From: Amphiscolops sp. MND2022 | Taxonomy: Eukaryota | Direction of reading: 5' to 3' | Length of the DNA: 64,000 bases | Assembly (NCBI GenBank): GCA_964187785.1 | Contig: OZ076409.1 | Location: forward strand, 434,001 to 498,000 | Part shown: positions 1 to 64,000 of the stretch, in pieces | How the letters are laid out: the number at the start of each line of letters is the position of its first letter | Position numbering within the stretch: position 1 is the first letter of the stretch | The notes under the pieces: model-generated | Database searches by the model: none | What the model was told of the DNA's origin: nothing | The model's input: only the letters and a program-made list of their open reading frames with translations | Made by a program: the position numbers and the translations under genes

Positions 1-239
1 ATGTTCGAAAAGCTTTTAATTTACACATGTTTACCTTTTCACTAAATGTCTACAATCACGATTGAGAGAAACAAAAGACTCAAGTTTACACAAACACCAA
101 GATGACATGAAGTTTTAAGAATTGATGAAAACTCAATAATGACAGTCACACAATGCACAAAATAAGGTTAGACAAGAGGCGCAGTAGCAGTTATAGTTTT
201 CGTATAGTTGGTAAAGCTTCAAAGATTGCAGCATTTCAT

Positions 240-620
240 GTGTGAATAGGATGCAAGCTACTGACCCTACTTACAGGACATTTTTTTCCTTTATCAAATA
301 TCATGGATCTTCGTCATCAATCAAGTGCCATGTGTATCATCATGTTGCAGGGAGAAGACACACATGTTGGTTGAATGGCTTGGCGAAACTATCGATAATG
401 TTGGATCTCACAAAGACCTCGGCCTTATCATGTCAACTATGCTAAACTGGAATGCGCATGTTCAGGAGCGGCTATTAAAAGCTAACAGAGCATTTCATTG
501 TCTCAAGACAAATATACCATCAAAGCAAACTTCATCAAAGACTTAACTGAACATGTTTTACAGCTTGGTCAACCTTGTATTTACCTATGGCTCAGTCATA
601 TGGATACCCAATTTGAGTCT
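240..620 (+). mobile_element. Decayed LINE (CR1/L2-type) reverse transcriptase C-terminal fragment
   Basis: Frameshifted peptides ...KDLGLIMSTMLNWNAHV...KANRAF...FYSLVNLVFTYGSVIWIPN match the LG/W..H/Y.S.VW.P region after LINE RT domain 7; interrupted at ~620 by a CRE element. Confidence 0.7.
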
Positions 621-902
621 GATTTCTTCGAACGCATCTCTGTCGCTCACAGTTCCTAGAACACAGGCCGCATGCCAATCTGAAGAGCCATTGAAATCCG
701 TTGCTTCAAAAAACCTTCAGCTCGTTGATCGTCGTGCGAACGACAGAGCATTTTACAGAGACGCGTGATGAAAATTTCGCTGCACTCGCCTAAAGAACCC
801 TGTACTTCCAAGGCCACTGGCTGAAAAATGTATCCATTGTCTATTAATTCGCGATACTTCTCAATTTTACGCGCTTGAGCCTCAGTGGCGGTGGTTCCCG
901 GG

Positions 903-1598
903 GGGTGGGCGGAAATAGGTCGAAGGAACGGGATCGAGAATCAGAGTTATACCAGATCGACATACCAAATTTTTGAATGGGATCGAAACAACTCGGATCG
1001 AAATTTTTATAACGTAGTCAGATATGTTCACATACTCCTAGTGCCCTGAATGCAGGAGCGAAGCGACGTGCCATATGGCCATGCCTCAAGGTTGCTACTT
1101 GGCGAAGGGAGCGAAGCGACCGAGCCATACAACAAAGGGTGGCTGTAAATAGGTCGAATTTTTCTGGTCGAAAGGACTGAGGTCGAACCTTTTGATCGAA
1201 TTACAGGGATCGAATGGAATGCGGTCGAATTTCATCGTATTTGTTGTATGGCTCGGTCGCTTCGCTCCCTTCGCCAAGTAGCAACATTGAGGCATGGCCA
1301 TATGGCACGTCGCTCCGCTTCGCTTCGCTCCTGCATTCAGGGCACTAGGGGTATGTGAACATATCTGACTACGTTATAAAAATTTCGATCCGAGTTGTTT
1401 CGATCCCGTTCAAAAATTTGGTATTGTCGACCTGAGGACTAACTCTGATTTTCGATCCCGTTCCTTCGACCTATTTCCGCCCACCCTACAACAAATACGA
1501 TAAAATTCGACCGCATCCCATTCGATCCCTGCAATTCGATCAAAAGGTGCGACCTCTGTCCTTTCGACCAGAAAAATTCGACCTATTTACAGCCACCC
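903..1598. mobile_element. Mutator-like MITE (outer copy) with 9-bp TSD
   Basis: Imperfect TIRs GGGTGG..AAATAGGTCGA / TCGACCTATTT..CCACCC; flanked by GTTCCCGGG at 894-902 and 1599-1607; splits the CRE coding sequence. Confidence 0.85.
1137..1486. mobile_element. Same MITE family, inverted copy nested inside the outer copy
   Basis: 350-bp full copy in reverse orientation flanked by TACAACAAA at 1128-1136 and 1487-1495. Confidence 0.85.
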
Positions 1599-2428
1599 GT
1601 TCCCGGGTCGCATAAAGAGCCTCGATTCAGGCCAATGGGAGCAAGAGCATCGACAACCGTGACATCCCACACCAGCTGTTTACCCATTTCCCAAGGAATC
1701 ATGGTAACACCGTCTGGGCGTTTGCCATCAGTTCGGTACAGTCCACGCGGTTCGAGCATTGAAGGCAAGTCGAGAGATCCGAGCGTCTGCTTTATGAGGG
1801 AATTGAGAGTAGCATGACGTGAGAAGCGACCAGCACTCTTGGTGCAAGAAGGACCGTGTAAACTGTCCCGTTCAACTCTTTTGCGACAGTGGCACGTATG
1901 CGCAACGCAGATGTTGGCACCGAGACGCAAACCAATTGAAATACGAAGTTGCTGATCATCAAGTATCAGGCCTAGGTTCTGCAAGGAATGACGTTCAACC
2001 ATTGAGACCCGACTTTACCTTGATGGGCGTTGAAAACTTTCGAACATTTGCCATCCATTCTAGAAATCAAATCTTGGGCGGTTTTGACGTAGACAGGTTG
2101 TGTCCAATTTTTTTGAGTTCCATCGAGAGGACTTCTCTGTTCATTCGTCATACTCAACCACTTCTCAAGCGCTTTTGTAAACGAAACATCTTCGATTGTT
2201 TCCGAGAAAATCATTGTGAGACAGTCACTCGCACCAAAAGCTGAGACCAGAAAGGCGGGAGGTGCTATTAGTGATGCGGATGAAACCCCAAGACCACCCA
2301 ATTCAGCGGGCAGAGCCAGCTGAGGACTCGAATTATTGTCGAAGTTCACGTTACACACTTCGGAAATTCCGTCGCGCACGGTTTTGTCATATTTCTCCAA
2401 GAGAGCTGGATGATTAAAACATGTACTG

Positions 2429-5150
2429 TCAAAGTAGCTTGCTGATGATGTTTTTCAATTTTCGCTCACATCACCCCCACGCCGGAAATGCCCATTTTAT
2501 CACTTCCGGTCGCAATTTTCGACTTTTATGGATGAAGTCAGAGCCTTTTTCCGGTGTGAAGGCGTGGGCTGAGCGCGCCAACAGCTATATACTAAAAGTA
2601 GGTTTAGACAAAGTCCTTTCAGGAACATCATCATTTGAGACCCCATCTATCACCCCCTCACCGGAAATAGGGGTCACGCCTCCTTTTTCTGTGTTGCAAA
2701 AGTGACATGTGCACATTTGGCCAACTCTGAAGCCCCGGAGCAACGTGGGACCCTAGTCTTTCTAAACACCTATCCCGCACGCTACCGGTAGTGACCGGGA
2801 ATTCCACCGGAAATGACATACTTGGACCGGAAATGGTCAAAAAATGACTTTTTCAATGCAAAATAGACGCTTTTGGTGCAATGTTTAGGCAAAACCATAG
2901 ATCGTGAAACGCTTGTTGCAGTTGAAAGGGCCGTTGTTCAACGAGAATCCGATCGGCATTACGTAGCACATCAAGTAGTTGATAATTATGTGTCCATACT
3001 ATCCATAGGACCAAAACTGGCCATTTTTCAATTGTAAACATCTTCAACTAAATTTTTAACGGGTTTTTCCGCCATATTAGCGTTCGAATTGCCCGTCGGA
3101 TGCTGTAGGTCAATTTTAAAACTAGCTGACTACTTCTTAGAACATGTATAGCAGAAGTCCTAATCCCTTCAGATGACCGGAAATGGGAGTAATTGCCTCC
3201 TTTATGACTTGTGAAGGTTAACTGGTTAAAATCTGGAAATTAATTTATTCCACAATTGTTGCTGAGATTATATCTAAGCAATGACATCTGCTGGTCATGA
3301 AGTGCTGTTATGTGGGAGATACAAATATTGCTTTTTAATAGTTTTACATACATGAATATCCGCCGTAATAAAGATTTTTTGAATCAACTATTTTTTGAAG
3401 TCCTACAGATTGTCCGCAAACCCGGAATAGTTTAAGTTTCTAGTTTCGATTTCAGGCTTCCGCGATTACTTAGTTGAGATGGTGGTTTTCAAGTTCTCTG
3501 CAAAACGTGAATTTCATTGTGTTTTTGACATTTATTGGGCTGTTTCACATTGTAATTCAAAACTAATGGATGAAACAATTTGGAACAATCAAAAATTTTC
3601 AATTGAACAAAAAGTGTTTTAATAATGCGTTTTCGTTGAAGTTACTTTTTGTGGCCCCTTAGAACAGGTTGAATTAGTTGAAAGTAGCCAGTGCGATACA
3701 TCGTTTAATGCAAAGTGTTTGACATCGGTTTTTTCCGAACAAAAAGACAAGCATGATTTGTTAGAAGTTATTACCATATCGCTTCAAGTCGGGTGTGACA
3801 AACAATGAAACTCCCGTTTTAATTGCTACTTCGAAAACAACGTGAAGACGCAAACCAATTTATTGAAATATGGAGCTGAAATTAAGCATTTCAAGTCGGG
3901 TTCAACCTAATTCTTTCACTCCGGACAATTTTCATGTGGCAAGAGTGATAAAGCGTGTTAGGCAGGTTAAAAACATCCAACCATTGTAATAATAAAGCCT
4001 CCAGTGAGAAAAAAAAAGGAAATAGTTTTTCTGCCAAAACAGTGATAACCACGTACAAAACATCAAGTTTTTGTATTGTTCAATAGTCCAAAACTTGGAT
4101 GATTTTTTTTAAAATATCCAAGAGTCCCCAATCAAGCATGCGTTTCAAATGTCCCACAGGGCAGCATCGTTTTCAAACCACAGTGCTTTCCAATGTGGTT
4201 TCAAACTGGCAAAAAGAACACAGGTTTAACCACGTTCCTAAAATTCCTGCAAAACAACCGATTTCTTTGAAAGACCTATTTGATTCCTCAGGGTATATGG
4301 CGAGAACCCTGTTGGGTTCCAAAGTTGATGAGCTGTTTTCTTGGGTTCGCGAGATAAGTTACAACGGAAATCTGAAAGCAGGTCGTCTCAATAAAATACC
4401 CGTTGCTCTGCAAACGAATGGACTTAAGTAGTCGAAATTTTTCCCAGACACCTTTGATCTGAAAATGTTTGAGTCCTAACATGCGAATCAGGTTGGTTTC
4501 AGGTGGCTCGAAGTGCCAACTGAACCAACCTTTCAAATAACGAAAAACTCCGCACCTCCCTTCATGCCACGCTACCCCGTATAGCGTTTCAACTTGACAG
4601 AAATTGGAACGTTGGATTTGAGCGTCGATTCGGATTGTCGCACCAGTGTTGATACCAAATTTGGCAAACAGAAATCGCAGAAATGATTGTTTTTCTTTTT
4701 CTTTGATTTAGTCTGTCGAGCGTACAAAGCAGTTTGGGAAACTAACTTGCATTTCCCATGAACGAAAAGAAAAAGTTGTAACCTTGAGAACTACCGGAAT
4801 AAATTGAATAAGGGTTCCCTAATTGTGAGATCAGCTGTCATTTAATTATCAATTTCTGTTTTCACATTTTTAAGGTCAACTAATCCAACTTTGCTTCTTT
4901 CCCTTAGATAATGCAACGATATACTACTAGTCTGTACTCGTGAGAGAGACAACTTCCAGTACAAAATCGCCATGTAAATGGGTTTTCTAGTAGAAAGTTA
5001 TTTTCATACCCCCTGTGATTCAACTATAACCTGTTTGTAAAGAAACCTTTAACCCATTCAACTCTCAATCAACGCCCACCGTCCATAGGCATGCCGAGGC
5101 ATGCCTTTCGACGACGCGCGCTGAAAATAATATAAGGGCGCCACCCGCTT
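2429..5150. other. 2.7-kb non-coding insertion in CRE copy A flanked by a 23-bp direct repeat
   Basis: CTGGATGA(T/A)TAAAACATGTACTG at 2406-2428 and 5151-5173; CRE sequence resumes on both sides; no TIRs, LTRs or credible ORF seen. Confidence 0.7.
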
Positions 5151-6323
5151 CTGGATGAATAAAACATGTACTGGTTCTCAGGAAGTACAACATCTTTGGC
5201 AAACTGAAGCAATTTTTCAACATAAAAAAACCATAGTGCCCATCTAGTTTTTAAACAACCCCGTTACCTTTTTCCAGTTCTTTAATTTTCTTTTCCAATA
5301 GGTCTGCTTGTGATTTCGGACCGAGCGGTGAACCAAGAATGATAAGTTCATCTTTCTTTAGTGTTTTGATCCCGGGGCAAAGTTTTTGGAAAGATGCTAA
5401 AATTGTCGATCGTCTTTTTTCAGTGATGTCACCAGGGAAATAATTCACATTTCGTGGGTTTAATTTTGAGTCCCAGCGTTCTTTCCGCTTCAACATTTTT
5501 TTTCAAAACGGTTCTGTAATAATCATTTAATATTCCATCGTCATAAGGTACCATAAATTTATTTTCGACTCAAAACTGTCAATGAGATTATGAATGGAAT
5601 CCGAAAAAAAAGCTGGAAACTCAGGATCCACTTGCTGGGTCCCTTCACAAGATTTGATTACTGAATCACCGTAAAAAAAACTTGGCTTACTGTACGCCGA
5701 GTGTGAATACTTATAAACTTCAGGGTGTATTTCAAAAACTTTCTCTAGCATGAATTGCCGGTTTATCGAAATGAAAGCATTTTCAAAGTCAATTTTCATA
5801 ATAATGTTTTCTTTGGGCTGAGGGCTTTCTATCAAACAACAGAAAAAATTAGAGGCCAATTCAGCGCCCCTTTTGGTACCTACACCTACTTGTCGACTTC
5901 CATATCTTGCTTGACGTGATTCGAAGACATGGTATCCGGCACATTTTGCGGACAATCGGCGGAAAGTATTGCCTACAGCGATATGACGAGGTCCTCCATC
6001 GGGCCTCCAAATCGATATCTGTGGGGTCCGGAACAGAGCAAGTTTCCCTCTGCGGATGTTTCAGCTTAAGGGCAGCGTAGTTGTCGACTGTGAAATCTGC
6101 AACCTTGTCGTCGCCTACTGCCATTCTGATTCCGGCCTTAACATTACCTTCGTCTAATTTAGTGCAAATGGAACACAGTCGTCGATCTAACTCGCTTTTC
6201 TGCTGCGGTTTTCTGTCGCGTTTCGGTTTTTTCTCAATGACACCATCCCGAATACGCTTGTTGATAATTGCACTAAGTGATGACCTCTGACGTTTACCTC
6301 CTCGAGGTGGTTTTTCCAAAAAA

Positions 6324-6692
6324 TTAGCTCAGACAGGAGAGCAGTAAGCACCACAAGGCAATATTTGACGGGGTTTCACAAATATCATTAATTTTGGGTA
6401 TCAAATTTTCAGCTAGGGGGATCCCTGAATTTTTTGGAACTCTTTTCAAGTGAACAACGCCTAAATTAAAAAGGGTGTTTGGTCTAAAGTTATCATCCTG
6501 ACACTGAGGGATTGTGTTCACTAAAGAGCACCTACTACATTTAAATTCGGCAAGATTCCGGGCTTCCGTTCTTGATAAATTGGCGCATTTTATGTGAACC
6601 CATCCGTTGCAAAGCCTACAATATATCCAGTCTATCAACCCTGAGGGCTTCAGACACTTCGGAGCGTTGCAGGTTTCGTTGTTTTTCATCAC
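6324..6692 (-). pseudogene. N-terminal PHD finger segment of the CRE-element ORF
   Basis: C-x4-C...WIYC-x2-C-NGWVH-x2-C...FKC-x2-C (C4HC3) pattern. Confidence 0.8.
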
Positions 6693-6859
6693 AACTCAAC
6701 CTCGAAACCTAACCAATTGCAGGAATACCACGTTTGGGTGTGTGCCAATCTCCCCAAAAAACAATCACAACAGTGAAGCAATCCGTATATAGAACAAATT
6801 ATAATGAGATGTTTCAAGTGGATTTTTGGCGTCACTTCTACATACGAAAGTCAACTAAA

Positions 6860-7225
6860 AGCACACAAAGTTCTTCCCCTTTATTTCTCGAATATAACGT
6901 CCTTAGTCTCTTTATTAGCATATTACTAGGAAAGTACAGCGTTTCAATTCCAGACTACGAAGCACATTGATTTTGTTCTAGGCAGAAAGCGGAGGTCTTC
7001 ACACAATCCCATTAAATGCCTGACAACCCGGAATGGATTTTTCTCTCGTGCCGCAACCTGTTACAACTACCTCTATCGTCACGAAATTCTAGATGAGCCC
7101 ACACAAATAAGTTATAAGATAATCAAGAAGTTTTTGTTGGAAAAGCATTTTGTTTATGACAACCTTTGTACTTACTACATTTGTCCAAGTCATTCATGTA
7201 AAATTCTCACAAGTATAACATAAAT
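6860..7225 (+). mobile_element. Probable 3' continuation of the CR1/L2-type LINE split by CRE copy A
   Basis: Broken frame containing ...RNGFFSRAATCYNYL..., similar to the FFS.R....WN.L end of CR1/L2 ORF2. Confidence 0.45.
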
Positions 7226-7279
7226 TGTTATTACGTTTGAAATCCCTTGCGGGAATTGAGTCTTCATATCTCTCACACC

Positions 7280-7437
7280 CGTGGTCTGAATCGAAAGTAG
7301 GAAACCCCATACCAGCCACTATTCCAGTCGACCGGTAGAAAGTTTTTCAAGCTGCAAATGGTATAGAGGTTTAAAAAATTAGGCTATATGAAATGAATTT
7401 CTTTGAACGCATCTCTGTCGCTCAGAGTTCCTAGAAC
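7280..7437 (-). mobile_element. CRE-element 3' end and 3' tail fragment
   Basis: Reverse complement matches 11437-11570 and 11620-11655. Confidence 0.7.
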
Positions 7438-7520
7438 AAAGAGACATGATGACACAATGACCCACAACCGTTGGAAAAGCTGTGAACGCTGCCAAAGTCC
7501 AGAACCCAACTACTGACAAG

Positions 7521-8414
7521 AACAAGACGGGAACGTCTGAAATCGGCGCTATATCTAAGGCTCAAAAATTGATTCCGGACGTTTCTTCAAAAGACGTTTC
7601 GGCAGAAACATGGCGGCGGACGTTTCGGCAAAAAAAATATGCCGAAACGACTCAGGCTAAAAACATTTGCCGAAACGTTTCGTATGATATGTGGGGCAAA
7701 TCCGGTGAATGCACGCTCGCCCTCACCGTCGCAAAGACCAGCTCCCACTACGATCGCTTCGCGATCTCCGTTCCCGCTAGGTCTTTGCTCCTGTTCGACC
7801 TCGCTTAGCAAGATGGGAACATGAGCAGCCATAAGGGTCCGCGGGGCACTAGAGGAAAAGGGGACATATATCCGAGGCACGTTTTATGCTTTGCATCATT
7901 CCTAAATTAATGGTCTTATCGTTGTTCTTCAATTCCAGAATTCAACAAACTGGTATTCTACAAACAGGGCCTAACCAGTTTGTAGAAAACCAAAAACAAA
8001 ACTAAGATAATACGGGACGTTTCGGCATGAAAAATTTGCCGAAGTGTCTCGAGTTTTTTTGCCTAAACGTCTTGGCCGAAACGTCTTGGCCGAAACGTCT
8101 TGGCCGAAACGTCTTGGCCGAAACGTCCTGTTCCCACCCCTTGGCGACAAAAAAATTCGAAAAAGGTCGCACAGTGCCAAAAAAATTAAAGGCGGGACCC
8201 TGTAGCCCCTTCCGGTTTTGTATCTTACGTTAAAAATTGGGGACACGAAAGGGGGACCCTTTGCACAAACTTAAATGCGTTTCCGCTTGCCGGTCCAGTA
8301 GTTTAGTAGTTCTGTAGGAAAAGTGTCCAGTACGCATACATTCTGTGGTCTGACGAAAAAAAAAGTTGCCACTGTGATAGTCGGGCACAGTTTGCAAAAA
8401 TGCGCCGACTAAAA
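7521..8414 (-). mobile_element. Helentron/DINE-1-like non-autonomous element with a nested MITE remnant
   Basis: Ends AACAAGACGGGAACG..ATCGGCGCTATATCTAAGGCTC and GCGCCGACTAAAA are shared with other copies in the window; interior ~7575-8139 has CGTTTCGGC/GCCGAAACG repeats and ends in CCCACCC. Confidence 0.6.
8065..8127. repeat. 14-bp tandem repeat (AAACGTCTTGGCCG) x4
   Basis: Read directly from the sequence. Confidence 0.9.
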
Positions 8415-8560
8415 ACAAGGCGAGAAACCTTTTCTCTCTAAAAGTGACGCCAGAGAACTAGGTAAAAAGGTTGTTGTGATTGTCTTTTGGGGAGATTGGC
8501 ACACCCAAATGTGGTATTCCTGCAATTGATGAACAACAACGAAACCTGCAACGCTCTGAA

Positions 8561-9071
8561 GTGTGGCTCTAAGTAGGTCGAAGTTTTCTGGTCGAAAGGA
8601 CAGAGGTCGAAACTTTTGATCGAATTGCAGGGATCGAATGGAGTGCGGTCGAATTTGATCGAAACCTTCTTGTCAAAAACGTTCTTTGTTTGCCTCAAGT
8701 CGATTGACTATTATAATGTAGGGCATATGCTCTGTATGCACGCTCGCCCTCTCCGTCGCAAAGACCAGCTCCCTTTACGATTGCTTCGCGATCTCCGTTC
8801 TCGCTAGGTCTTTGGTCCTGTTCGACCTCGCTTAGCAAGATGGGAACAACAGCGGCCCCAAGGGGCCGCGGGGCACTAGAGGAAATGGGGACAAATCCGA
8901 GACACGTTTTGTACTTTCCTAGAAAATTCTATCTGCGGCAATTCGATTTTTTTTCCCAAAAACCAAAATTTCGATCCGAGTTGTTTCGATCCCATTCAAA
9001 AATTTGGTATGTCGACCCAGGGACTAACTCTGATTTTCGATCCCGTTCCTTCGACCTATTTCCACCCACCC
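8561..9071. mobile_element. Mutator-like MITE of the 903-1598 family with a different interior
   Basis: Same TCGA-rich termini; imperfect 8-9-bp TSD GCTC(T/C)GAA; splits the CRE PHD coding region. Confidence 0.7.
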
Positions 9072-10205
9072 GCTCCGAAATGTCTGAAGCCCTCAGGGTT
9101 GATTGACTGGATAAATTGTAGGCTTTGCAACAGATGGGTTCATATAAAATGAGCCAATTTATCATGAACGGAGGCCCGGAGCCTTGCCGAATTTAAATGT
9201 AGTAGGTGCTCTTTGGTGAAGACAATCCCTCAGTGTCAGGATGATAACTTTAGACCGGACACTTTTTAATATTCAGGCGTTGTTCACTTGAAAAAGTTCC
9301 TTAAAATTCACGGACCCCCTTAGCTGAAATCTTGATTCCCAAAATTAATACTATTTGTGAAACCTCTTCAAACATTACCTTGTGGTGCTTACTGCTCTCC
9401 TCTCAAAGCTTTTTTTTGGAAGCCCATCTTGAGGAGGTAAATGTCAGAGGTCATCACTCAGTGCAATTATCAACAAGCGTATTCGCGATGCTGTCATTGC
9501 GAAAAAACCGAAAAGCAGCAGAAAAGCGAGCTAGATTGACGACTGCGTTCCATTTGCACTAAATTAGACGAAGGTATTGTTAAGGCTGGAATCAGAATGG
9601 CATTAGGCGACGACAAGATTGCAGATTTCACGGTCGACAGCTACGCTGCCTTAAGCTTAAACATCCGCAGAGGGAAACTTGCTCTGTTCCGGACCCCACA
9701 GATATCGATTGTTTTTCAACCTCGGAGTTTTTCGTCCACAAAGCACTCATGTCCTTCCATGACTTCACATGTTTTTCGTTGTTTGATGGATAGCTCCCAG
9801 CCTAAAGAAAACGTTATTTTGGAAATTGACTTTGGAAAATTTTTGAAATCTACACTGAAGTTTATAAGTACTCACACTTGGCGTACAGTCAGCCAAGTTT
9901 TCTTTTTTTTACGGTGATTCAGTAATCAAATCTTGTGAAGGGACCCAGCAAGTGGATCCTGAGTTTCCAGCTTTTTTTCGGATTCCATTCAGAATCTCGA
10001 TGACAGTTTTGAGTCGAAAATAAATTTATGGTACCTTATGACGATGGAATATTAAGTGATTATTACAGAACCGTTTTGAAAGATCTCAAAAAAATTGTTG
10101 AAGCGGAAAAAACGCTGGGACTCAAAGTTTAACCCACGAAATGTGAATTTTCTTTCCTTGGTGACAACACTGATAAACGACGATCGACATTTTCAGCATC
10201 TTTCC

Positions 10206-13200
10206 AAAAAATTTGCCCCGAGATCAAAACACCAAAGAAATATGACCTTATCATTCTTGGTTCAATGCTCGGCACGAAATCACAAGCAGACTTATTGGAA
10301 AAAAATGATTGAACTGGAAAAAGTTAATGGAATTGTTGAAAAACTAGATGGGCACTATGGTTTTTTTATGTTGATAAAATGCTTCAGTTTGCCAAAGTTG
10401 TTGTACGTCCTGAGAACCAGCACATGTTTTAATCATCCAGATCTCTTGAAAAAAGATGACAAAACCGTGCGCGACGGGCTTTCCAAAGTGTGTAAGGTGA
10501 ACTTCGACAATAATTCGAGTCCTCAGCTGGCTCTGCCCGCTAAAATGGGTGGTCTCGGAGTTTCATCCGCATCACTAATAGCACCTCCCGCCTTTCTGGA
10601 TTCAGCTTTTGGTGCGAGTGACTTTCTCACGACGACTTCCTTGAAAACATTCGAAGATGTTTCGTTTACAAAAGCGCTTGAGAAGTGGTTGAGTATGACA
10701 AATGAACAGGAAAGTCCTCTCGATGGAACTCAGAAAAATTGGACACAACCTGTCTAAGTCAAAACCGCCCAAGATTTGATTTCTAGAATGGATGGCAAAC
10801 GTTCGAAAGTTTTCAACGCTCATCAAGGCAAATTCGGGTCTCAATGGTTGAACGTCGTTCCTTGCAAGAACCTAGACCTGAAACTTGATGATCAGCAACT
10901 TCTTATTTCAATTGGTTTGCGTCTCGGTGCCAACATCTGCGTTGCGCATACGTGTCACTGTGGTAAAAGTGTTGAACGGGACGGTTTACACGGTCTTTTT
11001 GCACCAAGAGTGCTGGTCGCTTCTTACGTCATGATACTCTCAATTCTCTCATTAAGCAGAAGGTGGGATCTCTGGACTTGTCTTAATGCTCGAACAGCGT
11101 GGAGTGTAACCGAAATGATGGCAAACGCCCAGACGGTGTTACCATGATTCCTTGGAAAATGGGTAAATAGCTTGTGTGGGATGTCACGGTTGTGAATTCT
11201 CTTGCACACAGTTGCCAAAATCAAGGCCCTTTATGCAACCAACCGGGAACAACCGCCACCGAGGCTGATACATTTTTTAACGGGTGGCCTTGGAAGCACA
11301 TGTTTCTTTATGCTAGAGCAGTGAAATTTCCATCACAAGTCTCTGTAAAATGCTCTGTCGTTCGCACGACGATCAACGAGCTGAAGGTTTTTTGAAGCAA
11401 CGGATTTCAATGGCTCTTCAGATTGGCATGCGGCCTGTGTTCTAGGAACTGTGAGCGACAGAGATGCGTTCGAAGAACTTTATTACAAATGGCTCAATTT
11501 TTATGAACCTTTATAAATCATTGCAGCTTGAAAAATTATTCTACCGGTCGACTGGGATAGTGGCTGGTATTTGTAGTTTGTTGGTTTTTTTTTGTTACTG
11601 GTCTACTGGTATAGTGGCTGGTATGGGGTTCCCTACTTCCGTTGCAGACCACGGTTGTGTCTCCTCCTCCCAACATGATGACACACATGGCACTTTTTTG
11701 ATGACGAATATCCATGATATCAGAACGTAAGACAGAAACAAAAAATTTGCCCCGAGATCAAAACACCAAAGAAATATGACCTTATCATTCTTGGTTCAAT
11801 GTTCGGCACGAAATCACAAGCAGACTTATTGGAAAAAAATGATTGAACTGGAAAAAGTTAATGGAATTGTTGAAAAACTAGATGCGCACTATGGTTTTTT
11901 CATGTTGATAAAATGCTTCAGTTTGCCAAAGTTGTTGTACGTCCTGAGAACCAGCACATGTTTTAATCATCCAGATCTCTTGTAAAAAGATGACAAAACC
12001 GTGCGCGACGGGCTTTCCAAAGTGTGTAAGGTGAACTTCGACAATAATTCGAGTCCTCAGCTGGCTCTGCCCGCTAAAATGGGTGGTCTCGGAGTTTCAT
12101 CCGCATCACTAATAGCACCTCCCGCCTTTCTGGCTTCAGCTTTTGGTGCGAGTGACTTTCTCACGACGACTTCCTTGAAAACATTCGAAGATGTTTCGTT
12201 TACAAAAGCGCTTGAGAAGTGGTTGAGTATGACAAATGAACAGGAAAGTCCTCTCGATGGAACTCAGAAAAATTGGACACAACCTGTCTAAGTCAAAACC
12301 GCCCAAGATTTGATTTCTAGAATGGATGGCAAACGTTCGAAAGTTTTCAACGCTCATCAAGGCAAATTCGGGTCTCAATGGTTGAACGTCGTTCCTTGCA
12401 AGAACCTAGACCTGAAACTTGATGATCAGCAACTTCTTATTTCAATTGGTTTGCGTCTCGGAGCCAACATCTGCGTTGCGCATACGTGTCACTGTGGTAA
12501 GAGTGTTGAACGGGACGGTTTACGCGGTCTTTTTTGCACCAAGAGTGCTGGTCGCTTCTGACGTCATGCTACTCTCAATTGTCTCATTAAGCAGACGGTG
12601 GGATCTCTGGATTTGCCTTAATGCTCGAACACCGTGGAGTGTAACCGAAATGATGGCAAACGCCCAGACGGTGTTACCATGATTCCTTGGAAAATGGGTA
12701 AAAAGCTTGTGTGGGATGTCACGGTTGTGAATTCTCTTGCACACAGTTGCCCAAATCAAGGCCCTTTATGCAACCAACCGGGAACAACCGCCACCGAGGC
12801 TGATACATTTTTTAACGGGTGGCCTTGGAAGCACAGGTTTCTTTATGCTAGAGCAGTGAAATTTCCATCACGGGTCTCTGTAAAATGCTCTGTCGTTCGC
12901 ACGACGATCAACGAGCTGAAGGTTTTTTGAAGCAACGGATTTCAATGGCTCTTCAGATTGGCTTGCGGACTGTGTTCTAGGAACTGTGAGCGACACAGAT
13001 GCGTTCGAAGAAATTTATTACAAATGGCTCAATTTTTATAAACCTTTATAAATCATTGCAGCTTGAAAAATTTTTTCTACCGGTCGACTGGGATAGTGGC
13101 TGGTATTCGTATTTTGTTGGTTGTTTTTTATTACTGGTCTACTGGGATAGTGGCTGGTATGGGGTTCCCTACTTTCGTTGCAGACCACGGTTGTGTCTTC

Positions 13201-13275
13201 TCCTCCCAACATGATGATACACATGGCACTTTTTTGATGACGAATATCCATGATATCAGAACGTAAGACAGGAAC
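10206..13275. repeat. Tandem duplication of ~1.53 kb (10206-11740 / 11741-13275)
   Basis: ATTTGCCCCGAGATCAAAACACC recurs at 10211 and 11745; near-identical ORF translations. Confidence 0.9.
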
Positions 13276-13379
13276 AAGACGGAATCGTCTCAATTCGGTA
13301 CCACATTAAAATTGGATTGTCATCAATTAGCTTGCTTTTTTAGAAAAAAAACAGTTTTTTATTCATCATGTGCCACCAG

Positions 13380-14720
13380 CGGCAGACAAAACGGACATTA
13401 AAGGCAGATATAAAGGTAGTAAACTTCGCATAAGTTGTTTTCGTCCCGAACTGTAACAACTAGACTTGCCGCATTGCCTGCCTGCATTGGGAGAGAGAGT
13501 CTCTACCTCTAAAACGACCCGGCTCTATTTTCCTGGTTGCACACGCATAATTTTTACAGAAGTCTTTCAAGAACGTAGACGTGGAAGGTCCTAATCTGCC
13601 CTGAATTTCAAAGGATAAGGGTTGGAAGATGTATCCTTTGTCAACCAAACAAACGTACATAGCCGTTTTCAATTCCTCTGCGTCCTCCTCTGCTGTCCCT
13701 GAGTTGGTTCTCTATTCTGCTGGAGGTGAAAAGATCGACACTAGTAACATCCCAAACTAATTGCTTGCTTTCGTCCCAGGTCGCTAAGGTAATTCCATCA
13801 GGGCGTTTTCATTTGTTCGGGTCAGACCATTTGGTTTCAAATTTGAGGTAACTTGATGGAAATCAGCGCCTGTTTCACGAGAGTATTTAGGTTGTGGTGC
13901 CTCGAGAAACGTCCCGCGCTTCTGGCACAGGAAAAACTATGATGTCTGTTCTCTTCGACAAGTTTTCCACTACGGCAAGTGTGTTTCTGGCAAACTTTCG
14001 CTCCCAGGTGGAGAGATAGAGATGCGCTGTTGCTGATCTGTTAACTTCTGACCGAGATTTTGGCTTGATACAACATTGAGCCAAGCTAAACCAAAGGTGT
14101 CTTGGTAAGCATTCAGTCTTTTGACATTTTCCGAGTCATGGTCTGTTATAAGTTGGTTCAAAGTAGTTTCGCTCATAGGAGGCGTCCAAAGGAGCCACTG
14201 TGTCGTCAGACGCTGTTGGTCTCATTCCCGCTCGGACGTTCCCCTCATCAAGCTTGCCGGAGATCAACTTGATCTTTTTTTTCTCAATCTTGCTTGGGTT
14301 TAGAAGCCTTTATTTCCCGTGGAACGACAAGATCGCCAAATGTTGGACCTTTGTTGATTCTCTCGCACATGATAATCCCCAGATCAAACTTCTGTCGTTC
14401 GCCAGATCGTTTTGGTTGTTATAAAATGGCGCACAAATGAAGAAAGAAACTCAGCCAGCACGATCCGTTTTGTGGCTGTGCTACTATGCCATCAATCCCA
14501 TCGTTGAGAAGCTTTGCTAATGGAATAGATGGGTGTTTGGGTACTCGTTTGAGAATGGTGTGGTTTGCTTTAGTCACACCATTCAGAGTATCAACGGTAA
14601 GGGTTAGTGGAGCATCCGTAGCCTCAACGTGGCAAGGTATGCAAACAATCTTCCTCCTCCGACTGCTTTCTCGTAATGCCCACACATTCATTTGATATGG
14701 AACCATTTACGGCACTTTGA
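13380..14720 (-). mobile_element. Second, more divergent CRE-like non-LTR family; RT region deleted
   Basis: LKRVPK..IPLAKLL, LAWLNVV..QNLG, DGITL..W..KQLVWDVTSVD and YIFQPLSFEIQG parallel the motifs of copies A and B. Confidence 0.65.
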
Positions 14721-14934
14721 AGATCCTACCAAGAAAAATCTGCCTGAGGGATCTTCGAGCGGAACGGAACATATTGATTCCTCCCCGGGACATTTTCTAG
14801 AGCCACCAATTTATGGCTTCAGTCACAGCACACTACAAGTGTTTTATTGCTCTTTCTCAAATAGTAACCGAAGGATCAAAAACGAGCAGAGGGACAAACA
14901 CGGAAAAACCGAACTGGCAGTTTCTGAAACCATC

Positions 14935-17286
14935 TGTTACGACAATTTACCGGTGTTGTTTTAGAGTTAGTCGTATTATGAGTTTTGACGGGGGTAGACG
15001 TCCTTGCTACGGAAACGTTCTCTGTTTCAGAGTCAGAGTCTTGAGCATTGATGAGGACATTTTGTTTCTTGTGGAAGGCGTTATCAGCCGTTGAAGTCGT
15101 TGAGGCGCTATCAGTTTAGGCATTTCCTTTTGATTTTCCTCAAGTATTTTGGTCAGGTCAGACATAATCTCCTTTCTTAGTGACGTTTTTATTTCAGCCA
15201 AGTTTTCTGGTTCTATCCTAGGAATCTTGCTAGAACTAGCTACAAGGGTTTCAGGCGGAAAGTTTTCGGTTACAGAGGTTTCGAAATCACCAGAGACCAA
15301 TTCTGCTACAGCTTTCCTTTTCTGGCTTCTAGTTGTCATTTTGTTCGAGAGAAAGAGAGAGAGTATCTTTGGAAATGTTGAATTCTTCAAAGATTTGTTT
15401 TCGTTATGATAACGGAACAGAACTGATTGTTACAAAGCAAGTCAAAAAACTAATTGATTTACATGTATGTATTACATATTTATACCTTCCCAGCATCATT
15501 TGTTCCTCACCTAAAAATTCCTAGGTATCACAAAAATCGGGTTTGTTCAACAAAAAGCGCTAATGATTCATATTATTTCAGTCCCGCGTCATAAGATCAG
15601 GCATCAAAATTCCTAGTCGCGTCAGCGTTCCGTAAAATTTTGTTGAAGTCATTTTTGTTCAGGCGGTTCATTTCCTGTTTGTGCTTCAAAATTGCGGCAA
15701 AATAGAAGTCTAGTTGACAGTTTCATCAGCGTAGGCACGCCGGCGTGATCAATTAGTCAGCAATCAAGTTAGGAAGATTGAAGTCCGAAGCAAAAGAATG
15801 ACACTCAAAAATGGCGACGAAATCGAGACGGAATGAGTCAACTTGGAAGCGGAAGGAAAATATGGAAATTTGGTATAAAGGAACAAACGATGCTGAAACG
15901 ATAATCCCAAATTCAAACATATGAATTACCTGCTAATGGCATACTACATCATTTATACTGAACTCAAATTAAGTCCAAACGGGACCTTAACGGAATACAA
16001 CAAAGATGAGCGCAACATATTCGTAATAATAAGTGAAAAGCAACTTCAACATTTTACATAATAACCATGAAATTCATCAAAACATAATCAAAGTTTGGTC
16101 ATTAGCCTGATTGTTGTTATCATAAATTACAACTGTTATTACTGACTTGAAAACAAGGAAGTAGCGTTGACCTTACGTCTTGCATTAGGATTATTATTAA
16201 GATATTTTAAGTGCCATAGTAAATCAAGTAGATTTGTTCCATTAAGGAGTTACTAAGCAAAGCATAATGTCAACGCGATTTAGTGATTTACCATGATGAT
16301 ACAAATCCAGAACATAAAAATACCATCGCAATTCCTATCATCCTTCCTTGCAGTACAGTTTTCCTTAAATAAGAAACATAACTCTTAAATCTTTCAAATG
16401 CATCGATTTAAAAGGCTTCGTTAGGATTTCGTTTGAAGCAGTATTTCTTATTTGCGATTTTACAACTCGCTCCGTAGATGCTACGTATTAAGATTATCTA
16501 TAGCTGAACAGCAGAATACAATTTTACAATCCGCTCCGTAAGTGCTCCGTACGTATTAAGGTTGCTTATAGCTGAGCAGCAGTAGTAAGCGGAGTGAAAA
16601 CGGAGAGCGTAGGCGATTCCATTCTCTTTTCTTAGCTAGTAAGCGTTGCTAGGGGCAACCAAGCTTAATTCTACTGGTACCGGCTCGGATAATTCCGCCA
16701 GCAAGCGACGCCGTTGGTCCGTAAAAATAGAAACGCCCGTCACTAGCCTAGTTGAGTGACGCTGTCATAACGTTGTAAACATTTACTTAAAATCACTTGA
16801 CTGCGGTTTTAAGTGGATATTTAACAACTACTTTAAAATTGGAATACATTTCCACTCTATTTTTGTATGTTCTGACATTTTAGATCTTATGGACTCCGTT
16901 GGGATCTCGGAGTTAAATGTCGTTTCTATGTTTTCATTTTAGTGTGGAGCGCCAAAATGATCCCGTTTGCAAAATTATTTAGTGTTTAGATTGGAATGGA
17001 AAACTCAGAAGATAAAACCGGAAATAAAACGGTGTTGCATGTGAAAACTTTAGACCGGAAGTTTTAGCTAGTTTAAAATCATTTCTGAAAATCTTCCGTA
17101 ACGTTTACCTTGAATTCCGTATTTGGAAAATTATTCGCGCTTATTTAACTGTCCTGTAAGTAGGATTTTGATTTGATTAGTTTAACAAAGTTTAAAAGTA
17201 TTTACTCTGTCCTTGTCCATGTCCTCTGCCGAATCCCGGTATACCAGAGCAGCAAGTAAAATTACGACCGGGAGGGGGTCGTGACA
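14935..17286 (-). repeat. 3' LTR (2352 bp)
   Basis: Direct repeat of 29205-31530, ~99% identical by eye apart from a net 26-bp insertion near 15070-15105; TG...CA ends with 9-bp imperfect inverted repeat. Confidence 0.97.
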
Positions 17287-17298
17287 GGGCCCCTCTTG
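17287..17298 (-). promoter_or_regulatory. Short polypurine tract candidate
   Basis: Minus strand reads CAAGAGGGGCCC immediately before the 3' LTR TGTCACGAC. Confidence 0.5.
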
Positions 17299-17349
17299 AT
17301 GAGAGTGACAGGGGTAGAGCGTGGCAGTGCGGGATTTCTTTCTTTATTG

Positions 17350-18032
17350 TCACGGGGGGCGACCATTGTACTTTCTTGAATGGAGGGGGTCTCGTCTTCT
17401 TCCCGCCTTCATGTCCCTAATTTTCCTTTCTTCTTCGTCTAGCTCACGGACTTCCTTCTCCAGTCGTTCTACTTCCTCCGGACAGCATTTGGGGGGTCTA
17501 ATTATGATGTTAGGACGCAGATTTTTTTTAAGCGCGGCTGATTTGTATTCATTGCGTGTCGCCCGCGTCCACGGCCTAAGGATGCGAGGTAATTTCGGTC
17601 CTCTAAGTCCAGGCTGTACAGGGCTTCCAATTCCGCCAAAGAAGGCTCATTCAAGTCGTTTAATTTTTCCGAGTTTGGCATTTTTTCATTTCCCAGAACA
17701 GGGATATTTTCCGTTCTTTTTAGAACAGGAGTACGCTTTATTGGGGAAGGTAGGCGTTGCGGGGAGTCTGGCTCTTCATAGTAATCCGTGTCAGAGTCGG
17801 CTGACAGCAGATTGAACGTGACTCTTCCTGTTTTCCTTTTCTTTTTAGGTGTCGGTGCCGTTTCGGGTGACTCGGAAGTGGAAACCATTTCTGCATCGCT
17901 TCCGCGATAAACTTCGGCAGAGGAATCGCTCATATATCCTACCATATTAAGAGGCAGCGTTTTTATCGGCGTACTTGTTTTATTGGCTTCTTCGTCTGAC
18001 GAGATGTCGATAACTAGCGAATAGTTGTTCAT
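17350..18032 (-). pseudogene. Accessory sense ORF: acidic/Ser-Pro-rich protein with PKKKRK NLS and probable C-terminal coiled coil; one frameshift in this copy
   Basis: ATG at 18032, 176-aa ORF; an overlapping frame from ~17575 continues PWTRATRNEYK...EEVERLEKEVRELDEEERKIRDMK...RPP* to TGA at 17350-17352, with AATAAA 2 nt later. Confidence 0.6.
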
Positions 18033-18039
18033 TTTAGTA

Positions 18040-18439
18040 GGAAAAAATGCTGAGAACTATTTCGGAGAGGTTGCAGGTAGTTTGTAAGCAAAGATTTCTT
18101 GTGACACTTCAGAAAATTCAGAAAGTTTTAAGCTGGTCAAGCTTCTGCGAAAATTGGACAACAAGTGAACGTTTTAAATTCTTTCCTTTCGCGATTTTCA
18201 TCGAATTTCTATTGGTCGATTTTCCGTTTTCATTCCGGTTCGTCACGAGTTAAAGGAAACGAGTTCTTTCTTGCTGTGTTATGATTGGTCCAAATACTTA
18301 AGGGAAAACTTCTAATTTTAGTTTCCGTCCTCTTTTCGGTTAATGGCGTAATGACGTCACAGAATTACGTCTGTATTCCGTGATCTTTTAATAATTTTTC
18401 AAATTCTTCTTGGCATTTCTTGGTGGATTTTTATCCACT
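18040..18439. promoter_or_regulatory. Candidate internal bidirectional promoter between the two accessory genes
   Basis: Lies between divergent ATGs; ATTGG (CCAAT) at 18211 and 18284, AATGGCG at ~18342, perfect TGACGTCA at 18352-18359. Confidence 0.4.
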
Positions 18440-18641
18440 GTAAGGTCTTTGGAAACGTTTTGTTCCGTCTATACCATAATAGGCTTTTATTGGAGTTGAA
18501 GATTGGGTGATTTTCATTTGTGTAGGAATGATGTTGTTAATTTCCTCCCAATTAGTTGAGTTTACGTAACGTAATTCTTCTTTGTGATTTTCCTTTTTCT
18601 TTTTAGATTGCTGTGGGCATCTTTGCTGTCGTTTCTTTTCT

Positions 18642-21600
18642 ATGGATGACGAAACTGCTCCGCCCCAAGGCACCGTCACCGGATTTGTCAGTGGCAATGA
18701 AACTAATTTTTGTTATACTGACGATGACGTGATCTTTTCGGAGGTGGAGGCAGTGGTTACTTCTTCAGGTTGGTAAAATCTTTCTGACTTTCATGGGTAA
18801 TTGGACTGTTGTTTTGGTGATCAGCCTTTCCAGTCTTACCCGAATACCTGACGCGTCAAACCAGATCTTGATTTTCAGTAACTCAACCTGGCGCTTCAAC
18901 TGCAGTTGTTTCCGTAGCCACTGCGGGAGTTCTTTCGACAGAGGCTACCGTTCTGCCATCAGTTTCTACTATCTTGTCTACTAAGCCCACTAGTGCAGTT
19001 AACGAAGTGTTAACCACTGTATTGACTAGCGCTGAGCCCGACGATTCATTTCCAGTGGACTCTTCTCCTGCCATTGTTGGTCCGAGTACACGTGTTGTTG
19101 CTGCGAGTAGCGATAGTGAGTCTCAAGAAGGTGAGACAGATCCCCCGCCAATAGGAAAACCCGTTGGTAGATTCGTTTTTGATAGTGTATTTTTGATATG
19201 TGGGCGGGGTGTACGAAAATTATTTTTGTTGTTGTAGATATGAGGGATGCTGAGACGCATGGGCCTTCCAACATTTGTGTGACGCCATCGAAACGGGCGA
19301 AGAAGGTTGTTATCGCTCCGCCATCGCCTCCTCCTTTGATGCATGCTTCTACTGGTTGGCAAAGTTAGTTCTATTATTGGTATTATTTTCCGCTGCGTTC
19401 TTTGAATTGAGGAGAGTTTTAGTTGCCCATTGGTTTGGTTTCTTTGGGGATATCCTATTTTTTGGTAATCGTTTTCATTGGGTGTTGATGTTGTGTAGGT
19501 CACGATGATGATCAGTTAAATGGTGTCGGCGGTGTGACGTTGAGTCCCCAGGACGTGATGCGATTGGGTCAGCAACTTGTGGAAGAGTTGAAGGAAAGTG
19601 CTACGCTGGTTATTCAAAACGGTTAGCGTTTGCGTTTTTCCCTGTAATTCGGGTATTACTTTGTTATTTGGTGAGGGTTTTCGTTCATTTACAGTGTAGT
19701 GTGGATATTCTTTATCCTCTTTGTATGTTGTTTTGTAGAGTTGCAAGAGTTCAGTGGGAAAGTAGAAAAACGTCTAGCCAAGCGGACAGTGAAGACATAC
19801 GGGAATCGCAACACGTTGCAACGTCGTATGTTGAGTCGACATCCTTCATTTCCTGATTTCGTGACAGGCTCCACGACCGGTGAGGAAACTCACTTCCACT
19901 GTCGGGTATGCAAGCGTGATGTGGCCATGAAAGCTCAGGGCTCTGGAGAGTTGGGCAGACATTTCCGTTCTGATGCTCACTGGTTCAAGGACATTACTTA
20001 TCGCGTCCATATGGGTCTTCAGGTGCTCAACAGGTTGATGGAGCCGATGGAATTGTCAGCAAGTCAACTGGCAGATTATAAGTCTCGACCATTTTGTGAT
20101 CTTAGCGGGGAGTATCCGTTCCCTGAAGATCTATTGCCTAAGCATTCAAAAGCGGAGTCAAACGTGCCCTACATGACCTTGGTTTCTTGTTTTTGTGAAT
20201 TCTTGCGGAATGGTGGTAATTTTGATTATCTTCGTCGTCTGTGGGGCCACTTCCGAGCAACATTGGGCGACCAAGAACCTTGCTTTCTTTTACGATGGAG
20301 CCGTTCGGAGACCGTGGTGAGTTGGTTTTGTTATTGCTATTGTTTGTTTCTGTCGTGTATCCGGGTGAGAGAAAACAGAAGGGAATAGGGGGGGTATGTC
20401 TTTTGTAGTTGTTTAGAAAAAAGGTTCTCGTTTGTGTTTTAGTCATTCCTTTGTCGGGGGCTGGCTCCGCGAGTTCTTCGTCTGATGGTGAGTGACGTCA
20501 AATCTTTTAAAGAGTACGGGATGCAGTTTGAGAAGTCTGGGTGCATAGAACGTTGCTATGTTCTTTGTTGGGATGGACTGAATTTAAAGAAGATTTGTGT
20601 GGGAGATCAGTCTTTGGATCAAAAAATGCCCGAACCCGAGTTGCTTCAGTTGGCACGTGTAGCGAGCTGCCTGGAGGGACAACAATTACCAGTGTCAGTT
20701 CTCGGCGCTAGCCCTTCGCTCATTCGCGCGTTAGACACGAACAGGACGGATGATCGGCGGTTTCTGTCATGGCAGTCGTTTGATGAGGAGGTGTTTCTCC
20801 AGTGTTTCCGACAGTCTCATCAGGACATTTTTGGAATGATTGAAGTGACGACTGCATTGGAGTATGTGATCCATCGATTGAAAAGGGCTCTCTATGAGGA
20901 TTGGACAGAAGACAAGCCTCGTCTTCGAGCGTGTATACGGAAAGGCTCCGTTGCATTCTGCAATCTTCGAAAGGTCCTAGGCGATTTGATCGAACTGTGG
21001 CCTTCCATACGTCCTTACATTCGCTACACTGGACATCCTCATTTTAAGCGTGTTGCTGATAGGGTGAGTACTGTCGTATTATTAGTTTATTTCGATCTTG
21101 TGTCGTTCCTTTGTTCTCTCCTGTGCTTTCCTGTGCTATATTTGATCTTGGAATGATGGTATAATTTATCCATTTTAGCTGCGCGGCACAGACTTCGAGT
21201 TAATTTCCGATAGTCTCATTGTCTATCGTTTCGGCTTCCTTCGACTGCTTTTAGACTCCTGTAAGTACGGTGGTCTTTCGTTATAATTGTTCTCTTTCGC
21301 CTGTTTCTGATTGTGGTAGCGTATTGACTGATGTTTCTTGTCATTGTGGGTTTGCTATTGCATCTGGTTTCTATTGGCTGTTTCGTTTTGATCAGGATTC
21401 CATATCTTTTCAATAGTTCTTGTGTTTAGAATACTTCAATTTTGAGAAATTGCGTCAATGCAGGAGAGATTACGGGTTTCATGGTTACGGTGAGGTCTGC
21501 AACTTCGTCTACTGTCTGCTGATGCGAACCCGTAAACTGTCTGATTTGCCTGGTATCCATGAATGAGAACGTTATATGGATGTTTCGAAACTTTCCTATT

Positions 21601-22694
21601 TCAACGCTATTTCCATGAAAGAGTTCCTGATGGACAGTGATTTTGGTCGCGAGTTGGTCACTGTCAAGACGGGTGAGATGCGGGAATTCCGCGTTAAATG
21701 CCGTGGGTGTATCGATCGGCTTGTGTCTTTGGTCCTGACTAGTACAGCTGTGACTTCTGCCGTTTCGCGAGGACTTTATGCTTTCTGTCCGGAGATTATG
21801 TTGGGAGGCGACGATCACCACATTTTCAAGTTGTTTGGCTCGCTTTGTGATTTATTCAGATCCTGCCACGTGATGTCTTCGGACGGCTTGAATGCTGCTA
21901 ATGCTGAGTTCAAAAGTTATGTGATAGAGAAACGCAGGCATTACGAGGATGCGACATGTGCTGCGAGTGAGATTCCTGACGTGGTTCAGTTTCTGTTGCG
22001 GGATTTTGCCTTCCAGTCTCGGACTCATGTATTTCGACTGTTTAAAATATGTTGTCTGGTGGTTGGAGTGCCAAAAAGTAGCCTTCCTGCGGTTACTATT
22101 GATTTGGGTGGTAGCGCGCTGAGTCCGACAGTGGTTCAGGATTGTGTATTGATAGTGCAGTCTCACATCGTAAGTCCAAGTTTCAATCCTCGATTGTTCT
22201 TTTCAGCATCGTTGCTTGTTGCAGTCCGGGAAGCTATTACAGAGTCAGGCATTTTCTTCAGGGTTGCCGATTTTGATGTATGGAAAGATTTTTGCTCTGG
22301 CGATATGGAGTCTTTTGTTGGGCATTATCGATCTTTGTATAAGAAGTATTTGATGGGACGACGGAGGGAGTACGACACTTTCTATGTGGAATGCAACAAG
22401 GCAAATCGGCGTTCTCGCGAGAGTCAGTGTTCAAGTTCAACTGAGGCCGGAAGTGCTACAAGTTCTGTTGTCGGTTCTAAGAAGGCATCGTCAAAGATTG
22501 CTTCGTCAAAGTCTGTGAAAGTAAATGCGTCTACTACTCGTTCATCAGCAAAAGTTGTGAGTAAGGAAGATGGAGCTGTTGCGAAAAAGAGTGGTGGGGG
22601 CAGTGTGTCTAGAAGGTCAAAGAAAGATAAGGGCAGTGATTCTGATGATTCTGATGTAGTCCACAAGTTGAAAAAGACATCTTCTAAGAATTAA
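18642..22694 (+). CDS. Eight-exon antisense accessory gene (~1054 aa): disordered N-terminus, CX2CX16HX5H zinc finger, hAT-transposase-like body, Ser/Lys-rich tail; this copy has 1-2 premature stops
   Basis: Exons 18642-18768, 18879-19130, 19238-19354, 19499-19621, 19739-20316, 20443-21063, 21179-21260, 21430-22694; all introns GT-AG, T-rich, 107-169 bp; phases join into one frame (3165 nt). TGA at 21564; last junction ambiguous (best sites create TAA). Confidence 0.8.
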
Positions 22695-22801
22695 TGGATA
22701 ACTGATGCTGATTCGATTTCCTGATGAATTATATCTTTTGATATACCTGTTATTTATATTCTTTGTTTTATGGTCTGATTGATTTCTACAAGTCACACCA
22801 G

Positions 22802-25800
22802 TCATTCGTTATAGTTACGTAGTTTTAGTAGATTGCGAAAATTGACGTAGTCATTCCGGTTCGGTTTGATATGCTGATTCTTTTGTCTAGTCTTGAGCTG
22901 ATCTCCCGTAGTGACTGAGTCGAGCATTCTGAAGTCAGGATTTACGTTAGGTCGTGGATTAGGTCTCAAATTATATCGCCCTACTTTCCTAGGATTATAT
23001 CCAATGACTATAGGCGGTAGTTCGGGTGTTTTGGGAGGGCTTTCTATAGGTGGCGGTGTAAAAATATAGGGGTTGTCGCTGACGTCCAAGTTAAATGACG
23101 TTATATTGTCGGAGGGTGTTTTATCTTCTGCAGTATTTTCATTTGTGGCTGTTTGAGCCACGTCATTTTCCGTTATATCTTCGCTTGTGGTTGTTTTAAC
23201 CACGTCATTTTCCGCTGTAATTTCATTTGTGATTGTTTTAACCACATCATTTTCCGTTGTAATTTCGTCGTTTCCTGTTGTGTCTGTGATTTCTATAACT
23301 GTGGCTTCTTCGGCGGCGTTTTCCGTATTGTTTCCGAACAGAACTTCTCCGAATTCGGTTTCCCAAGCTTGCGCGTACCAATCATTGTGGGTTGTTTTAA
23401 CCTCTGGATCTGGAAGGTAATCTTCCCTTCTGACTGTTACGTCAGGTACTCGCTGATTGGGCGCATATAGCTTTAGGCGAATTCTATGGAGGGTTTGAGT
23501 ATACCTAGTTCCTGTGCGACGTACGACGTAGTTATTGTTCGAGAGTGATTTGACTACTATGTAGGGTCCAGTCCAAATGCAATCTTTAAAGGCAAATTTC
23601 ATTGACTGGTTGTCTGCCTTCGGATTGAGGACGTAGCAGTAGTCGTTGACTTTGAGCGGTGTAGCCGTTGCTTTCTTGTCATAGTACTGTTTGTATTTGA
23701 GGTAAGACTGCATTAGGTTCTCTTTGGCAGCTTGGTGTATTTCGGCTATTTGTTTCTGTAGTTGGTCCGTTAGTTCTTCGTTGCTATCTTTTTCCCAGTT
23801 AGGTTTCAATCCAAGTTTCATGTCCAAAATGTTGTACGGGATGCGTCCGTGAAACACTGTTGTAGGTTCACAACCTAGGCTTTCATGGTAGCTTGTATTG
23901 TAATTCATGAGTGCAATCTGGACGTATTTGTGCCACATGGAACGTCGTTCTCCCGTTGATATCTTGAAAGAGGTTTTCAAAGAAGCATGGGTCCTTTCTA
24001 GGATGCCAATTGTTTGGGCGTGTTTCGTCGATGCGTGGTTTATCCGTATATCCAGTGTTTGTGCTATTTGGTTGACTACTTCTGACCTGAATTGTGATCC
24101 TTTATCCGTTAGAATGACGGTCGGTAGATAGCAGTGTCGTGTCATGACGTCTATTATGCATCGTGCGACTGTTTTTGCTGTCATATCCTGAGTCGGGTAA
24201 GCGAAAAGGTAACGCGAAAAAACATCCATCATCGTTATGATGTGTTGGTACCCATTTGAGGAAGGTAGATTTGGTAGAATGTCTACTTCTAGGCAGTCTT
24301 CTGGTCCCATTGTGAATTCAGTGTTGCTTAGCATTTTGGGACGTATCTGTCTCGTGTCTATTCTTTTATTGGCAATGCAATCCTGACAACTGGTTACCCA
24401 AGCTCTGATTTTGCGTGCAAGACCCGGGAAGTAGTATTTCGCTCTGCATTCTTGTATCATTTTGGTGATTCCTGGGTGTTTATTTGTTTTCCCATGTAGA
24501 GTGGACAGGAGTTCTGAGACTAGGTGTTTTGGAATTATAATTTGGTTATGTGTGACTGATCCGTCTTCTCCATAGTACTTTCGCATCAGAACTCCATCTT
24601 TCATTATGATTCTTTCTTCGTGGCGTAATAGGTTTTGTCCTCGTGGTTCAGTTTTGAGAAGGTGCTTGTCACATTCTTCGTGTGAGATCCGTTGTTTCAG
24701 TGCTTTGAGGAGGGGGTCTGCATCTTGTTCATTTCTGATCCGTGCATTTTCCTTGATTGCACCGAAAGAGTAGACTGCGGAGTTGAGTGGTATCTTGATG
24801 ACGTCGGTTATTTTTGTTGATAGGTCTCTTTCGTGTTCGTCTAGGGCACGTCGCTTGCTGAGTGCTTTTCGGGCAAAAATTTCTTGTTCAGATTCATCTT
24901 CTTCGTCTGGTAGGAAGAAAAGTTGTTCCTCGTCTGCTACATCTGATGATTGTAAATTAACCTCAATTGGGGACGTTAGGATGTCGTCTCGTAGTTTAAG
25001 TTGTACCTTTTCTTTCGGTGTAAGTTCAAGTCTTGAGAGAAAATCTGCTGCCGTGTTTTGGGAGCCTGCTACGTGCATGATTCGGAACTTGAATTGTAAT
25101 ACATAGTCACAGGCATTCCAGAGTGCAGAGGGTGTCGTTTTTGTCTGGAAGAAACTAGTTACTGAGCGATTGTCTGTTAAGACCAGCGTTGGAATTGTTG
25201 TTTCCCATAGTATGTGGCTGTATTCGAGGAAGGCATGGTAGATTGCTAAGAATTCCTTGCAGTAGATGGACATTTTCAGTTGTGCAGGTGAAAAAACTCG
25301 TTATCCGAACGCTACTGGTGCGAAGGTTTTTCGTTTGGAGAGTATTTTGCGTTCGTCGTTCTCCTCAATCATGAGGGCGTAGCCTGATGCACGAAAGCTT
25401 GCATCCGTCATTAGAACGTACTGTTTTCCTGCTATGGGCTGTCGGAGTGCAAGTCCACAAGCTTCCGCTAAACTGGCGTTAATTTCCTTAAAATTATCGA
25501 CAAGTTCTTCTGAAATTCTGATCTTGGAGTCTGCTTTGAGAAGTTCGTACATGCCGATGAGTTTTTCTGACAAGCGCGGTTTGTAGTTGCGGTAGTAGTT
25601 AACAAAGCCAATGTATTTTTGAACTTGTTTTTTGGATTTGGGGAAGCGGACTTGGGAGAGGAAATTTTTGACTTTTTTATCTTGCGGGGTTACTCCGTCG
25701 GGGGTGATGGTTCGGCCAAGGAATTCGATTTGGGTTACTCCAAAATGACATTTTTCGATGGTTAGTTTTAGTCCTGCTTTTCTAATGCATTTGAAGGCTG

Positions 25801-28180
25801 CTCTGATGTTCTTTATGAGCTGTTCCGTTGTGTTTGCGGCAATGCCAATGTCATCTACATATTGTGCACATTGGTCTGCTTTGATGACTGAGTCCAGATA
25901 CTCACGCATAAAGCTCGAAAAAACTGATAGAGCTCTGCTTAATCCTTGTGCCAGGCGACGGTAGGCGAACGTCCTACAAGCAAAATTGAAAGCAAGTAAT
26001 TCTACTGACCTTTGATCTGCCATTTGGAGGCAGTGGTACGCCTGGGAGCAGTCAAGCTTGCAAAATAGTTTTTTCCCTGCTAGGTGTTGTGCCGCATCTG
26101 AGAGGGTGCTGACAGGGTGGTTGTTTTTGATGTAGTCATCTGCTATGAGTGCGTTGATTTTGCGCAGATCCACCAGTAGTCTCAGCTTGCCGTTGGGTTT
26201 CCGTTGTGCAAATATGGGACTGGCATACTTGGAGAAGGGGAGTGTTGTGATGATTCCGTATCGATGCATGAGGGCCAGTTCTACAGTCAGATCTTCTTTG
26301 AGGTTGATGGGGACGGGTAGGCTTTGTGTGTAGACTGGTTTGTCGTCTTGTGGTGTTAGGCTGACTTTGAATTGTGTGTTCATCCCTATGTCTAGCCGGT
26401 GTCGAGCGAAGAAGTCGTTGAATTCGACAATGGTGTCCTCGAGGTTTTCACGGTCTTTGTTCGCAATCAGTGAATCTGTCCATTTGAACGTGGATAGAAA
26501 TTTGTTTCGAGACTCTTCGTTTTCGGTTGGGTCAAGTTTTTCTAACTCGGCGAGGTCTCGCAGTTCGCAGTTCTTTCAAGATTAGCTTTTGTATGGGCGA
26601 ATGTTCCTGTTCGTTGCCGGGGTGTTCTGGGGTCGGAAACCAGAATTTCTCTTCATTATCGTCGGGCCGCTCTACTTGCATTAGTGCATTAATGTACGTG
26701 ACTACATCGTCATGGTCAGTGAGGTGGTTTAGGGCGGCTATGTCAACTGGGCGGATCATCTTCGTTTCTTCGGGTTTCAGGATTTGCAATTCGGCCATTT
26801 TGGTGTTGGTGGCTATTGTGTATGGGAAATCCGTGGTGTTGGCGATTTTAATTGGTATCTTTTGTCTCTGGCTGTTGTAATCGCTGGGGCTACTATTACC
26901 TTCGCGCATTCATCGAATTGTGGTAGGGGTTGTATAGTGCCCGCTATTGAGTGTTCGATACTCACAGGGATTGTTGCGTAGATGATTCGGGTAGAGTGCG
27001 CTGGAATTGTATGCTTGGCTTCGGTCTTTATCGTGATGGGTTTGGGATTGCACTTTTGTCTTTCATCTGTGAGCGCCATCGTGATTTGGATCTTAGGAAA
27101 GTCGATGGTTCCTTGTGCCGTGTCAAGAATTGCGGCATGCTTACGTAGGAACGCTAATCCGATTATGGGGAATGACGTTTAATTCATGATAATGAATGTT
27201 TCTTCAAAGGTGTAATCCCCTATTTTGAAACGAAGGGTGTACGTGGCAAGTGGTTGTTCTAATTCAGCATTGGCATACTGCACTTTGAAAGGGGGTGGGG
27301 GTGCCTTATTGACGATGCACTGACTAGCGTGCTGTCGGAGTTTTTCAGTGTCCCTTTCACTAATAGCGTTAATGTACGCACCTGAGTCGACTAAAGCGTC
27401 GATTTTGATCATGTTGAATTCGACTGGTAGGAAAAGCATTCGTTTTTTCTTCTTGAGCGCGATGGAAGACATTAACGGGATGTAGTCGTCATCTTTGTCA
27501 TGTTGGATGAATTCCTTGATGGCATCTAGATCTTCAGGCAATTCTGAGGGACATTCGGTGATTTCTACGTCGTCGTTCATCAGTGCTGTGACGGGCGCAG
27601 TTTTTGGAGGGGTTACTGGAGGATCAACATTTTCTCGTTTTCGTCTTTCTTGATGTGCCCATATTGTTTTATCTTCAATGCAGAATATGTTTTCTGCGTC
27701 TATCGGTGTGGACGCGATGGTGACGGGTACTGTTGGGGATGGTGTTGTTCTTTTTAGAATTGGCGATGGTGGTGATGGTAGGTCCATGATTTCTGTGGAT
27801 TGAGCCTGGGGGTTTGGGACTTGTATTTTGAAAGAGAGTTTGTTAGTATCGTAAATGGTTGGTTCGTCCCAAGGGTCGCATCTGTAGTCTCTATCGTAAA
27901 TGAAGATACGCTCAGTTTTTGATTCCGGCAAGGGTCGCTTGAGTGTTGCGTAGTTATCTGGTGACTCTGTTATCCATTGGGGTAGTGGTGTCGGGTCGTC
28001 TGGATGTCTGGCATTGTGTCGGAGTATCATGCCTACGTTCCATCGGCGTTGCCAGTCCTGAGTTGGTTCTTCGTTACACTCTGTGAAAAAATCTTCTTCG
28101 TACCTATTTGGGGGGTCTTCGATGGTGTACGCCCTCGCGTCTACTTTTTCCCCGAAGCGTAGGCGCGGCGACTTCAGTTT
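22802..28180 (-). pseudogene. pol: pol polyprotein (aspartic protease, RT, RNase H, integrase) with one stop and about three frameshifts
   Basis: ALVDSGA protease; LRLLVDLRKIN, KLDCSQAY, LAQGL, YVDD RT; TDAS and TDNRS/AADFLSR RNase H; H..HPG..C..C plus D-ILP / TDKGSQF / ERTH integrase. Confidence 0.95.
23125..23275 (-). repeat. ~42-bp coding tandem repeat (ITxENDVVKT-like) in the integrase C-terminal tail
   Basis: EITTENDVVKTITN / EITAENDVVKTTTS / EDITENDVAQTATN / ENTAED. Confidence 0.75.
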
Positions 28181-29583
28181 TCTGCTTGGGACGACGTTGT
28201 AGGTACGGGTTGTTCGTCAATCTTGTTTGTTGGGATATTGAACTCACGTTTCCGTTTCCTGGGGTCATTTGCCGCATTGGCTCCGTCCCAGCAATTTTCG
28301 GTTTTGTGCATTTCCCCACAAGTATCGCATTTGGGTTTAGCTGTATCTGTTTGTTTGGTGTCTGTGGTACTTGTTTTTGTGGCGTAGTACCTGTCTTTGC
28401 GGAGGCGACGGCATTGTGCCTTGTAATGTCCGTATTTCCCACAGTGGAAACAGTAACCTCTCTGCTGTTGTTCTTTCTTATCGTCCGCCACTGCTGCGTC
28501 CACAGTGTTGAGGGGGACTAGAGTGGTTTCATCAGGCGCTCCTAGTCCGTTGAGTCGCATTTCGCGTTCAAGGTGTAAAACAATGTCGTTATAGGGCTTA
28601 TCTTCTAGGTAGGCTCTGTTAAGGATCTTTTTGACGTGATCCGGCATTTTAGCGTATATGGCTTTGTCGATGAACTTCTGGGCTTCTGAGCCAAACGCTT
28701 CTTTTGCGGTTTTTTGTAACGGGTCAAGAAATTCGTGGAGTTTTTGTTTAGTGGGGTCGAAATGTAGCGCATCCCACTCACATCTCGCTTTAGCGGATGA
28801 TTTGAAATCGCCAAAGCGACGTTTGAATGCCGTTATGACTTCTTCTAGGTTGTCTTTTTTAGTGTCATCTAGATTGGAATACGGTTGTAGCGCGTTTCCT
28901 CGTAGGAGTGAATGGAAGTAGTTGATCTTTTGTATCTCGGTTAACTGAGGGTACATTTTGATAATATTTCGGAATAGGTCCTCAAAAAGTTCAAACTTTT
29001 CGGACTTACCATCGAAGACTGGAAGTGAAGCTGTGAGTGCTTTCGGCATCGGAAGTAGATTGGTGGCTGGGAATGTTTGCGGTTGTGGCGCGAACAGTAT
29101 TTTGGATGTGGAAGGACGGTCTCTTGTTTGTTCGTTGGATGCGCGTTGTTGTTTCAATCTTTTCGTGGGTTGGTTGGTAGAGTCATTGAGGACTCCTGTT
29201 ACCATGTTACGACAATTTACCGGTGTTGTTTTAGAGTTAGTCGTATTATGAGTTTTGACGGGGGTAGACGTCCTTGCTACGGAAACGTTCTCTGTTTCAG
29301 AGTCAGAGTCTTGAGCATTGATGAGGACATTTTGTTTCTTGTTTAAAGGCGCTATCAGTTTAAGCATTTCCTTTTGATTTTCCGCAAGTATTTTGGTCAG
29401 GTCAGATATAATCTCTTTTCTTAGTGACGTTTTTATTTCAGCCAAGTTTTCTGGTTCTATCCTAGGAATCTTGCTAGAACTAGCTACAAGGGTTTCAGGC
29501 GGAAAGTTTTCGGTTACAGAGGTTTCGAAATCACCAGAGACCAATTCTGCTACAGCTTTCCTTTTCTGGCTTCTAGTTGTCAT
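28174..29583 (-). CDS. gag: Gag (469 aa from the first ATG) with two zinc knuckles; starts inside the 5' LTR
   Basis: Intact ORF; LPVFDGKSEKFELFEDLF capsid-like start, CFHCGKYGHYKAQC and CDTCGEMHKTENC knuckles; ATG at 29583 (the track start at 29634 is TTG). Confidence 0.92.
   Translation of the reverse strand: MTTRSQKRKAVAELVSGDFETSVTENFPPETLVASSSKIPRIEPENLAEIKTSLRKEIISDLTKILAENQKEMLKLIAPLNKKQNVLINAQDSDSETENVSVARTSTPVKTHNTTNSKTTPVNCRNMVTGVLNDSTNQPTKRLKQQRASNEQTRDRPSTSKILFAPQPQTFPATNLLPMPKALTASLPVFDGKSEKFELFEDLFRNIIKMYPQLTEIQKINYFHSLLRGNALQPYSNLDDTKKDNLEEVITAFKRRFGDFKSSAKARCEWDALHFDPTKQKLHEFLDPLQKTAKEAFGSEAQKFIDKAIYAKMPDHVKKILNRAYLEDKPYNDIVLHLEREMRLNGLGAPDETTLVPLNTVDAAVADDKKEQQQRGYCFHCGKYGHYKAQCRRLRKDRYYATKTSTTDTKQTDTAKPKCDTCGEMHKTENCWDGANAANDPRKRKREFNIPTNKIDEQPVPTTSSQAEN
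29187..29204 (-). promoter_or_regulatory. Primer-binding site
   Basis: TGGTAACAGGAGT directly follows the 5' LTR end; resembles the complement of a tRNA-Leu-type 3' end (tRNA identity not verified). Confidence 0.7.
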
Positions 29584-31530
29584 TTTGTTCGAGAGAAAGA
29601 GAGAGAATATCTTTGGAAATGTTGAATTCTTCAAAGATTTGTTTTCGTTATGATAACGGAACAGAACTGATTGTTACAAAGCAAGTCAAAAAACTAATTG
29701 ATTTACATGTATGTATTACATATTTATACCTTCCCAGCATCATTTGTTCCTCACCTAAAAATTCCTAGGTATCACAAAAATCGGGTTTGTTCAACAAAAA
29801 GCGCTAATGATTCATATTATTTCAGTCCCGCGTCATAAGATCAGGCATCAAAATTCCTAGTCGCGTCAGCGTTCCGTAAAATTTTGTTGAAGTCATTTTT
29901 GTTCAGGCGGTTCATATCCTGTTTGTGCTTCAAAATTGCGGCAAAATAGAAGTCTAGTTGACATTTTCATCAGCGTAGGCACGCCGGCGTGATCAATTAG
30001 TCAGCAATCAAGTTAGAAAGATTGAAGTCCGAAGCAAAAGAATGACACTCAAAAATGGCGACGAAATCGAGACGGAATGAGTCAACTTGGAAGCGGAAGG
30101 AAAATATGGAAATTTGGTATAAAGGAACAAACGATGCTGAACCGATAATCCCAAATTCAAACATATGAATTACCTGCTAATGGCATACTACATCATTTAT
30201 ACTGAACTCAAATTAAGTCCAAACGGGACCTTAACGGAATACAACAAAGATGAGCGCAACATATTTGTAATAATAAGTGAAAAGCAACTTCAACATTTTA
30301 CATAATAACCATGAAATTCATCAAAACATAATCAAAGTTTGGTCATTAGCCTGATTGTTGTTATCATAAATTACAACTGTTATTACTGACTTGAAAACAA
30401 GGAATTAGCGTTGACCTTACGTCTTGCATTAGGATTATTATTAAGATATTTTAAGTGCCATAGTAAATCAAGTAGATTTGTTCCATTAAGGAAGTACTAA
30501 GCAAAGCATAATGTCAACGCGATTTAGTGATTTACCATGATGATACAAATCCAGAACATAAAAATACCATCGCAATTCCTATCATCCTTCCTTGCAGTAC
30601 AGTTTTCCTTATATAAGAATCATAACTCTTAAATCTTTCAAATGCATCGATTTAAAAGGCTTCGTTAGGATTTCGTTTGAAGCAGTATTTCTCATTTGCG
30701 ATTTTACAACTCGCTCCGTAGATGCTACGTATTAAGATTATCTATAGCTGAACAGCAGAATACAATTTTACAATCCGCTCCGTAAGTGCTCCGTACGTAT
30801 TAAGGTTGCTTATAGCTGAGCAGCAGTAGTAAGCGGAGTGAAAACGGAGAGCGTAGGCGATTCCATTCTCTTTTCTTAGCTAGTAAGCGTTGCTAGGGGC
30901 AACCAAGCTTAATTCTACTGGTACCGGCTCGGATAATTCCGCCAGCAAGCGACGCTATTGGTCCGTAAAAATAGAAACGCCCGTCACTAGCCTAGTTGAG
31001 TGACGCTGTCATAACGTTGTAAACATTTACTTAAAATCACTTGACTGCGGTTTTAAGTGGATATTTAACAACTACTTTAAAATTGGAATACATTTCCACT
31101 CTATTTTTGTATGTTCTGACATTTTAGATCTTATGGACTCCGTTGGGATCTCGGAGTTAAATGTCGTTTCTATGTTTTCATTTTAGTGTGGAGCGCCAAA
31201 ATGATCCCGTTTGCAAAATTATTTAGTGTTTAGATTGGAATGGAAAACTCAGAAGATAAAACCGCAAATAAAACGGTGTTGCGTGTGAAAACATTAGACC
31301 GGAAGTTTTAGCTAGTTTAAAATCATTTCTGAAAATCTTCCGTAACGTTTACGTTGAATTCCGTATTTGGAAAATTATTCGCGCTTATTTAACTGTACTG
31401 TAAGTAGGATTTTGATTTGATTAGTTTAACAAAGTTTGAAAGTATTTACTCTGTCCTTGTCCATGTCCTCTGCCGAATCCCGGTATTCCAGAGCAGCAAG
31501 TAAAATTACGACCGGGAGCGGGTCGTGACA
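29205..31530 (-). repeat. 5' LTR (2326 bp)
   Basis: Direct repeat of 14935-17286; followed on the minus strand by the PBS. Confidence 0.97.
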
Positions 31531-32021
31531 CCATCGAAAATCTGATTTGATTGTAGAAGAAGAAACAAAAAATTGAAAGAGTTTTATGAAATGAAACATA
31601 ATTGGAATTGTCTCAACGAGTTATGATCGTTCTTTCAGCCCAAGTGCCGCAACAAATCAACAAAACAGCGTCAGAGATTTTGTCCAGTTGGCTACTGTTC
31701 AAATTCATAGCTATGTTTGAAGTGATTTAACAAGTCCGTCACAACAATTAGGCTAAAGGCTGAAAACACCACAATTGATGCTCAAAAAGCGCATATAATT
31801 CGACACATGCTCAGGACTTATTTCTGAAACACTCACATGAAAATGAGACTATTCAACAGTCGCATAGTGTCGAAAAAGTTGAAAGGGGACTCTTCGGGAT
31901 TTTTCAATTTTCAATCAGTTGCCAAACATCCAAAGTATGAAGAAGGGACACTTTGGAGACAAAAAATTTTTGATACGTCTCACAAACCCAGAAAAAAGAG
32001 TGAAGTCTCATAGTGCTGATA

Positions 32022-32725
32022 GAATGGGCGGAAACAGGTCGACGTAACTGGGTCGACTTTTAAAGTATTGACTCGGATCGACAAAATTAGTTTTAGAACC
32101 ACATCGAAGGGACACGTATTGCAGTCTAATTGAAGATTCCAGTCGAAAAGCCAGAGATAAAATTCTTCGAATTGGAATCATCGAATATAAAACTAACAAC
32201 AACACCAGATGACAAGCAACATGTTCATGAAGATGACAACATCGATTATCAGAAGACTGACTTCGTTTCGTAAGCATCAGATAATAAGTATGAAACGTGC
32301 CTCGAGTATAGCCCCATTTCCTCTAGTGCCCCGCCGACCCTTGAGGCTGCTCATGTTCTCATCTTGCCAAGCAAGGTCGAACAGGAGCGAAGACCTAGCG
32401 AGAACGTAGATCGCGAAGCGTTTGTAGTGGGAGCTGGTTTTTGCGACGGTGAGCGTGACCGTCCATACACACATATGCCCCATTCTATAAAAATTTTGCT
32501 TTTAGAATAAATCTGAAAACGTCAATCTGAAAACATACAGGAGGATAAAAAACCAGAAAATTGGGTTTGAGACTGTTAAAAAATCGACTCGAGCCAATAA
32601 TGTCAATACTCGACGCGAGGAATTCTATAACTTTCGACCAAAGTCAATTTGACCAAAAAACTTTGACCAGGTGATTGGGCCAGAGTCGATTCGACCTACT
32701 AAATTTGACCTGCGTATCGCACGCC
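32022..32725. mobile_element. Degenerate Mutator-like MITE related to the GGGTGG family
   Basis: TGGGCGGAAACAGGTCGA start, TCGA-rich arms, degenerate 9-bp TSD GTGC(T/C)GA(T/A)A; carries the shared ~175-bp module inverted. Confidence 0.5.
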
Positions 32726-33583
32726 GTGCCGAAAAAAGTTTAAAAGGGGAACCAACAGAGTCCAAATCAAATATCTTTGAAACCGACCTAAAGGCAACTT
32801 CCGAGTTCTCTAGCTTTTGGGGCACTGTACATGGTCCTGCAAACTTCGCAGCAACCACAGTCAACTGCGCACGCCAGCTCTACTCAAGCAGTCGCGCAAT
32901 CAGCCAATACTGCCTCTGGCATGTCCCATCGGCAACAGGGAAAACAGGCAGTCACAACAGGCTGTCGCTAACTACTCCCGAGCCCTGGACAGTTCGTTCA
33001 AGCAGTATCCCAACAACTGACTGACTTGCAGACCTGAATCCACACGTCCTTGCAGCTTGCTAGATAAGAGAAGACTTCAGTGCGGAGCTCAATCTCCTAC
33101 TCCAGCGCAGAAGGAAGAGGCAAGAAAACGCGTCAGGTCAGAAAACAACCGAGATGGTCAACGTCATGGAAAGTTCCACGAGTCGTCTTCCTCGTAATAT
33201 GTAGCGCCAAAATGAAGTTAAGCCGCCCTCCGTGGTCGCACAGGTACCCCAGAAGAGGGGATATCAAGGCCCCGCGAAGCCCTAAAGAAGAAACATGTCA
33301 AGATATTCTTTTTTAGTCGAGGCTTTTTTAGGATCAGTGAACTGACAGATTTCTATAAACACCTATAACTGCCTGTGAAAGAGCGCATTCTCGAAGACTT
33401 TTTAATATAGACTGTGTCAAAAAGAAACAGGTTATTGAACAGCTTATTATAATGTTGTTTACAAAAAAACAGTATCATCCGAAAAGGTGAGAATGACCAA
33501 TTGCCACATGGTCTAAATGGAATACACTGTTGTCAGCTCAATCAATTTTGTCAACTCTTCATTGAAATCAGCATAGCTAAAAG

Positions 33584-36500
33584 ATGGCGCTGCGAGACAA
33601 TTCCGATTTGTATCCAGTGGGAAGCAAACTACTAGCAGTTCGTCAGCTCTGGCAGGACTGCCAACCTATTGGGAGTGCGCGGAAGTGCCACCAAAAGCAG
33701 AAAGGGAAAAGTGGTGGGAACTTTTCGTAATGGTAGTAATTGACAAACATGCACCATCAGAACCAGAGCTATTCAGAACACTTACAAACAAGCCGGGAAC
33801 GGCCCAAGTCGGCGCCATATCTAAGGCTCAAAAATAACAAAAGGACTTCAAAGTGTCAAGTATTCTCTTCTACAGTACCCGTTTGAGGAAAAATTGAAAA
33901 AAAAATCCAATTTTTTTGAAATTTTTCAAACTTTTTTGGTCTCCCTTAAGCTGCATAGTGCCGAAACATGTAAAATGGGGCTCTTTGGAAGTTTTTTAAC
34001 ATCCATTCTTTTGCAAAATAGACAAAAAAATGAAGGGTGTACACTTTGGAGATATTTGCGAAAAAAGTCTCACAAAGCCGAAAAAAATTTGCACAAAAAA
34101 TTTTGGTCATGGCGGGACTCGAACCCATGTCATTCTGCTTGTCAGACCTCGAAAAAGCCGTAGTGGCCAAGTAGCAGTGAAGAAGTGTGACACAGTTTAG
34201 TGTTGGTGCCGGTTTAGTGCCAACTTATAAAATTTATAAAATCTGTCAGTTCGTTGGTCTTAAAAAAAGAAGTCACTACTATAGTCTGCGTTTTTCTTCG
34301 AAAAGCGCCGACTAAAAATAACCCGCGACAGGCAGCACCTCTAAACAAATTGAATGAACAGGCTGCAGAGCGGAAAGTTGTCAGCATACTGTTCCTTTCA
34401 GTGGGTGTGGCCGGCAGAATGAATTTGACAGACAAATTCCCATGCATGACAGTATCCACAGCGGCAATAGCAGAAATCAAGGAAAATCGTGATCAAAGAT
34501 TCTACAAGCCACGAAATAGAACATTGGAGCGTTATCAATTTTTCGCTCAAAAACAGCAGAATCATAAATCACTGAGACAGTTTTGGAACACCCTCACAAG
34601 ACTGGCTGCAAAATACTAGTTTGGAGAGGAAAGAGAAGGACTCATCATGGACGCGTTTATCCAGAACATGCAAAACAAGGCAGTACAAAAACGCTCTTGG
34701 ACAGAATCAAAAGAAGACATAATCCAACAAAATTAATTCGTGGGAGGCAGCGAGATCAAAGCGGAACTAGTTTTGGCAGGAGAAGGGCAACAAACAAGAA
34801 ATCCAAGTTTGAATTTTCACAAAACCATCTGGCATCGTGTGAGGCCAAAACGGAGAAATGCAAAAACTCTGGAGTTATCGGACATTTCGCACGAATATGT
34901 AAGCGGCCGAGGGTTGCCAACTCGCGTGGGGTTGACAGAAATACAAACAGAGGCAATATGAGAAGAGTCAATTTGATTGAACAACAGGCCGACCAATCTG
35001 GAGGAAGCTGAGAATGGTACGATGACAACATTGTGCTACATGTAAACGGGGTAGGTGTGAAGCCATTGCTACTGAAGGGAAAATCAAACAAGCAAGTTTT
35101 GATTTCCGGTATCAAGGGATGGGGAGAAGTCACTAACCGGTCGAGCATGGCTAACGAAACTCAGTTACCGCCTGACAGAAGCTCAAAATGAAGGTGATTG
35201 CAAAAAATTTGTAACTAACATTGTGGGAAAAACTGAAATATCTCCTGAATAAAAACGAATACAGAAAAAGTTTCCTAACGTAATTAAACGAAAAGGCAGG
35301 ATTGTCGGACACAAAATCAAAAGTGAATTCAAAGAAGGGGCCAAAAACACACAACAGACTAGTTCCCTTGCAACTTCAACAAGCAGCTGATGCGGAATTG
35401 AAGAATCTACTCGAAGCTGGCCACATTAAAAAGATCGACAAAATCCCGGATGAGATGTTCATCCAACCAGTGGTGATTACTGTCAAGAAGGACAGAAGCG
35501 TTAAAAAAGCTCTAGTTGCCAGGTCGCTAAACAATGCCATTTTCAAAAACAAATACCAAATGCCGGACCTGGAAAGTTTGACGGACAAAATTGCGGAGGT
35601 AATCAACAACAAGAAAGAAAGTGAAGTGAACTGTTAATCACTTCGTTAGATATGCTGTACGCAAACGGTCAATTACACCACCAAAGAGCAAAACACTGCA
35701 CTTTTCAAATTGTGAGAGGGGAGACGATGGGAAAATATCCATTTGACACAGGGTTCAACTGTTTATCAACAATGCCCCCAGAGTTTCAGAAAATAATGGA
35801 TAACATTTTGCAAAAAAAAACACTTTTATATTTATCGACGACATTCTAGTTGTAACGAAGGGACCGAAACAAGATCATATAAAGAAGGTGAAAGAAACAA
35901 TCCAAGTACTTGACGAAGCAGGAATCAGGTTGAAAGTCGCCAAATGCGTGATACGATAACCCGAAACAGAAAAGTTTGGGTATCCAGCGTCAGCAGAAGG
36001 AGCAAAACCTATAAACACAAAAGTACTGGCAGTCACCGACAAATTACGCCCAAAAAACCTGAAAGACGTAAGATCATCTATGGGCGCTATCAACCAACTA
36101 AATAAATTTATAGCAAATCTAGCAATTTTGTGCGTACCTCTTTGACCAATATTGTACGACAACGGCTGGAAATGAAAGAAATAACACGAAGAAGCATTCG
36201 GAACGATAAAAGAGGCAATTAGGCAAATTAACGAAATGAAACATTTCAAACGGAATTTACCTTTTACGGATAATTTGAGAAGCCAATAAACAAGGGCTCG
36301 GAGCAGTGCTACAACAAAATAAGAAGAAGGTTGGGATACAGCACACTACGCCTGACGGTGTCTTGCAGAGTTTGAACACAAAGACCCAATTAACGAGTTG
36401 GAACTGCTGGCCGTAGTGTGGGCCATTGCAAATATCCGAAGTTTTGTACATGGCACTGAGTTCAAAGTTGTGTTGGACCACAAAGCTTGAATGAATGTAC

Positions 36501-38580
36501 TGAGAGATAACAAAGGAGATAAATTTTCATCAAAACTTACTAGGTGGTTAGGTAGGTTGCTTCCGTTCCAGTTCAAAGAAGTGCATGCCCCAAGTCATAC
36601 CATGGGTATGGTATCCGTCAACATGGGTATTATGTGTCGCGGCATCTGTACGAAAATGGTAGTACCGAAAGTATAATTAAAGCAGAAGAATTATGCCATA
36701 TTTGGTTTACCGTGAATGAGTTAACCAGAAAAGACACTTCTGTTTCAGCAAATCAAAACCGGCGGGGAGAGGAGAAACAGCCAATAGGAGAGAAGTTGGC
36801 GACTGCAAGCGAGCCTCAAGCGAGAGTGAAAGTGGAGAGTGCAGATAGCGTCAATAATAGCGAAGACACAAGAAAGCGACCAATTAAATTAAAACTTAAT
36901 TTAAGCGAAAGCAAGGCAATTAACAACGCGCTAATGCTAGAGGCCGACAACCCACCATCGAAAACGCCGCAATGCTACGCAATAAATCAAATTGTAGTCC
37001 TGCAATCCCTGGAAAAATTTGCATTCGCTTCCCAAAGTGATTCTGAGGAATTCTTACAAAAAGTGATAGGACTAATCACAAAACCGGATTCCACTAAAAT
37101 CAATCGGCTGCCAACGTCGTGGCGCGAGAAGTTCCGCTGTCTCAGCAGTTTAGTTGATCGCAATTTCATATAAATGGGCGAACGTCTTGTAATTCCAAAA
37201 TTGTTACGGCCAATTTTCATACGATCGCTCCATTACGGTCATCCCGGTAGGGATAACAAACTCGCCACAGCTAGCAATGAATGGTGGCCCAAGTTCCAAC
37301 GAGCAGTCGTCGCAATTGCGAAGAACTGACCCCAAAGCTGTAGAGCCATTAAGATTGTTAAACTGTATTACGGCAAAAACAAGTTGGGAAATTACCAAGC
37401 TGTTACAAAAAATGACAGAGATCGCTATAGACTTTGCAGGGCCTTTTCAAAATGCGATAAATGCGCGTAAATACTTACTAGCATCCATTGATCATCTTTT
37501 GGGTTTGATGAAAGCTAAGTTTTTAAGTAAACCCCAAACTGAGAATGTAATTGAGTTTTAAGAAAACTATAGAGCTACACATTGTATACTCAAGACGATA
37601 AAAACCCAGCACCAATTTTTAGAAGTAAAAAATTCAAGGAATTTTGTAACAAGTGGTTAATAAACCATGTAGAGTGCCCTGGAAGCGATCATCGTGGAAG
37701 AATCATAAGGACAATAAAAGAAAGTTTGAGAACTAACAAAGAGTTCGTCGTAAAAAGTGATAGGCCTGGTTTATCAGAAAATTTATTTGCTTTGATAATG
37801 AATCCGTCTAGACGTGGGAAATCGCCTTTTGAGAAAGATACGGGAGGAATACCAAATACAATTGAAAAATTAGTTATATATCGTGAAAAATTCCTTTCAG
37901 ACACCCTAGAGGTTCCTCTAACGCAGATTGATTTCGACTCTGGCAATGACTCCATGATCCTGATTAGAGAAAGGTCACGCGGCATCAAGCTGGAAGGGGC
38001 GTTCAAAAAGATAACAGTCCAAACACACCATTACATTTCTGCCTGTGGCCAGTCGTCAGCCAAGTATCTTTTCAAAACGCGGTTTTGGTCACACAGAGAT
38101 GACAAAAAGGAGCCGTGTTGCTCAAGAGACGCAACAAAAAATCAAATGGCAACAGCATATGAGTAGTCAACTACTAGTGAGCTACCAACCGATCAGGAAC
38201 GGCAAAGTGAGACGAGCGGTTCAATTACTGAAATCGCCCATTTCCCGACAAAATCGCAGTCACCAACAATGGCAGAAACTAGTCAAAAACAAAAAAGACA
38301 ATTCCCGCGACTAAAGAGCTGAAACTAAAGGTGAGATAGAGACAACAACAAAAATCAAAGAGAGTAGAAAAACAACCAACAATATGGGAACAGATTGAAG
38401 AAATGGAGTCTGACGAAGAAGAAAACAATCAAAACAATAATTCGGATCCACCAATTAGGATAGAACAACCACAAACAGAACCACAAATAACGCCCTCAAG
38501 CAGCAAAGAGGAAATTTTGAAACCAGAACTGAGAAGGGAGAAATAAGCAGGCACAAAACTGAGTTCAATGGCCACAATAT
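33584..38580 (+). mobile_element. Heavily decayed Gypsy (Mag-like) gag-pol relic
   Basis: Fragments EKWWELFV, RNRTLERYQFF, GHFARIC, QPVVITVKKD, MPPEFQKIMD, YLYRRH/IDDI region, ELELLAVVWAI, LHYGHPG, IAIDFAGPF; homologous to 53005-56495; no LTR pair found. Confidence 0.8.
33787..34317 (-). mobile_element. Complete Helentron/DINE-1-like non-autonomous element inserted in the Mag-like gag
   Basis: AACAAGCCGGGAACGGC (hairpin) + AGTCGGCGC sub-terminal repeat at one end, GCGCCGACTAAAA at the other; A/T-run insertion site with no clear TSD. Confidence 0.7.
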
Positions 38581-38593
38581 AATGTGTTTTCTT

Positions 38594-38942
38594 TTTTAGT
38601 CGGCGCTTTTCTTTAAAAAAAGTCGACTATAGTCATGGCTTTTCGTCAGTGTTTTTCTAAGACCACCTGAACTGACCAAAATATTTCTACCAAAAGTTCT
38701 ACAAAATTTTCAGAAGACGCCAAAATGTAACTGTTGGCCCAAGGAATTGAACCAAAAAGGTTTCCCGCGTAACATACAATACCATAAGAGACCAAAGGGA
38801 CCTCCCTTTCAGTTTTTTCGGCATTGTGAGACTTTTTTTCAAAAAAAGTTTCACAAAAGGGTTCCCAATTCACCAATACTTTGAAATTCTGAAGTCCTTT
38901 TGCTATTTTTGAGCCTTGGATTTGAGCCTTGGATATGAGCCT
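38594..38942 (+). mobile_element. Helentron/DINE-1-like element, 3'-truncated
   Basis: TTTTAGTCGGCGC...GTCGACTATAG start; TTTGAGCCTTGGATATG near the end. Confidence 0.6.
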
Positions 38943-40009
38943 GGAAATTGATTGTTGTGAACTAGCTGTCTTTCGCTTCTTGTGATTTCGCTTCTTCGTA
39001 TGAAGAAAGGTACTGTTTTCGGTCTGAATAGTTTTTGCTGACAGTTTCTGCACATTATCGGTTGACATTTGTTACTTTGTTGACATGCTTGTTTCCGCAG
39101 TTTTTGCAATCTGATTTTTTGAACCTGCTTTCGTCACCTTTGTTGTTTTCGGTGAAGTTTTGTCATATTTCTTTTGTATCCGTTCTGCTTTTTTTAGTAT
39201 GTCAGTATTCACGTTTTCCTTGTTGTGGGTCATCTTGTTGTGTCTTGATGAACTCTTCGATTGCTTCAATTTTTTTCAAGATTTTTTTACTTTTATGAGT
39301 CATCTTAACTCGGTTAGACTTAACTGTTCTGCCGAAATTGATTGGAAGTTACATTTTTTCAATACTCAATAGCTGTCTCAATATATGCTCCGGCTTTATC
39401 CGGTCTGACGTTTGTAGTTTGCAAAATCCGTTCCAACTTTGTCAGTCACCAACTGTTCCTAAAAACTCTAATAATCGTTTTTCATGACATGCCGCCTTCC
39501 GGTTTGTTTTGCAGTTTTCCGGTCATTGCATGAATTGCCTTCTGTCCCAGTGCCTAATAAATAACTATCGTAGTTTCTTCTCTTGTTCTGCAGTTAGAGT
39601 TGATATTCCATGGGTAAAGCTGTTTATAGCGAGATCTTGTTACTTCTATGTGAAGTATGAATCTTGGCCACCATATTTCGACATCTGCAGTTGTGAGATC
39701 TGTATCTACGCTAATCGGTAACGCTAATGAGGTTTCCGACAATGGTAACGGTGAATGTGTCTGGTTCTTTTTCTATTTTTTCTTTGCGTTTGAACAAGTT
39801 TCGTGGGTCTACTTAATGCTGACTACGCCATTCGTACTTTAAACCTACCTCGTTATAAAAGGATATTGTAAAAAAACTAATTGAAATATTGTAACAAACA
39901 CTAGCTCTAGATAATCGTACTAATGGTCAGTTTTCATCTCAATGAAGTTCATCAAAGACATCTAACTCCAATTACGACCATTTGGGTTCCAATTGACTTT
40001 GGTTCCAAT

Positions 40010-41990
40010 GCATATATACAATGCATTATATATTTCAAAATAGACGAGGGTAACAAAAACTTAGGACACTCAAATTCGCTGACACAAAACGCGTTAGGTC
40101 TTTATATGAACAGAACAGTTTATTCAATTGGATATTTGAAAGTACATAAAGAATCAAAGAAACAGAAAAAAAAATTCATCGAAACTATATATATATATCC
40201 AATTAGGACGCAAAATGAGTATTACTACTCTTCTAAGTTTGCGCCCTTGAGAACCAAACATGTGCCTCACTTAATTTCATTTTTTCTTATTTTTTCTTAT
40301 ATGCTTTGTTCAGAAAAGTTTCAGGAGAAAAAAAATGGTTGTAATTACAAATTTTTTTGACCAAAATTATCACAGCCTTTTTCTTTGTTTTGATATCAAA
40401 CAAAACTGGAAAAGCGAATTAACCCTAATTAGAATGAGCGTATTAGCAAATTTTTGAGAATTTCGGATTTTTTTCAATCGTCAATATCTCTTCAACTACG
40501 CATAAAAATTCGAATTATTTTGCTTTTGTTGCACAAGGTTTTGTTTTAAAAAATTTGGGGTTGCCTGCATGAGTCAAGATTTTTGAGAAAATTGGACTTT
40601 GCCAAATTTGGAATTTCGAAAAAGTTCAACCTTTCTTTCGAAATACAAACCCATTTTTCTCACCGATGGAGAAAACCTTTAATTTTGATAATGCTTTTGC
40701 CGTTCGGACCAAACCAAACACGGTGCCAATAAATTGTTGAACAAAAACGATGCTAAGAAGATGGCTTTCTGGCGAAACGAACCAAAAGTTGAAAATATGA
40801 ATGACCCCTCAAAGTACCGCGATGGTATTTAGGGTTGATCATCAGGCATATTTGTGCTTTGGCACTTTCGATATTTATCAGGCATTGTCTAGCAAACCGC
40901 CGGTGATATCAAACAAGCCGGGACAGGCCCAAGTCGGCGCCATATCTAAGGCTCAAAATAGCAAAAGGTCTTCAAAATGTCAAAGTATTGGTGAATCGGG
41001 GACCCTTTGATGATTTTTTTTGCAAAAAAGTATCACAATGTCGAAAAAACTGAATGGGGGATCCTTTGGGCTTTTTCAACATCCATTCTGTCATATATAT
41101 ACAATGCATTATATATTTCAAAATAGACGAGGGTAACAAAAACTTAGGACACTCAAATTCGCTGACACAAAACGCGTTAGGTCTTTATATGCTTTGTTCA
41201 GAAAAGTTTCAGGAGAAAAAAAATGGTTGTAATTACAAATTTTTTTGACCAAAATTATCACAGCCTTTTTCTTTGTTTTGATATCAAACAAAACTGGAAA
41301 AGCGAATTAACCCTAATTAGAATGAGCGTATTAGCAAATTTTTGAGAATTTCGGATTTTTTTCAATCGTTAATATCTCTTCAACTACGCATAAAAATTCG
41401 AATTATTTTGCTTTTGTTGCACAAGGTTTTGTTTTAAAAAATTTGGGGTTGCCTGTATGAGTCAAGGTTTTTTGAGAAAATTGGACTTTGCCAAAATTGG
41501 AATTTCGAAAAAGTTCAACCTTTCTTTCGCAATACAAACCCATTTTTCTCACCGATGGAGAAAACCTTTAATTTTGATAATGCTTTTGCCGTTCGGACCA
41601 AACCAAACACGGTGCCAATAAATTGTTGAACAAAAACGATGCTAAGAAGATGGCTTTCTGGCGAAACGAACCAAAAGTTGAAAATATGAATGACCCCTCA
41701 AAGTACCGCGATGGTATTTAGGGTTGATCATCAGGCATATTTGTGCTTTGGCACTTTCGGTATTTATCAGGCATTGTCTAGCAAACCGCCGGTGATACCA
41801 AACAAGCCGGGACAGGCCCAAGTCGGCGCCATATCTAAGGCTCAAAATAGCAAAAGGACTTCAAAATGTCAAAGTATTGGTGAATCGGGGACCCTTTGAT
41901 GATTTTTTTTGCAAAAAAGTCTCACAATGTCGAAAAAACTGAATGGGGGATCCTTTGGGCTTTTTCAACATCCATTCTGTCGCTAAACCC
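40010..41990. repeat. Tandem duplication, period ~889 bp (first copy has an extra ~190 bp)
   Basis: 40300-41090 matches 41190-41980; 40010-40107 matches 41095-41190. Confidence 0.85.
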
Positions 41991-42261
41991 CAAAAAAATT
42001 GAAGGGGCCCTTTGGGGAAAAAATTTCTCGGAAAAAGTTCTCACAATGCCTAAAAAACTGAAATAGGACCCTTTAATCTCTCCCGGTATTGTACGTTACG
42101 TGGAAAAAGAAGAAAAACTTTTTTGGTTCAGTTCGCTAGACCAAATGATTCAATTTGGGACAATAAAATTTCGTAAAACCTTTAGGAACTATTTTGGACA
42201 GTGGATTGAAAAAAAAGTCAATATAATAGTCGCGTTTCACTTCATGAAGTGCCGACTAAAA
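41801..42261 (-). mobile_element. Helentron/DINE-1-like element (partial duplicate at 40912-41090)
   Basis: AACAAGCCGGGACAGGCCCAAGTCGGCGCC...GTGCCGACTAAAA termini. Confidence 0.7.
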
Positions 42262-43619
42262 ATGCCAGAGACAAAGATTGAATCTTCTGATAATAACACT
42301 TTCTCCAAAAACTCTTTGCTTTAAAATTCACTTATGTTCCGACGAAACTATCTGATTTTTATCAACAAAGCTTTCATCAAAAATGAAAATAAAAAGTTAA
42401 GAACATTGTCGAGGATACAAAACTGATACCGGAGGTTCTTTTGACCAGTAGTTTGAGATTTTGCTTGATAAAGTTCGAAAAAGTCCAGAAATCCCCAGAG
42501 TACACAGTGATAATGTTTAAAAATTCTGATTCCATACCGAAAAAAAAACGGTTGTAACTCTGCTCAAAATTTGAGAGATTTTCGCTCCTGATGTTTTTGT
42601 CGAATGCATATCCAGAGAAAGAATGCGCTTCCAAAGCCTTCCCTTGCTATATTAGCTGCTGTCTCAGTACTGGCCTCAGTATCATTGTGTAGCTCCATAG
42701 ATTCACAACACTTCATAGTGTGTGCACAATGAGTGCCAATTGAGAGTGAATTTGATGAAGTCTTGGTTTGCACAAATGAGAGCCAACTAACTACTGACTT
42801 CGTGCAGTTTTGCTCGCCGCACAGCAACAAGCCAAGCCAAGTGCCTCAAGCGTGACGACATTTTCGAGAGGCCTCCTCAGCCCGCAAATGTTGCTTCAAA
42901 GAACCAGAGAACAACCAGTCGCCGTCCAAGAAAGGCATTCATTCAACCACACAATGACGTCATGTTCCTGTGACAACAGCAAAGTCAATTGCTCTCAACT
43001 GCTTGGCAACTAACTGTTCGCCATTAATGTTCTCATTCGGAAGATTGGCTGGTTGCATGGATGTTGTTCATGCATGTTTCATGTTGTCTCAAAACAAATT
43101 CTATTTTAATGACAATCAACTTTGAACTTTGAAAGGAGCACGGCCATACAGTTTGTATGTTTGTATGAGTAGCTACGACCAGTAGACACTTGTCAAAAAC
43201 TGGACCAGTTTAGTGGAGTTTTCCTGAATGAACCCAACTCAGTGGCTCAAAAGTCGAACTCCAAACTTGAATAACTTGCAAACTGTCAGAAATACCGAAA
43301 CACATCAGCCAGAAAATTTCCTTGGAATTGTTCTCAGTGTACAAAAACGTTGAACGACCAAAGTTGTTTAGCATTTGTTTACGAAACTACCCAAAATTTA
43401 GGAAGTTCTAATTGAGATTTGAGTTTTTCCCAAAGTTTCAGTAACATGTGAAGTATTTGAAATTTCTAGAAACTTCCTTACTTCTGAGACTCCTTGTCTT
43501 TCAATTGTCTTGATCTAGCACTCAATGTAGTTTAATTGTTCGGCACTATGAGACTTTTCATATTTTTTCCCAAACCTAAAGTCCCTCCTTCAATTTTCAG
43601 CAGAAATAACAGCGTTTTG

Positions 43620-44062
43620 CGAACATAGATGGCCATTTTCACTTTTTTCGCCACTATTCGACTTACCGAAGTTAGGATAAATTTGAAGAATTTTTCGAAA
43701 ACAAAATCGTAAGGTTTATTTCACAATTTTTGGTTGTATGAGGTTTTCTGTGAAGGGAACATTTTTTCCAAGTCTTGAGGGTGACCTCTTTGTTACGTTT
43801 TTATCCTGTGGAACTGATGAATTCTCCTAATGATTGTAGAGAAACCTTTTTTCAGCCTTTTTCGGCTCTGTCTGTCTTTTTCGAAACTTTCATTTGGTGA
43901 AACGGAACCCCTCGCTTTCAGAGCTGATTTCGGCTTGAGAAAAAGTGGTTTTGCGAGCTGAAATCTTTTTCGGCACCATGAGACTTTTCGGGGAAAAGTT
44001 AACAAGAAATAAATATTCAAAAATGGGTTTTCGTGTTTCCACTTCGATTTCCGGGTCTTGGA

Positions 44063-44107
<45 letters not shown>

Positions 44108-45028
44108 AAATGTGTTCAAACCGTAACTTAGGTGTTAATGCCGATTATGGGCAAAATTCCGCAAGCGGACATTCTAGTGCCGGAATTAATAGACTGTCTA
44201 GCGAATTGAACTCGAGGTTATCAAGAGAGTTAGACGAGATGATGGGTAGTGTCAACACTCAGATCCAAAGGGCTATCAGTGATGCAATAAGCAATCAGAT
44301 ATTACCCCAGATTCAAACTTCCCTAAATGTCGGATCAGGCCACTTGACACAAAATAGGTGAAACATTCCGTCCGAGAGACCGGAAATTAATTGGTGAGAA
44401 GGCCAAAAAACACTAGAAGTGAACATCGCAACGATTATCAAAATGATGGTCAAACCCATTCGCGTGTTTACGACATATGCTAAGAGCGTTTTCGATAAAA
44501 ATATTTCGAATATAAGGGTACCGAAAAATACACAAATCAAGCATTTGGTGCTCAAAAAACACCGAATTTAGGATTTACCGAACATAGATGGCCATTTTCA
44601 CTTTTTTCGCCACTATTCGACTTACCGAAGTTAGGATAAATTAGAAGAATTTTTCGAAAACAAAATCGTAAGGTTTATTTCACAATTTTTGGTTGTATGA
44701 GGTTTTCTGTGAAGGGAACATTTTTTCCAAGTCTTGAGGGTGACCTCTTTGTTACGTTTTTATCCTGTGGAACTAATGAATTCTCCTAATGATTGTAGAG
44801 AAACCTTTTTTCAGCCTTTTTCGGCTCTGTCTGTCTTTTTCGAAACTTTCATTTGGTGAAACGGAACCCCTCGCTTTCAGAGCTGATTTCGGCTTGAGAA
44901 AAAGTGGTTTTGCGAGCTGAAATCTTTTTCGGCACCATGAGACTTTTCGGGGAAAAGTTAACAAGAAATAAATATTCAAAAATGGGTTTTTGTGTTTCCA
45001 CTTCGGTTTCCGGGTCTTGGAGTATATA
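43620..45028. repeat. Direct duplication (~450 bp; 43620-44070 / 44578-45028) enclosing a (TA)n tract and a copy of 47905-48360
   Basis: Direct comparison; (TA)n at 44064-44105. Confidence 0.85.
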
Positions 45029-46467
45029 TTCCGCGTCTTGGGGTATCTTACGGCGTTGAGAAACTGGTAAAAGTTTGAAAATAGTATCCTTTGTATATTC
45101 AGGAAACTTGAGCGCGTGTCGCCGACTTGGGCTGGACAAAATTGTTAGAGGAACTTACGTAGAGTCCGACAAAAAGTGAGCGATAATTCTTAAAAGCCAG
45201 TTTGGATGGGCGGGAGTTGAAGACTGTATAAGAACACGGTGACTCATTATGCAAGTGGAAAAATTTTCGAGCACAAATGCTTCATGAATTTCGTTGCACC
45301 AAGAAGCATACTTTTTTCAAAATGCCGCAAATTACTGTCTGGGAAGCTTCGAAGTTGCCGGAACTTATTTAAAAACAGCACGCTGTAACAACTTGGATTA
45401 GAAGCACTCAAAGCTTTCATAGTGCTATAGATGTCAATGACGTGTGAATATATACAACTCGATGGAATATGAAAGACTTCACGCCTTGGCAATACAGTCG
45501 GACTGTTCCAAGGAATAGATCCTTAGAATTTTTCTTTCGCTCAACTAATAATTCGTTATTGGAAGCAGTATTGATACCAATAGATTCGTGGAAACTATCA
45601 CGCTATCAAGTTAAAAAGCTCATCACAAGTATAACCTCGAACTATGTAGTCGATAACAAGCTTCTCTTTGCATATTACTTTAAAAAGAATTGTGCCGATA
45701 CTGAATTTTTTTCGATACTGGTGTTCAAGATAGGCAAAGTCTTTGAGGGCCGAAATAGTTTCAAATCATTTTGTTAAAAAGTTCTGAATTTGGTTCTTCA
45801 GGGCAGGACCGTTGACAAGCCAGTAGGCCCTTTTCCTGTCCAGAATGGTTTCCTTTGTTTCAATTTATACTTATTATCGGTATTTATGGAATGATTTCAA
45901 TCCAATAAACATTTCTTCTTTCTATTCCGACAGACCTAGAAACATATAAGCAGAAAACATGCGCTGTATGTGGAAGAAGTTTGATTATATCCGAGAATTA
46001 CCATACGTTGAATCACTATCACAATATTTAGATATGATAACATTCTCATGAAGCAAGGGTTTTAACCCACCGAAGCATTATCACCAACCACTTGGACAAT
46101 TTGAGCTTAAATGGGCAGCCCCGAGAAAAAGTAATCAACAAGTTTGCCAGTAAAACCAAGTCACCAAACAAACTTTTAGGGTCTGCAAGAAACGGATCAC
46201 ATTTACGCCTTCTTGAAACATTTCAGCTTATCCAGAATTATTGAAACGATCACAGTACCATTATGACATTCTGACCATTTCTCAAGAAAAAGTTTGTCTG
46301 TTTTTTAGCGATACCAATATTGGAAAGGTCAATTTTATTCTGAGAAATTTCCTCAGATTTTCCGAACCACCTCAGATTTCATCACGAACAAAAACCCTCC
46401 AAAGATGTTGAAGCAGTCTTTTGGCAAATATTGGAAATTCAAAATTCGCGAAGTTTTTTAAATATGC

Positions 46468-48276
46468 TGTCGCAGGCTGCCGCCTGTGACGTTACGACAG
46501 TGACTACGTCCGCAGAAGGCCACCCTACCAACCTACTAAAGTTAAATCCTGTTGGAAACTGAGACAAACTAATTTACTTTCTCTTACTACAACATTGTAA
46601 TACCTATGTAATATGAAATGTTTGTTATTAGTATAATGAAATATTACGATTTGGAAATATCCAAATCGGGTAGTTGCTAAATCAAAATGCTGTAAATATA
46701 TAGCTGGAAGTTGTAATGCTGTGATAAATTGAGAGCAATTCAATCGCAGAAAGGAAACGTGTTCGAATGTGGAAACGTCCTTTCTCGGCAACGAAGTTCT
46801 CCGTACAATAATTGAGCAATCAGAGCACTCCATTGCTATACTTGGTGCACATTTGCTAAACTGGCCGAATAAGGCCGGATGACGCTACTTTGTTCTGCTT
46901 GCTTTTCATTTCATTCAATGGGCCGGTTTCGGCTTCATTTAAAATATAGTGCAGTAAGAAAACTAATAACCCCAATAATCAAATAAAACTTGATCGTGTG
47001 CGCATTTAAAGATGAACACTGTCCTGATGCAGACCACCTAACTATTTTTTAACTATGATAAAATATTTCGACCACCCCTACTGATGTTAAATTAAAATTA
47101 GCCAAATGACCTGTTCATATCCAATCATGTAATGATGTTGCTTTCTTTCATTTGTTAGTAATGTTTCCAATTTAACTGTACTACATAACTGGTACGGGAC
47201 GTGTCAGGATCAATAATTTTGAACCATCACAAACTATTGTTTACATTTCAGTGTTAGGCTAAAAGTACGCATTAGGCCGTTATACCATGTCTGTATCTGC
47301 ATGTAATTTTGAAGTTATTTCAGTTGACGTTTTTCACGTGGCGACACGTGCCAATTATTTGTACTAAAGTTGCTCTGTAATTTGTTACATTCCTGAAGTG
47401 GTAGCTTGTTTGAAGTCACATTCTTTATTGCCTATCAATTTCACTAATTTCCATTACTGGGATGTTTACTTAAATATTGCATATACGTGACTTTTTGTGT
47501 GAAGGTGTCACCTGATGCTAAGGAAAAATTGCTTTGATGTTATGTTGAATAATATTTCAAATATGTGGAAAATGTGATTGTCACCCACCTAGGAGTATAT
47601 ATACCCGAGTTTTTCTTGGGAGGGACACAATTGTCGTATTCTCGCAGTATTTGACACGCTTTTATAAGATTGCAAAAATAGATTAAGAATAAATTTTTCA
47701 ATCTTGAAATCTCAATGCCTACTACTAGAAAACAGAAGAAGGCTAGAAAATATAGAGGACTTAAAATGTTCTCAGACATTGAAAATCTTGATGTGATGCT
47801 TGGAGAGAATCACTTTAGTAATTTATATAGAGAGAAGAGCTTAAACAGTAATTTAGCTGGAAGACCTGAGAGCGTTGTCAGCAAAAACTTTGAAAATGAC
47901 AATGAGGAAATGTGTTCAAACCGTAACTTAGGTGTTAATGCCGATTATGGGCAAAATTCCGCAAGCGAACATTCTAGTGCCGGAATTAATAGACTGTCTA
48001 GCGAATTTAACTCGAGGTTATCAAAAGAGTTAGACGAGATGATGGGTAGTGTCAACACTCAGATCCAAAGGGCTATCAGTGACGCAATAAGCAATCAGAT
48101 ATTACCCCAGATTCAAACTTCCCTAAATGTCGGATCAGGCCACTTGACACAAAATAGGTGAAACATTCCGTCCGAGAGACCGGAAATTAATTGGTGTGAA
48201 GGCCAAAAAAACACTAGAAGTGAATGTCGCAACGATTATCAAAATGATGGTCAAACCCATTCGCGTGTTTACGACA
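46468..48276 (+). mobile_element. Solo LTR (1809 bp) of a second family
   Basis: TGTCG...CGACA inverted ends; perfect 5-bp TSD TATGC (46463-46467, 48277-48281); no internal pol. Confidence 0.88.
47715..48276 (+). pseudogene. LTR-encoded Gag-like N-terminus running to the LTR end
   Basis: MPTTRKQKKARK... frame stays open to the last LTR base except one TGA (48159); the basic start resembles MTTRSQKRKA of the big element. Confidence 0.65.
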
Positions 48277-48879
48277 TATGCTAAGAGCGTTTTCGAGAAA
48301 AATATTTCGAAAATAAGGGTACCGAAAAATACACAAATCAAGCATTTGGTGCTCAAAAAACATTATTTCTATAACTGAAAACATCAAAGAAAAACCAAAT
48401 TGAAGATTTTTTCGAAATGTTCTTTTCGATAGTGCTGCAAAAACACTAAGGGGGATCCTTTGGTATCAAACAGTTTCCTAGCTACCGCGATTACTATGAA
48501 AAAATCAAAGGGAGTACCATATAGCCTCCTTGGGTGCTCTTTCGAAATTAGGCGTAAAAAGGTAAGCTTTCAGTGTGACAACTGAGGTCTAACAAAAAGA
48601 CTGGCCTCGGATACTTTCCGTTACATAAAGCGCCGACTAAAGACACTCAATTCCTTCAATAAATGATATCAAAAAACATTACTTCGATCTATAAAAAAGG
48701 CTGTTTGCTGGAAAAAATTATGAAGCATTTGAAGGTGACCTAATTAAAACGCTATTCCCTCCAACAATTCAGGCTGAGTTGTGGTCTATGTGCATTGACG
48801 ACATATTTACACCAGAGCCGCATATGCAATAAATGTGTCGGCGTTGGTCTTTTTCCTTCGGACTCGCTCCAATCCCAGT

Positions 48880-49440
48880 TATACGAATTCATTGAAACTG
48901 CACACAGAGACCATAATATAGTGTAGAATGACTGTAGAAAATTTCGTTCGAATCGTATGGACAGTTTTTGAGAAAATCAAAAAATGTCGAAAATGACTGT
49001 TTTTTGGCCATTTTTGGACTATATTTGGCTATGTTTCTCACATCCCAGTTATGCGATTTTGATGCCATTGCACATATAGGACTCTAATCCGGTGTAAAAT
49101 GACTGTAGAAACGTTCGTTCGAAGCGTATGGACAGTTTTTGAGAAAATCGAAAAAAGTCGGAAAATGGCTGTTGTTGGGCTAACTTTGGCCATTTTTATG
49201 CTAATTTTGGCTATGTTTCTCACATTCCAGTCATACAATTTTGATGCCTTTGAGCACTCAGGGGCCCCTTTGGGTGTTGAATGACTGTGCGAAATTTTGT
49301 GAGAATCGTAGGGACAATTTTTGAGAACTTTGAGATTTTCATGAAAAGGTCGGGAGAAAAAAACAAAAAAACGACACGATTGCATAAAAAATTGCAAAAT
49401 TTTCCGACTCCTAAAAACAATTACACCTGAAAAAACCATC
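48880..49440. repeat. Unclassified repeat with three ~170-bp diverged subunits
   Basis: AATGACTGT..AA..TT.GT..GAA.CGTA.GGACA.TTTTTGAGAA recurs at ~48928, ~49098 and ~49279. Confidence 0.55.
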
Positions 49441-49591
49441 AAGTTGGGCGGTTACAGTCTGCGTAACAGATAACAGAAATCGTTTGACCATTCATCTGAA
49501 CGTTACTTTCTGAATTATACTTTTCGAAACAGAAATGAGTTTATACCTGCTTTTGCTGATATGATCTACCCGGATCCTAATTCATAAGTCT

Positions 49592-49800
49592 TCCATGCGA
49601 TTCCATGCATGGAACCATATGACTCCATACAAAAATTTAATGCCGTTTCCATGCATGGAATCGTATGGAATCATATGGTTCCATGCATGGAATCGCATGG
49701 AATCATATGGTTCCATGCATGGAATCGTATGGAATCATATGGTTCCATGCATGGAATCGTATGGAATCACATGGTTCCATGCATGGAATCGCATGGAATT
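49592..49800. repeat. 32-bp minisatellite with palindromic core TTCCATGCATGGAA
   Basis: CCATGCATGG at 49649, 49681, 49713, 49745, 49777. Confidence 0.9.
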
Positions 49801-49869
49801 AGATAATTGTAGGCATGAAATCGGATTGAATCATATGGAAAACGAAGGAAACCACAGTAATGACATCTG

Positions 49870-50570
49870 AATTACTTACACCATTTCCGAGCATTGGAGA
49901 GGATGATTCCGACAGCCAAGCGAACACTGTTCATCATCCTGGGATCGCAGAAGCTCACTTTGAACTTTTTTACCACTAATTTAGCAGAAACAGAGCTGAT
50001 GCTAAATTCCAGCCCACTCACTCATGTTGCCGATCAGCCGGAGAATGAAGAACCATTGACGCCAGACCTTTTCCTACTGCACCGACCTCATGCCAATTTA
50101 CCTCCTGGAGTTTTTGACAGCTCTGACCAGCCACTTTCATTTATATCATGGAAAAAAATTCAGAAAGTGCCAAACCAAATATGGAAGTGATTACTGAAAG
50201 AATACCTCCCTACTCTTCATTCTCGAGGGAAGTGGTTGACTGGCCAACCTTAGCTACGAGTAGGTGATCTTGTTTGGATCTTACGCGATTTTACAACTCG
50301 TGGAATATGGCGTTGGACGAATCACAACTACCCACACTGGACGAGATGCAATTGTCCGTGTCTGCACAGTCAAGACAGCCTACGGAACCTTCGATCGACC
50401 CGCCGTTTCGCTGTATTGCGTTTTTGCCCTTGACGGTTCGCTCCGCAACGCTACGCATCATCTTTCTCTCCTTAGCCGCTACGCAACCCCTTCATCTTCA
50501 GCGCAGCTAAGGGGTGGAGCATGTCACTGAAGTGACTCATAACTTCACTGAACTGAAGTGACTCATGATT
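49870..50570 (+). mobile_element. BEL/Pao retrotransposon 3' fragment (integrase C-terminus, PPT, start of LTR)
   Basis: WERMI..AKR, LNSSPLT..LTPDLFL, LKEYLPTL, VGDLV, GRI....GRD..VRVCTVKT; AAGGGGTGGAGCA then TGTCACTG at 50522. Confidence 0.85.
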
Positions 50571-51018
50571 TATATATACATATATATATATATATATAAG
50601 TTGGATTCTTGAGATTTCAATAGTACTTCTGCTATCGCAAAAATTATAAAAACCGCGAATTAAAACATTAATCGAATTATGTAGCCATGTTGTCAGGAGT
50701 TCTGATTCACAAAAAGCGAATCCAATTTCATTGTGTATTTTAGTTTCTGAAATGAGTAGCTCCAAAGTTAATCTTTTCCTTTTTTTCTCCGAAACACCAT
50801 CAAATAAAACAGTTTCAAGTTTTTCACTCCAACAAGTATTCCATGAAGTAGTTATTAATCGAAGTACTGAAATTGAGAACATCTTCCCGACGTTAGCTAC
50901 AGAGTAGATGGAGAGTGCGTGCTAAGTGGAAAACTACATCGCTGTTTTATTGAGCCGCAAAAAAAGGATTTGTTTTGCTTCACGACAACGAAAGGTCTTT
51001 TATCATTTTTCAGTCGGT

Positions 51019-51389
51019 TTTTTAGTCGGCGCTTTTATTAATAAAAGAGCCCGACTATTACAGTCACTCGTTTTTTTTTTCATTCAAGACAGACTCGAAG
51101 CGACGAACGTTAAAATTAACGTTCAACTACTAATTACAGTACTACTAAAATACTGGCAGCGCATTTGAGATACTGCAAAGGGTCCCCCTTTCAGTTAGTC
51201 CATTTTTATCGTAACCTACAAAACCGGCCGAGACTAAAGGGTCCCCCCTTTTGATTTTTTTTTCGGCACTGTGCGACATTTTCCGAAAGAGAAAAATTTT
51301 CAAAAATTTCAAGTTTTTTTCCAAAAAAAATGTTTTGCGCTTTTTGAGTCTTAGATATAGCGCCGACTTTAGACGTTCTGGTCTTGTTA
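51019..51389 (+). mobile_element. Helentron/DINE-1-like element
   Basis: TTTTAGTCGGCGC..GCCCGACTA start; GCGCCGACTTTAGACGTTCTGGTCTTGTT end. Confidence 0.7.
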
Positions 51390-53004
51390 TTAAATAAAAG
51401 GCAACTACTACAGCCGCTTTTTGTCGTGTTTCGTTTTCTTTTCAATCCAGTCGGAAAAGCGAATCCGTCAGAATGCCAAATATTTCATGGTTCTGCGGTT
51501 AAATTTGGGTCTTCGGTTTTGTTGTTTTCTAACAAGGTGTTTTTTGGTTCATTTTCTTCTTCTGATGGTTGACAAAGTGAGTTGGATAACTACATTTTTC
51601 CGTGTAAAGCAAGTCAGGAAACGCTCGTGTAGACGCTTCCTCGAAAGGCACCGTGGCTCGAAAAGTAGTTCTTCAAAATCTTGGTAATATTTTGACGGAA
51701 ACTCCGAAAAAGTTGAGTTACATCAACATAGGCCGCTGCGGGTCACTGTAAAATTTCTGCTTTATGGAACAAATAACTTCAATGTTTAGTAAAAATTTAT
51801 CTGAAATAACTATACACTCCTGTTATTTCATTATGTAACGCGCAATTAATAACTGTATCAGTTCACACCGCCTTTGATTCTTCGCGGACTGGAGAAAATA
51901 CAACACACAAAACATTCAGACTTTTTTCGGGAGCACTTCAGGAAACAAGTGGTAACCGAAGAACGGTTCGGTTGTCTGTGTTGTCTGGACCAGAAGATTC
52001 GGTAGACTGGCTATTGGCTGTTCCAGTTGGGTCTCCAGCCTTCCAGTTGGGCACAGCGATAGGTTTTGTCTTTTACAGTGTTTGCTGTAAGCATCTTTAA
52101 TCATTAGATTATTGAGCCTTACAAGTGGGTGAGTTTTTGTCAAGCGTTTCGATTTCAGTTGTGCGACTCCTGCATGTGTGCTAGTTCCCTTAGCTAATTC
52201 GATACTAGAGCTGAAAGGCTAATGATCAATCCTAAATCTCATTTTACACTTTTGAGGTCTTTCCTCCCCTTCAAATATGGTAAATGGCATTTTGACCTTC
52301 TCAACACTGATTTGAAGTGTTTATTCAGACAGTTTTGCACCCGCTTTTGCTCTATCCACACCAGGGACCGATACATGGTCTTAGACATTGGTTAATGATT
52401 CAGTGCTCCTGTGAAAAGGACGAGTTATCCGCGCAAATTCGACTCAGTCTGCTCAAAACTTTTCCGGGCGAACCTTTTCTTTTCACTGTTGATAATTCTG
52501 AGCATGACAGTTCTGGGGTAACGATGGTGTCTTTTTGCTGCACTTCCATTTGTTTGGAAACGGCAGTTTGTGCGTCTTCTGAAGTGACTTCAAGGTTGCA
52601 TCCCGTGGTTCTGATGCCACTTTCGCTTTTGTACGGAACGGAAATTCCTTTCTCAAATCGGTTCCCTTTTTGCACTGAATTTTAGGGATTTCTGATGAAT
52701 CCTAATTGTGAATGATTTTCAAAGTATACGCTTTTTGAGATGTTCGTTCCCAATCTGTGATAGACGTATAAAGTGTGAAAACACTTAGTTTGTAAATATG
52801 TACAAGTACCTGCTAACTGTCTGGCTTGAGAGTTCTCACGCCTTTGCCATTTTGCCTGAGAGCCTTTGTGCGTCAATTCAGAAAAATACGTCAATTCAGA
52901 AACAGTCAATTCAATATCATTCCTCAATATCTTTTGCAATTCGAGTTCTAGTTTCTTCATACAACGCTCCACGTTAAAATTCATTATCCCTTTCAACAAC
53001 TGCA

Positions 53005-56000
53005 ATGTCTCATCTAGTTGGACTGCCCGTGTACTGGCATGAGGCCAATACATCCCCCACGATGGACTGGGACAAGTGGGTGGATCTATTCCAAGTAGCC
53101 GTCATGGCTAAATTTTCGATATCCATCTCGGAATTAACCCGCGAGGCAACTGAACAAAACCCGAGGGTCCGCGCATTGCTAGGGGACATGGATGAAGACC
53201 CTGCTAACAAAAAGGTTGTTAGTGTTATGTATCTCTCACTTGGAGAAGCCGCAAGGAAGTTATTCAAGGACAAATATCCCCATACAACTCTATGGAACCT
53301 AAAAGTGGGAGAACTCATGCAACTAGCGGCGGACTGCTTTCAAGGTAAAAGAAACCGCACCCTCGACCGACATAAATTTTTCTCAAGAGCGCAACAACCC
53401 GGGGAAACCCTCCAACAATTCTGGCACACGCTGAACGGTTTAGCAGCTTTGTGCGACTTCGGAGAAATAACCAACACTCTTGTACTGGAAATGTTTATAT
53501 TACATATGAACAATAAAAAAGTACAGGAAAAATTATGCAACGAGCCCCGTGAGCCAGAACAGGCGTTGGAGTTTGCAATTGCGTTCGAGGAAGGGGTGAA
53601 ACGGCAAAAGTCATATACCCTGCAAAGTACAGAAACCCCGAAAAATGAGAAATCCGAACCAGTGTATGCTGTAGAAAAATCACAAAACTCACGGGAATGC
53701 TTCAGATGTGGGGAATCTAACTTCACTCCAGACCACATCAAGACTTGTACAGCTGTATATTATTGTTGTAAATTTTGTAAAATTGCGGGGCATTTAGAAA
53801 AATGCTGCAATAAGAAGTTCCCCCACCGTCAGAAAGAAATGACGAAACGGCTGAATGCAAGAAACAGCAACACGCAGGGTATGCGAAGAGTGAATTAGAT
53901 CGAAGAAAGTGACGGCAGCACATCAGATGACAACGAAGAGCAATTAGTATTTCAAATCGATGGGATTGGCAGCAAACCCTTTTTTATGGAAAGAACAATG
54001 TGCGGAAACTATTTTAAAGCCATTTTTGATACTGGTTCCCCAGTGTCTATTTTTACCAAACGAGATTTGCAAAAGATCATCGGCGAAAGGAAAGTTGTTA
54101 TCAGAGACAAGATAGACCAAGAGCGTTACGTTGATTATAACAAAAGACCGTTGGAATTGCTGGCATACCAATTCGTACGCCTAGAGCTCGCCGGCGTAAC
54201 GGTATCTAAAGCAAGAGTATTGGTGGCACCAAACAGCGGAAAGTCGATAATCGGACGTGATTGGCTAATTGCTCTACGTTACAAAATAACTCAGCCAATA
54301 GAAAGAGGTGAGTGTAATGTAAATACCAAATTCACTGAGTACGCTGAGGCGGTAAATGAGATTAGTCCCGAAGAAAAGATAAGCCCCGAGGTTCAACAAA
54401 TAATGCGGGAATATCCAGAACTATTTAAACGGAAAGCTCGGGTTAAGGACTACGAAATAAAAACTGATATGAAAGAAAATGCAAAAATTACACAACAAAA
54501 AGGCCGTAGAATCCCTATTCAACTTCAAGAACAAGTGGACAAACAGATTGCAAAACTGTTAAAAGACGGCCACATTGAAAGAATTGAAAAAATTCAAGAT
54601 GATGTATTTATCCAACCTACTGTAATTACTGTAAAAAAGGACAAATCAGTGAAAATAGCGCTGGATGCCCGAGCGTTAAACCAATCAATAGCAAAAGATA
54701 AATATCAAATGCCAAACTTAGATAATTTAATTGATATGATTGCGGAGGATTTAGAGAAAAATGAAGGGGAGGCGTGGTATTCGTCGGTAGATATGACCTA
54801 TGCGTATGGACAAGTCCCTCTACGTGAACTAACAAAGAAACACTGCAATTTTCAAATAGTTGGAGGGAAATCTACAGGAACATATCAATTTACGACAGGA
54901 TACCACGGCCTGACAGTGATGCCAACTGAATTTCAAAAACTAATGGACCTAACTTTAGCAAATATAAATAGTGTATTTGTGTACATTGACGACATTTTAA
55001 TTGTAACCAAGGGAACTAAACAAGAGCCTGTACATAAAGTAAAAGAAGTAATGAGAGTGCTTGATGATGCGATTTTGCAGCTAAAAGCGGGAAAGTGTAT
55101 AATTGCTCAAGAGAGCATAGAATGGTTAGGCTATAAATTGTCGAGAACAGGCATCTCCCCAATACAAAATCCCAGGGCATTAGCGAAAGACTGAGACCGA
55201 CCAATTCAAAACAATTACGTTCATTTTTGGGGGCAGTCAACCAATTTAATAAATTCATACCTAGATTAGCGGCAATTACTTTTCCTTTCAGATCTATTTT
55301 AAAAAAGGATGCAGAGTGGGAATGGACTGAAGAACACGAGAAGGCATTTTTAAAAGTCAATGAAGAAATTATTAACGTTGTAGAATTAACGCATTTTAAT
55401 AGAAACAAAGAGATTAGAATAATTTGTGATGCAAGTAAACAGGGACTTGGCGCAGTACTTCAGCAAAAACAAAATGAGAATGAATGGAAACAAATTTGTT
55501 TCGCTTCGAGATTCTTACCTGACTTCGAAATGAAGTATTCTATTAACGAATTAGAGTTTTTAGCAAAAGTCTGGGCAACTGAACATTTTAAAAATTTTGT
55601 ATATGGTGTACAGTTTAAAGTAATTTCCGATCATAAAGCATTAATGTCCGTGCTAAAACCCAATAGGGGAAATAAGACGTTTTCAAGTAGATTGACAAGA
55701 TGGGTAGATAGATTACTGCCATTCGAATTCGAAGTAGTACATGTAGCTGGAAGAAGGTTGGGAATGGCAGATTATCTATCCAGACACCCAACAGAGTTGC
55801 AGGGCGCGTCGATAAAAGCCGAATCACTATGGAATGAATGGTTCACTGTAAATTCTGTAATTAGTTTGAAAGATGTTTTAGAAGACGGAGAAGTGTCAAG
55901 CGAAGCAAGTCAAGCGAGCAAAGCCAAGCAAATCAAGCGTGAAGTGAAAGAGAGAAATTCCGTCAATCGCGTAAGCGAAGCAAAGTCACGCGGACCAATC

Positions 56001-56495
56001 AAATCGCAGGAAGCACGCAATTCGCAGGATTCGAGTAAGCCTCAGTTTGGTGACAATTACTGTAAAGTAAACATGAGTGAGAATTCCGCGCTTCAACTTT
56101 TGAACGAAAAGCTTTTACCTGCGAATTAACACGCAGATAAAACTATACAAAAAGTCTTTTCCATTGTGAAAAATTACAACAGTACGGCAGTTAGCCGCCT
56201 TCCATCGCCTTGGCGAGAGAAATTCCAGTCGTTTTCAGTAGACGAGCGTGATTTTTTATACATGGATAACAGACTTGTTATACCAAATTCGATGAGAGCC
56301 ATGATTATGTGCTCACTACATTACGGTCACCCTGGGCGTGACGCTGTTAGCAATGATCGGCGATATTTGGTGGCCCCGGATTCACCGGGAAGTCATAGAC
56401 CAGGCAAGACTTTGCGAACAATGTCTGCAATCAGGTAAGAACTTAAAATGTATTCAAAGCCAAAAAGATTTTGGAAAAATTCCGGAAGTAAATAC
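53005..56495 (+). mobile_element. Gypsy (Mag-like) gag-pol, truncated within integrase, no LTRs
   Basis: Gag with CFRCG..H..C / C..C..GHLEKC knuckles; IFDTGSPVS protease; YIDD RT; CDAS RNase H; LHYGHPG..CEQC integrase zinc finger; several stops and frameshifts. Confidence 0.92.
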
Positions 56496-56499
56496 GGAA

Positions 56500-57000
56500 G
56501 CCAGACCTTTTCCTACTGCACCGACCTCATGCCAACTTACCTCCTGGAGTTTTTGACAGCTCTGACCAGCCACTTTCATTTAAATTATGGAAAAAAATTC
56601 AGAAAGTGCCAAACCAAATATGGAAGTGATTACTGAAAGAATACCTCCCTACTCTTCATTCTCGAGGGAAGTGGTCGACTGCCCAACCTTAGCTACGAGT
56701 AGGTGATCTTGTTTGGATCTTACGCGATTTTACAACTCGTGGAATATGGCGTTGGACGAATCACAACTACCCACCCTGGACGAGATGCAATTGTCCGTGT
56801 CTGCACAGTCAAGACAGCCTACGGAACCTTCGATCGACCCGCCGTTTCGCTGTATTGCGTTTTTGCCCTTGACGGTTCGCTCCGCAACGTTACGCATCAT
56901 CTTTCTCTCCTTAGCCGCTACGCAACCCCTTCATCTTCAGCGCAGCTAAGGGGTGGAGCATGTCACTGAAGTGACTCATAACTTCACTGAACTGAAGTGA
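56500..57000 (+). repeat. Near-identical duplicate of the BEL/Pao fragment 50061-50560, abutting the gap
   Basis: Direct comparison; near-identical ORF translations at 50264 and 56703. Confidence 0.9.
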
Positions 57001-57200
57001 NNNNNNNNNNNNNNNNNNNNNNNNNNNNNNNNNNNNNNNNNNNNNNNNNNNNNNNNNNNNNNNNNNNNNNNNNNNNNNNNNNNNNNNNNNNNNNNNNNNN
57101 NNNNNNNNNNNNNNNNNNNNNNNNNNNNNNNNNNNNNNNNNNNNNNNNNNNNNNNNNNNNNNNNNNNNNNNNNNNNNNNNNNNNNNNNNNNNNNNNNNNN
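57001..57200. other. Assembly gap (200 N)
   Basis: Run of N. Confidence 1.
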
Positions 57201-57399
57201 AGGTCGTTTCTGTATTCGGTTCTCTTCCGAACTGTAACTTAAAGGCCCTTTTCTTTAAACGCGTCCGTGGAGATTTTCAAGAAAAAAACACGAGAAAATA
57301 ACTGCTGTCTTAAAAAACTGCTGTTATGCGTCGGTAGTCTCAAAAAGACTGCCGGCCATTTGCTATGCCTGTCTTCCAACAATACAGTGCAGAATCCGT

Positions 57400-58330
57400 C
57401 AATCGATGCGGTTTCGTGGTCAGTCCAATGAACCTCAACTGGATCTCGTGTATTGCGTTTTGGTATGCTTAAGTGAACTTCACTGTTTCTGCCGGAAAAC
57501 TCACTTGGTGCCCAAATGTCACACTTTTACTGGACGACAGCTTTATTGGCCCGGAAAAAAAGCGAGGCCATCTGCATCTCATTGGTTGGGTGGCCATCTC
57601 TAACAACCCGAACTATCTTCTCAAGGTCCCAATTTTGTTCATGAGCAGCTAAAGTTTGCTGGCGTCCAATTTATGGATTTGGCAAACTCGCTATCCTAAC
57701 ATAACTTGACCAGCTGATCGCCATTATTCCCATCAGCCACAGGACAAGTTGGGATTCTCTAGAAATTTTCTTTCTCCTTTGGCGAAATGTTTTGGTTAGT
57801 GGCTGTTCAGGAATCGAGTAGATCATCGTTTAGCGGCTGTTGCACTGGAGTTACCAAGTTCTTTGTCGGTCAGTTGGCTTGGCTGGTGGGAGGGACCTAT
57901 GTGACCGGGTTGGCACTTCCACGGCAGGGCTCTCAATTCTAGTTTTAATTTCGAAGCTACTCTTCAATTGCCTTTCTTTCATGACAAAGGAAACATGGCT
58001 TGTGGTGTTTCTTTCACTTTCCGTCATGAAAGCCTTGGATTTCCTACTTAGATACATAAGTTGGGTGGATAGTTAGACATGCCGCCTACGCTTGATTAAT
58101 TGTTCAGTCACTTCGCACGAATCCATTCGACGGTTATAGCTTTTGTGTTACTGGTCTTGAAGCAATTAGGACAGCCAAGAGCCGTCTCTTGAATGGTGCC
58201 GATCTTCAGCTGTCGGTAGCATCACCCTGCTTTTTTGCAGCATCATCGTACTTTGAGATGACGTACTTTTCTCTAACTCTAACGTTTCTAATTCGATGAA
58301 TTTTGTTGCTTGTATACTTTCGTATAATGC
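57400..58330 (-). pseudogene. Possible highly decayed retroelement gag (BEL/Pao-like Cys/His region)
   Basis: Broken frames with TCPVADG.. and GHPTNEM..; weak. Confidence 0.25.
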
Positions 58331-58442
58331 TCAAACGCTGTTTTGTTTGGTTTTGTGCAATTTTATCAAATTTTTATTGCAGTGTATTGGCTTTACTTTC
58401 AAGTAGGAAGTAAACTGCGATCTTAACACCATTCTAGGTGTT

Positions 58443-61400
58443 TTTAGTCGGCGCCTTTTCCCTTAAGGAAAAAAGCCCGACTATTACAATAGGTAGTTTT
58501 TAGTCGGCGCGTTTTCATTAAGGGAAAAATGCACGACTATAGCAGTGACTGTTTTTTTTCTTCAGACTACAATCCTCACACTGATCGGTCCACTTTTTAG
58601 AAACAATCCTGAAACAACCTGAGGCCAAGTCCGGCCAAGGTAGACCCAGTCCAAAGGGTCCCCCTTTCATTTTTTCACTTTTTCAAGGAAACCTACAAAA
58701 CTGGACGTGCCTAAAGGGTCCCCCCTTTGGATTTTTTTCGGCACTGTGCGACTTTTTTTCGAAAAAATTTTTAATGTTCCAAAAGGGTCCCCCCTTCGAG
58801 TATTTTCATAATTTGCAACTGAATGTATGTTAATACCTCCCAAAGGGTCCCCCCTTTTACATTTTTCGGCACTATGCGACTTTTTTTGAAAGAAATTTTT
58901 TTTCAAAAATTACTACTTTTTTTCCAAAAATTTTTTTTCCGCTTTTTGAGGCCAAAAGGCAAGTCCGGTCAGCGGAATTCAGTGCAAAAGGGTCCCCCCT
59001 TTCATTATTTACTATTTTACCGTAGCCTACAAAACCGGACGAGACTAAAGGGTCCCCCCTTTCGATTTCTTTCGGCATTGTGCGACTTTTTTTCAAAAAT
59101 TATTTAATGTATCAAAAAAGTCCCCCTTTCGAGTTTTTTGATATTTTGCAACAGGAATATATGTTAATAAAGCCTAAAGGGTCTCCCTTTTACATTTTTC
59201 GGCACTATGCGACATTTTCTGAAAAAAAAATTCAAAAATTTCAAGTTTTTTTCCAAGAAAATTTTTTCCCGCTTTTTGAGCCTTAGATATGGGGCCGACT
59301 TTAGACGATCTCGTCTTGTTTTTTTTCAGCTGACAATCTCCCTCTGAATGGGCCACTTTTTACAATTTTCATGATCCACTAACTGCCACACTTTTAACTT
59401 CTACTGGCACTTGGCATAGAGGTTACGTTTTTTTTGAGGTCTGCCAAGCAGAAGAACGTGGGTTCGAGTCCAACCTTGACGAAAATTTTTTGTGCAGGTT
59501 TTTTGGCTTTGTGATACTTTTTCGCAATTTCTTCATATGTCTCTAAAGGGTCCCCCTTCATTTTTTCCTATTTTGCAAAAGAATGGATGTTCAAAAACTC
59601 CCACAGGACCCCTTTCACATTTTTCGGCACTATGCGACTCACCAGAGACCAAAAAAAATTCGAAAAAATTCAAATGAAAATCGGAATTTTTTTCAATTTA
59701 TTCCTCACGCGGATACAAGAGAATACTTGACACAATGAAGTCGTTTTGCTATTTTTGAGCCTTAGATATGGAGCCGACTTGGGCCGTTCCCGGCTTGTTT
59801 TTTCTTCAGACTACAATCCTCACACTGATCGGTTCACTCTTTAGAAACAATCCTGAAACCACCTAAGGCCAAGTCCGGCCAAAGCAAACTTAGCCCAAAA
59901 GTCCCCCTTTCAATTTTACTTTTTCAAGGTAACCTACAGAACCGGACGCTACTAAAAGAGTCTCCCCTTTCGATTTTTTTCGGCACTGTGCGACTTTTTT
60001 TTGAAAAAATTTTTATTGTTCCAAAAGGGTCCCCCTTTCATTTTTTCACTTTTTCAAGGAAACCTACAACACTGGACGTGCCTAAAGGGTCCCCCTTTGG
60101 ATTTTTTTTCGGCACTGTGCGACTTTTTTTCGAAAAATTTTTTAATGTTCCAAAAGATTCCCCCCTTCGAGTTTTTTCATAATTTGCAATTGGATGTGTG
60201 TTAATACCTCCCAAAGGGTCCCCCGTTTTACATTTTTCGGCACTATGCGACTTTTTTTGAAAGAATTTTTTTTTCAAAAATTACTACTTTTTTCCAAAAT
60301 TTTTTTCCCGCTTTTTGAGGCTAAAAGGCCAAGTCCGGTCAGCAGAATTCAGTGCAAAAGGGTCCCCCTTTCATTATTTACTATTTTACCGTAGCCTACA
60401 AAACCGGACGAGACTAAAGGGCCCCCCCTTTCGATTTCTATCGGCATTGTGCGACTTTTTTTCAAAAATTATTTAATGTATCAAAAAAGTCCCCCTTTCA
60501 AGTTTTTTGATATTTTGCAACAGAATTTATGTTAATAAAGCCCAAAGGGCCTCCCTTTTACATTTTTTGGCACTATGCGACATTTTCTGAGAGAAAAAAA
60601 TTCAAAAATTTCAAGTTTTTTCCCAAAAATTTTTTCGACTTTTGAGCCTTAGATATGGGGCCGACTTTAGACGATCTCGTCTTGTTTTTCTTTTTCAGCT
60701 GACAATCTCGCCCTGAATGGTCCACTTTTTACAATTTCCATGATCCACTAACTGCCACACTTGTAACTTCTACTGGCACTTGGCATAGAGGTTACGGTTT
60801 TTTTGAGGTCTGCCAAGCAGAAGAACGTGGGTTCGAGTCCAACCTTGACGAAAATTTTTTGTGCAGGTTTTTTGGCTTTGTGATACTTTTTCGCAATTTC
60901 TTTATATGTCTCTGAAGGGTCCCCCTTCATTTTTTCCTATTTTGCAAAAGAATGGATGTTCAAAAACTCCCAAAGGCCCTTTTTCACATTTTTCGACACT
61001 ATGCGACTCACCAGAGACCAAAAAAAAAATCGAAAAATATCAAAATAAAATCGGATTTTTTTTCACTTTTTTCCTCACGCGGATACAAGAGAATACTTGA
61101 CACAATGAAGTCCTTTTGCTATTTTTGAGCCTTAGATATGGAGCCGACTTGGGCCGTTCCCGGCTTGTTTTTTCTTCAGACTACAATCCTCACACTGATC
61201 GGTTCACTCTTTAGAAACAATCCTGAAACCACCTAAGGCCAAGTCCGGCCAAAGCAAACTTAGCCCAAAAGTCCCCCTTTCAGTTCTACTTTTTCAAGGT
61301 AACCTACAAAACCGGACGGTACTAAAAGAGTCTCCCCTTTCGATTTTTTTTCGGCACTGTGCGACTTTTTTTCGAAAAAATTTTTAATGTTCCAAAAGGG

Positions 61401-64000
61401 TCCCCCTTCGAGTTTTTTCATAATTTGCAACTGAATGTGTGTTAATGCATCCCAAAGGGTCCCCCTTTTACATTTTTTGGCACTATGCGACTTTTTTTGG
61501 GAATTTTTTTTTCAAAAATTACAAGCTTTTTTCCAAAAAAATTTTTTCCGCTTTTTGAGGCCAAAAGGCCAATTCCGGTCAGCGGAATTCAGTGCAAAAG
61601 GGTCCCCCCTTTCATTTTTTACTATTTTACCGTAGCCCTACAAAACCGGACGAGACTAAAGCGTCCCCCCTTTCGATTTCTTTCGGCATTGTGCGACTTT
61701 TTTTCAAAAATTATTTATTGTATCAAAAAAGTCCCCCTTTCGAGTTTTTTGATATTTTGCAACAGAATATATGTTAATAAAGCCCAAAGGGTCTCCCTTT
61801 TACATTTTTCGGCACTATGCGACATTTTCTGAAAGAAAAAAATTCAAAAATTTCAAGTTTTTTCCCAAAAAATTTTTTCGATTTTTGAGCCTTAGATATG
61901 GGGCCGACTTTAGACGATCTCGTCTTGTTTTTCTTTTTCAGCTGACAATCTCACTCTGAATGGTCCACTTTTTACAATTTTCATGATCCACTAACTGCCA
62001 CACTTGTAACTTCTACTGGCACTTGGCATAGAGGTTACGGTTTTTTTGAGGTCTGCCAAGCAGAAGAACGTGGGTTCGAGTCCAACCTTGACGAAAATTT
62101 TTTTGTGCAGGTTTTTTGGCTTTGTGATACTTTTTCGCAATTTCTTTATATGTCTCTAAAGGGTCCCCTTTCATTTTTTCCTATTTTGCAAAAGAATGGA
62201 TGTTCAAAAACACCCAAAGGCCCCCTTTCACATTTTTTGACACTATGCGACTCACCAGAGACCAAAATATTCGAAAAAATTCAAAATAAAATCGGATTTT
62301 TTTCACTTTTTTCCTCACGCGGAAACAAGAGAATACTTGACACAATGAAGTCCTTTTGCTATTTTTGAGCCTTAGATATGGAGCCGACTTGGGCCGTTCC
62401 CGGCTTGTTTTTTCTTCAGACAACAATCCCCACACTAATCGGTTCACTCTTTAGAAACAATCCTGAAACCACCTAAGGCTAAGTAAACTTAACCCAAAAG
62501 TCCCCCTTTCAGTTCTACTTTTTCAAGGTAACCTACAAAACCGGACGGTACTAAAAGAGTCTCCCCTTTCGATTTTTTTCGGCACTGTGTGACTTTTTTC
62601 GAAAAAATTTTTAATGTTCCAAAAGGGTCCCTCCTTCGAGTTTTTTCATAATTTGCAACTGAATGTGTGTTAATGCATCCCAAAGGGTCCCCCCTTTTAC
62701 ATTTTTTGGCACTATGCGACTTTTTTTGGATTTTTTTTCTTCAAAAATTACAAGCTTTTTTCCAAAAAAATTTTTTCCGCTTTTTGAGGCCAAAAGGCCA
62801 ATTCCGGTCAGCGGAATTCAGTGCAAAAGGGTCCCCCCTTTCATTTTTTACTATTTTACCGTAGCCCTACAAAACCGGACGAGACTAAAGCGTCCCCTCT
62901 TTTGATTTCTTTCGGCATTGTGCGACTTTTTTTCAAAAATTCTTTAATGTATCAAAAAAGTCCCCCTTTCGAGTTTTTGATATTTTGCAACAGAATATAT
63001 GTTAATAAAGCCTAAAGGGTCTCCCTTTTACATTTTTCGGCATTATAAGACATTTTCTGAAAGAAAAAAATTCAAAAATTTCAAGTGTTTTCCAAGAAAA
63101 TTTTTTCCCGCTTTTTGAGCCTTAGATATGGGGCCGACTTTAGACGATCTCGTCTTGTTTTTTTTTCAGCTGACAATCTCACTCTGAATGGTCCATTTTT
63201 TACAATTTTCATGATCCACTAACTGTCACACTTGTAACTTCTACTGGCACTTGGCATAGAGGTTACGGTTTTTTTGAGGTCTGCCAAGCAGAAGAACGTG
63301 GGTTCGAGTCCAACCTTGACGAAAATTTTTTGTGCAGGTTTTTTGGCTTTGTGATACTTTTTCGCAATTTCTTTATATGTCTCTGAAGGGTCCCCCTTCA
63401 TTTTTTCCTATTTTGCAAAAGAATGGATGTTCAAAAACTCCCAAAGGCCCCTTTTCACATTTTTCGACACTATGCGACTCACCAGAGACCAAAAAAAATT
63501 CGAAAAAATTCAAAATAAAATCGGATTTTTTTCACTTTTTTCCTCACGCGGATACAAGAGAATACTTGACACAATGAAGTCCTTTTGCTATTTTTGAGCC
63601 TTAGATATGGAGCCGACTTGGGCCGTTCCCGGCTTGTTTTTTCTTCAGACTACAATCCTCACACTGATCGGTTCACTCTTTAGAAACAATCCTGAAACCA
63701 CCTAAGGCCAAGTCCGGCCAAAGCAAACTTAGCCCAAAAGTCCCCCTTTCAGTTCTACTTTTTCAAGGTAACCTACAAAACCGGACGGTACTAAAAGAGT
63801 CTCCCCTTTCGATTTTTTTTCGGCACTGTGCGACTTTTTTTCGAAAAAATTTTTAATGTTCCAAAAGGGTCCCCCCTTCGAGTTTTTTCATAATTTGCAA
63901 CTGAATGTGTGTTAAGGCACTATGCGACTTTTTTTGGAAATTTTTTTTCAAAAATTACAAGCATTTTTCCAAAATTTTTTTTCCGCTTTTTGAGGCCAAA
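58443..64000 (+). repeat. Tandem array (~1.23-1.37-kb unit, about 4.5 copies, runs off the window) built from Helentron/DINE-1-like elements
   Basis: 5' ends TTTTAGTCGGCGC only at ~58443 and ~58498; two alternating 3' ends recur at ~59278/60644/61887/63117 and ~59757/61126/62367/63596. Confidence 0.88.

Follow-up and report, generated by a model that had tools for sequence, protein, structure and literature searches.

A Ty3/Gypsy retrotransposon clade in an animal genome carries an eight-exon antisense gene under purifying selection

Animal LTR retrotransposons are usually described as gag-pol elements with or without env, and reverse transcription is expected to strip introns from any cargo that a retroelement carries. 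Extra genes that sit in the interval from pol to the 3′ LTR and run against gag-pol are well established for plants and one fungus, as reviewed in PMC7264820. The plant examples belong to Tat/Retand elements, are termed aORF-3R, and include maize Grande gene23, rice RIRE2, Silene Retand, and Phaseolus PvRetro13 (PMC7264820, PMC11963269). A promoter of its own has been reported for the Grande antisense ORF, and aORF-3R proteins have been proposed to be nuclear or DNA-binding (PMC7264820, PMC11963269). The fungal case is brtn, the antisense gene of Boty-like Gypsy elements from Botrytis and Sclerotinia (as cited in PMC7264820). The same review calls for a search for spliced transcripts of antisense ORFs. 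Here, we describe such a gene from Amphiscolops sp. MND2022, whose genome is marked as that of an animal by its Wnt genes. In the window, the stretch of 64,000 nt of contig OZ076409.1 that was analysed, it occupies 18642-22694 of the plus strand, between integrase and the 3′ LTR and opposite gag-pol. It therefore fits the definition of an aORF-3R in PMC7264820, a coding region that lies beyond pol, before the 3′ LTR, and in the opposite direction to gag-pol.

The plant aORF-3Rs resemble this gene in place, orientation, presence in most copies of a family, and an unusually long region between pol and the 3′ LTR. However, their hosts are plants, and the accounts in PMC7264820 and PMC11963269 describe them as single ORFs and make no mention of introns, whereas the present gene has eight exons. 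Transposase_28 (PF04195) is reportedly encoded by 97% of Retand clusters, but the present protein has no match to it; the family is absent from the Pfam matches at E<=10 for 13 and 30 relatives. Membership of the plant Retand/Tat antisense protein family was rejected on this missing TRP28 domain match. The brtn gene is likewise described as an accessory gene on the antisense strand of a Ty3/Gypsy element, in the interval from pol to the 3′ LTR, although its host is fungal and the present host is an animal with thousands of candidate copies. PMC11963269 and PMC7264820 also mention retroviral antisense genes, among them HBZ of HTLV-1. Like the present gene, HBZ codes for protein on the antisense strand at the 3′ end of a reverse-transcribing element; its product is a nuclear regulatory protein. 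HBZ mRNA is spliced, but the gene is short, with a single intron and a start in the 3′ LTR of a vertebrate retrovirus, and it has no sequence relation to the present gene. Engineered retrotransposition indicator cassettes carry an intron-interrupted reporter in antisense orientation. They share the logic that whether an intron is gone by the time of reverse transcription depends on which strand is transcribed; however, the cassette intron is spliceable on the element RNA and is lost, whereas the present introns would be spliceable only on the cargo mRNA, and would therefore be kept. The telomeric TART elements of Drosophila have antisense transcripts with several spliceosomal introns that survive retrotransposition, eight of them in TART-A (PMC1636488). 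TART is a non-LTR element, and its spliced antisense RNA is described in PMC1636488 as having no significantly long ORF, in contrast to the 1,054 codons under purifying selection found here.

The element that hosts the gene is a 16.6-kb Ty3/Gypsy LTR retrotransposon on the minus strand (14935-31530). Its 3′ LTR (14935-17286; 2,352 nt) and 5′ LTR (29205-31530) form a direct repeat with 97.7% identity over 2,352 columns. The LTR termini, TGTCACGAC...GTCGTAACA, are of the TG..CA type and inverted-complementary at 8/9 bases, and both element ends are flanked by the same five nucleotides, GATGG on the element's strand, as a target-site duplication (14930-14934 on the 3′ side, 31531-31535 on the 5′ side). 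A putative primer-binding site, TGGTAACAGGAGTCC (TGG...), to which no tRNA was matched, immediately follows the 5′ LTR (29190-29204), and a polypurine-tract-like run, AAGAGGGG, abuts the 3′ LTR (17287-17299). On the minus strand, gag with its CCHC knuckle (28174-29583; Pfam DUF1759, 4.8e-9; Retrotrans_gag, 5e-4) is followed by an aspartic protease region (27179-28216), reverse transcriptase (25301-26575; RVT_1, 1.5e-23, and the ORF table), and an RNase H plus integrase ORF (22802-25300; RT_RNaseH, 2.4e-6; Integrase_H2C2, 4.4e-14; rve, 2.5e-12). The protease region is recognised by weak, below-cut-off Asp_protease families (0.002-0.006) and shares 30-33% identity with the corresponding region of three sister families. 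There is also a weak zf-CCHC match in the gag ORF (28177-29673). The first ATG of the gag open frame, at 29583, lies within the 5′ LTR, and its N-terminal part also finds matches within the 3′ LTR of sister families. In the window's copy, an in-frame stop divides the reverse transcriptase ORF from the next pol ORF. The LTRs, TG...CA ends, target duplication, CCHC-bearing gag, and protease-RT-RNase H-integrase order with integrase last place the element in Ty3/Gypsy, the protease matches being weak; a BEL/Pao peptidase A17 is not among the Pfam matches listed for the element's ORFs. The ORF table also contains a small sense-strand ORF of uncertain status (17502-18056, minus strand), with 184 codons, an acidic Ser/Asp-rich composition, and a PKKKRK patch. 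It is open in 4/6 copies, including the window's, and a tblastn search of three divergent families found no match to it at E<=1e-5. The antisense gene probably has its promoter in a region that this ORF overlaps.

The eight exons of the antisense gene join to 3,165 nt, or 1,054 codons and a stop, and its seven introns are all GT-AG, 107-169 nt long, and 36-50% T. Exon 1 (18642-18768) opens with an ATG at 18642 that is present in 27/29 sister copies. The gene model, sister copies, and codon-position diversity define exon 2 (18879-19130), which is of low complexity and rich in Ser, Thr, Val, and Ala, and exon 3 (19238-19354), which carries the basic patch PSKRAKK. Exon 4 (19499-19621) rests on the gene model and sister copies; the relative P0001 reads through intron 4, and the intron 4 boundary is seen there too. 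Exon 5 (19739-20316) has the lowest diversity among the long exons and encodes a zinc finger, CxxC-x16-H-x5-H, whose ligands were compared in relatives. Exons 6 (20443-21063; 621 nt) and 7 (21179-21260; 82 nt) precede exon 8 (21430-22694), for which the gene model, relatives, and a structure model indicate an all-alpha domain and a Lys/Ser-rich tail before the stop at 22692-22694. Only a 107-nt spacer (22695-22801) separates this stop from the end of the pol ORF in a tail-to-tail arrangement; AATAAA and ATTAAA are absent from the plus strand in 22600-23100 and within 400 nt after the stop. An eighth intron is probably located in the 5′ UTR (18440-18606, plus strand; GTAAGG...TTTTTAG), with GT in 28/29 and AG in 27/29 sisters.

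The original prediction had arrived at exactly these exons and introns and a frame of about 1,054 codons, and it had described the introns as uniformly short and T-rich, the gene as lying antisense between integrase and the 3′ LTR about 110 bp tail-to-tail from pol, and the 5′-UTR intron, now graded probable, as possible. It had also found the first six junctions free of stops, and it named as caveats a TGA at 21564 and an ambiguous last junction, in a copy with a similarly damaged pol. Both caveats are resolved: the last junction is right, and the in-frame stops of the window's copy, just two in number (the codon spanning exons 7 and 8, and 21564-21566), prove to be private to it on comparison with sister copies. 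This copy is dead for the antisense gene and for pol.

Splice sites and reading frame are conserved among sister copies. A search gave 538 first-look candidates, and the best-scoring 40, which are 93-100% identical, were scored; intron 5, assessed as exon 5-intron 5-exon 6, is kept in all of them. We aligned 29 sister copies for splice sites, frame, and diversity. For introns 1 to 7, the donor GT is kept in 29, 29, 28, 29, 27, 29, and 29 of the 29 copies, and the acceptor AG in 28, 29, 29, 29, 29, 28, and 28. Once the introns are excised, 9/29 copies are free of stops through all eight exons, for about 1,010 codons, to the end of the loci at 22563. Five more have one stop, and the remainder have more stops or frameshifts. 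This pattern of splice sites and open frames is far beyond chance. Defects in 20/29 copies are the expectation for ageing copies, most of which cannot make the protein. With GT-AG ends, pyrimidine tracts, a single restored frame, conservation among copies, and variable intron sequence, the segments appear to be spliceosomal introns, and we infer that the gene is transcribed and spliced.

Purifying selection acts on the protein that the exons of the antisense gene encode, while the introns drift and gain indels. The 29 copies differ from the window by 2.6-5.2% in exons and by 2.9-9.6% in introns. Indel events per kb per copy amount to 0.2-1.1 for exons 2-8 and to as many as 14.7 for introns, which makes them about ten times rarer in exons. 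The dN/dS ratio is 0.32 (dN 0.024, dS 0.074), with dN below dS in 427/435 copy pairs, and dS is close to the intron distance of 0.056. Diversity at codon positions 1, 2, and 3 is 0.030, 0.024, and 0.050, against 0.05-0.06 in introns, and the order third > first > second is seen in every one of the eight exons. Such selection among copies is compatible with a protein that works for the element and equally with one that is tolerated on other grounds.

The antisense gene belongs to the element in every copy looked at. Judged on the best-scoring candidates, the pol-side junction (22200-23400) aligns over its full length in 39/40 scored places and the LTR-side junction (16900-18800) in 36/40, self included in both counts. 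The gene is thus present in most copies, as expected of an aORF-3R, and not in just one or a few, which would point to a transduction: in 40/40 scored copies, at both junctions, and in three divergent families. A nested DNA transposon was rejected, since no inverted repeats flank the segment in 17287-23100; the one pair found there is an internal 18-nt palindrome. Composition also matches on the plus strand, with T 0.33 and G 0.27 in the antisense gene and 0.36 and 0.27 in gag-pol. The kept junctions and introns, the selection, and the layout shared by divergent families support an integral, selected part of a retroelement family over a one-off nested insertion. The original prediction had likewise seen no terminal inverted repeats, and its expectations for sister copies (recurrence of the region, a conserved frame, exon dN/dS below 1, and faster-diverging introns) agree with the counts and distances above.

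Three divergent elements in the same genome show the order gag-PR-RT-IN and then, in antisense, exons 5, 6, and 8. They are 75-82% identical to the window's element in RT, 53-68% in the integrase region, and 34-53% in the cargo. The cargo evolves faster than RT, integrase, or gag between families, so the core genes are under the stronger constraint. We compared intron positions in one of these families, C3. Introns 5, 6, and 7 are GT-AG and at the same positions as in the window, exons 6 and 7 again measure 621 and 82 nt, and intron lengths differ. Exons 6, 7, and 8 of C3 join into an open frame of 633 codons up to a stop. The exon-intron structure thus predates the split of families whose cargo proteins are 34-53% identical. 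One sister family has an intron 5 that stays open in frame, and the 482-aa protein P0002 called there includes it.

First-look candidates number 8,483, 7,854, and 9,697, and all of the 104, 125, and 88 that were scored are strong matches; the family thus comprises thousands of candidate copies in this animal genome. For exon 8, there are 409 representative relatives at E<=1e-3; the 150 that were listed all measure 443 aa or less, which is what a general exon boundary would predict. The search gave no annotated long relatives. One relative, P0027, has a best identity of 48% in this genome, so the family is probably present in another genome too.

The encoded protein belongs to a new, large, unannotated family that is under selection. 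From an acidic N-terminus rich in Ser and Thr, the product is predicted to run through the basic PSKRAKK patch, a C2H2/BED-like zinc finger, some 400 residues of mixed alpha/beta structure, and an all-alpha domain of some 290 residues to a Lys/Ser-rich tail, which appears to end in a conserved short motif. All four ligands of the finger are kept in 7/9 aligned relatives, and a low-confidence structure model has a beta-beta-alpha arrangement around it. Its Pfam matches are below cut-off (C2H2-zf_KIN17 in 2/13 members, best E 0.086; zf-C2H2_jaz in 1/13), and zf-BED is not among the matches listed for 13 relatives. The exon 8 model has a mean pLDDT of 68.8, with blocks of the all-alpha domain at 80-98. 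Exon 6 is modelled as beta-beta-beta-alpha-beta-alpha at low confidence (pLDDT 49.7), a lead only toward a hAT-like transposase; hAT families are not listed in the Pfam scans of 13 and 30 relatives, and DUF4371 has no match anywhere in this genome. Pfam at E<=0.1 gave no family for the translations of exons 2, 5, 6, and 8, and the scans of 13 and 30 relatives gave no known family. Among solved structures, no relative was found by sequence, and a fold search gave no match. The zinc-finger pattern, the basic patches, and analogy suggest that the product is most likely a nuclear, nucleic-acid-binding factor.

We consider it probable that this Ty3/Gypsy clade carries a third gene, antisense, of 1,054 codons and with seven spliceosomal-type introns, that the element needs. 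The element would replicate via a minus-strand genomic RNA on which the introns stand as their reverse complement; there, they would go unseen by the spliceosome, and reverse transcription would copy them unchanged. Such protection would result from the replication mode of LTR elements, and it agrees with the finding that all copies examined still have their introns. For the cargo mRNA, plus-strand transcription would start at a promoter in the LTR or in the 1.35 kb that separates the 3′ LTR from the ATG, and the host would splice the transcript. Its product may be a factor required for propagation, for example in regulating transcription, handling the element's RNA or DNA, or countering host silencing. 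More tentatively, as a claim that could well prove too strong, this may be the first animal retrotransposon clade dependent on its own accessory protein from a multi-exon antisense gene, with a new zinc-finger family possibly derived from a BED-finger transposase.

A host gene or DNA transposon could instead have landed in, or been transduced by, an ancestral element and been copied passively ever since without serving it. The faster divergence of the cargo than of pol between families, the defects in most copies, and a protein with no recognisable link to retroelement functions would all suit such a history. However, passive copying predicts a dN/dS near 1 and no codon periodicity, whereas the ratio is 0.32 and third positions exceed first and second ones in all eight exons; exon indels are also about tenfold rarer than intron indels, and the gene is open and split at the same sites in families with 34-53% identical proteins. 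Terminal inverted repeats are absent, and base composition is already element-like. This explanation is thus already disfavoured, and we regard it as very unlikely.

It is still less probable that the plus-strand RNA alone matters, as an antisense regulator or as a source of dsRNA or small RNA against the element, with the long frame as a by-product. There is precedent in the non-coding antisense transcripts reported for the animal retrotransposons micropia (PMC7264820) and TART (PMC1636488), and the review raises a dsRNA role for antisense extra genes (PMC7264820). Yet an RNA-only function would not yield three-base periodicity, a synonymous excess, and open frames of about 1,010 codons in 9/29 copies, although an RNA role and a protein role could coexist. 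We give the least credence to coding exons whose intervening segments stay in the RNA, the ORFs being translated separately or the pattern being an accident of a T-rich strand. P0002, which spans the in-frame open intron 5, would fit this reading. But GT and AG are kept in 27-29/29 copies at all 14 sites, the phases fit, and excising exactly these segments opens the frame in nine copies. Moreover, exons 2-8 lack start codons at their 5′ ends, exon 2 lacks any Met, intron lengths vary between families while the exon lengths of 621 and 82 nt are constant, and a T-rich strand should have more stop codons, not fewer.

The eight-exon gene has stayed with this animal Gypsy clade across a long diversification and thousands of insertions. 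The original prediction mentioned the antisense ORFs of plant Retand/Grande-type elements and was aware of no such eight-exon cargo gene in animal Gypsy elements. What is new is the animal host, the size, and the exon number; the principle itself is treated by the review PMC7264820 as established in plants and one fungus. The rule of antisense placement known from plants and fungi extends to a third kingdom, the animals, and the role of the protein in the life of the element or against host defences is now testable. An intron-less genomic copy would record reverse transcription of the spliced cargo mRNA. The locus is also a warning for annotation, because gene finders would call thousands of orphan multi-exon host genes, or nothing. 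If the more tentative reading of a clade dependent on its own accessory protein is true, this family, with its thousands of copies, would rank with the most abundant coding sequences of the genome and yet escape standard annotation; taken with the plant and fungal cases, lying backwards and split by introns would be a general, repeatedly evolved way for reverse-transcribing elements to carry host-style genes.

We show that the antisense gene (18642–22694, plus strand) belongs integrally to a whole Gypsy clade, carries introns, and is under selection. Its carrier, at 14935–31530 on the minus strand, is a 16.6-kb Ty3/Gypsy-type LTR retrotransposon. Comparison of the window with itself yields one long direct repeat, 14935–17286 versus 29205–31530, with 97.7% identity over 2,352 columns. 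Read on the minus strand, this LTR starts with TGTCACGAC and ends with GTCGTAACA; it has TG...CA termini that are inverted-complementary at 8 of 9 bases, and GATGG lies on either flank of the whole element. In the same reading, TGGTAACAGG directly follows the upstream LTR and AAGAGGGG directly precedes the downstream one. Between the LTRs, Pfam places gag (DUF1759, 4.8e-9; also Retrotrans_gag and a weak CCHC match), protease (weak hits), RVT_1 (1.5e-23), RT_RNaseH, Integrase_H2C2 (4.4e-14), and rve (2.5e-12) on the minus strand, in that order. In-frame stops interrupt pol in the window copy, as does at least one frameshift. The host assembly comprises 1,929 contigs totalling 1.07 Gb. Wnt genes are present in it (PF00110, best E 3e-45), and control prokaryotes gave no match for them; the host is therefore an animal.

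The antisense gene has eight exons that join into one long frame. From the end of pol (22802) to the 3′ LTR (17286), the plus strand holds long open frames of 237, 237, and 375 codons, and the longest minus-strand frame in the gene region is at most 141 codons. The seven introns of the original prediction all start with GT and end with AG, measure 107–169 nt, and have a T-rich tract before the AG. Their removal leaves 3,165 nt, or 1,054 codons plus a stop, which is the length that had been predicted, with two internal stops in the window copy. The gene ends tail to tail with the pol ORF across a spacer of 107 nt, close to the 110 bp first estimated, and no inverted repeats flank it in the element region that holds it, again as first described. 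A further intron, suggested for the 5′-UTR at 18440–18606, remains a good candidate, its GT being kept in 28/29 and its AG in 27/29 sister copies (other genomic copies of the same element). Two caveats had been attached to the gene model: a TGA stop and an ambiguous last junction. The stop is present but private to the window copy, as both internal stops are single-codon changes with sense codons in all 29 sisters. The last junction is therefore correct and involves no frameshift.

Sister copies carry the same region, introns included. Genome searches were evaluated on their best-scoring copies, and every copy count is a lower bound. A query of exon 5, intron 5, and exon 6 returned 538 first-look candidates, the best 40 of which are 93–100% identical and all contain the intron. 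Among the 40 best places for each junction, self included, the segment 22200–23400 (3′ end of the gene, spacer, and end of integrase) aligns at full length in 39, and 16900–18800 (part of the 3′ LTR through exon 1) in 36. The presence of the region across copies thus agrees with the original prediction.

We aligned the window with 29 sister loci over 18239–22563, keeping all rows, including rearranged copies such as one with a replaced 5′ end. Donor GT is found in 29, 29, 28, 29, 27, 29, and 29 of the 29 sisters for introns 1–7, and acceptor AG in 28, 29, 29, 29, 29, 28, and 28. When the same introns are removed, the frame is stop-free to the end of the locus in nine of the 29 sisters; five others contain a single stop and three contain two, and frameshifts or several stops affect the rest. 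Two apparent discrepancies were discarded: a 1-nt difference in exon 1 is an alignment artefact in the T-run upstream of the ATG, and a difference at the end of exon 8 is merely the end of the fetched loci. On the plus strand, the gene (T 0.33, G 0.27) has the same composition skew as gag-pol (T 0.36, G 0.27), which points to a long history within the element. Along the gene, the sense strand of the element has 2 poly(A) signals, where 2.4 or 4.2 would be expected, and thus no clear depletion.

Selection on the encoded protein is seen in three independent ways: in divergence and indels, in dN/dS, and in codon periodicity. The 29 sisters diverge from the window by 2.6–5.2% in exons and 2.9–9.6% in introns, and indel events per kb per copy amount to 0.2–1.1 in exons 2–8 and reach 12.6–14.7 in introns 2, 4, and 5. 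Across 435 pairs of 30 copies, the Nei–Gojobori method gives dN 0.024 and dS 0.074, a ratio of 0.32, with dN below dS in 427 pairs; this dS is close to the intron-interior distance of 0.056. Nucleotide diversity at codon positions 1, 2, and 3 is 0.030, 0.024, and 0.050, and the order third > first > second recurs in 8/8 exons. Intron interiors have a diversity of 0.050–0.060 without a codon-position pattern. Both slower change in exons than in introns and a dN/dS below 1 had been anticipated.

Divergent families of the same genome carry the gene in the same place. With exon 8 as the query, a full HMMER search reached 409 representative proteins at E ≤ 1e-3, and 54 of these pass E ≤ 1e-30; the best 150 of the 409 are all exon-sized (≤443 aa). 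Among these cargo-related proteins is P0015, which shares 35% identity with exon 8 of the window and matches another locus in the same genome at 100%. Its genome search gave 8,483 first-look candidates, and the best 104, which were scored, are all strong matches in identity classes of about 93%, 78%, 70%, and 67%. This distribution indicates that the genome holds many divergent families of the gene. We fetched 20 kb around one member of each of three classes. All three elements encode gag, protease, RT, RNase H, and integrase in one orientation; antisense exons 5, 6, and 8 come next, and then an LTR. Their identity to the window's element is 75–82% for RT, 53–68% for RNase H–integrase, 57–69% for gag, and 34–53% for the exons of the antisense gene. 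In one of them, C3, introns 5, 6, and 7 are GT–AG, occupy the window's codon positions, and measure 115, 137, and 66 nt (126, 115, and 169 nt in the window). Exon 6 (621 nt) and exon 7 (82 nt) have the same length in C3 and the window, and the joined exons 6, 7, and 8 of C3 form an open frame of 633 codons to the stop. When the exons and introns of C3 and the window are compared as nucleotides, identity at such divergence scarcely exceeds that of shuffled controls.

Proteins in sequence collections carry traces of the same introns. P0001–P0003, three related read-through ORFs, have the boundaries of introns 4 and 5 where the window has them. P0002, whose best genome match is 95–96%, belongs to a sister family in this or a very close genome. 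Intron 5 of that family is open and in-frame in many copies, and ORF callers report a single 480–500-aa protein that spans exon 5, the intron, and exon 6, an annotation trap. Another relative, P0027, reaches at most 48% identity in this genome (best 125 of 7,854 candidates scored), and the gene family therefore probably exists in another organism too. An absence of intron 7 from P0027 was considered and rejected, since the relatives in the window's genome show that what it resembles ahead of exon 8 is translated intron. Long annotated full-length relatives of 777–2215 aa were not found, which is weak evidence; at 337–2000 aa there are only three relatives, all read-through ORFs. None of 80 pattern matches in metagenome contigs is related.

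The predicted protein is modular. Its N-terminal ~165 residues are enriched in Ser, Thr, Val, Ala, and Asp. It also has a basic patch (PSKRAKK), followed by a short helical stretch, and a zinc-finger pattern, FFCxxCxRDV...RHFxSDxHW (CxxC-x16-H-x5-H), whose four ligands are all kept in 7/9 aligned relatives covering the region. Exons 5–7 encode a mixed-structure region of ~400 residues, and exon 8 an all-alpha domain of ~290 residues (model mean pLDDT 68.8, with blocks of 80–98 over residues 70–160). The C-terminus is a Lys/Ser-rich tail ending in a motif of Asp-x-x-Val-aromatic-His/Arg-Lys/Arg-Leu/Ile type, which recurs in several divergent relatives. Pfam assigns no family to translations of exons 2, 5, 6, and 8, and only sub-threshold C2H2 zinc-finger matches to relatives; a PDB search by sequence gave nothing meaningful. 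For the exon 8 model, Foldseek (best E 0.6) assigns no fold, an absence that is not proof of a new one, VIA-align (best Z 5.9) aligns a single long helix only, and the ESM Atlas has no usable hit. For exon 6, the ESM Atlas points weakly to winged-helix domains of STAND proteins (0.81–0.90, below the reliable range). A low-confidence model of P0002, covering exon 5, the read-through intron, and exon 6 (pLDDT 49.7), has a beta-beta-beta-alpha-beta-alpha pattern in exon 6. Together with the BED-like finger, this pattern might fit a transposase-like RNase H core, as a lead rather than a result. As to a hAT origin, DUF4371 has no match in this genome.

The element has further unusual coding features. 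The gag frame has its first ATG at 29583 (minus strand), ~380 nt inside the 5′ LTR (LTR part 29205–29583), and continues across the PBS-like site; ~126 gag codons are thus LTR-encoded and repeated in the 3′ LTR at 14935–15313. This N-terminal part of gag also matches the 3′ LTR of the three divergent families, and a gag start inside the LTR looks like a feature of the clade. Gag of yeast Ty1 likewise starts inside the LTR. A 184-codon sense ORF (17502–18056, minus strand), acidic and Ser-rich with a PKKKRK patch, occupies part of the interval from the 3′ LTR to the antisense gene. It is open in 4/6 copies and has no match in the three divergent families at E ≤ 1e-5; it may be a small family-specific accessory ORF or a product of chance.

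Other repeats surround the element. Just outside it, two tandem units of ~1,535 bp (10205–13277, 95–99% identical) represent another repeat family, with related inverted pieces at 1606–2428 and 5150–6666. A tandem array at 58554–64000 has units of ~1,240–1,370 bp (93–95% identical) with internal sub-repeats of ~330 bp and reaches the window end. Direct repeats of 504 bp at 50058–50561 and 56497–57000 (98.4% identical, 6.4 kb apart) could be the LTRs of a different element, and a 200-N assembly gap (57001–57200) adjoins the one at 56497–57000. The segment 32000–38000 has a strong positive AT skew on the plus strand (+0.16 to +0.27), the mirror of that of the Gypsy element, and is perhaps a further A-rich retroelement of opposite orientation.

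Plant elements of Tat/Retand type are an established case of antisense ORFs located between pol and the 3′ LTR (PMC7264820, PMC11963269), and one is also reported in Boty of Botrytis (PMC7264820). Such ORFs, like the gene described here, are present in most copies and have a possibly regulatory function (PMC7264820, PMC11963269). Introns go unmentioned in both papers, and our gene has no match to the plant domain TRP28. The animal precedents found are non-coding: principally TART, a non-LTR element, for which antisense introns and no long ORF are reported (PMC1636488), whereas the present gene has a 1,054-codon frame. Full-text searches of the open literature, a scope without most subscription journals and Repbase reports, turned up no antisense gene split into several exons within an LTR element of an animal. 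The principle is known; new are the host kingdom, the protein family, and the size, this being much the largest gene of its kind found.

Antisense orientation could explain how such a gene persists. Given how LTR elements replicate, new copies would descend from the minus-strand genomic RNA. There the introns would survive reverse transcription because they are reverse-complemented and could not be spliced; they are retained in every copy examined. The mRNA of the gene would be transcribed off the plus strand, with its promoter either in the LTR or in the stretch separating the 3′ LTR from the ATG, and the putative 5′-UTR intron would fit transcription from upstream of the ATG. Judged from sequence, the gene is very probably real and functional. 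Since the protein is constrained and selection acts on lineages that keep transposing, we infer that its product serves the element. If it is functional, our best guess, itself tentative, is a nuclear, nucleic-acid-binding role in regulation or in RNA/DNA handling. Genome searches with relatives of the gene each gave 7,854–9,697 first-look candidates, and all those scored are strong matches. If most candidates lie in full elements of ~16 kb, the clade could, by extrapolation, amount to roughly a tenth of the 1.07-Gb genome.

Follow-up and report, generated by a model that had tools for sequence, protein, structure and literature searches.

In textbook retrotransposons with long terminal repeats (LTRs) the LTR is non-coding and gag starts after the primer binding site. 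Coding LTR sequence is known from MMTV Sag and from the HIV Nef overlap, but there it belongs to U3 of the 3′ LTR and does not encode Gag; the glyco-Gag of MLV possesses an N-terminal Gag extension from an upstream start, yet this start is placed downstream of the primer site. The closest described system is Ty1 of Saccharomyces cerevisiae, in which the RNA begins with LTR-derived sequence that contains the GAG start codon, with a 5′ UTR of 53 nt and the primer site at nt 95–104 of the RNA, inside GAG (PMC5454406). The first-pass annotation of the present locus had named Ty1 as the known exception with a short overlap, and this text bears it out. Ogre, a plant Ty3/gypsy element with very long LTRs, is described as having an additional ORF upstream of gag, and in Diaspora gag starts 873 bp downstream of the LTR (PMC1142308). 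A literature search, which was sparse on subscription journals, returned beyond Ty1 no further described gag that opens inside an LTR.

The window (the whole 64,000-nucleotide stretch of DNA that was analysed, from Amphiscolops sp. MND2022) contains a minus-strand Ty3/gypsy-type LTR retrotransposon of 16.6 kb, which spans positions 14935–31530 (Table 1). This element very probably represents an abundant Ty3/gypsy-type family of ~16 kb in which protein-coding sequence occupies the downstream part of the LTR and gag opens at 29583. The gag ATG occupies 29583–29581 and the LTR ends at 29205, which leaves 379 nt of gag within the 5′ LTR; the initial claim that gag begins 126 codons and 1 nt inside the LTR is therefore exact in the sequence. 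The family of the window element is designated below as family A, with 30 genomic copies holding the 5′ LTR–gag junction used in the coding tests, and two further families of the same genome are designated as B and C. In a copy of family B, whose Gag is ~55% identical (LTRs of 2485 nt, 99.84% identical, target-site duplication GTATT), the gag ATG is located 397 nt inside the LTR, and in a copy of family C, whose Gag identity is ~35% (LTRs of 2058 nt, target-site duplication ATATA), it is located 343 nt inside.

Table 1: Features of the retrotransposon and of its antisense strand in the window.
Feature	Position	Strand	Description
5′ LTR	29205..31530	-	2326 nt, TGTCAC...GTAACA; blastn and MAFFT against 14935-17286
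3′ LTR	14935..17286	-	2352 nt; paired with the 5′ LTR by blastn and MAFFT
Target-site duplication, 5′ side	31531..31535	-	GATGG; read from sequence
Target-site duplication, 3′ side	14930..14934	-	GATGG; read from sequence
Purine run	17290..17297	-	AAGAGGGG, then CCC, just before the 3′ LTR; read from sequence
Primer binding site	29192..29204	-	13 nt, TGGTGACAGGAGT; complementary to the 3′ end of tRNA-Leu(CAG) plus CCA
TATAAA, predicted core promoter	29723..29728	-	Inside the sole block that aligns between family A and B LTRs
Initiator-like motif	29696..29701	-	Predicted start A29699, 29 nt after TATA
Predicted 5′ untranslated leader	29584..29699	-	116 nt, no ATG
gag ORF	28174..29583	-	469 codons and stop; DUF1759, Retrotrans_gag, CCHC knuckles
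LTR-encoded part of gag	29205..29583	-	126 codons and 1 nt; basic start MTTRSQKRK, helix, disordered linker
Junction ATG (Met127)	29203..29205	-	A29205 (last LTR base) with T29204 and G29203 (primer site); in frame
pol	22802..28216	-	Protease, RVT_1, RNase H, Integrase_H2C2, rve in this order
Three ORFs antisense to gag-pol	19675..22694	+	19675-20388, 20443-21156, 21567-22694

As in Ty1 and Ty2, gag opens in the LTR and cis-acting replication signals overlap the coding sequence; in all three families the start codon is found upstream of the LTR end and the frame runs uninterrupted across the primer site. The scale of the overlap differs, since the gag sequence ahead of the primer site measures ~41 nt (~14 codons) in Ty1 as against 343–397 nt (114–132 codons) here, which is ~9 times longer, takes up about a quarter of Gag, and includes a predicted helix. 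Also, Ty1 belongs to the Ty1/copia superfamily (Pseudoviridae), whereas the pol order of the present element is protease-RT-RNase H-integrase; Ty1 is primed by the initiator tRNA-Met and the element described here by tRNA-Leu(CAG); the host also differs, and at 2.1–2.5 kb the LTRs greatly exceed those of Ty1 in length. In its mode of operation the 5′ end resembles that of Ty1, yet the element is not a member of Ty1/copia, and its arrangement is a long-overlap variant of the Ty1 layout. With Ogre and Diaspora it shares very long LTRs and an unusually large size; however, in those elements gag starts far past the LTR and the extra ORF is separate, whereas here gag itself reaches into the LTR.

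The LTR termini are of the TG..CA type (start TGTCAC, finish GTAACA), and the two LTRs share 97.7% identity across 2352 alignment columns, differing by 27–28 substitutions and one 26-nt indel. A polypurine tract, AAGAGGGG, lies three bases before the start of the 3′ LTR. The Pfam search along 28216-22802 revealed a weak aspartyl protease, RVT_1 (1.5e-23), RT_RNaseH, Integrase_H2C2, and rve, and Gag matched DUF1759 at 3.8e-09, with Retrotrans_gag and zf-CCHC under the Pfam cut-offs; against PDB sequences the Gag profile gave weak nucleocapsid/zinc-knuckle matches only. The LTRs with their duplication, the tRNA primer site, the purine tract, the pol order, and the Gag domains are those of Ty3/gypsy (Metaviridae). 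The order of Ty1/copia (Pseudoviridae) was not found, the integrase domains being placed downstream of RT and RNase H and not upstream. As for Bel/Pao, Pfam gave no Peptidase_A17 match, the RT is RVT_1, and the integrase is H2C2 plus rve; the DUF1759 family matched by Gag is, however, common among Bel/Pao Gags, so that Gag itself may have either affinity. Downstream of pol, families A and B share no sense ORF that could correspond to an Errantivirus-like env, the conserved ORFs of this region being antisense. The window element itself is a degenerating, non-working copy with a mutated initiator motif (TCAATT, the motif being TCAGTT in 21 of 30 copies), one primer-site mismatch caused by a private G-to-A change at 29200, and a pol disrupted by two in-frame stops and one frameshift.

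The gag frame crosses the LTR end and the 13-nt primer site as ...TTPVNCRN(LTR end)MVTGVLND, and 29583 is the first ATG of this frame because an in-frame stop is located just upstream of 29673. The alternative frames of the 379 nt contain 13 and 15 stops, 125 codons of the LTR-coded stretch stay open in 5 of 20,000 mononucleotide shuffles, and in the rest of the LTR (1831 nt, six frames) the longest open run is 60 codons. In a structure model that is poor overall (mean pLDDT 49), a helix is predicted at Gag residues 44–77 (pLDDT 70–89), and residues 80–194 have pLDDT below 50.

The first-pass annotation had further described an in-frame ATG formed by the LTR/primer-site junction and had derived from it a possible short Gag isoform. 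The ATG is present and in frame, but CA abutting TGG always makes ATG, so that its presence carries no signal and only its in-frame position is informative. The existence of two Gag forms, a full-length one from 29583 and a truncated one from Met127 produced via a separate internal transcript, is very improbable. By analogy with the truncated Gag of Ty1, the short form could be regulatory; families B and C possess the in-frame junction ATG, as do 29 of 30 copies of family A, and the ORF calls of some related families start at the Met of MVTGV. The LTR end and the primer site, however, suffice to explain this conservation in full, the interval from 29583 to 29205 showed no conserved block resembling a promoter, and the junction ATG stands behind the gag ATG and three further ATGs, with nothing that favours its use.

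The coding character of the LTR stretch is indicated by several types of variation among the 30 family A copies. The LTR-coded part shows diversities of 0.057/0.037/0.134 at the three codon positions and internal gag shows 0.047/0.034/0.165, as compared with 0.094/0.088/0.061 just upstream of the gag ATG, and codon-periodic variation sets in at this ATG. The first-pass annotation had proposed measuring selection on the LTR codons across family members, and the pooled pN/pS of 0.19 (0.14 in internal gag; 406 pairs of 29 copies, which are not independent since the copies of one family are related) corresponds to purifying selection; in the two wrong frames the values are 1.08 and 1.53, and pseudo-frames of the upstream 177 nt give 0.45–0.64 and not 1, the measure being noisy on short stretches. 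Frequent frameshifts, which had been named as speaking against a coding LTR, were not found among these copies: the 379 coding nt contain 3 indel events, each in a single copy, as against 24 in the 177 nt upstream (some common to up to 19 copies), the gag ATG is retained in 28 of 30 copies, and all 126 LTR codons are intact in 22 of 30. The pair L001/L006, with dS 0.09 in the LTR part and 0.85 in internal gag, had prompted the idea that the LTR-coded Gag module is exchanged along with the LTR; it was rejected, since the identity break is located inside gag near 28760 and not at the LTR end.

It is very improbable that the LTR frame is untranslated and that Gag is synthesized from Met127 or later, via a transcript starting downstream of 29583 or via leaky scanning. 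The context of the junction ATG is favourable (AAC ATG G), and several protein predictions of distant families (P0130, P0134, P0163, and P0241) begin exactly at MVTGV, but these may be gene-caller truncations of broken copies, and an ATG arises wherever CA meets TGG, hence gives no signal here either. Purifying selection and codon periodicity begin at 29583 and not at 29205, indels avoid the LTR-coded stretch, all 17 aligned Gags share the same opening nine residues, and on the predicted mRNA four ATGs, the gag ATG included, come ahead of the junction ATG.

The other families point in the same direction as the opening of gag at 29583. In Gag homologues that are ~55–59% identical overall, M(S)TTRSQKRK and RNMVTGVL are invariant; the same homologues are 35–37% identical in the LTR-coded part and 67–71% in the core. 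In family B, 83 of 89 scored matches of gag are without a stop across the whole Gag. In further distant Gags the residue before MVTGV is N, H, or D, which would follow from a read-through of CA plus TGGTGACAGGAGT in these Gags as well. As far as these alignments go, three families, with Gag identities as low as 35%, retain the N-terminus of Gag. The notion that the 379 nt are a secondary duplication of the gag 5′ end beside the 3′ LTR and not true LTR, which could refer to the 26-nt insertion of the 3′ copy falling in exactly this stretch, has a negligible probability and is already refuted by the LTR boundaries and the recurring inner edge, as the repeat ends precisely at the target duplication and directly before the primer site, this inner edge is found again in three families with independent target duplications, genomic matches also stop at the inner-edge base (2 of 40 scored matches terminate exactly at 29205), and the 73 exact genomic matches of one family B LTR end occur mostly in pairs 13–14 kb apart.

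The primer site TGGTGACAGGAGT is exact in 27 of 30 family A copies, and a matching host tRNA-Leu(CAG) gene is found at L049:1439-1520. Candidate tRNA contacts beyond the 13-nt site were treated as chance, since the short complementary runs of family A are absent from family B. At gag codons 121–150 the third-position diversity is 0.022 and 0.038 versus a gene mean of 0.157, which partly reflects the mosaic history of family A copies; in a 45-codon scan of gag the minimum starts at codon 113, and a value as low as that of the tested block is reached by 12 of 424 blocks. Families A and B use identical codons for C, R, N, T, and G (background 110 of 257 codons), the V128 codon is GTG in family B and in other family A copies (the window copy differs by a private change), and the 23-nt LTR-end/primer junction is the same in family B and in the family A copies other than the window copy. 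On these comparisons, synonymous sites are frozen across the LTR end and primer site, which thus carry a constraint beyond coding; the earlier proposal of a dual constraint on the att site and the primer site agrees with this lowest third-position diversity of gag and with the C-R-N-M-V-T-G codons kept between the two families.

The LTRs of families A and B give a single blastn match, a 32-nt block of 93.75% identity around TATA. Family A retains TATAAA in 27 of its 30 copies and family B in all 12; in family C no TATAAA was found within 260 nt of the gag ATG. The predicted leader contains many shared indels with lengths that are not multiples of three, and it is free of ATGs in 29 of the 30 copies of family A and in all 12 of family B. 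The transcription start is thus predicted near 29699, upstream of the gag ATG. The AATAAA at 29432–29437, the only one between the predicted start and the LTR end, is a doubtful candidate for the polyadenylation signal, since 7 of the 30 copies of family A lack it and family B does not have it.

With gag opening in the LTR, the following mechanism may be proposed. Transcription would begin ~30 nt past the conserved TATA box, near 29699, and, judging by conservation, gag would be opened by the first AUG of the RNA, at 29583, the initial 126 codons being LTR-borne and coding for a basic start, a long helix predicted with confidence, and the beginning of a disordered linker. The frame would then pass the LTR end, which is acted on by integrase, and the tRNA-Leu(CAG) primer site, read as C-R-N-M-V-T-G-V, and would continue past it into the capsid and zinc-knuckle part of Gag. 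The 23 nt would serve integration, priming of reverse transcription, and coding together, and this overlap would be placed in the linker, where the protein probably tolerates a fixed peptide. If polyadenylation in the 3′ LTR takes place upstream of the coding stretch, the 3′ copy would remain outside the genomic RNA and would be rewritten from the 5′ copy in each cycle.

Because this stretch belongs to the LTR, the predicted promoter, the start codon, and the 126 codons recur in each 3′ and solo LTR, where they point outward into flanking DNA. The first-pass annotation had suggested that such LTRs are a source of host fusions; this holds at the level of structure and predicted ORFs, and public protein predictions contain many ORFs that join the LTR N-terminus to an unrelated tail, but the window's own 3′ copy is broken. 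A private 26-nt insertion at 15077–15102, absent from all 29 other 5′ LTR copies, frameshifts its gag start, and the copy stops after 110 residues.

On the opposite strand, the antisense frames are 37–50% identical in amino acids between families A and B (tblastx), and the third ORF has 79 of 109 genomic matches without a stop. No Pfam match was obtained for the antisense ORFs even at E up to 5, and no usable Atlas match for the 375-aa ORF; the two 237-aa ORFs are not paralogues of each other.

A much broader reading is doubtful at present: large gypsy-type elements of animals, whose candidate copies number tens of thousands in the 1.07-Gb genome, would form a whole clade in which the downstream LTR is the first coding segment of Gag and (N/H/D)-MVTGV is the marker. 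The LTRs would be portable units of a promoter, a start codon, and a helix-bearing domain of 114–132 codons, translated into fusions when a 3′ or solo LTR fires, and the antisense module of three ORFs would make the elements unusually gene-rich.

Annotation pipelines mask LTRs ahead of gene calling, and as a consequence Gag would be annotated a quarter too short in this clade; stray proteins made of the LTR N-terminus and a random tail, such as are visible in public sets, would be reported as well. The integrase end, the tRNA primer site, and the reading frame share 23 nt, a natural test case for translation and reverse transcription sharing one RNA, which to our knowledge has so far mainly been studied in yeast Ty1. 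For the host, each outward-facing LTR may represent a ready-made 5′ exon with a start codon for its genes.

The opening of gag within the long terminal repeat (LTR) of the window's retrotransposon is a well-supported, real feature. As the first-pass annotation proposed, both in position and in reading, the gene begins at the ATG at 29583, which is the first ATG following an in-frame stop and lies 379 nt upstream of the last LTR base (29205), and the translation over the LTR boundary of the window copy is ...TTPVNCRN-MVTGVLND. The remaining two frames of the 379-nt stretch contain 13 and 15 stops, 5 of 20,000 shuffled sequences of this stretch remain open, and elsewhere in the LTR open runs do not exceed 60 codons. 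The methionine codon at the junction (Met127) joins the LTR's final A to the TG that opens the primer site; its in-frame position is informative, while the ATG itself, also emphasized in the annotation, arises automatically wherever a CA-ending LTR meets a TGG primer site.

Features of the element and of its surroundings, in window numbering.
Feature	Position	Strand	Basis or remark
LTR retrotransposon, whole	31530 down to 14935	minus	16,596 bp
LTRs	29205-31530 and 14935-17286	minus	pairwise alignment
gag	29583-28174	minus	
Gag peptide spanning LTR end and primer site			also given as ...TTPVNSRN-MVTGVLNDSTNQPTK
Tandem repeat in pol, C-terminal to integrase	23123-23267		61-nt unit, three overlapping copies at 42-nt spacing, 74-80% identical; a 14-codon repeat in the pol frame
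Three antisense ORFs, downstream of pol	19675-20388, 20443-21156, 21567-22694	plus	conservation between families A and B
Stretch of ~2.3 kb, antisense ORFs to 3' LTR	17287-19600		no protein-level conservation, family A vs B
Purine run AAGAGGGG	just before 3' LTR		read from sequence
Private 26-nt insertion	15077-15102		in 3' LTR; adjoins near-repeat of CTGATARCGCC; frameshifts the gag start copy
Direct repeat pairs, 97-99% identical	10205-13277, 40297-41768, 43615-48362, 50058-56796		elsewhere in window
N run	57001-57200		
Satellite-like array	58554-63885		window's right end; period ~1.23-1.37 kb

Aligned over 2352 columns, the LTRs are 97.7% identical and differ by 27-28 substitutions and one 26-nt indel. 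They start with TGTCAC and finish with GTAACA, and GATGG is duplicated at either flank of the element. The pol domains follow the order protease, RVT_1, RNase H, Integrase_H2C2 and rve, which is the Ty3/gypsy order, and the pol of the window copy is disrupted by in-frame stops and one frameshift. The element length is 15.7-16.6 kb across the window's own family (family A) and two sister families of the same genome (families B and C), so that a large size is typical of the clade rather than the result of nested insertions. The antisense ORFs share 37-50% amino-acid identity between families A and B in the antisense frames and match nothing in Pfam or the Atlas; the first carries a zinc-finger-like CxxC...H...H motif, and 79 of 109 genomic matches to the third are free of stops, typically with a 425-aa open frame.

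The coding status of the LTR segment was assessed among family A copies. The 1.07 Gb genome yielded 2542 first-look candidates, 40 of which were scored, and the 5' LTR-gag junction is present at 30 loci, the window's own among them; these are similarity-ranked best matches and not a random sample. Nucleotide diversity by codon position at these 30 loci was 0.057/0.037/0.134 in the 126 LTR-coded codons and 0.047/0.034/0.165 in the rest of gag, against 0.094/0.088/0.061 over the 177 nt that precede the gag ATG, where the codon-periodic pattern sets in. The pooled Nei-Gojobori pN/pS (406 pairs of 29 copies, the truncated copy at locus L015 being left out) was 0.19 for the LTR-encoded codons and 0.14 for internal gag, whereas the two wrong frames gave 1.08 and 1.53. 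Values of 0.45-0.64 in pseudo-frames of the upstream stretch show how noisy the measure is on short segments. The upstream 177 nt have 24 indel events, several of which recur in 13-19 copies with lengths not divisible by three; the 379 coding nt have three, each in one copy, and internal gag has 18, nearly all singletons. The gag ATG is retained in 28 of the 30 copies and all 126 codons are intact in 22. When the 28700-28800 region of the window was compared with three other loci (L006, L010, L020), the window subgroup and another subgroup proved to be 93-99% identical up to ~28760 and then 68-81% identical to the end of gag; on sequence comparison such mosaic copies point to recombination between subfamilies inside gag.

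The same arrangement is found in relatives. Family B, with 20,671 first-look candidates in the window's genome, has 83 of 89 scored gag matches without a stop, and one of its copies has LTRs of 2485 nt (99.84% identical), a GTATT target duplication, the LTR end and primer site of family A, and the gag ATG 397 nt inside the LTR. Family C, with 35% Gag identity and the N-terminus MPEKSQKRK, has 2058-nt LTRs, an ATATA duplication and the gag ATG 343 nt inside the LTR. Two observations concern family B pol: the copy with near-identical LTRs (loci L043-L045) carries two in-frame pol stops at positions unlike those of the window copy, and the match at C89:70104-71537 (contig C89) belongs to a 2167-aa open frame that joins gag and pol. 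With Gag as the query, 1193 proteins matched at E ≤ 0.001, of which 17 were aligned; in the Gags of ~55-59% overall identity, which are those of family B, the motifs M(S)TTRSQKRK and RNMVTGVL are invariant, and identity is 35-37% in the LTR-coded part and 67-71% in the core that holds capsid and zinc knuckle. Among 1.84 billion representative proteins searched, further distant Gags carry MVTGV after N, H or D, as a frame through ...(A/C/G)AC A-TG GTG ACA GGA GT (hyphen at the LTR end) must give. Four distant Gag predictions, known from proteins alone, start at the Met of MVTGV, where the extension is either absent or truncated by the gene caller.

The primer site reads TGGTGACAGGAGT in 27 of the 30 copies of family A, with a private G-to-A change at 29200 in the window copy. 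The search for the tRNA 3' end pattern gave 972 matching places, one of which is a tRNA-Leu(CAG) by ARAGORN whose 3' end with CCA pairs with all 13 nt; ARAGORN found no tRNA in three of the four dispersed matches examined. Most of the 972 places lie in a dense one-strand array on contig C8 of the genome (~35.587-35.638 Mb and beyond), spaced roughly 240-590 bp and often 296 bp apart. The genome has 372 occurrences of the 23-mer that spans the LTR end and the primer site, and the reversed control has 0. The suggested dual constraint on this segment holds for ~23 nt, because third-position diversity is low and codons are identical between families A and B there. In family A this diversity is the lowest of the gene at codons 121-135 (0.022) and 136-150 (0.038), the mean being 0.157; the lowest 45-codon block starts at codon 113, and a value as low as that of the block tested is reached by 12 of 424 blocks. 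Families A and B have identical codons at 110 of 257 degenerate same-residue positions, and the run C-R-N-(M)-V-T-G is identical except for V128 of the window copy (GTA by a private change, GTG in other family A copies and in B); the codons directly after the run differ synonymously. The constraint may extend some 70 nt further. With a mean pLDDT of 49, the Gag structure model is poor as a whole, and confidence is highest for a helix of residues 44-77 (pLDDT 70-89); residues 80-194 are below 50, by which the fixed junction peptide would lie in what is probably a flexible linker.

Between families A and B the LTRs can be aligned only in a 32-nt block around GGTATAAATA. TATAAA is retained in 27/30 family A and 12/12 family B copies, an initiator-like TCAGTT follows it by 29 nt in 21 of 30 family A copies (TCAATT in the window copy), and the predicted leader of 116-131 nt is ATG-free in 29/30 and 12/12 copies, respectively. 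Together these signals put the predicted transcription start ahead of the gag ATG. No TATAAA lies near the gag ATG of family C, and the sole AATAAA between the predicted start and the LTR end, a candidate polyadenylation signal that would bear on whether the coding stretch is R or U5, is not conserved between families A and B.

The short Gag isoform envisaged from Met127 found no further backing: its ATG is the one point in favour, and four other ATGs, that of gag included, come before it. The outward-facing ORFs proposed for 3' and solo LTRs stand as a structure and as predicted ORFs, but not in the window's own 3' LTR, where a frameshift ends the repeated gag start after 110 residues. The responsible insertion is absent from 29/29 other copies and hence arose in this 3' LTR after the element inserted. 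About 19 of 31 short representative proteins inspected combine the LTR-coded N-terminus ending in ...SRN with unrelated tails of 5-87 residues; these are gene predictions and not expression evidence. One family B subtype has 73 exact LTR-end matches, mostly paired 13-14 kb apart, so that full-length copies outnumber solo LTRs in it.

Yeast Ty1 has a 5' UTR of 53 nt and a primer site at nt 95-104, within GAG (PMC5454406), that is ~14 GAG codons before the primer site versus 114-132 in families A-C. The long-LTR plant elements Diaspora and Ogre have gag well downstream of the LTR (PMC1142308), whereas that of the window element reaches into it. No further case of gag opening inside the LTR was found in the literature searched, the coverage of which is incomplete, and absence is not claimed. 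Since its integrase follows the reverse transcriptase, the window element is not a Ty1/copia member; its gag start is a long-overlap variant of the known Ty1 arrangement in a different superfamily.
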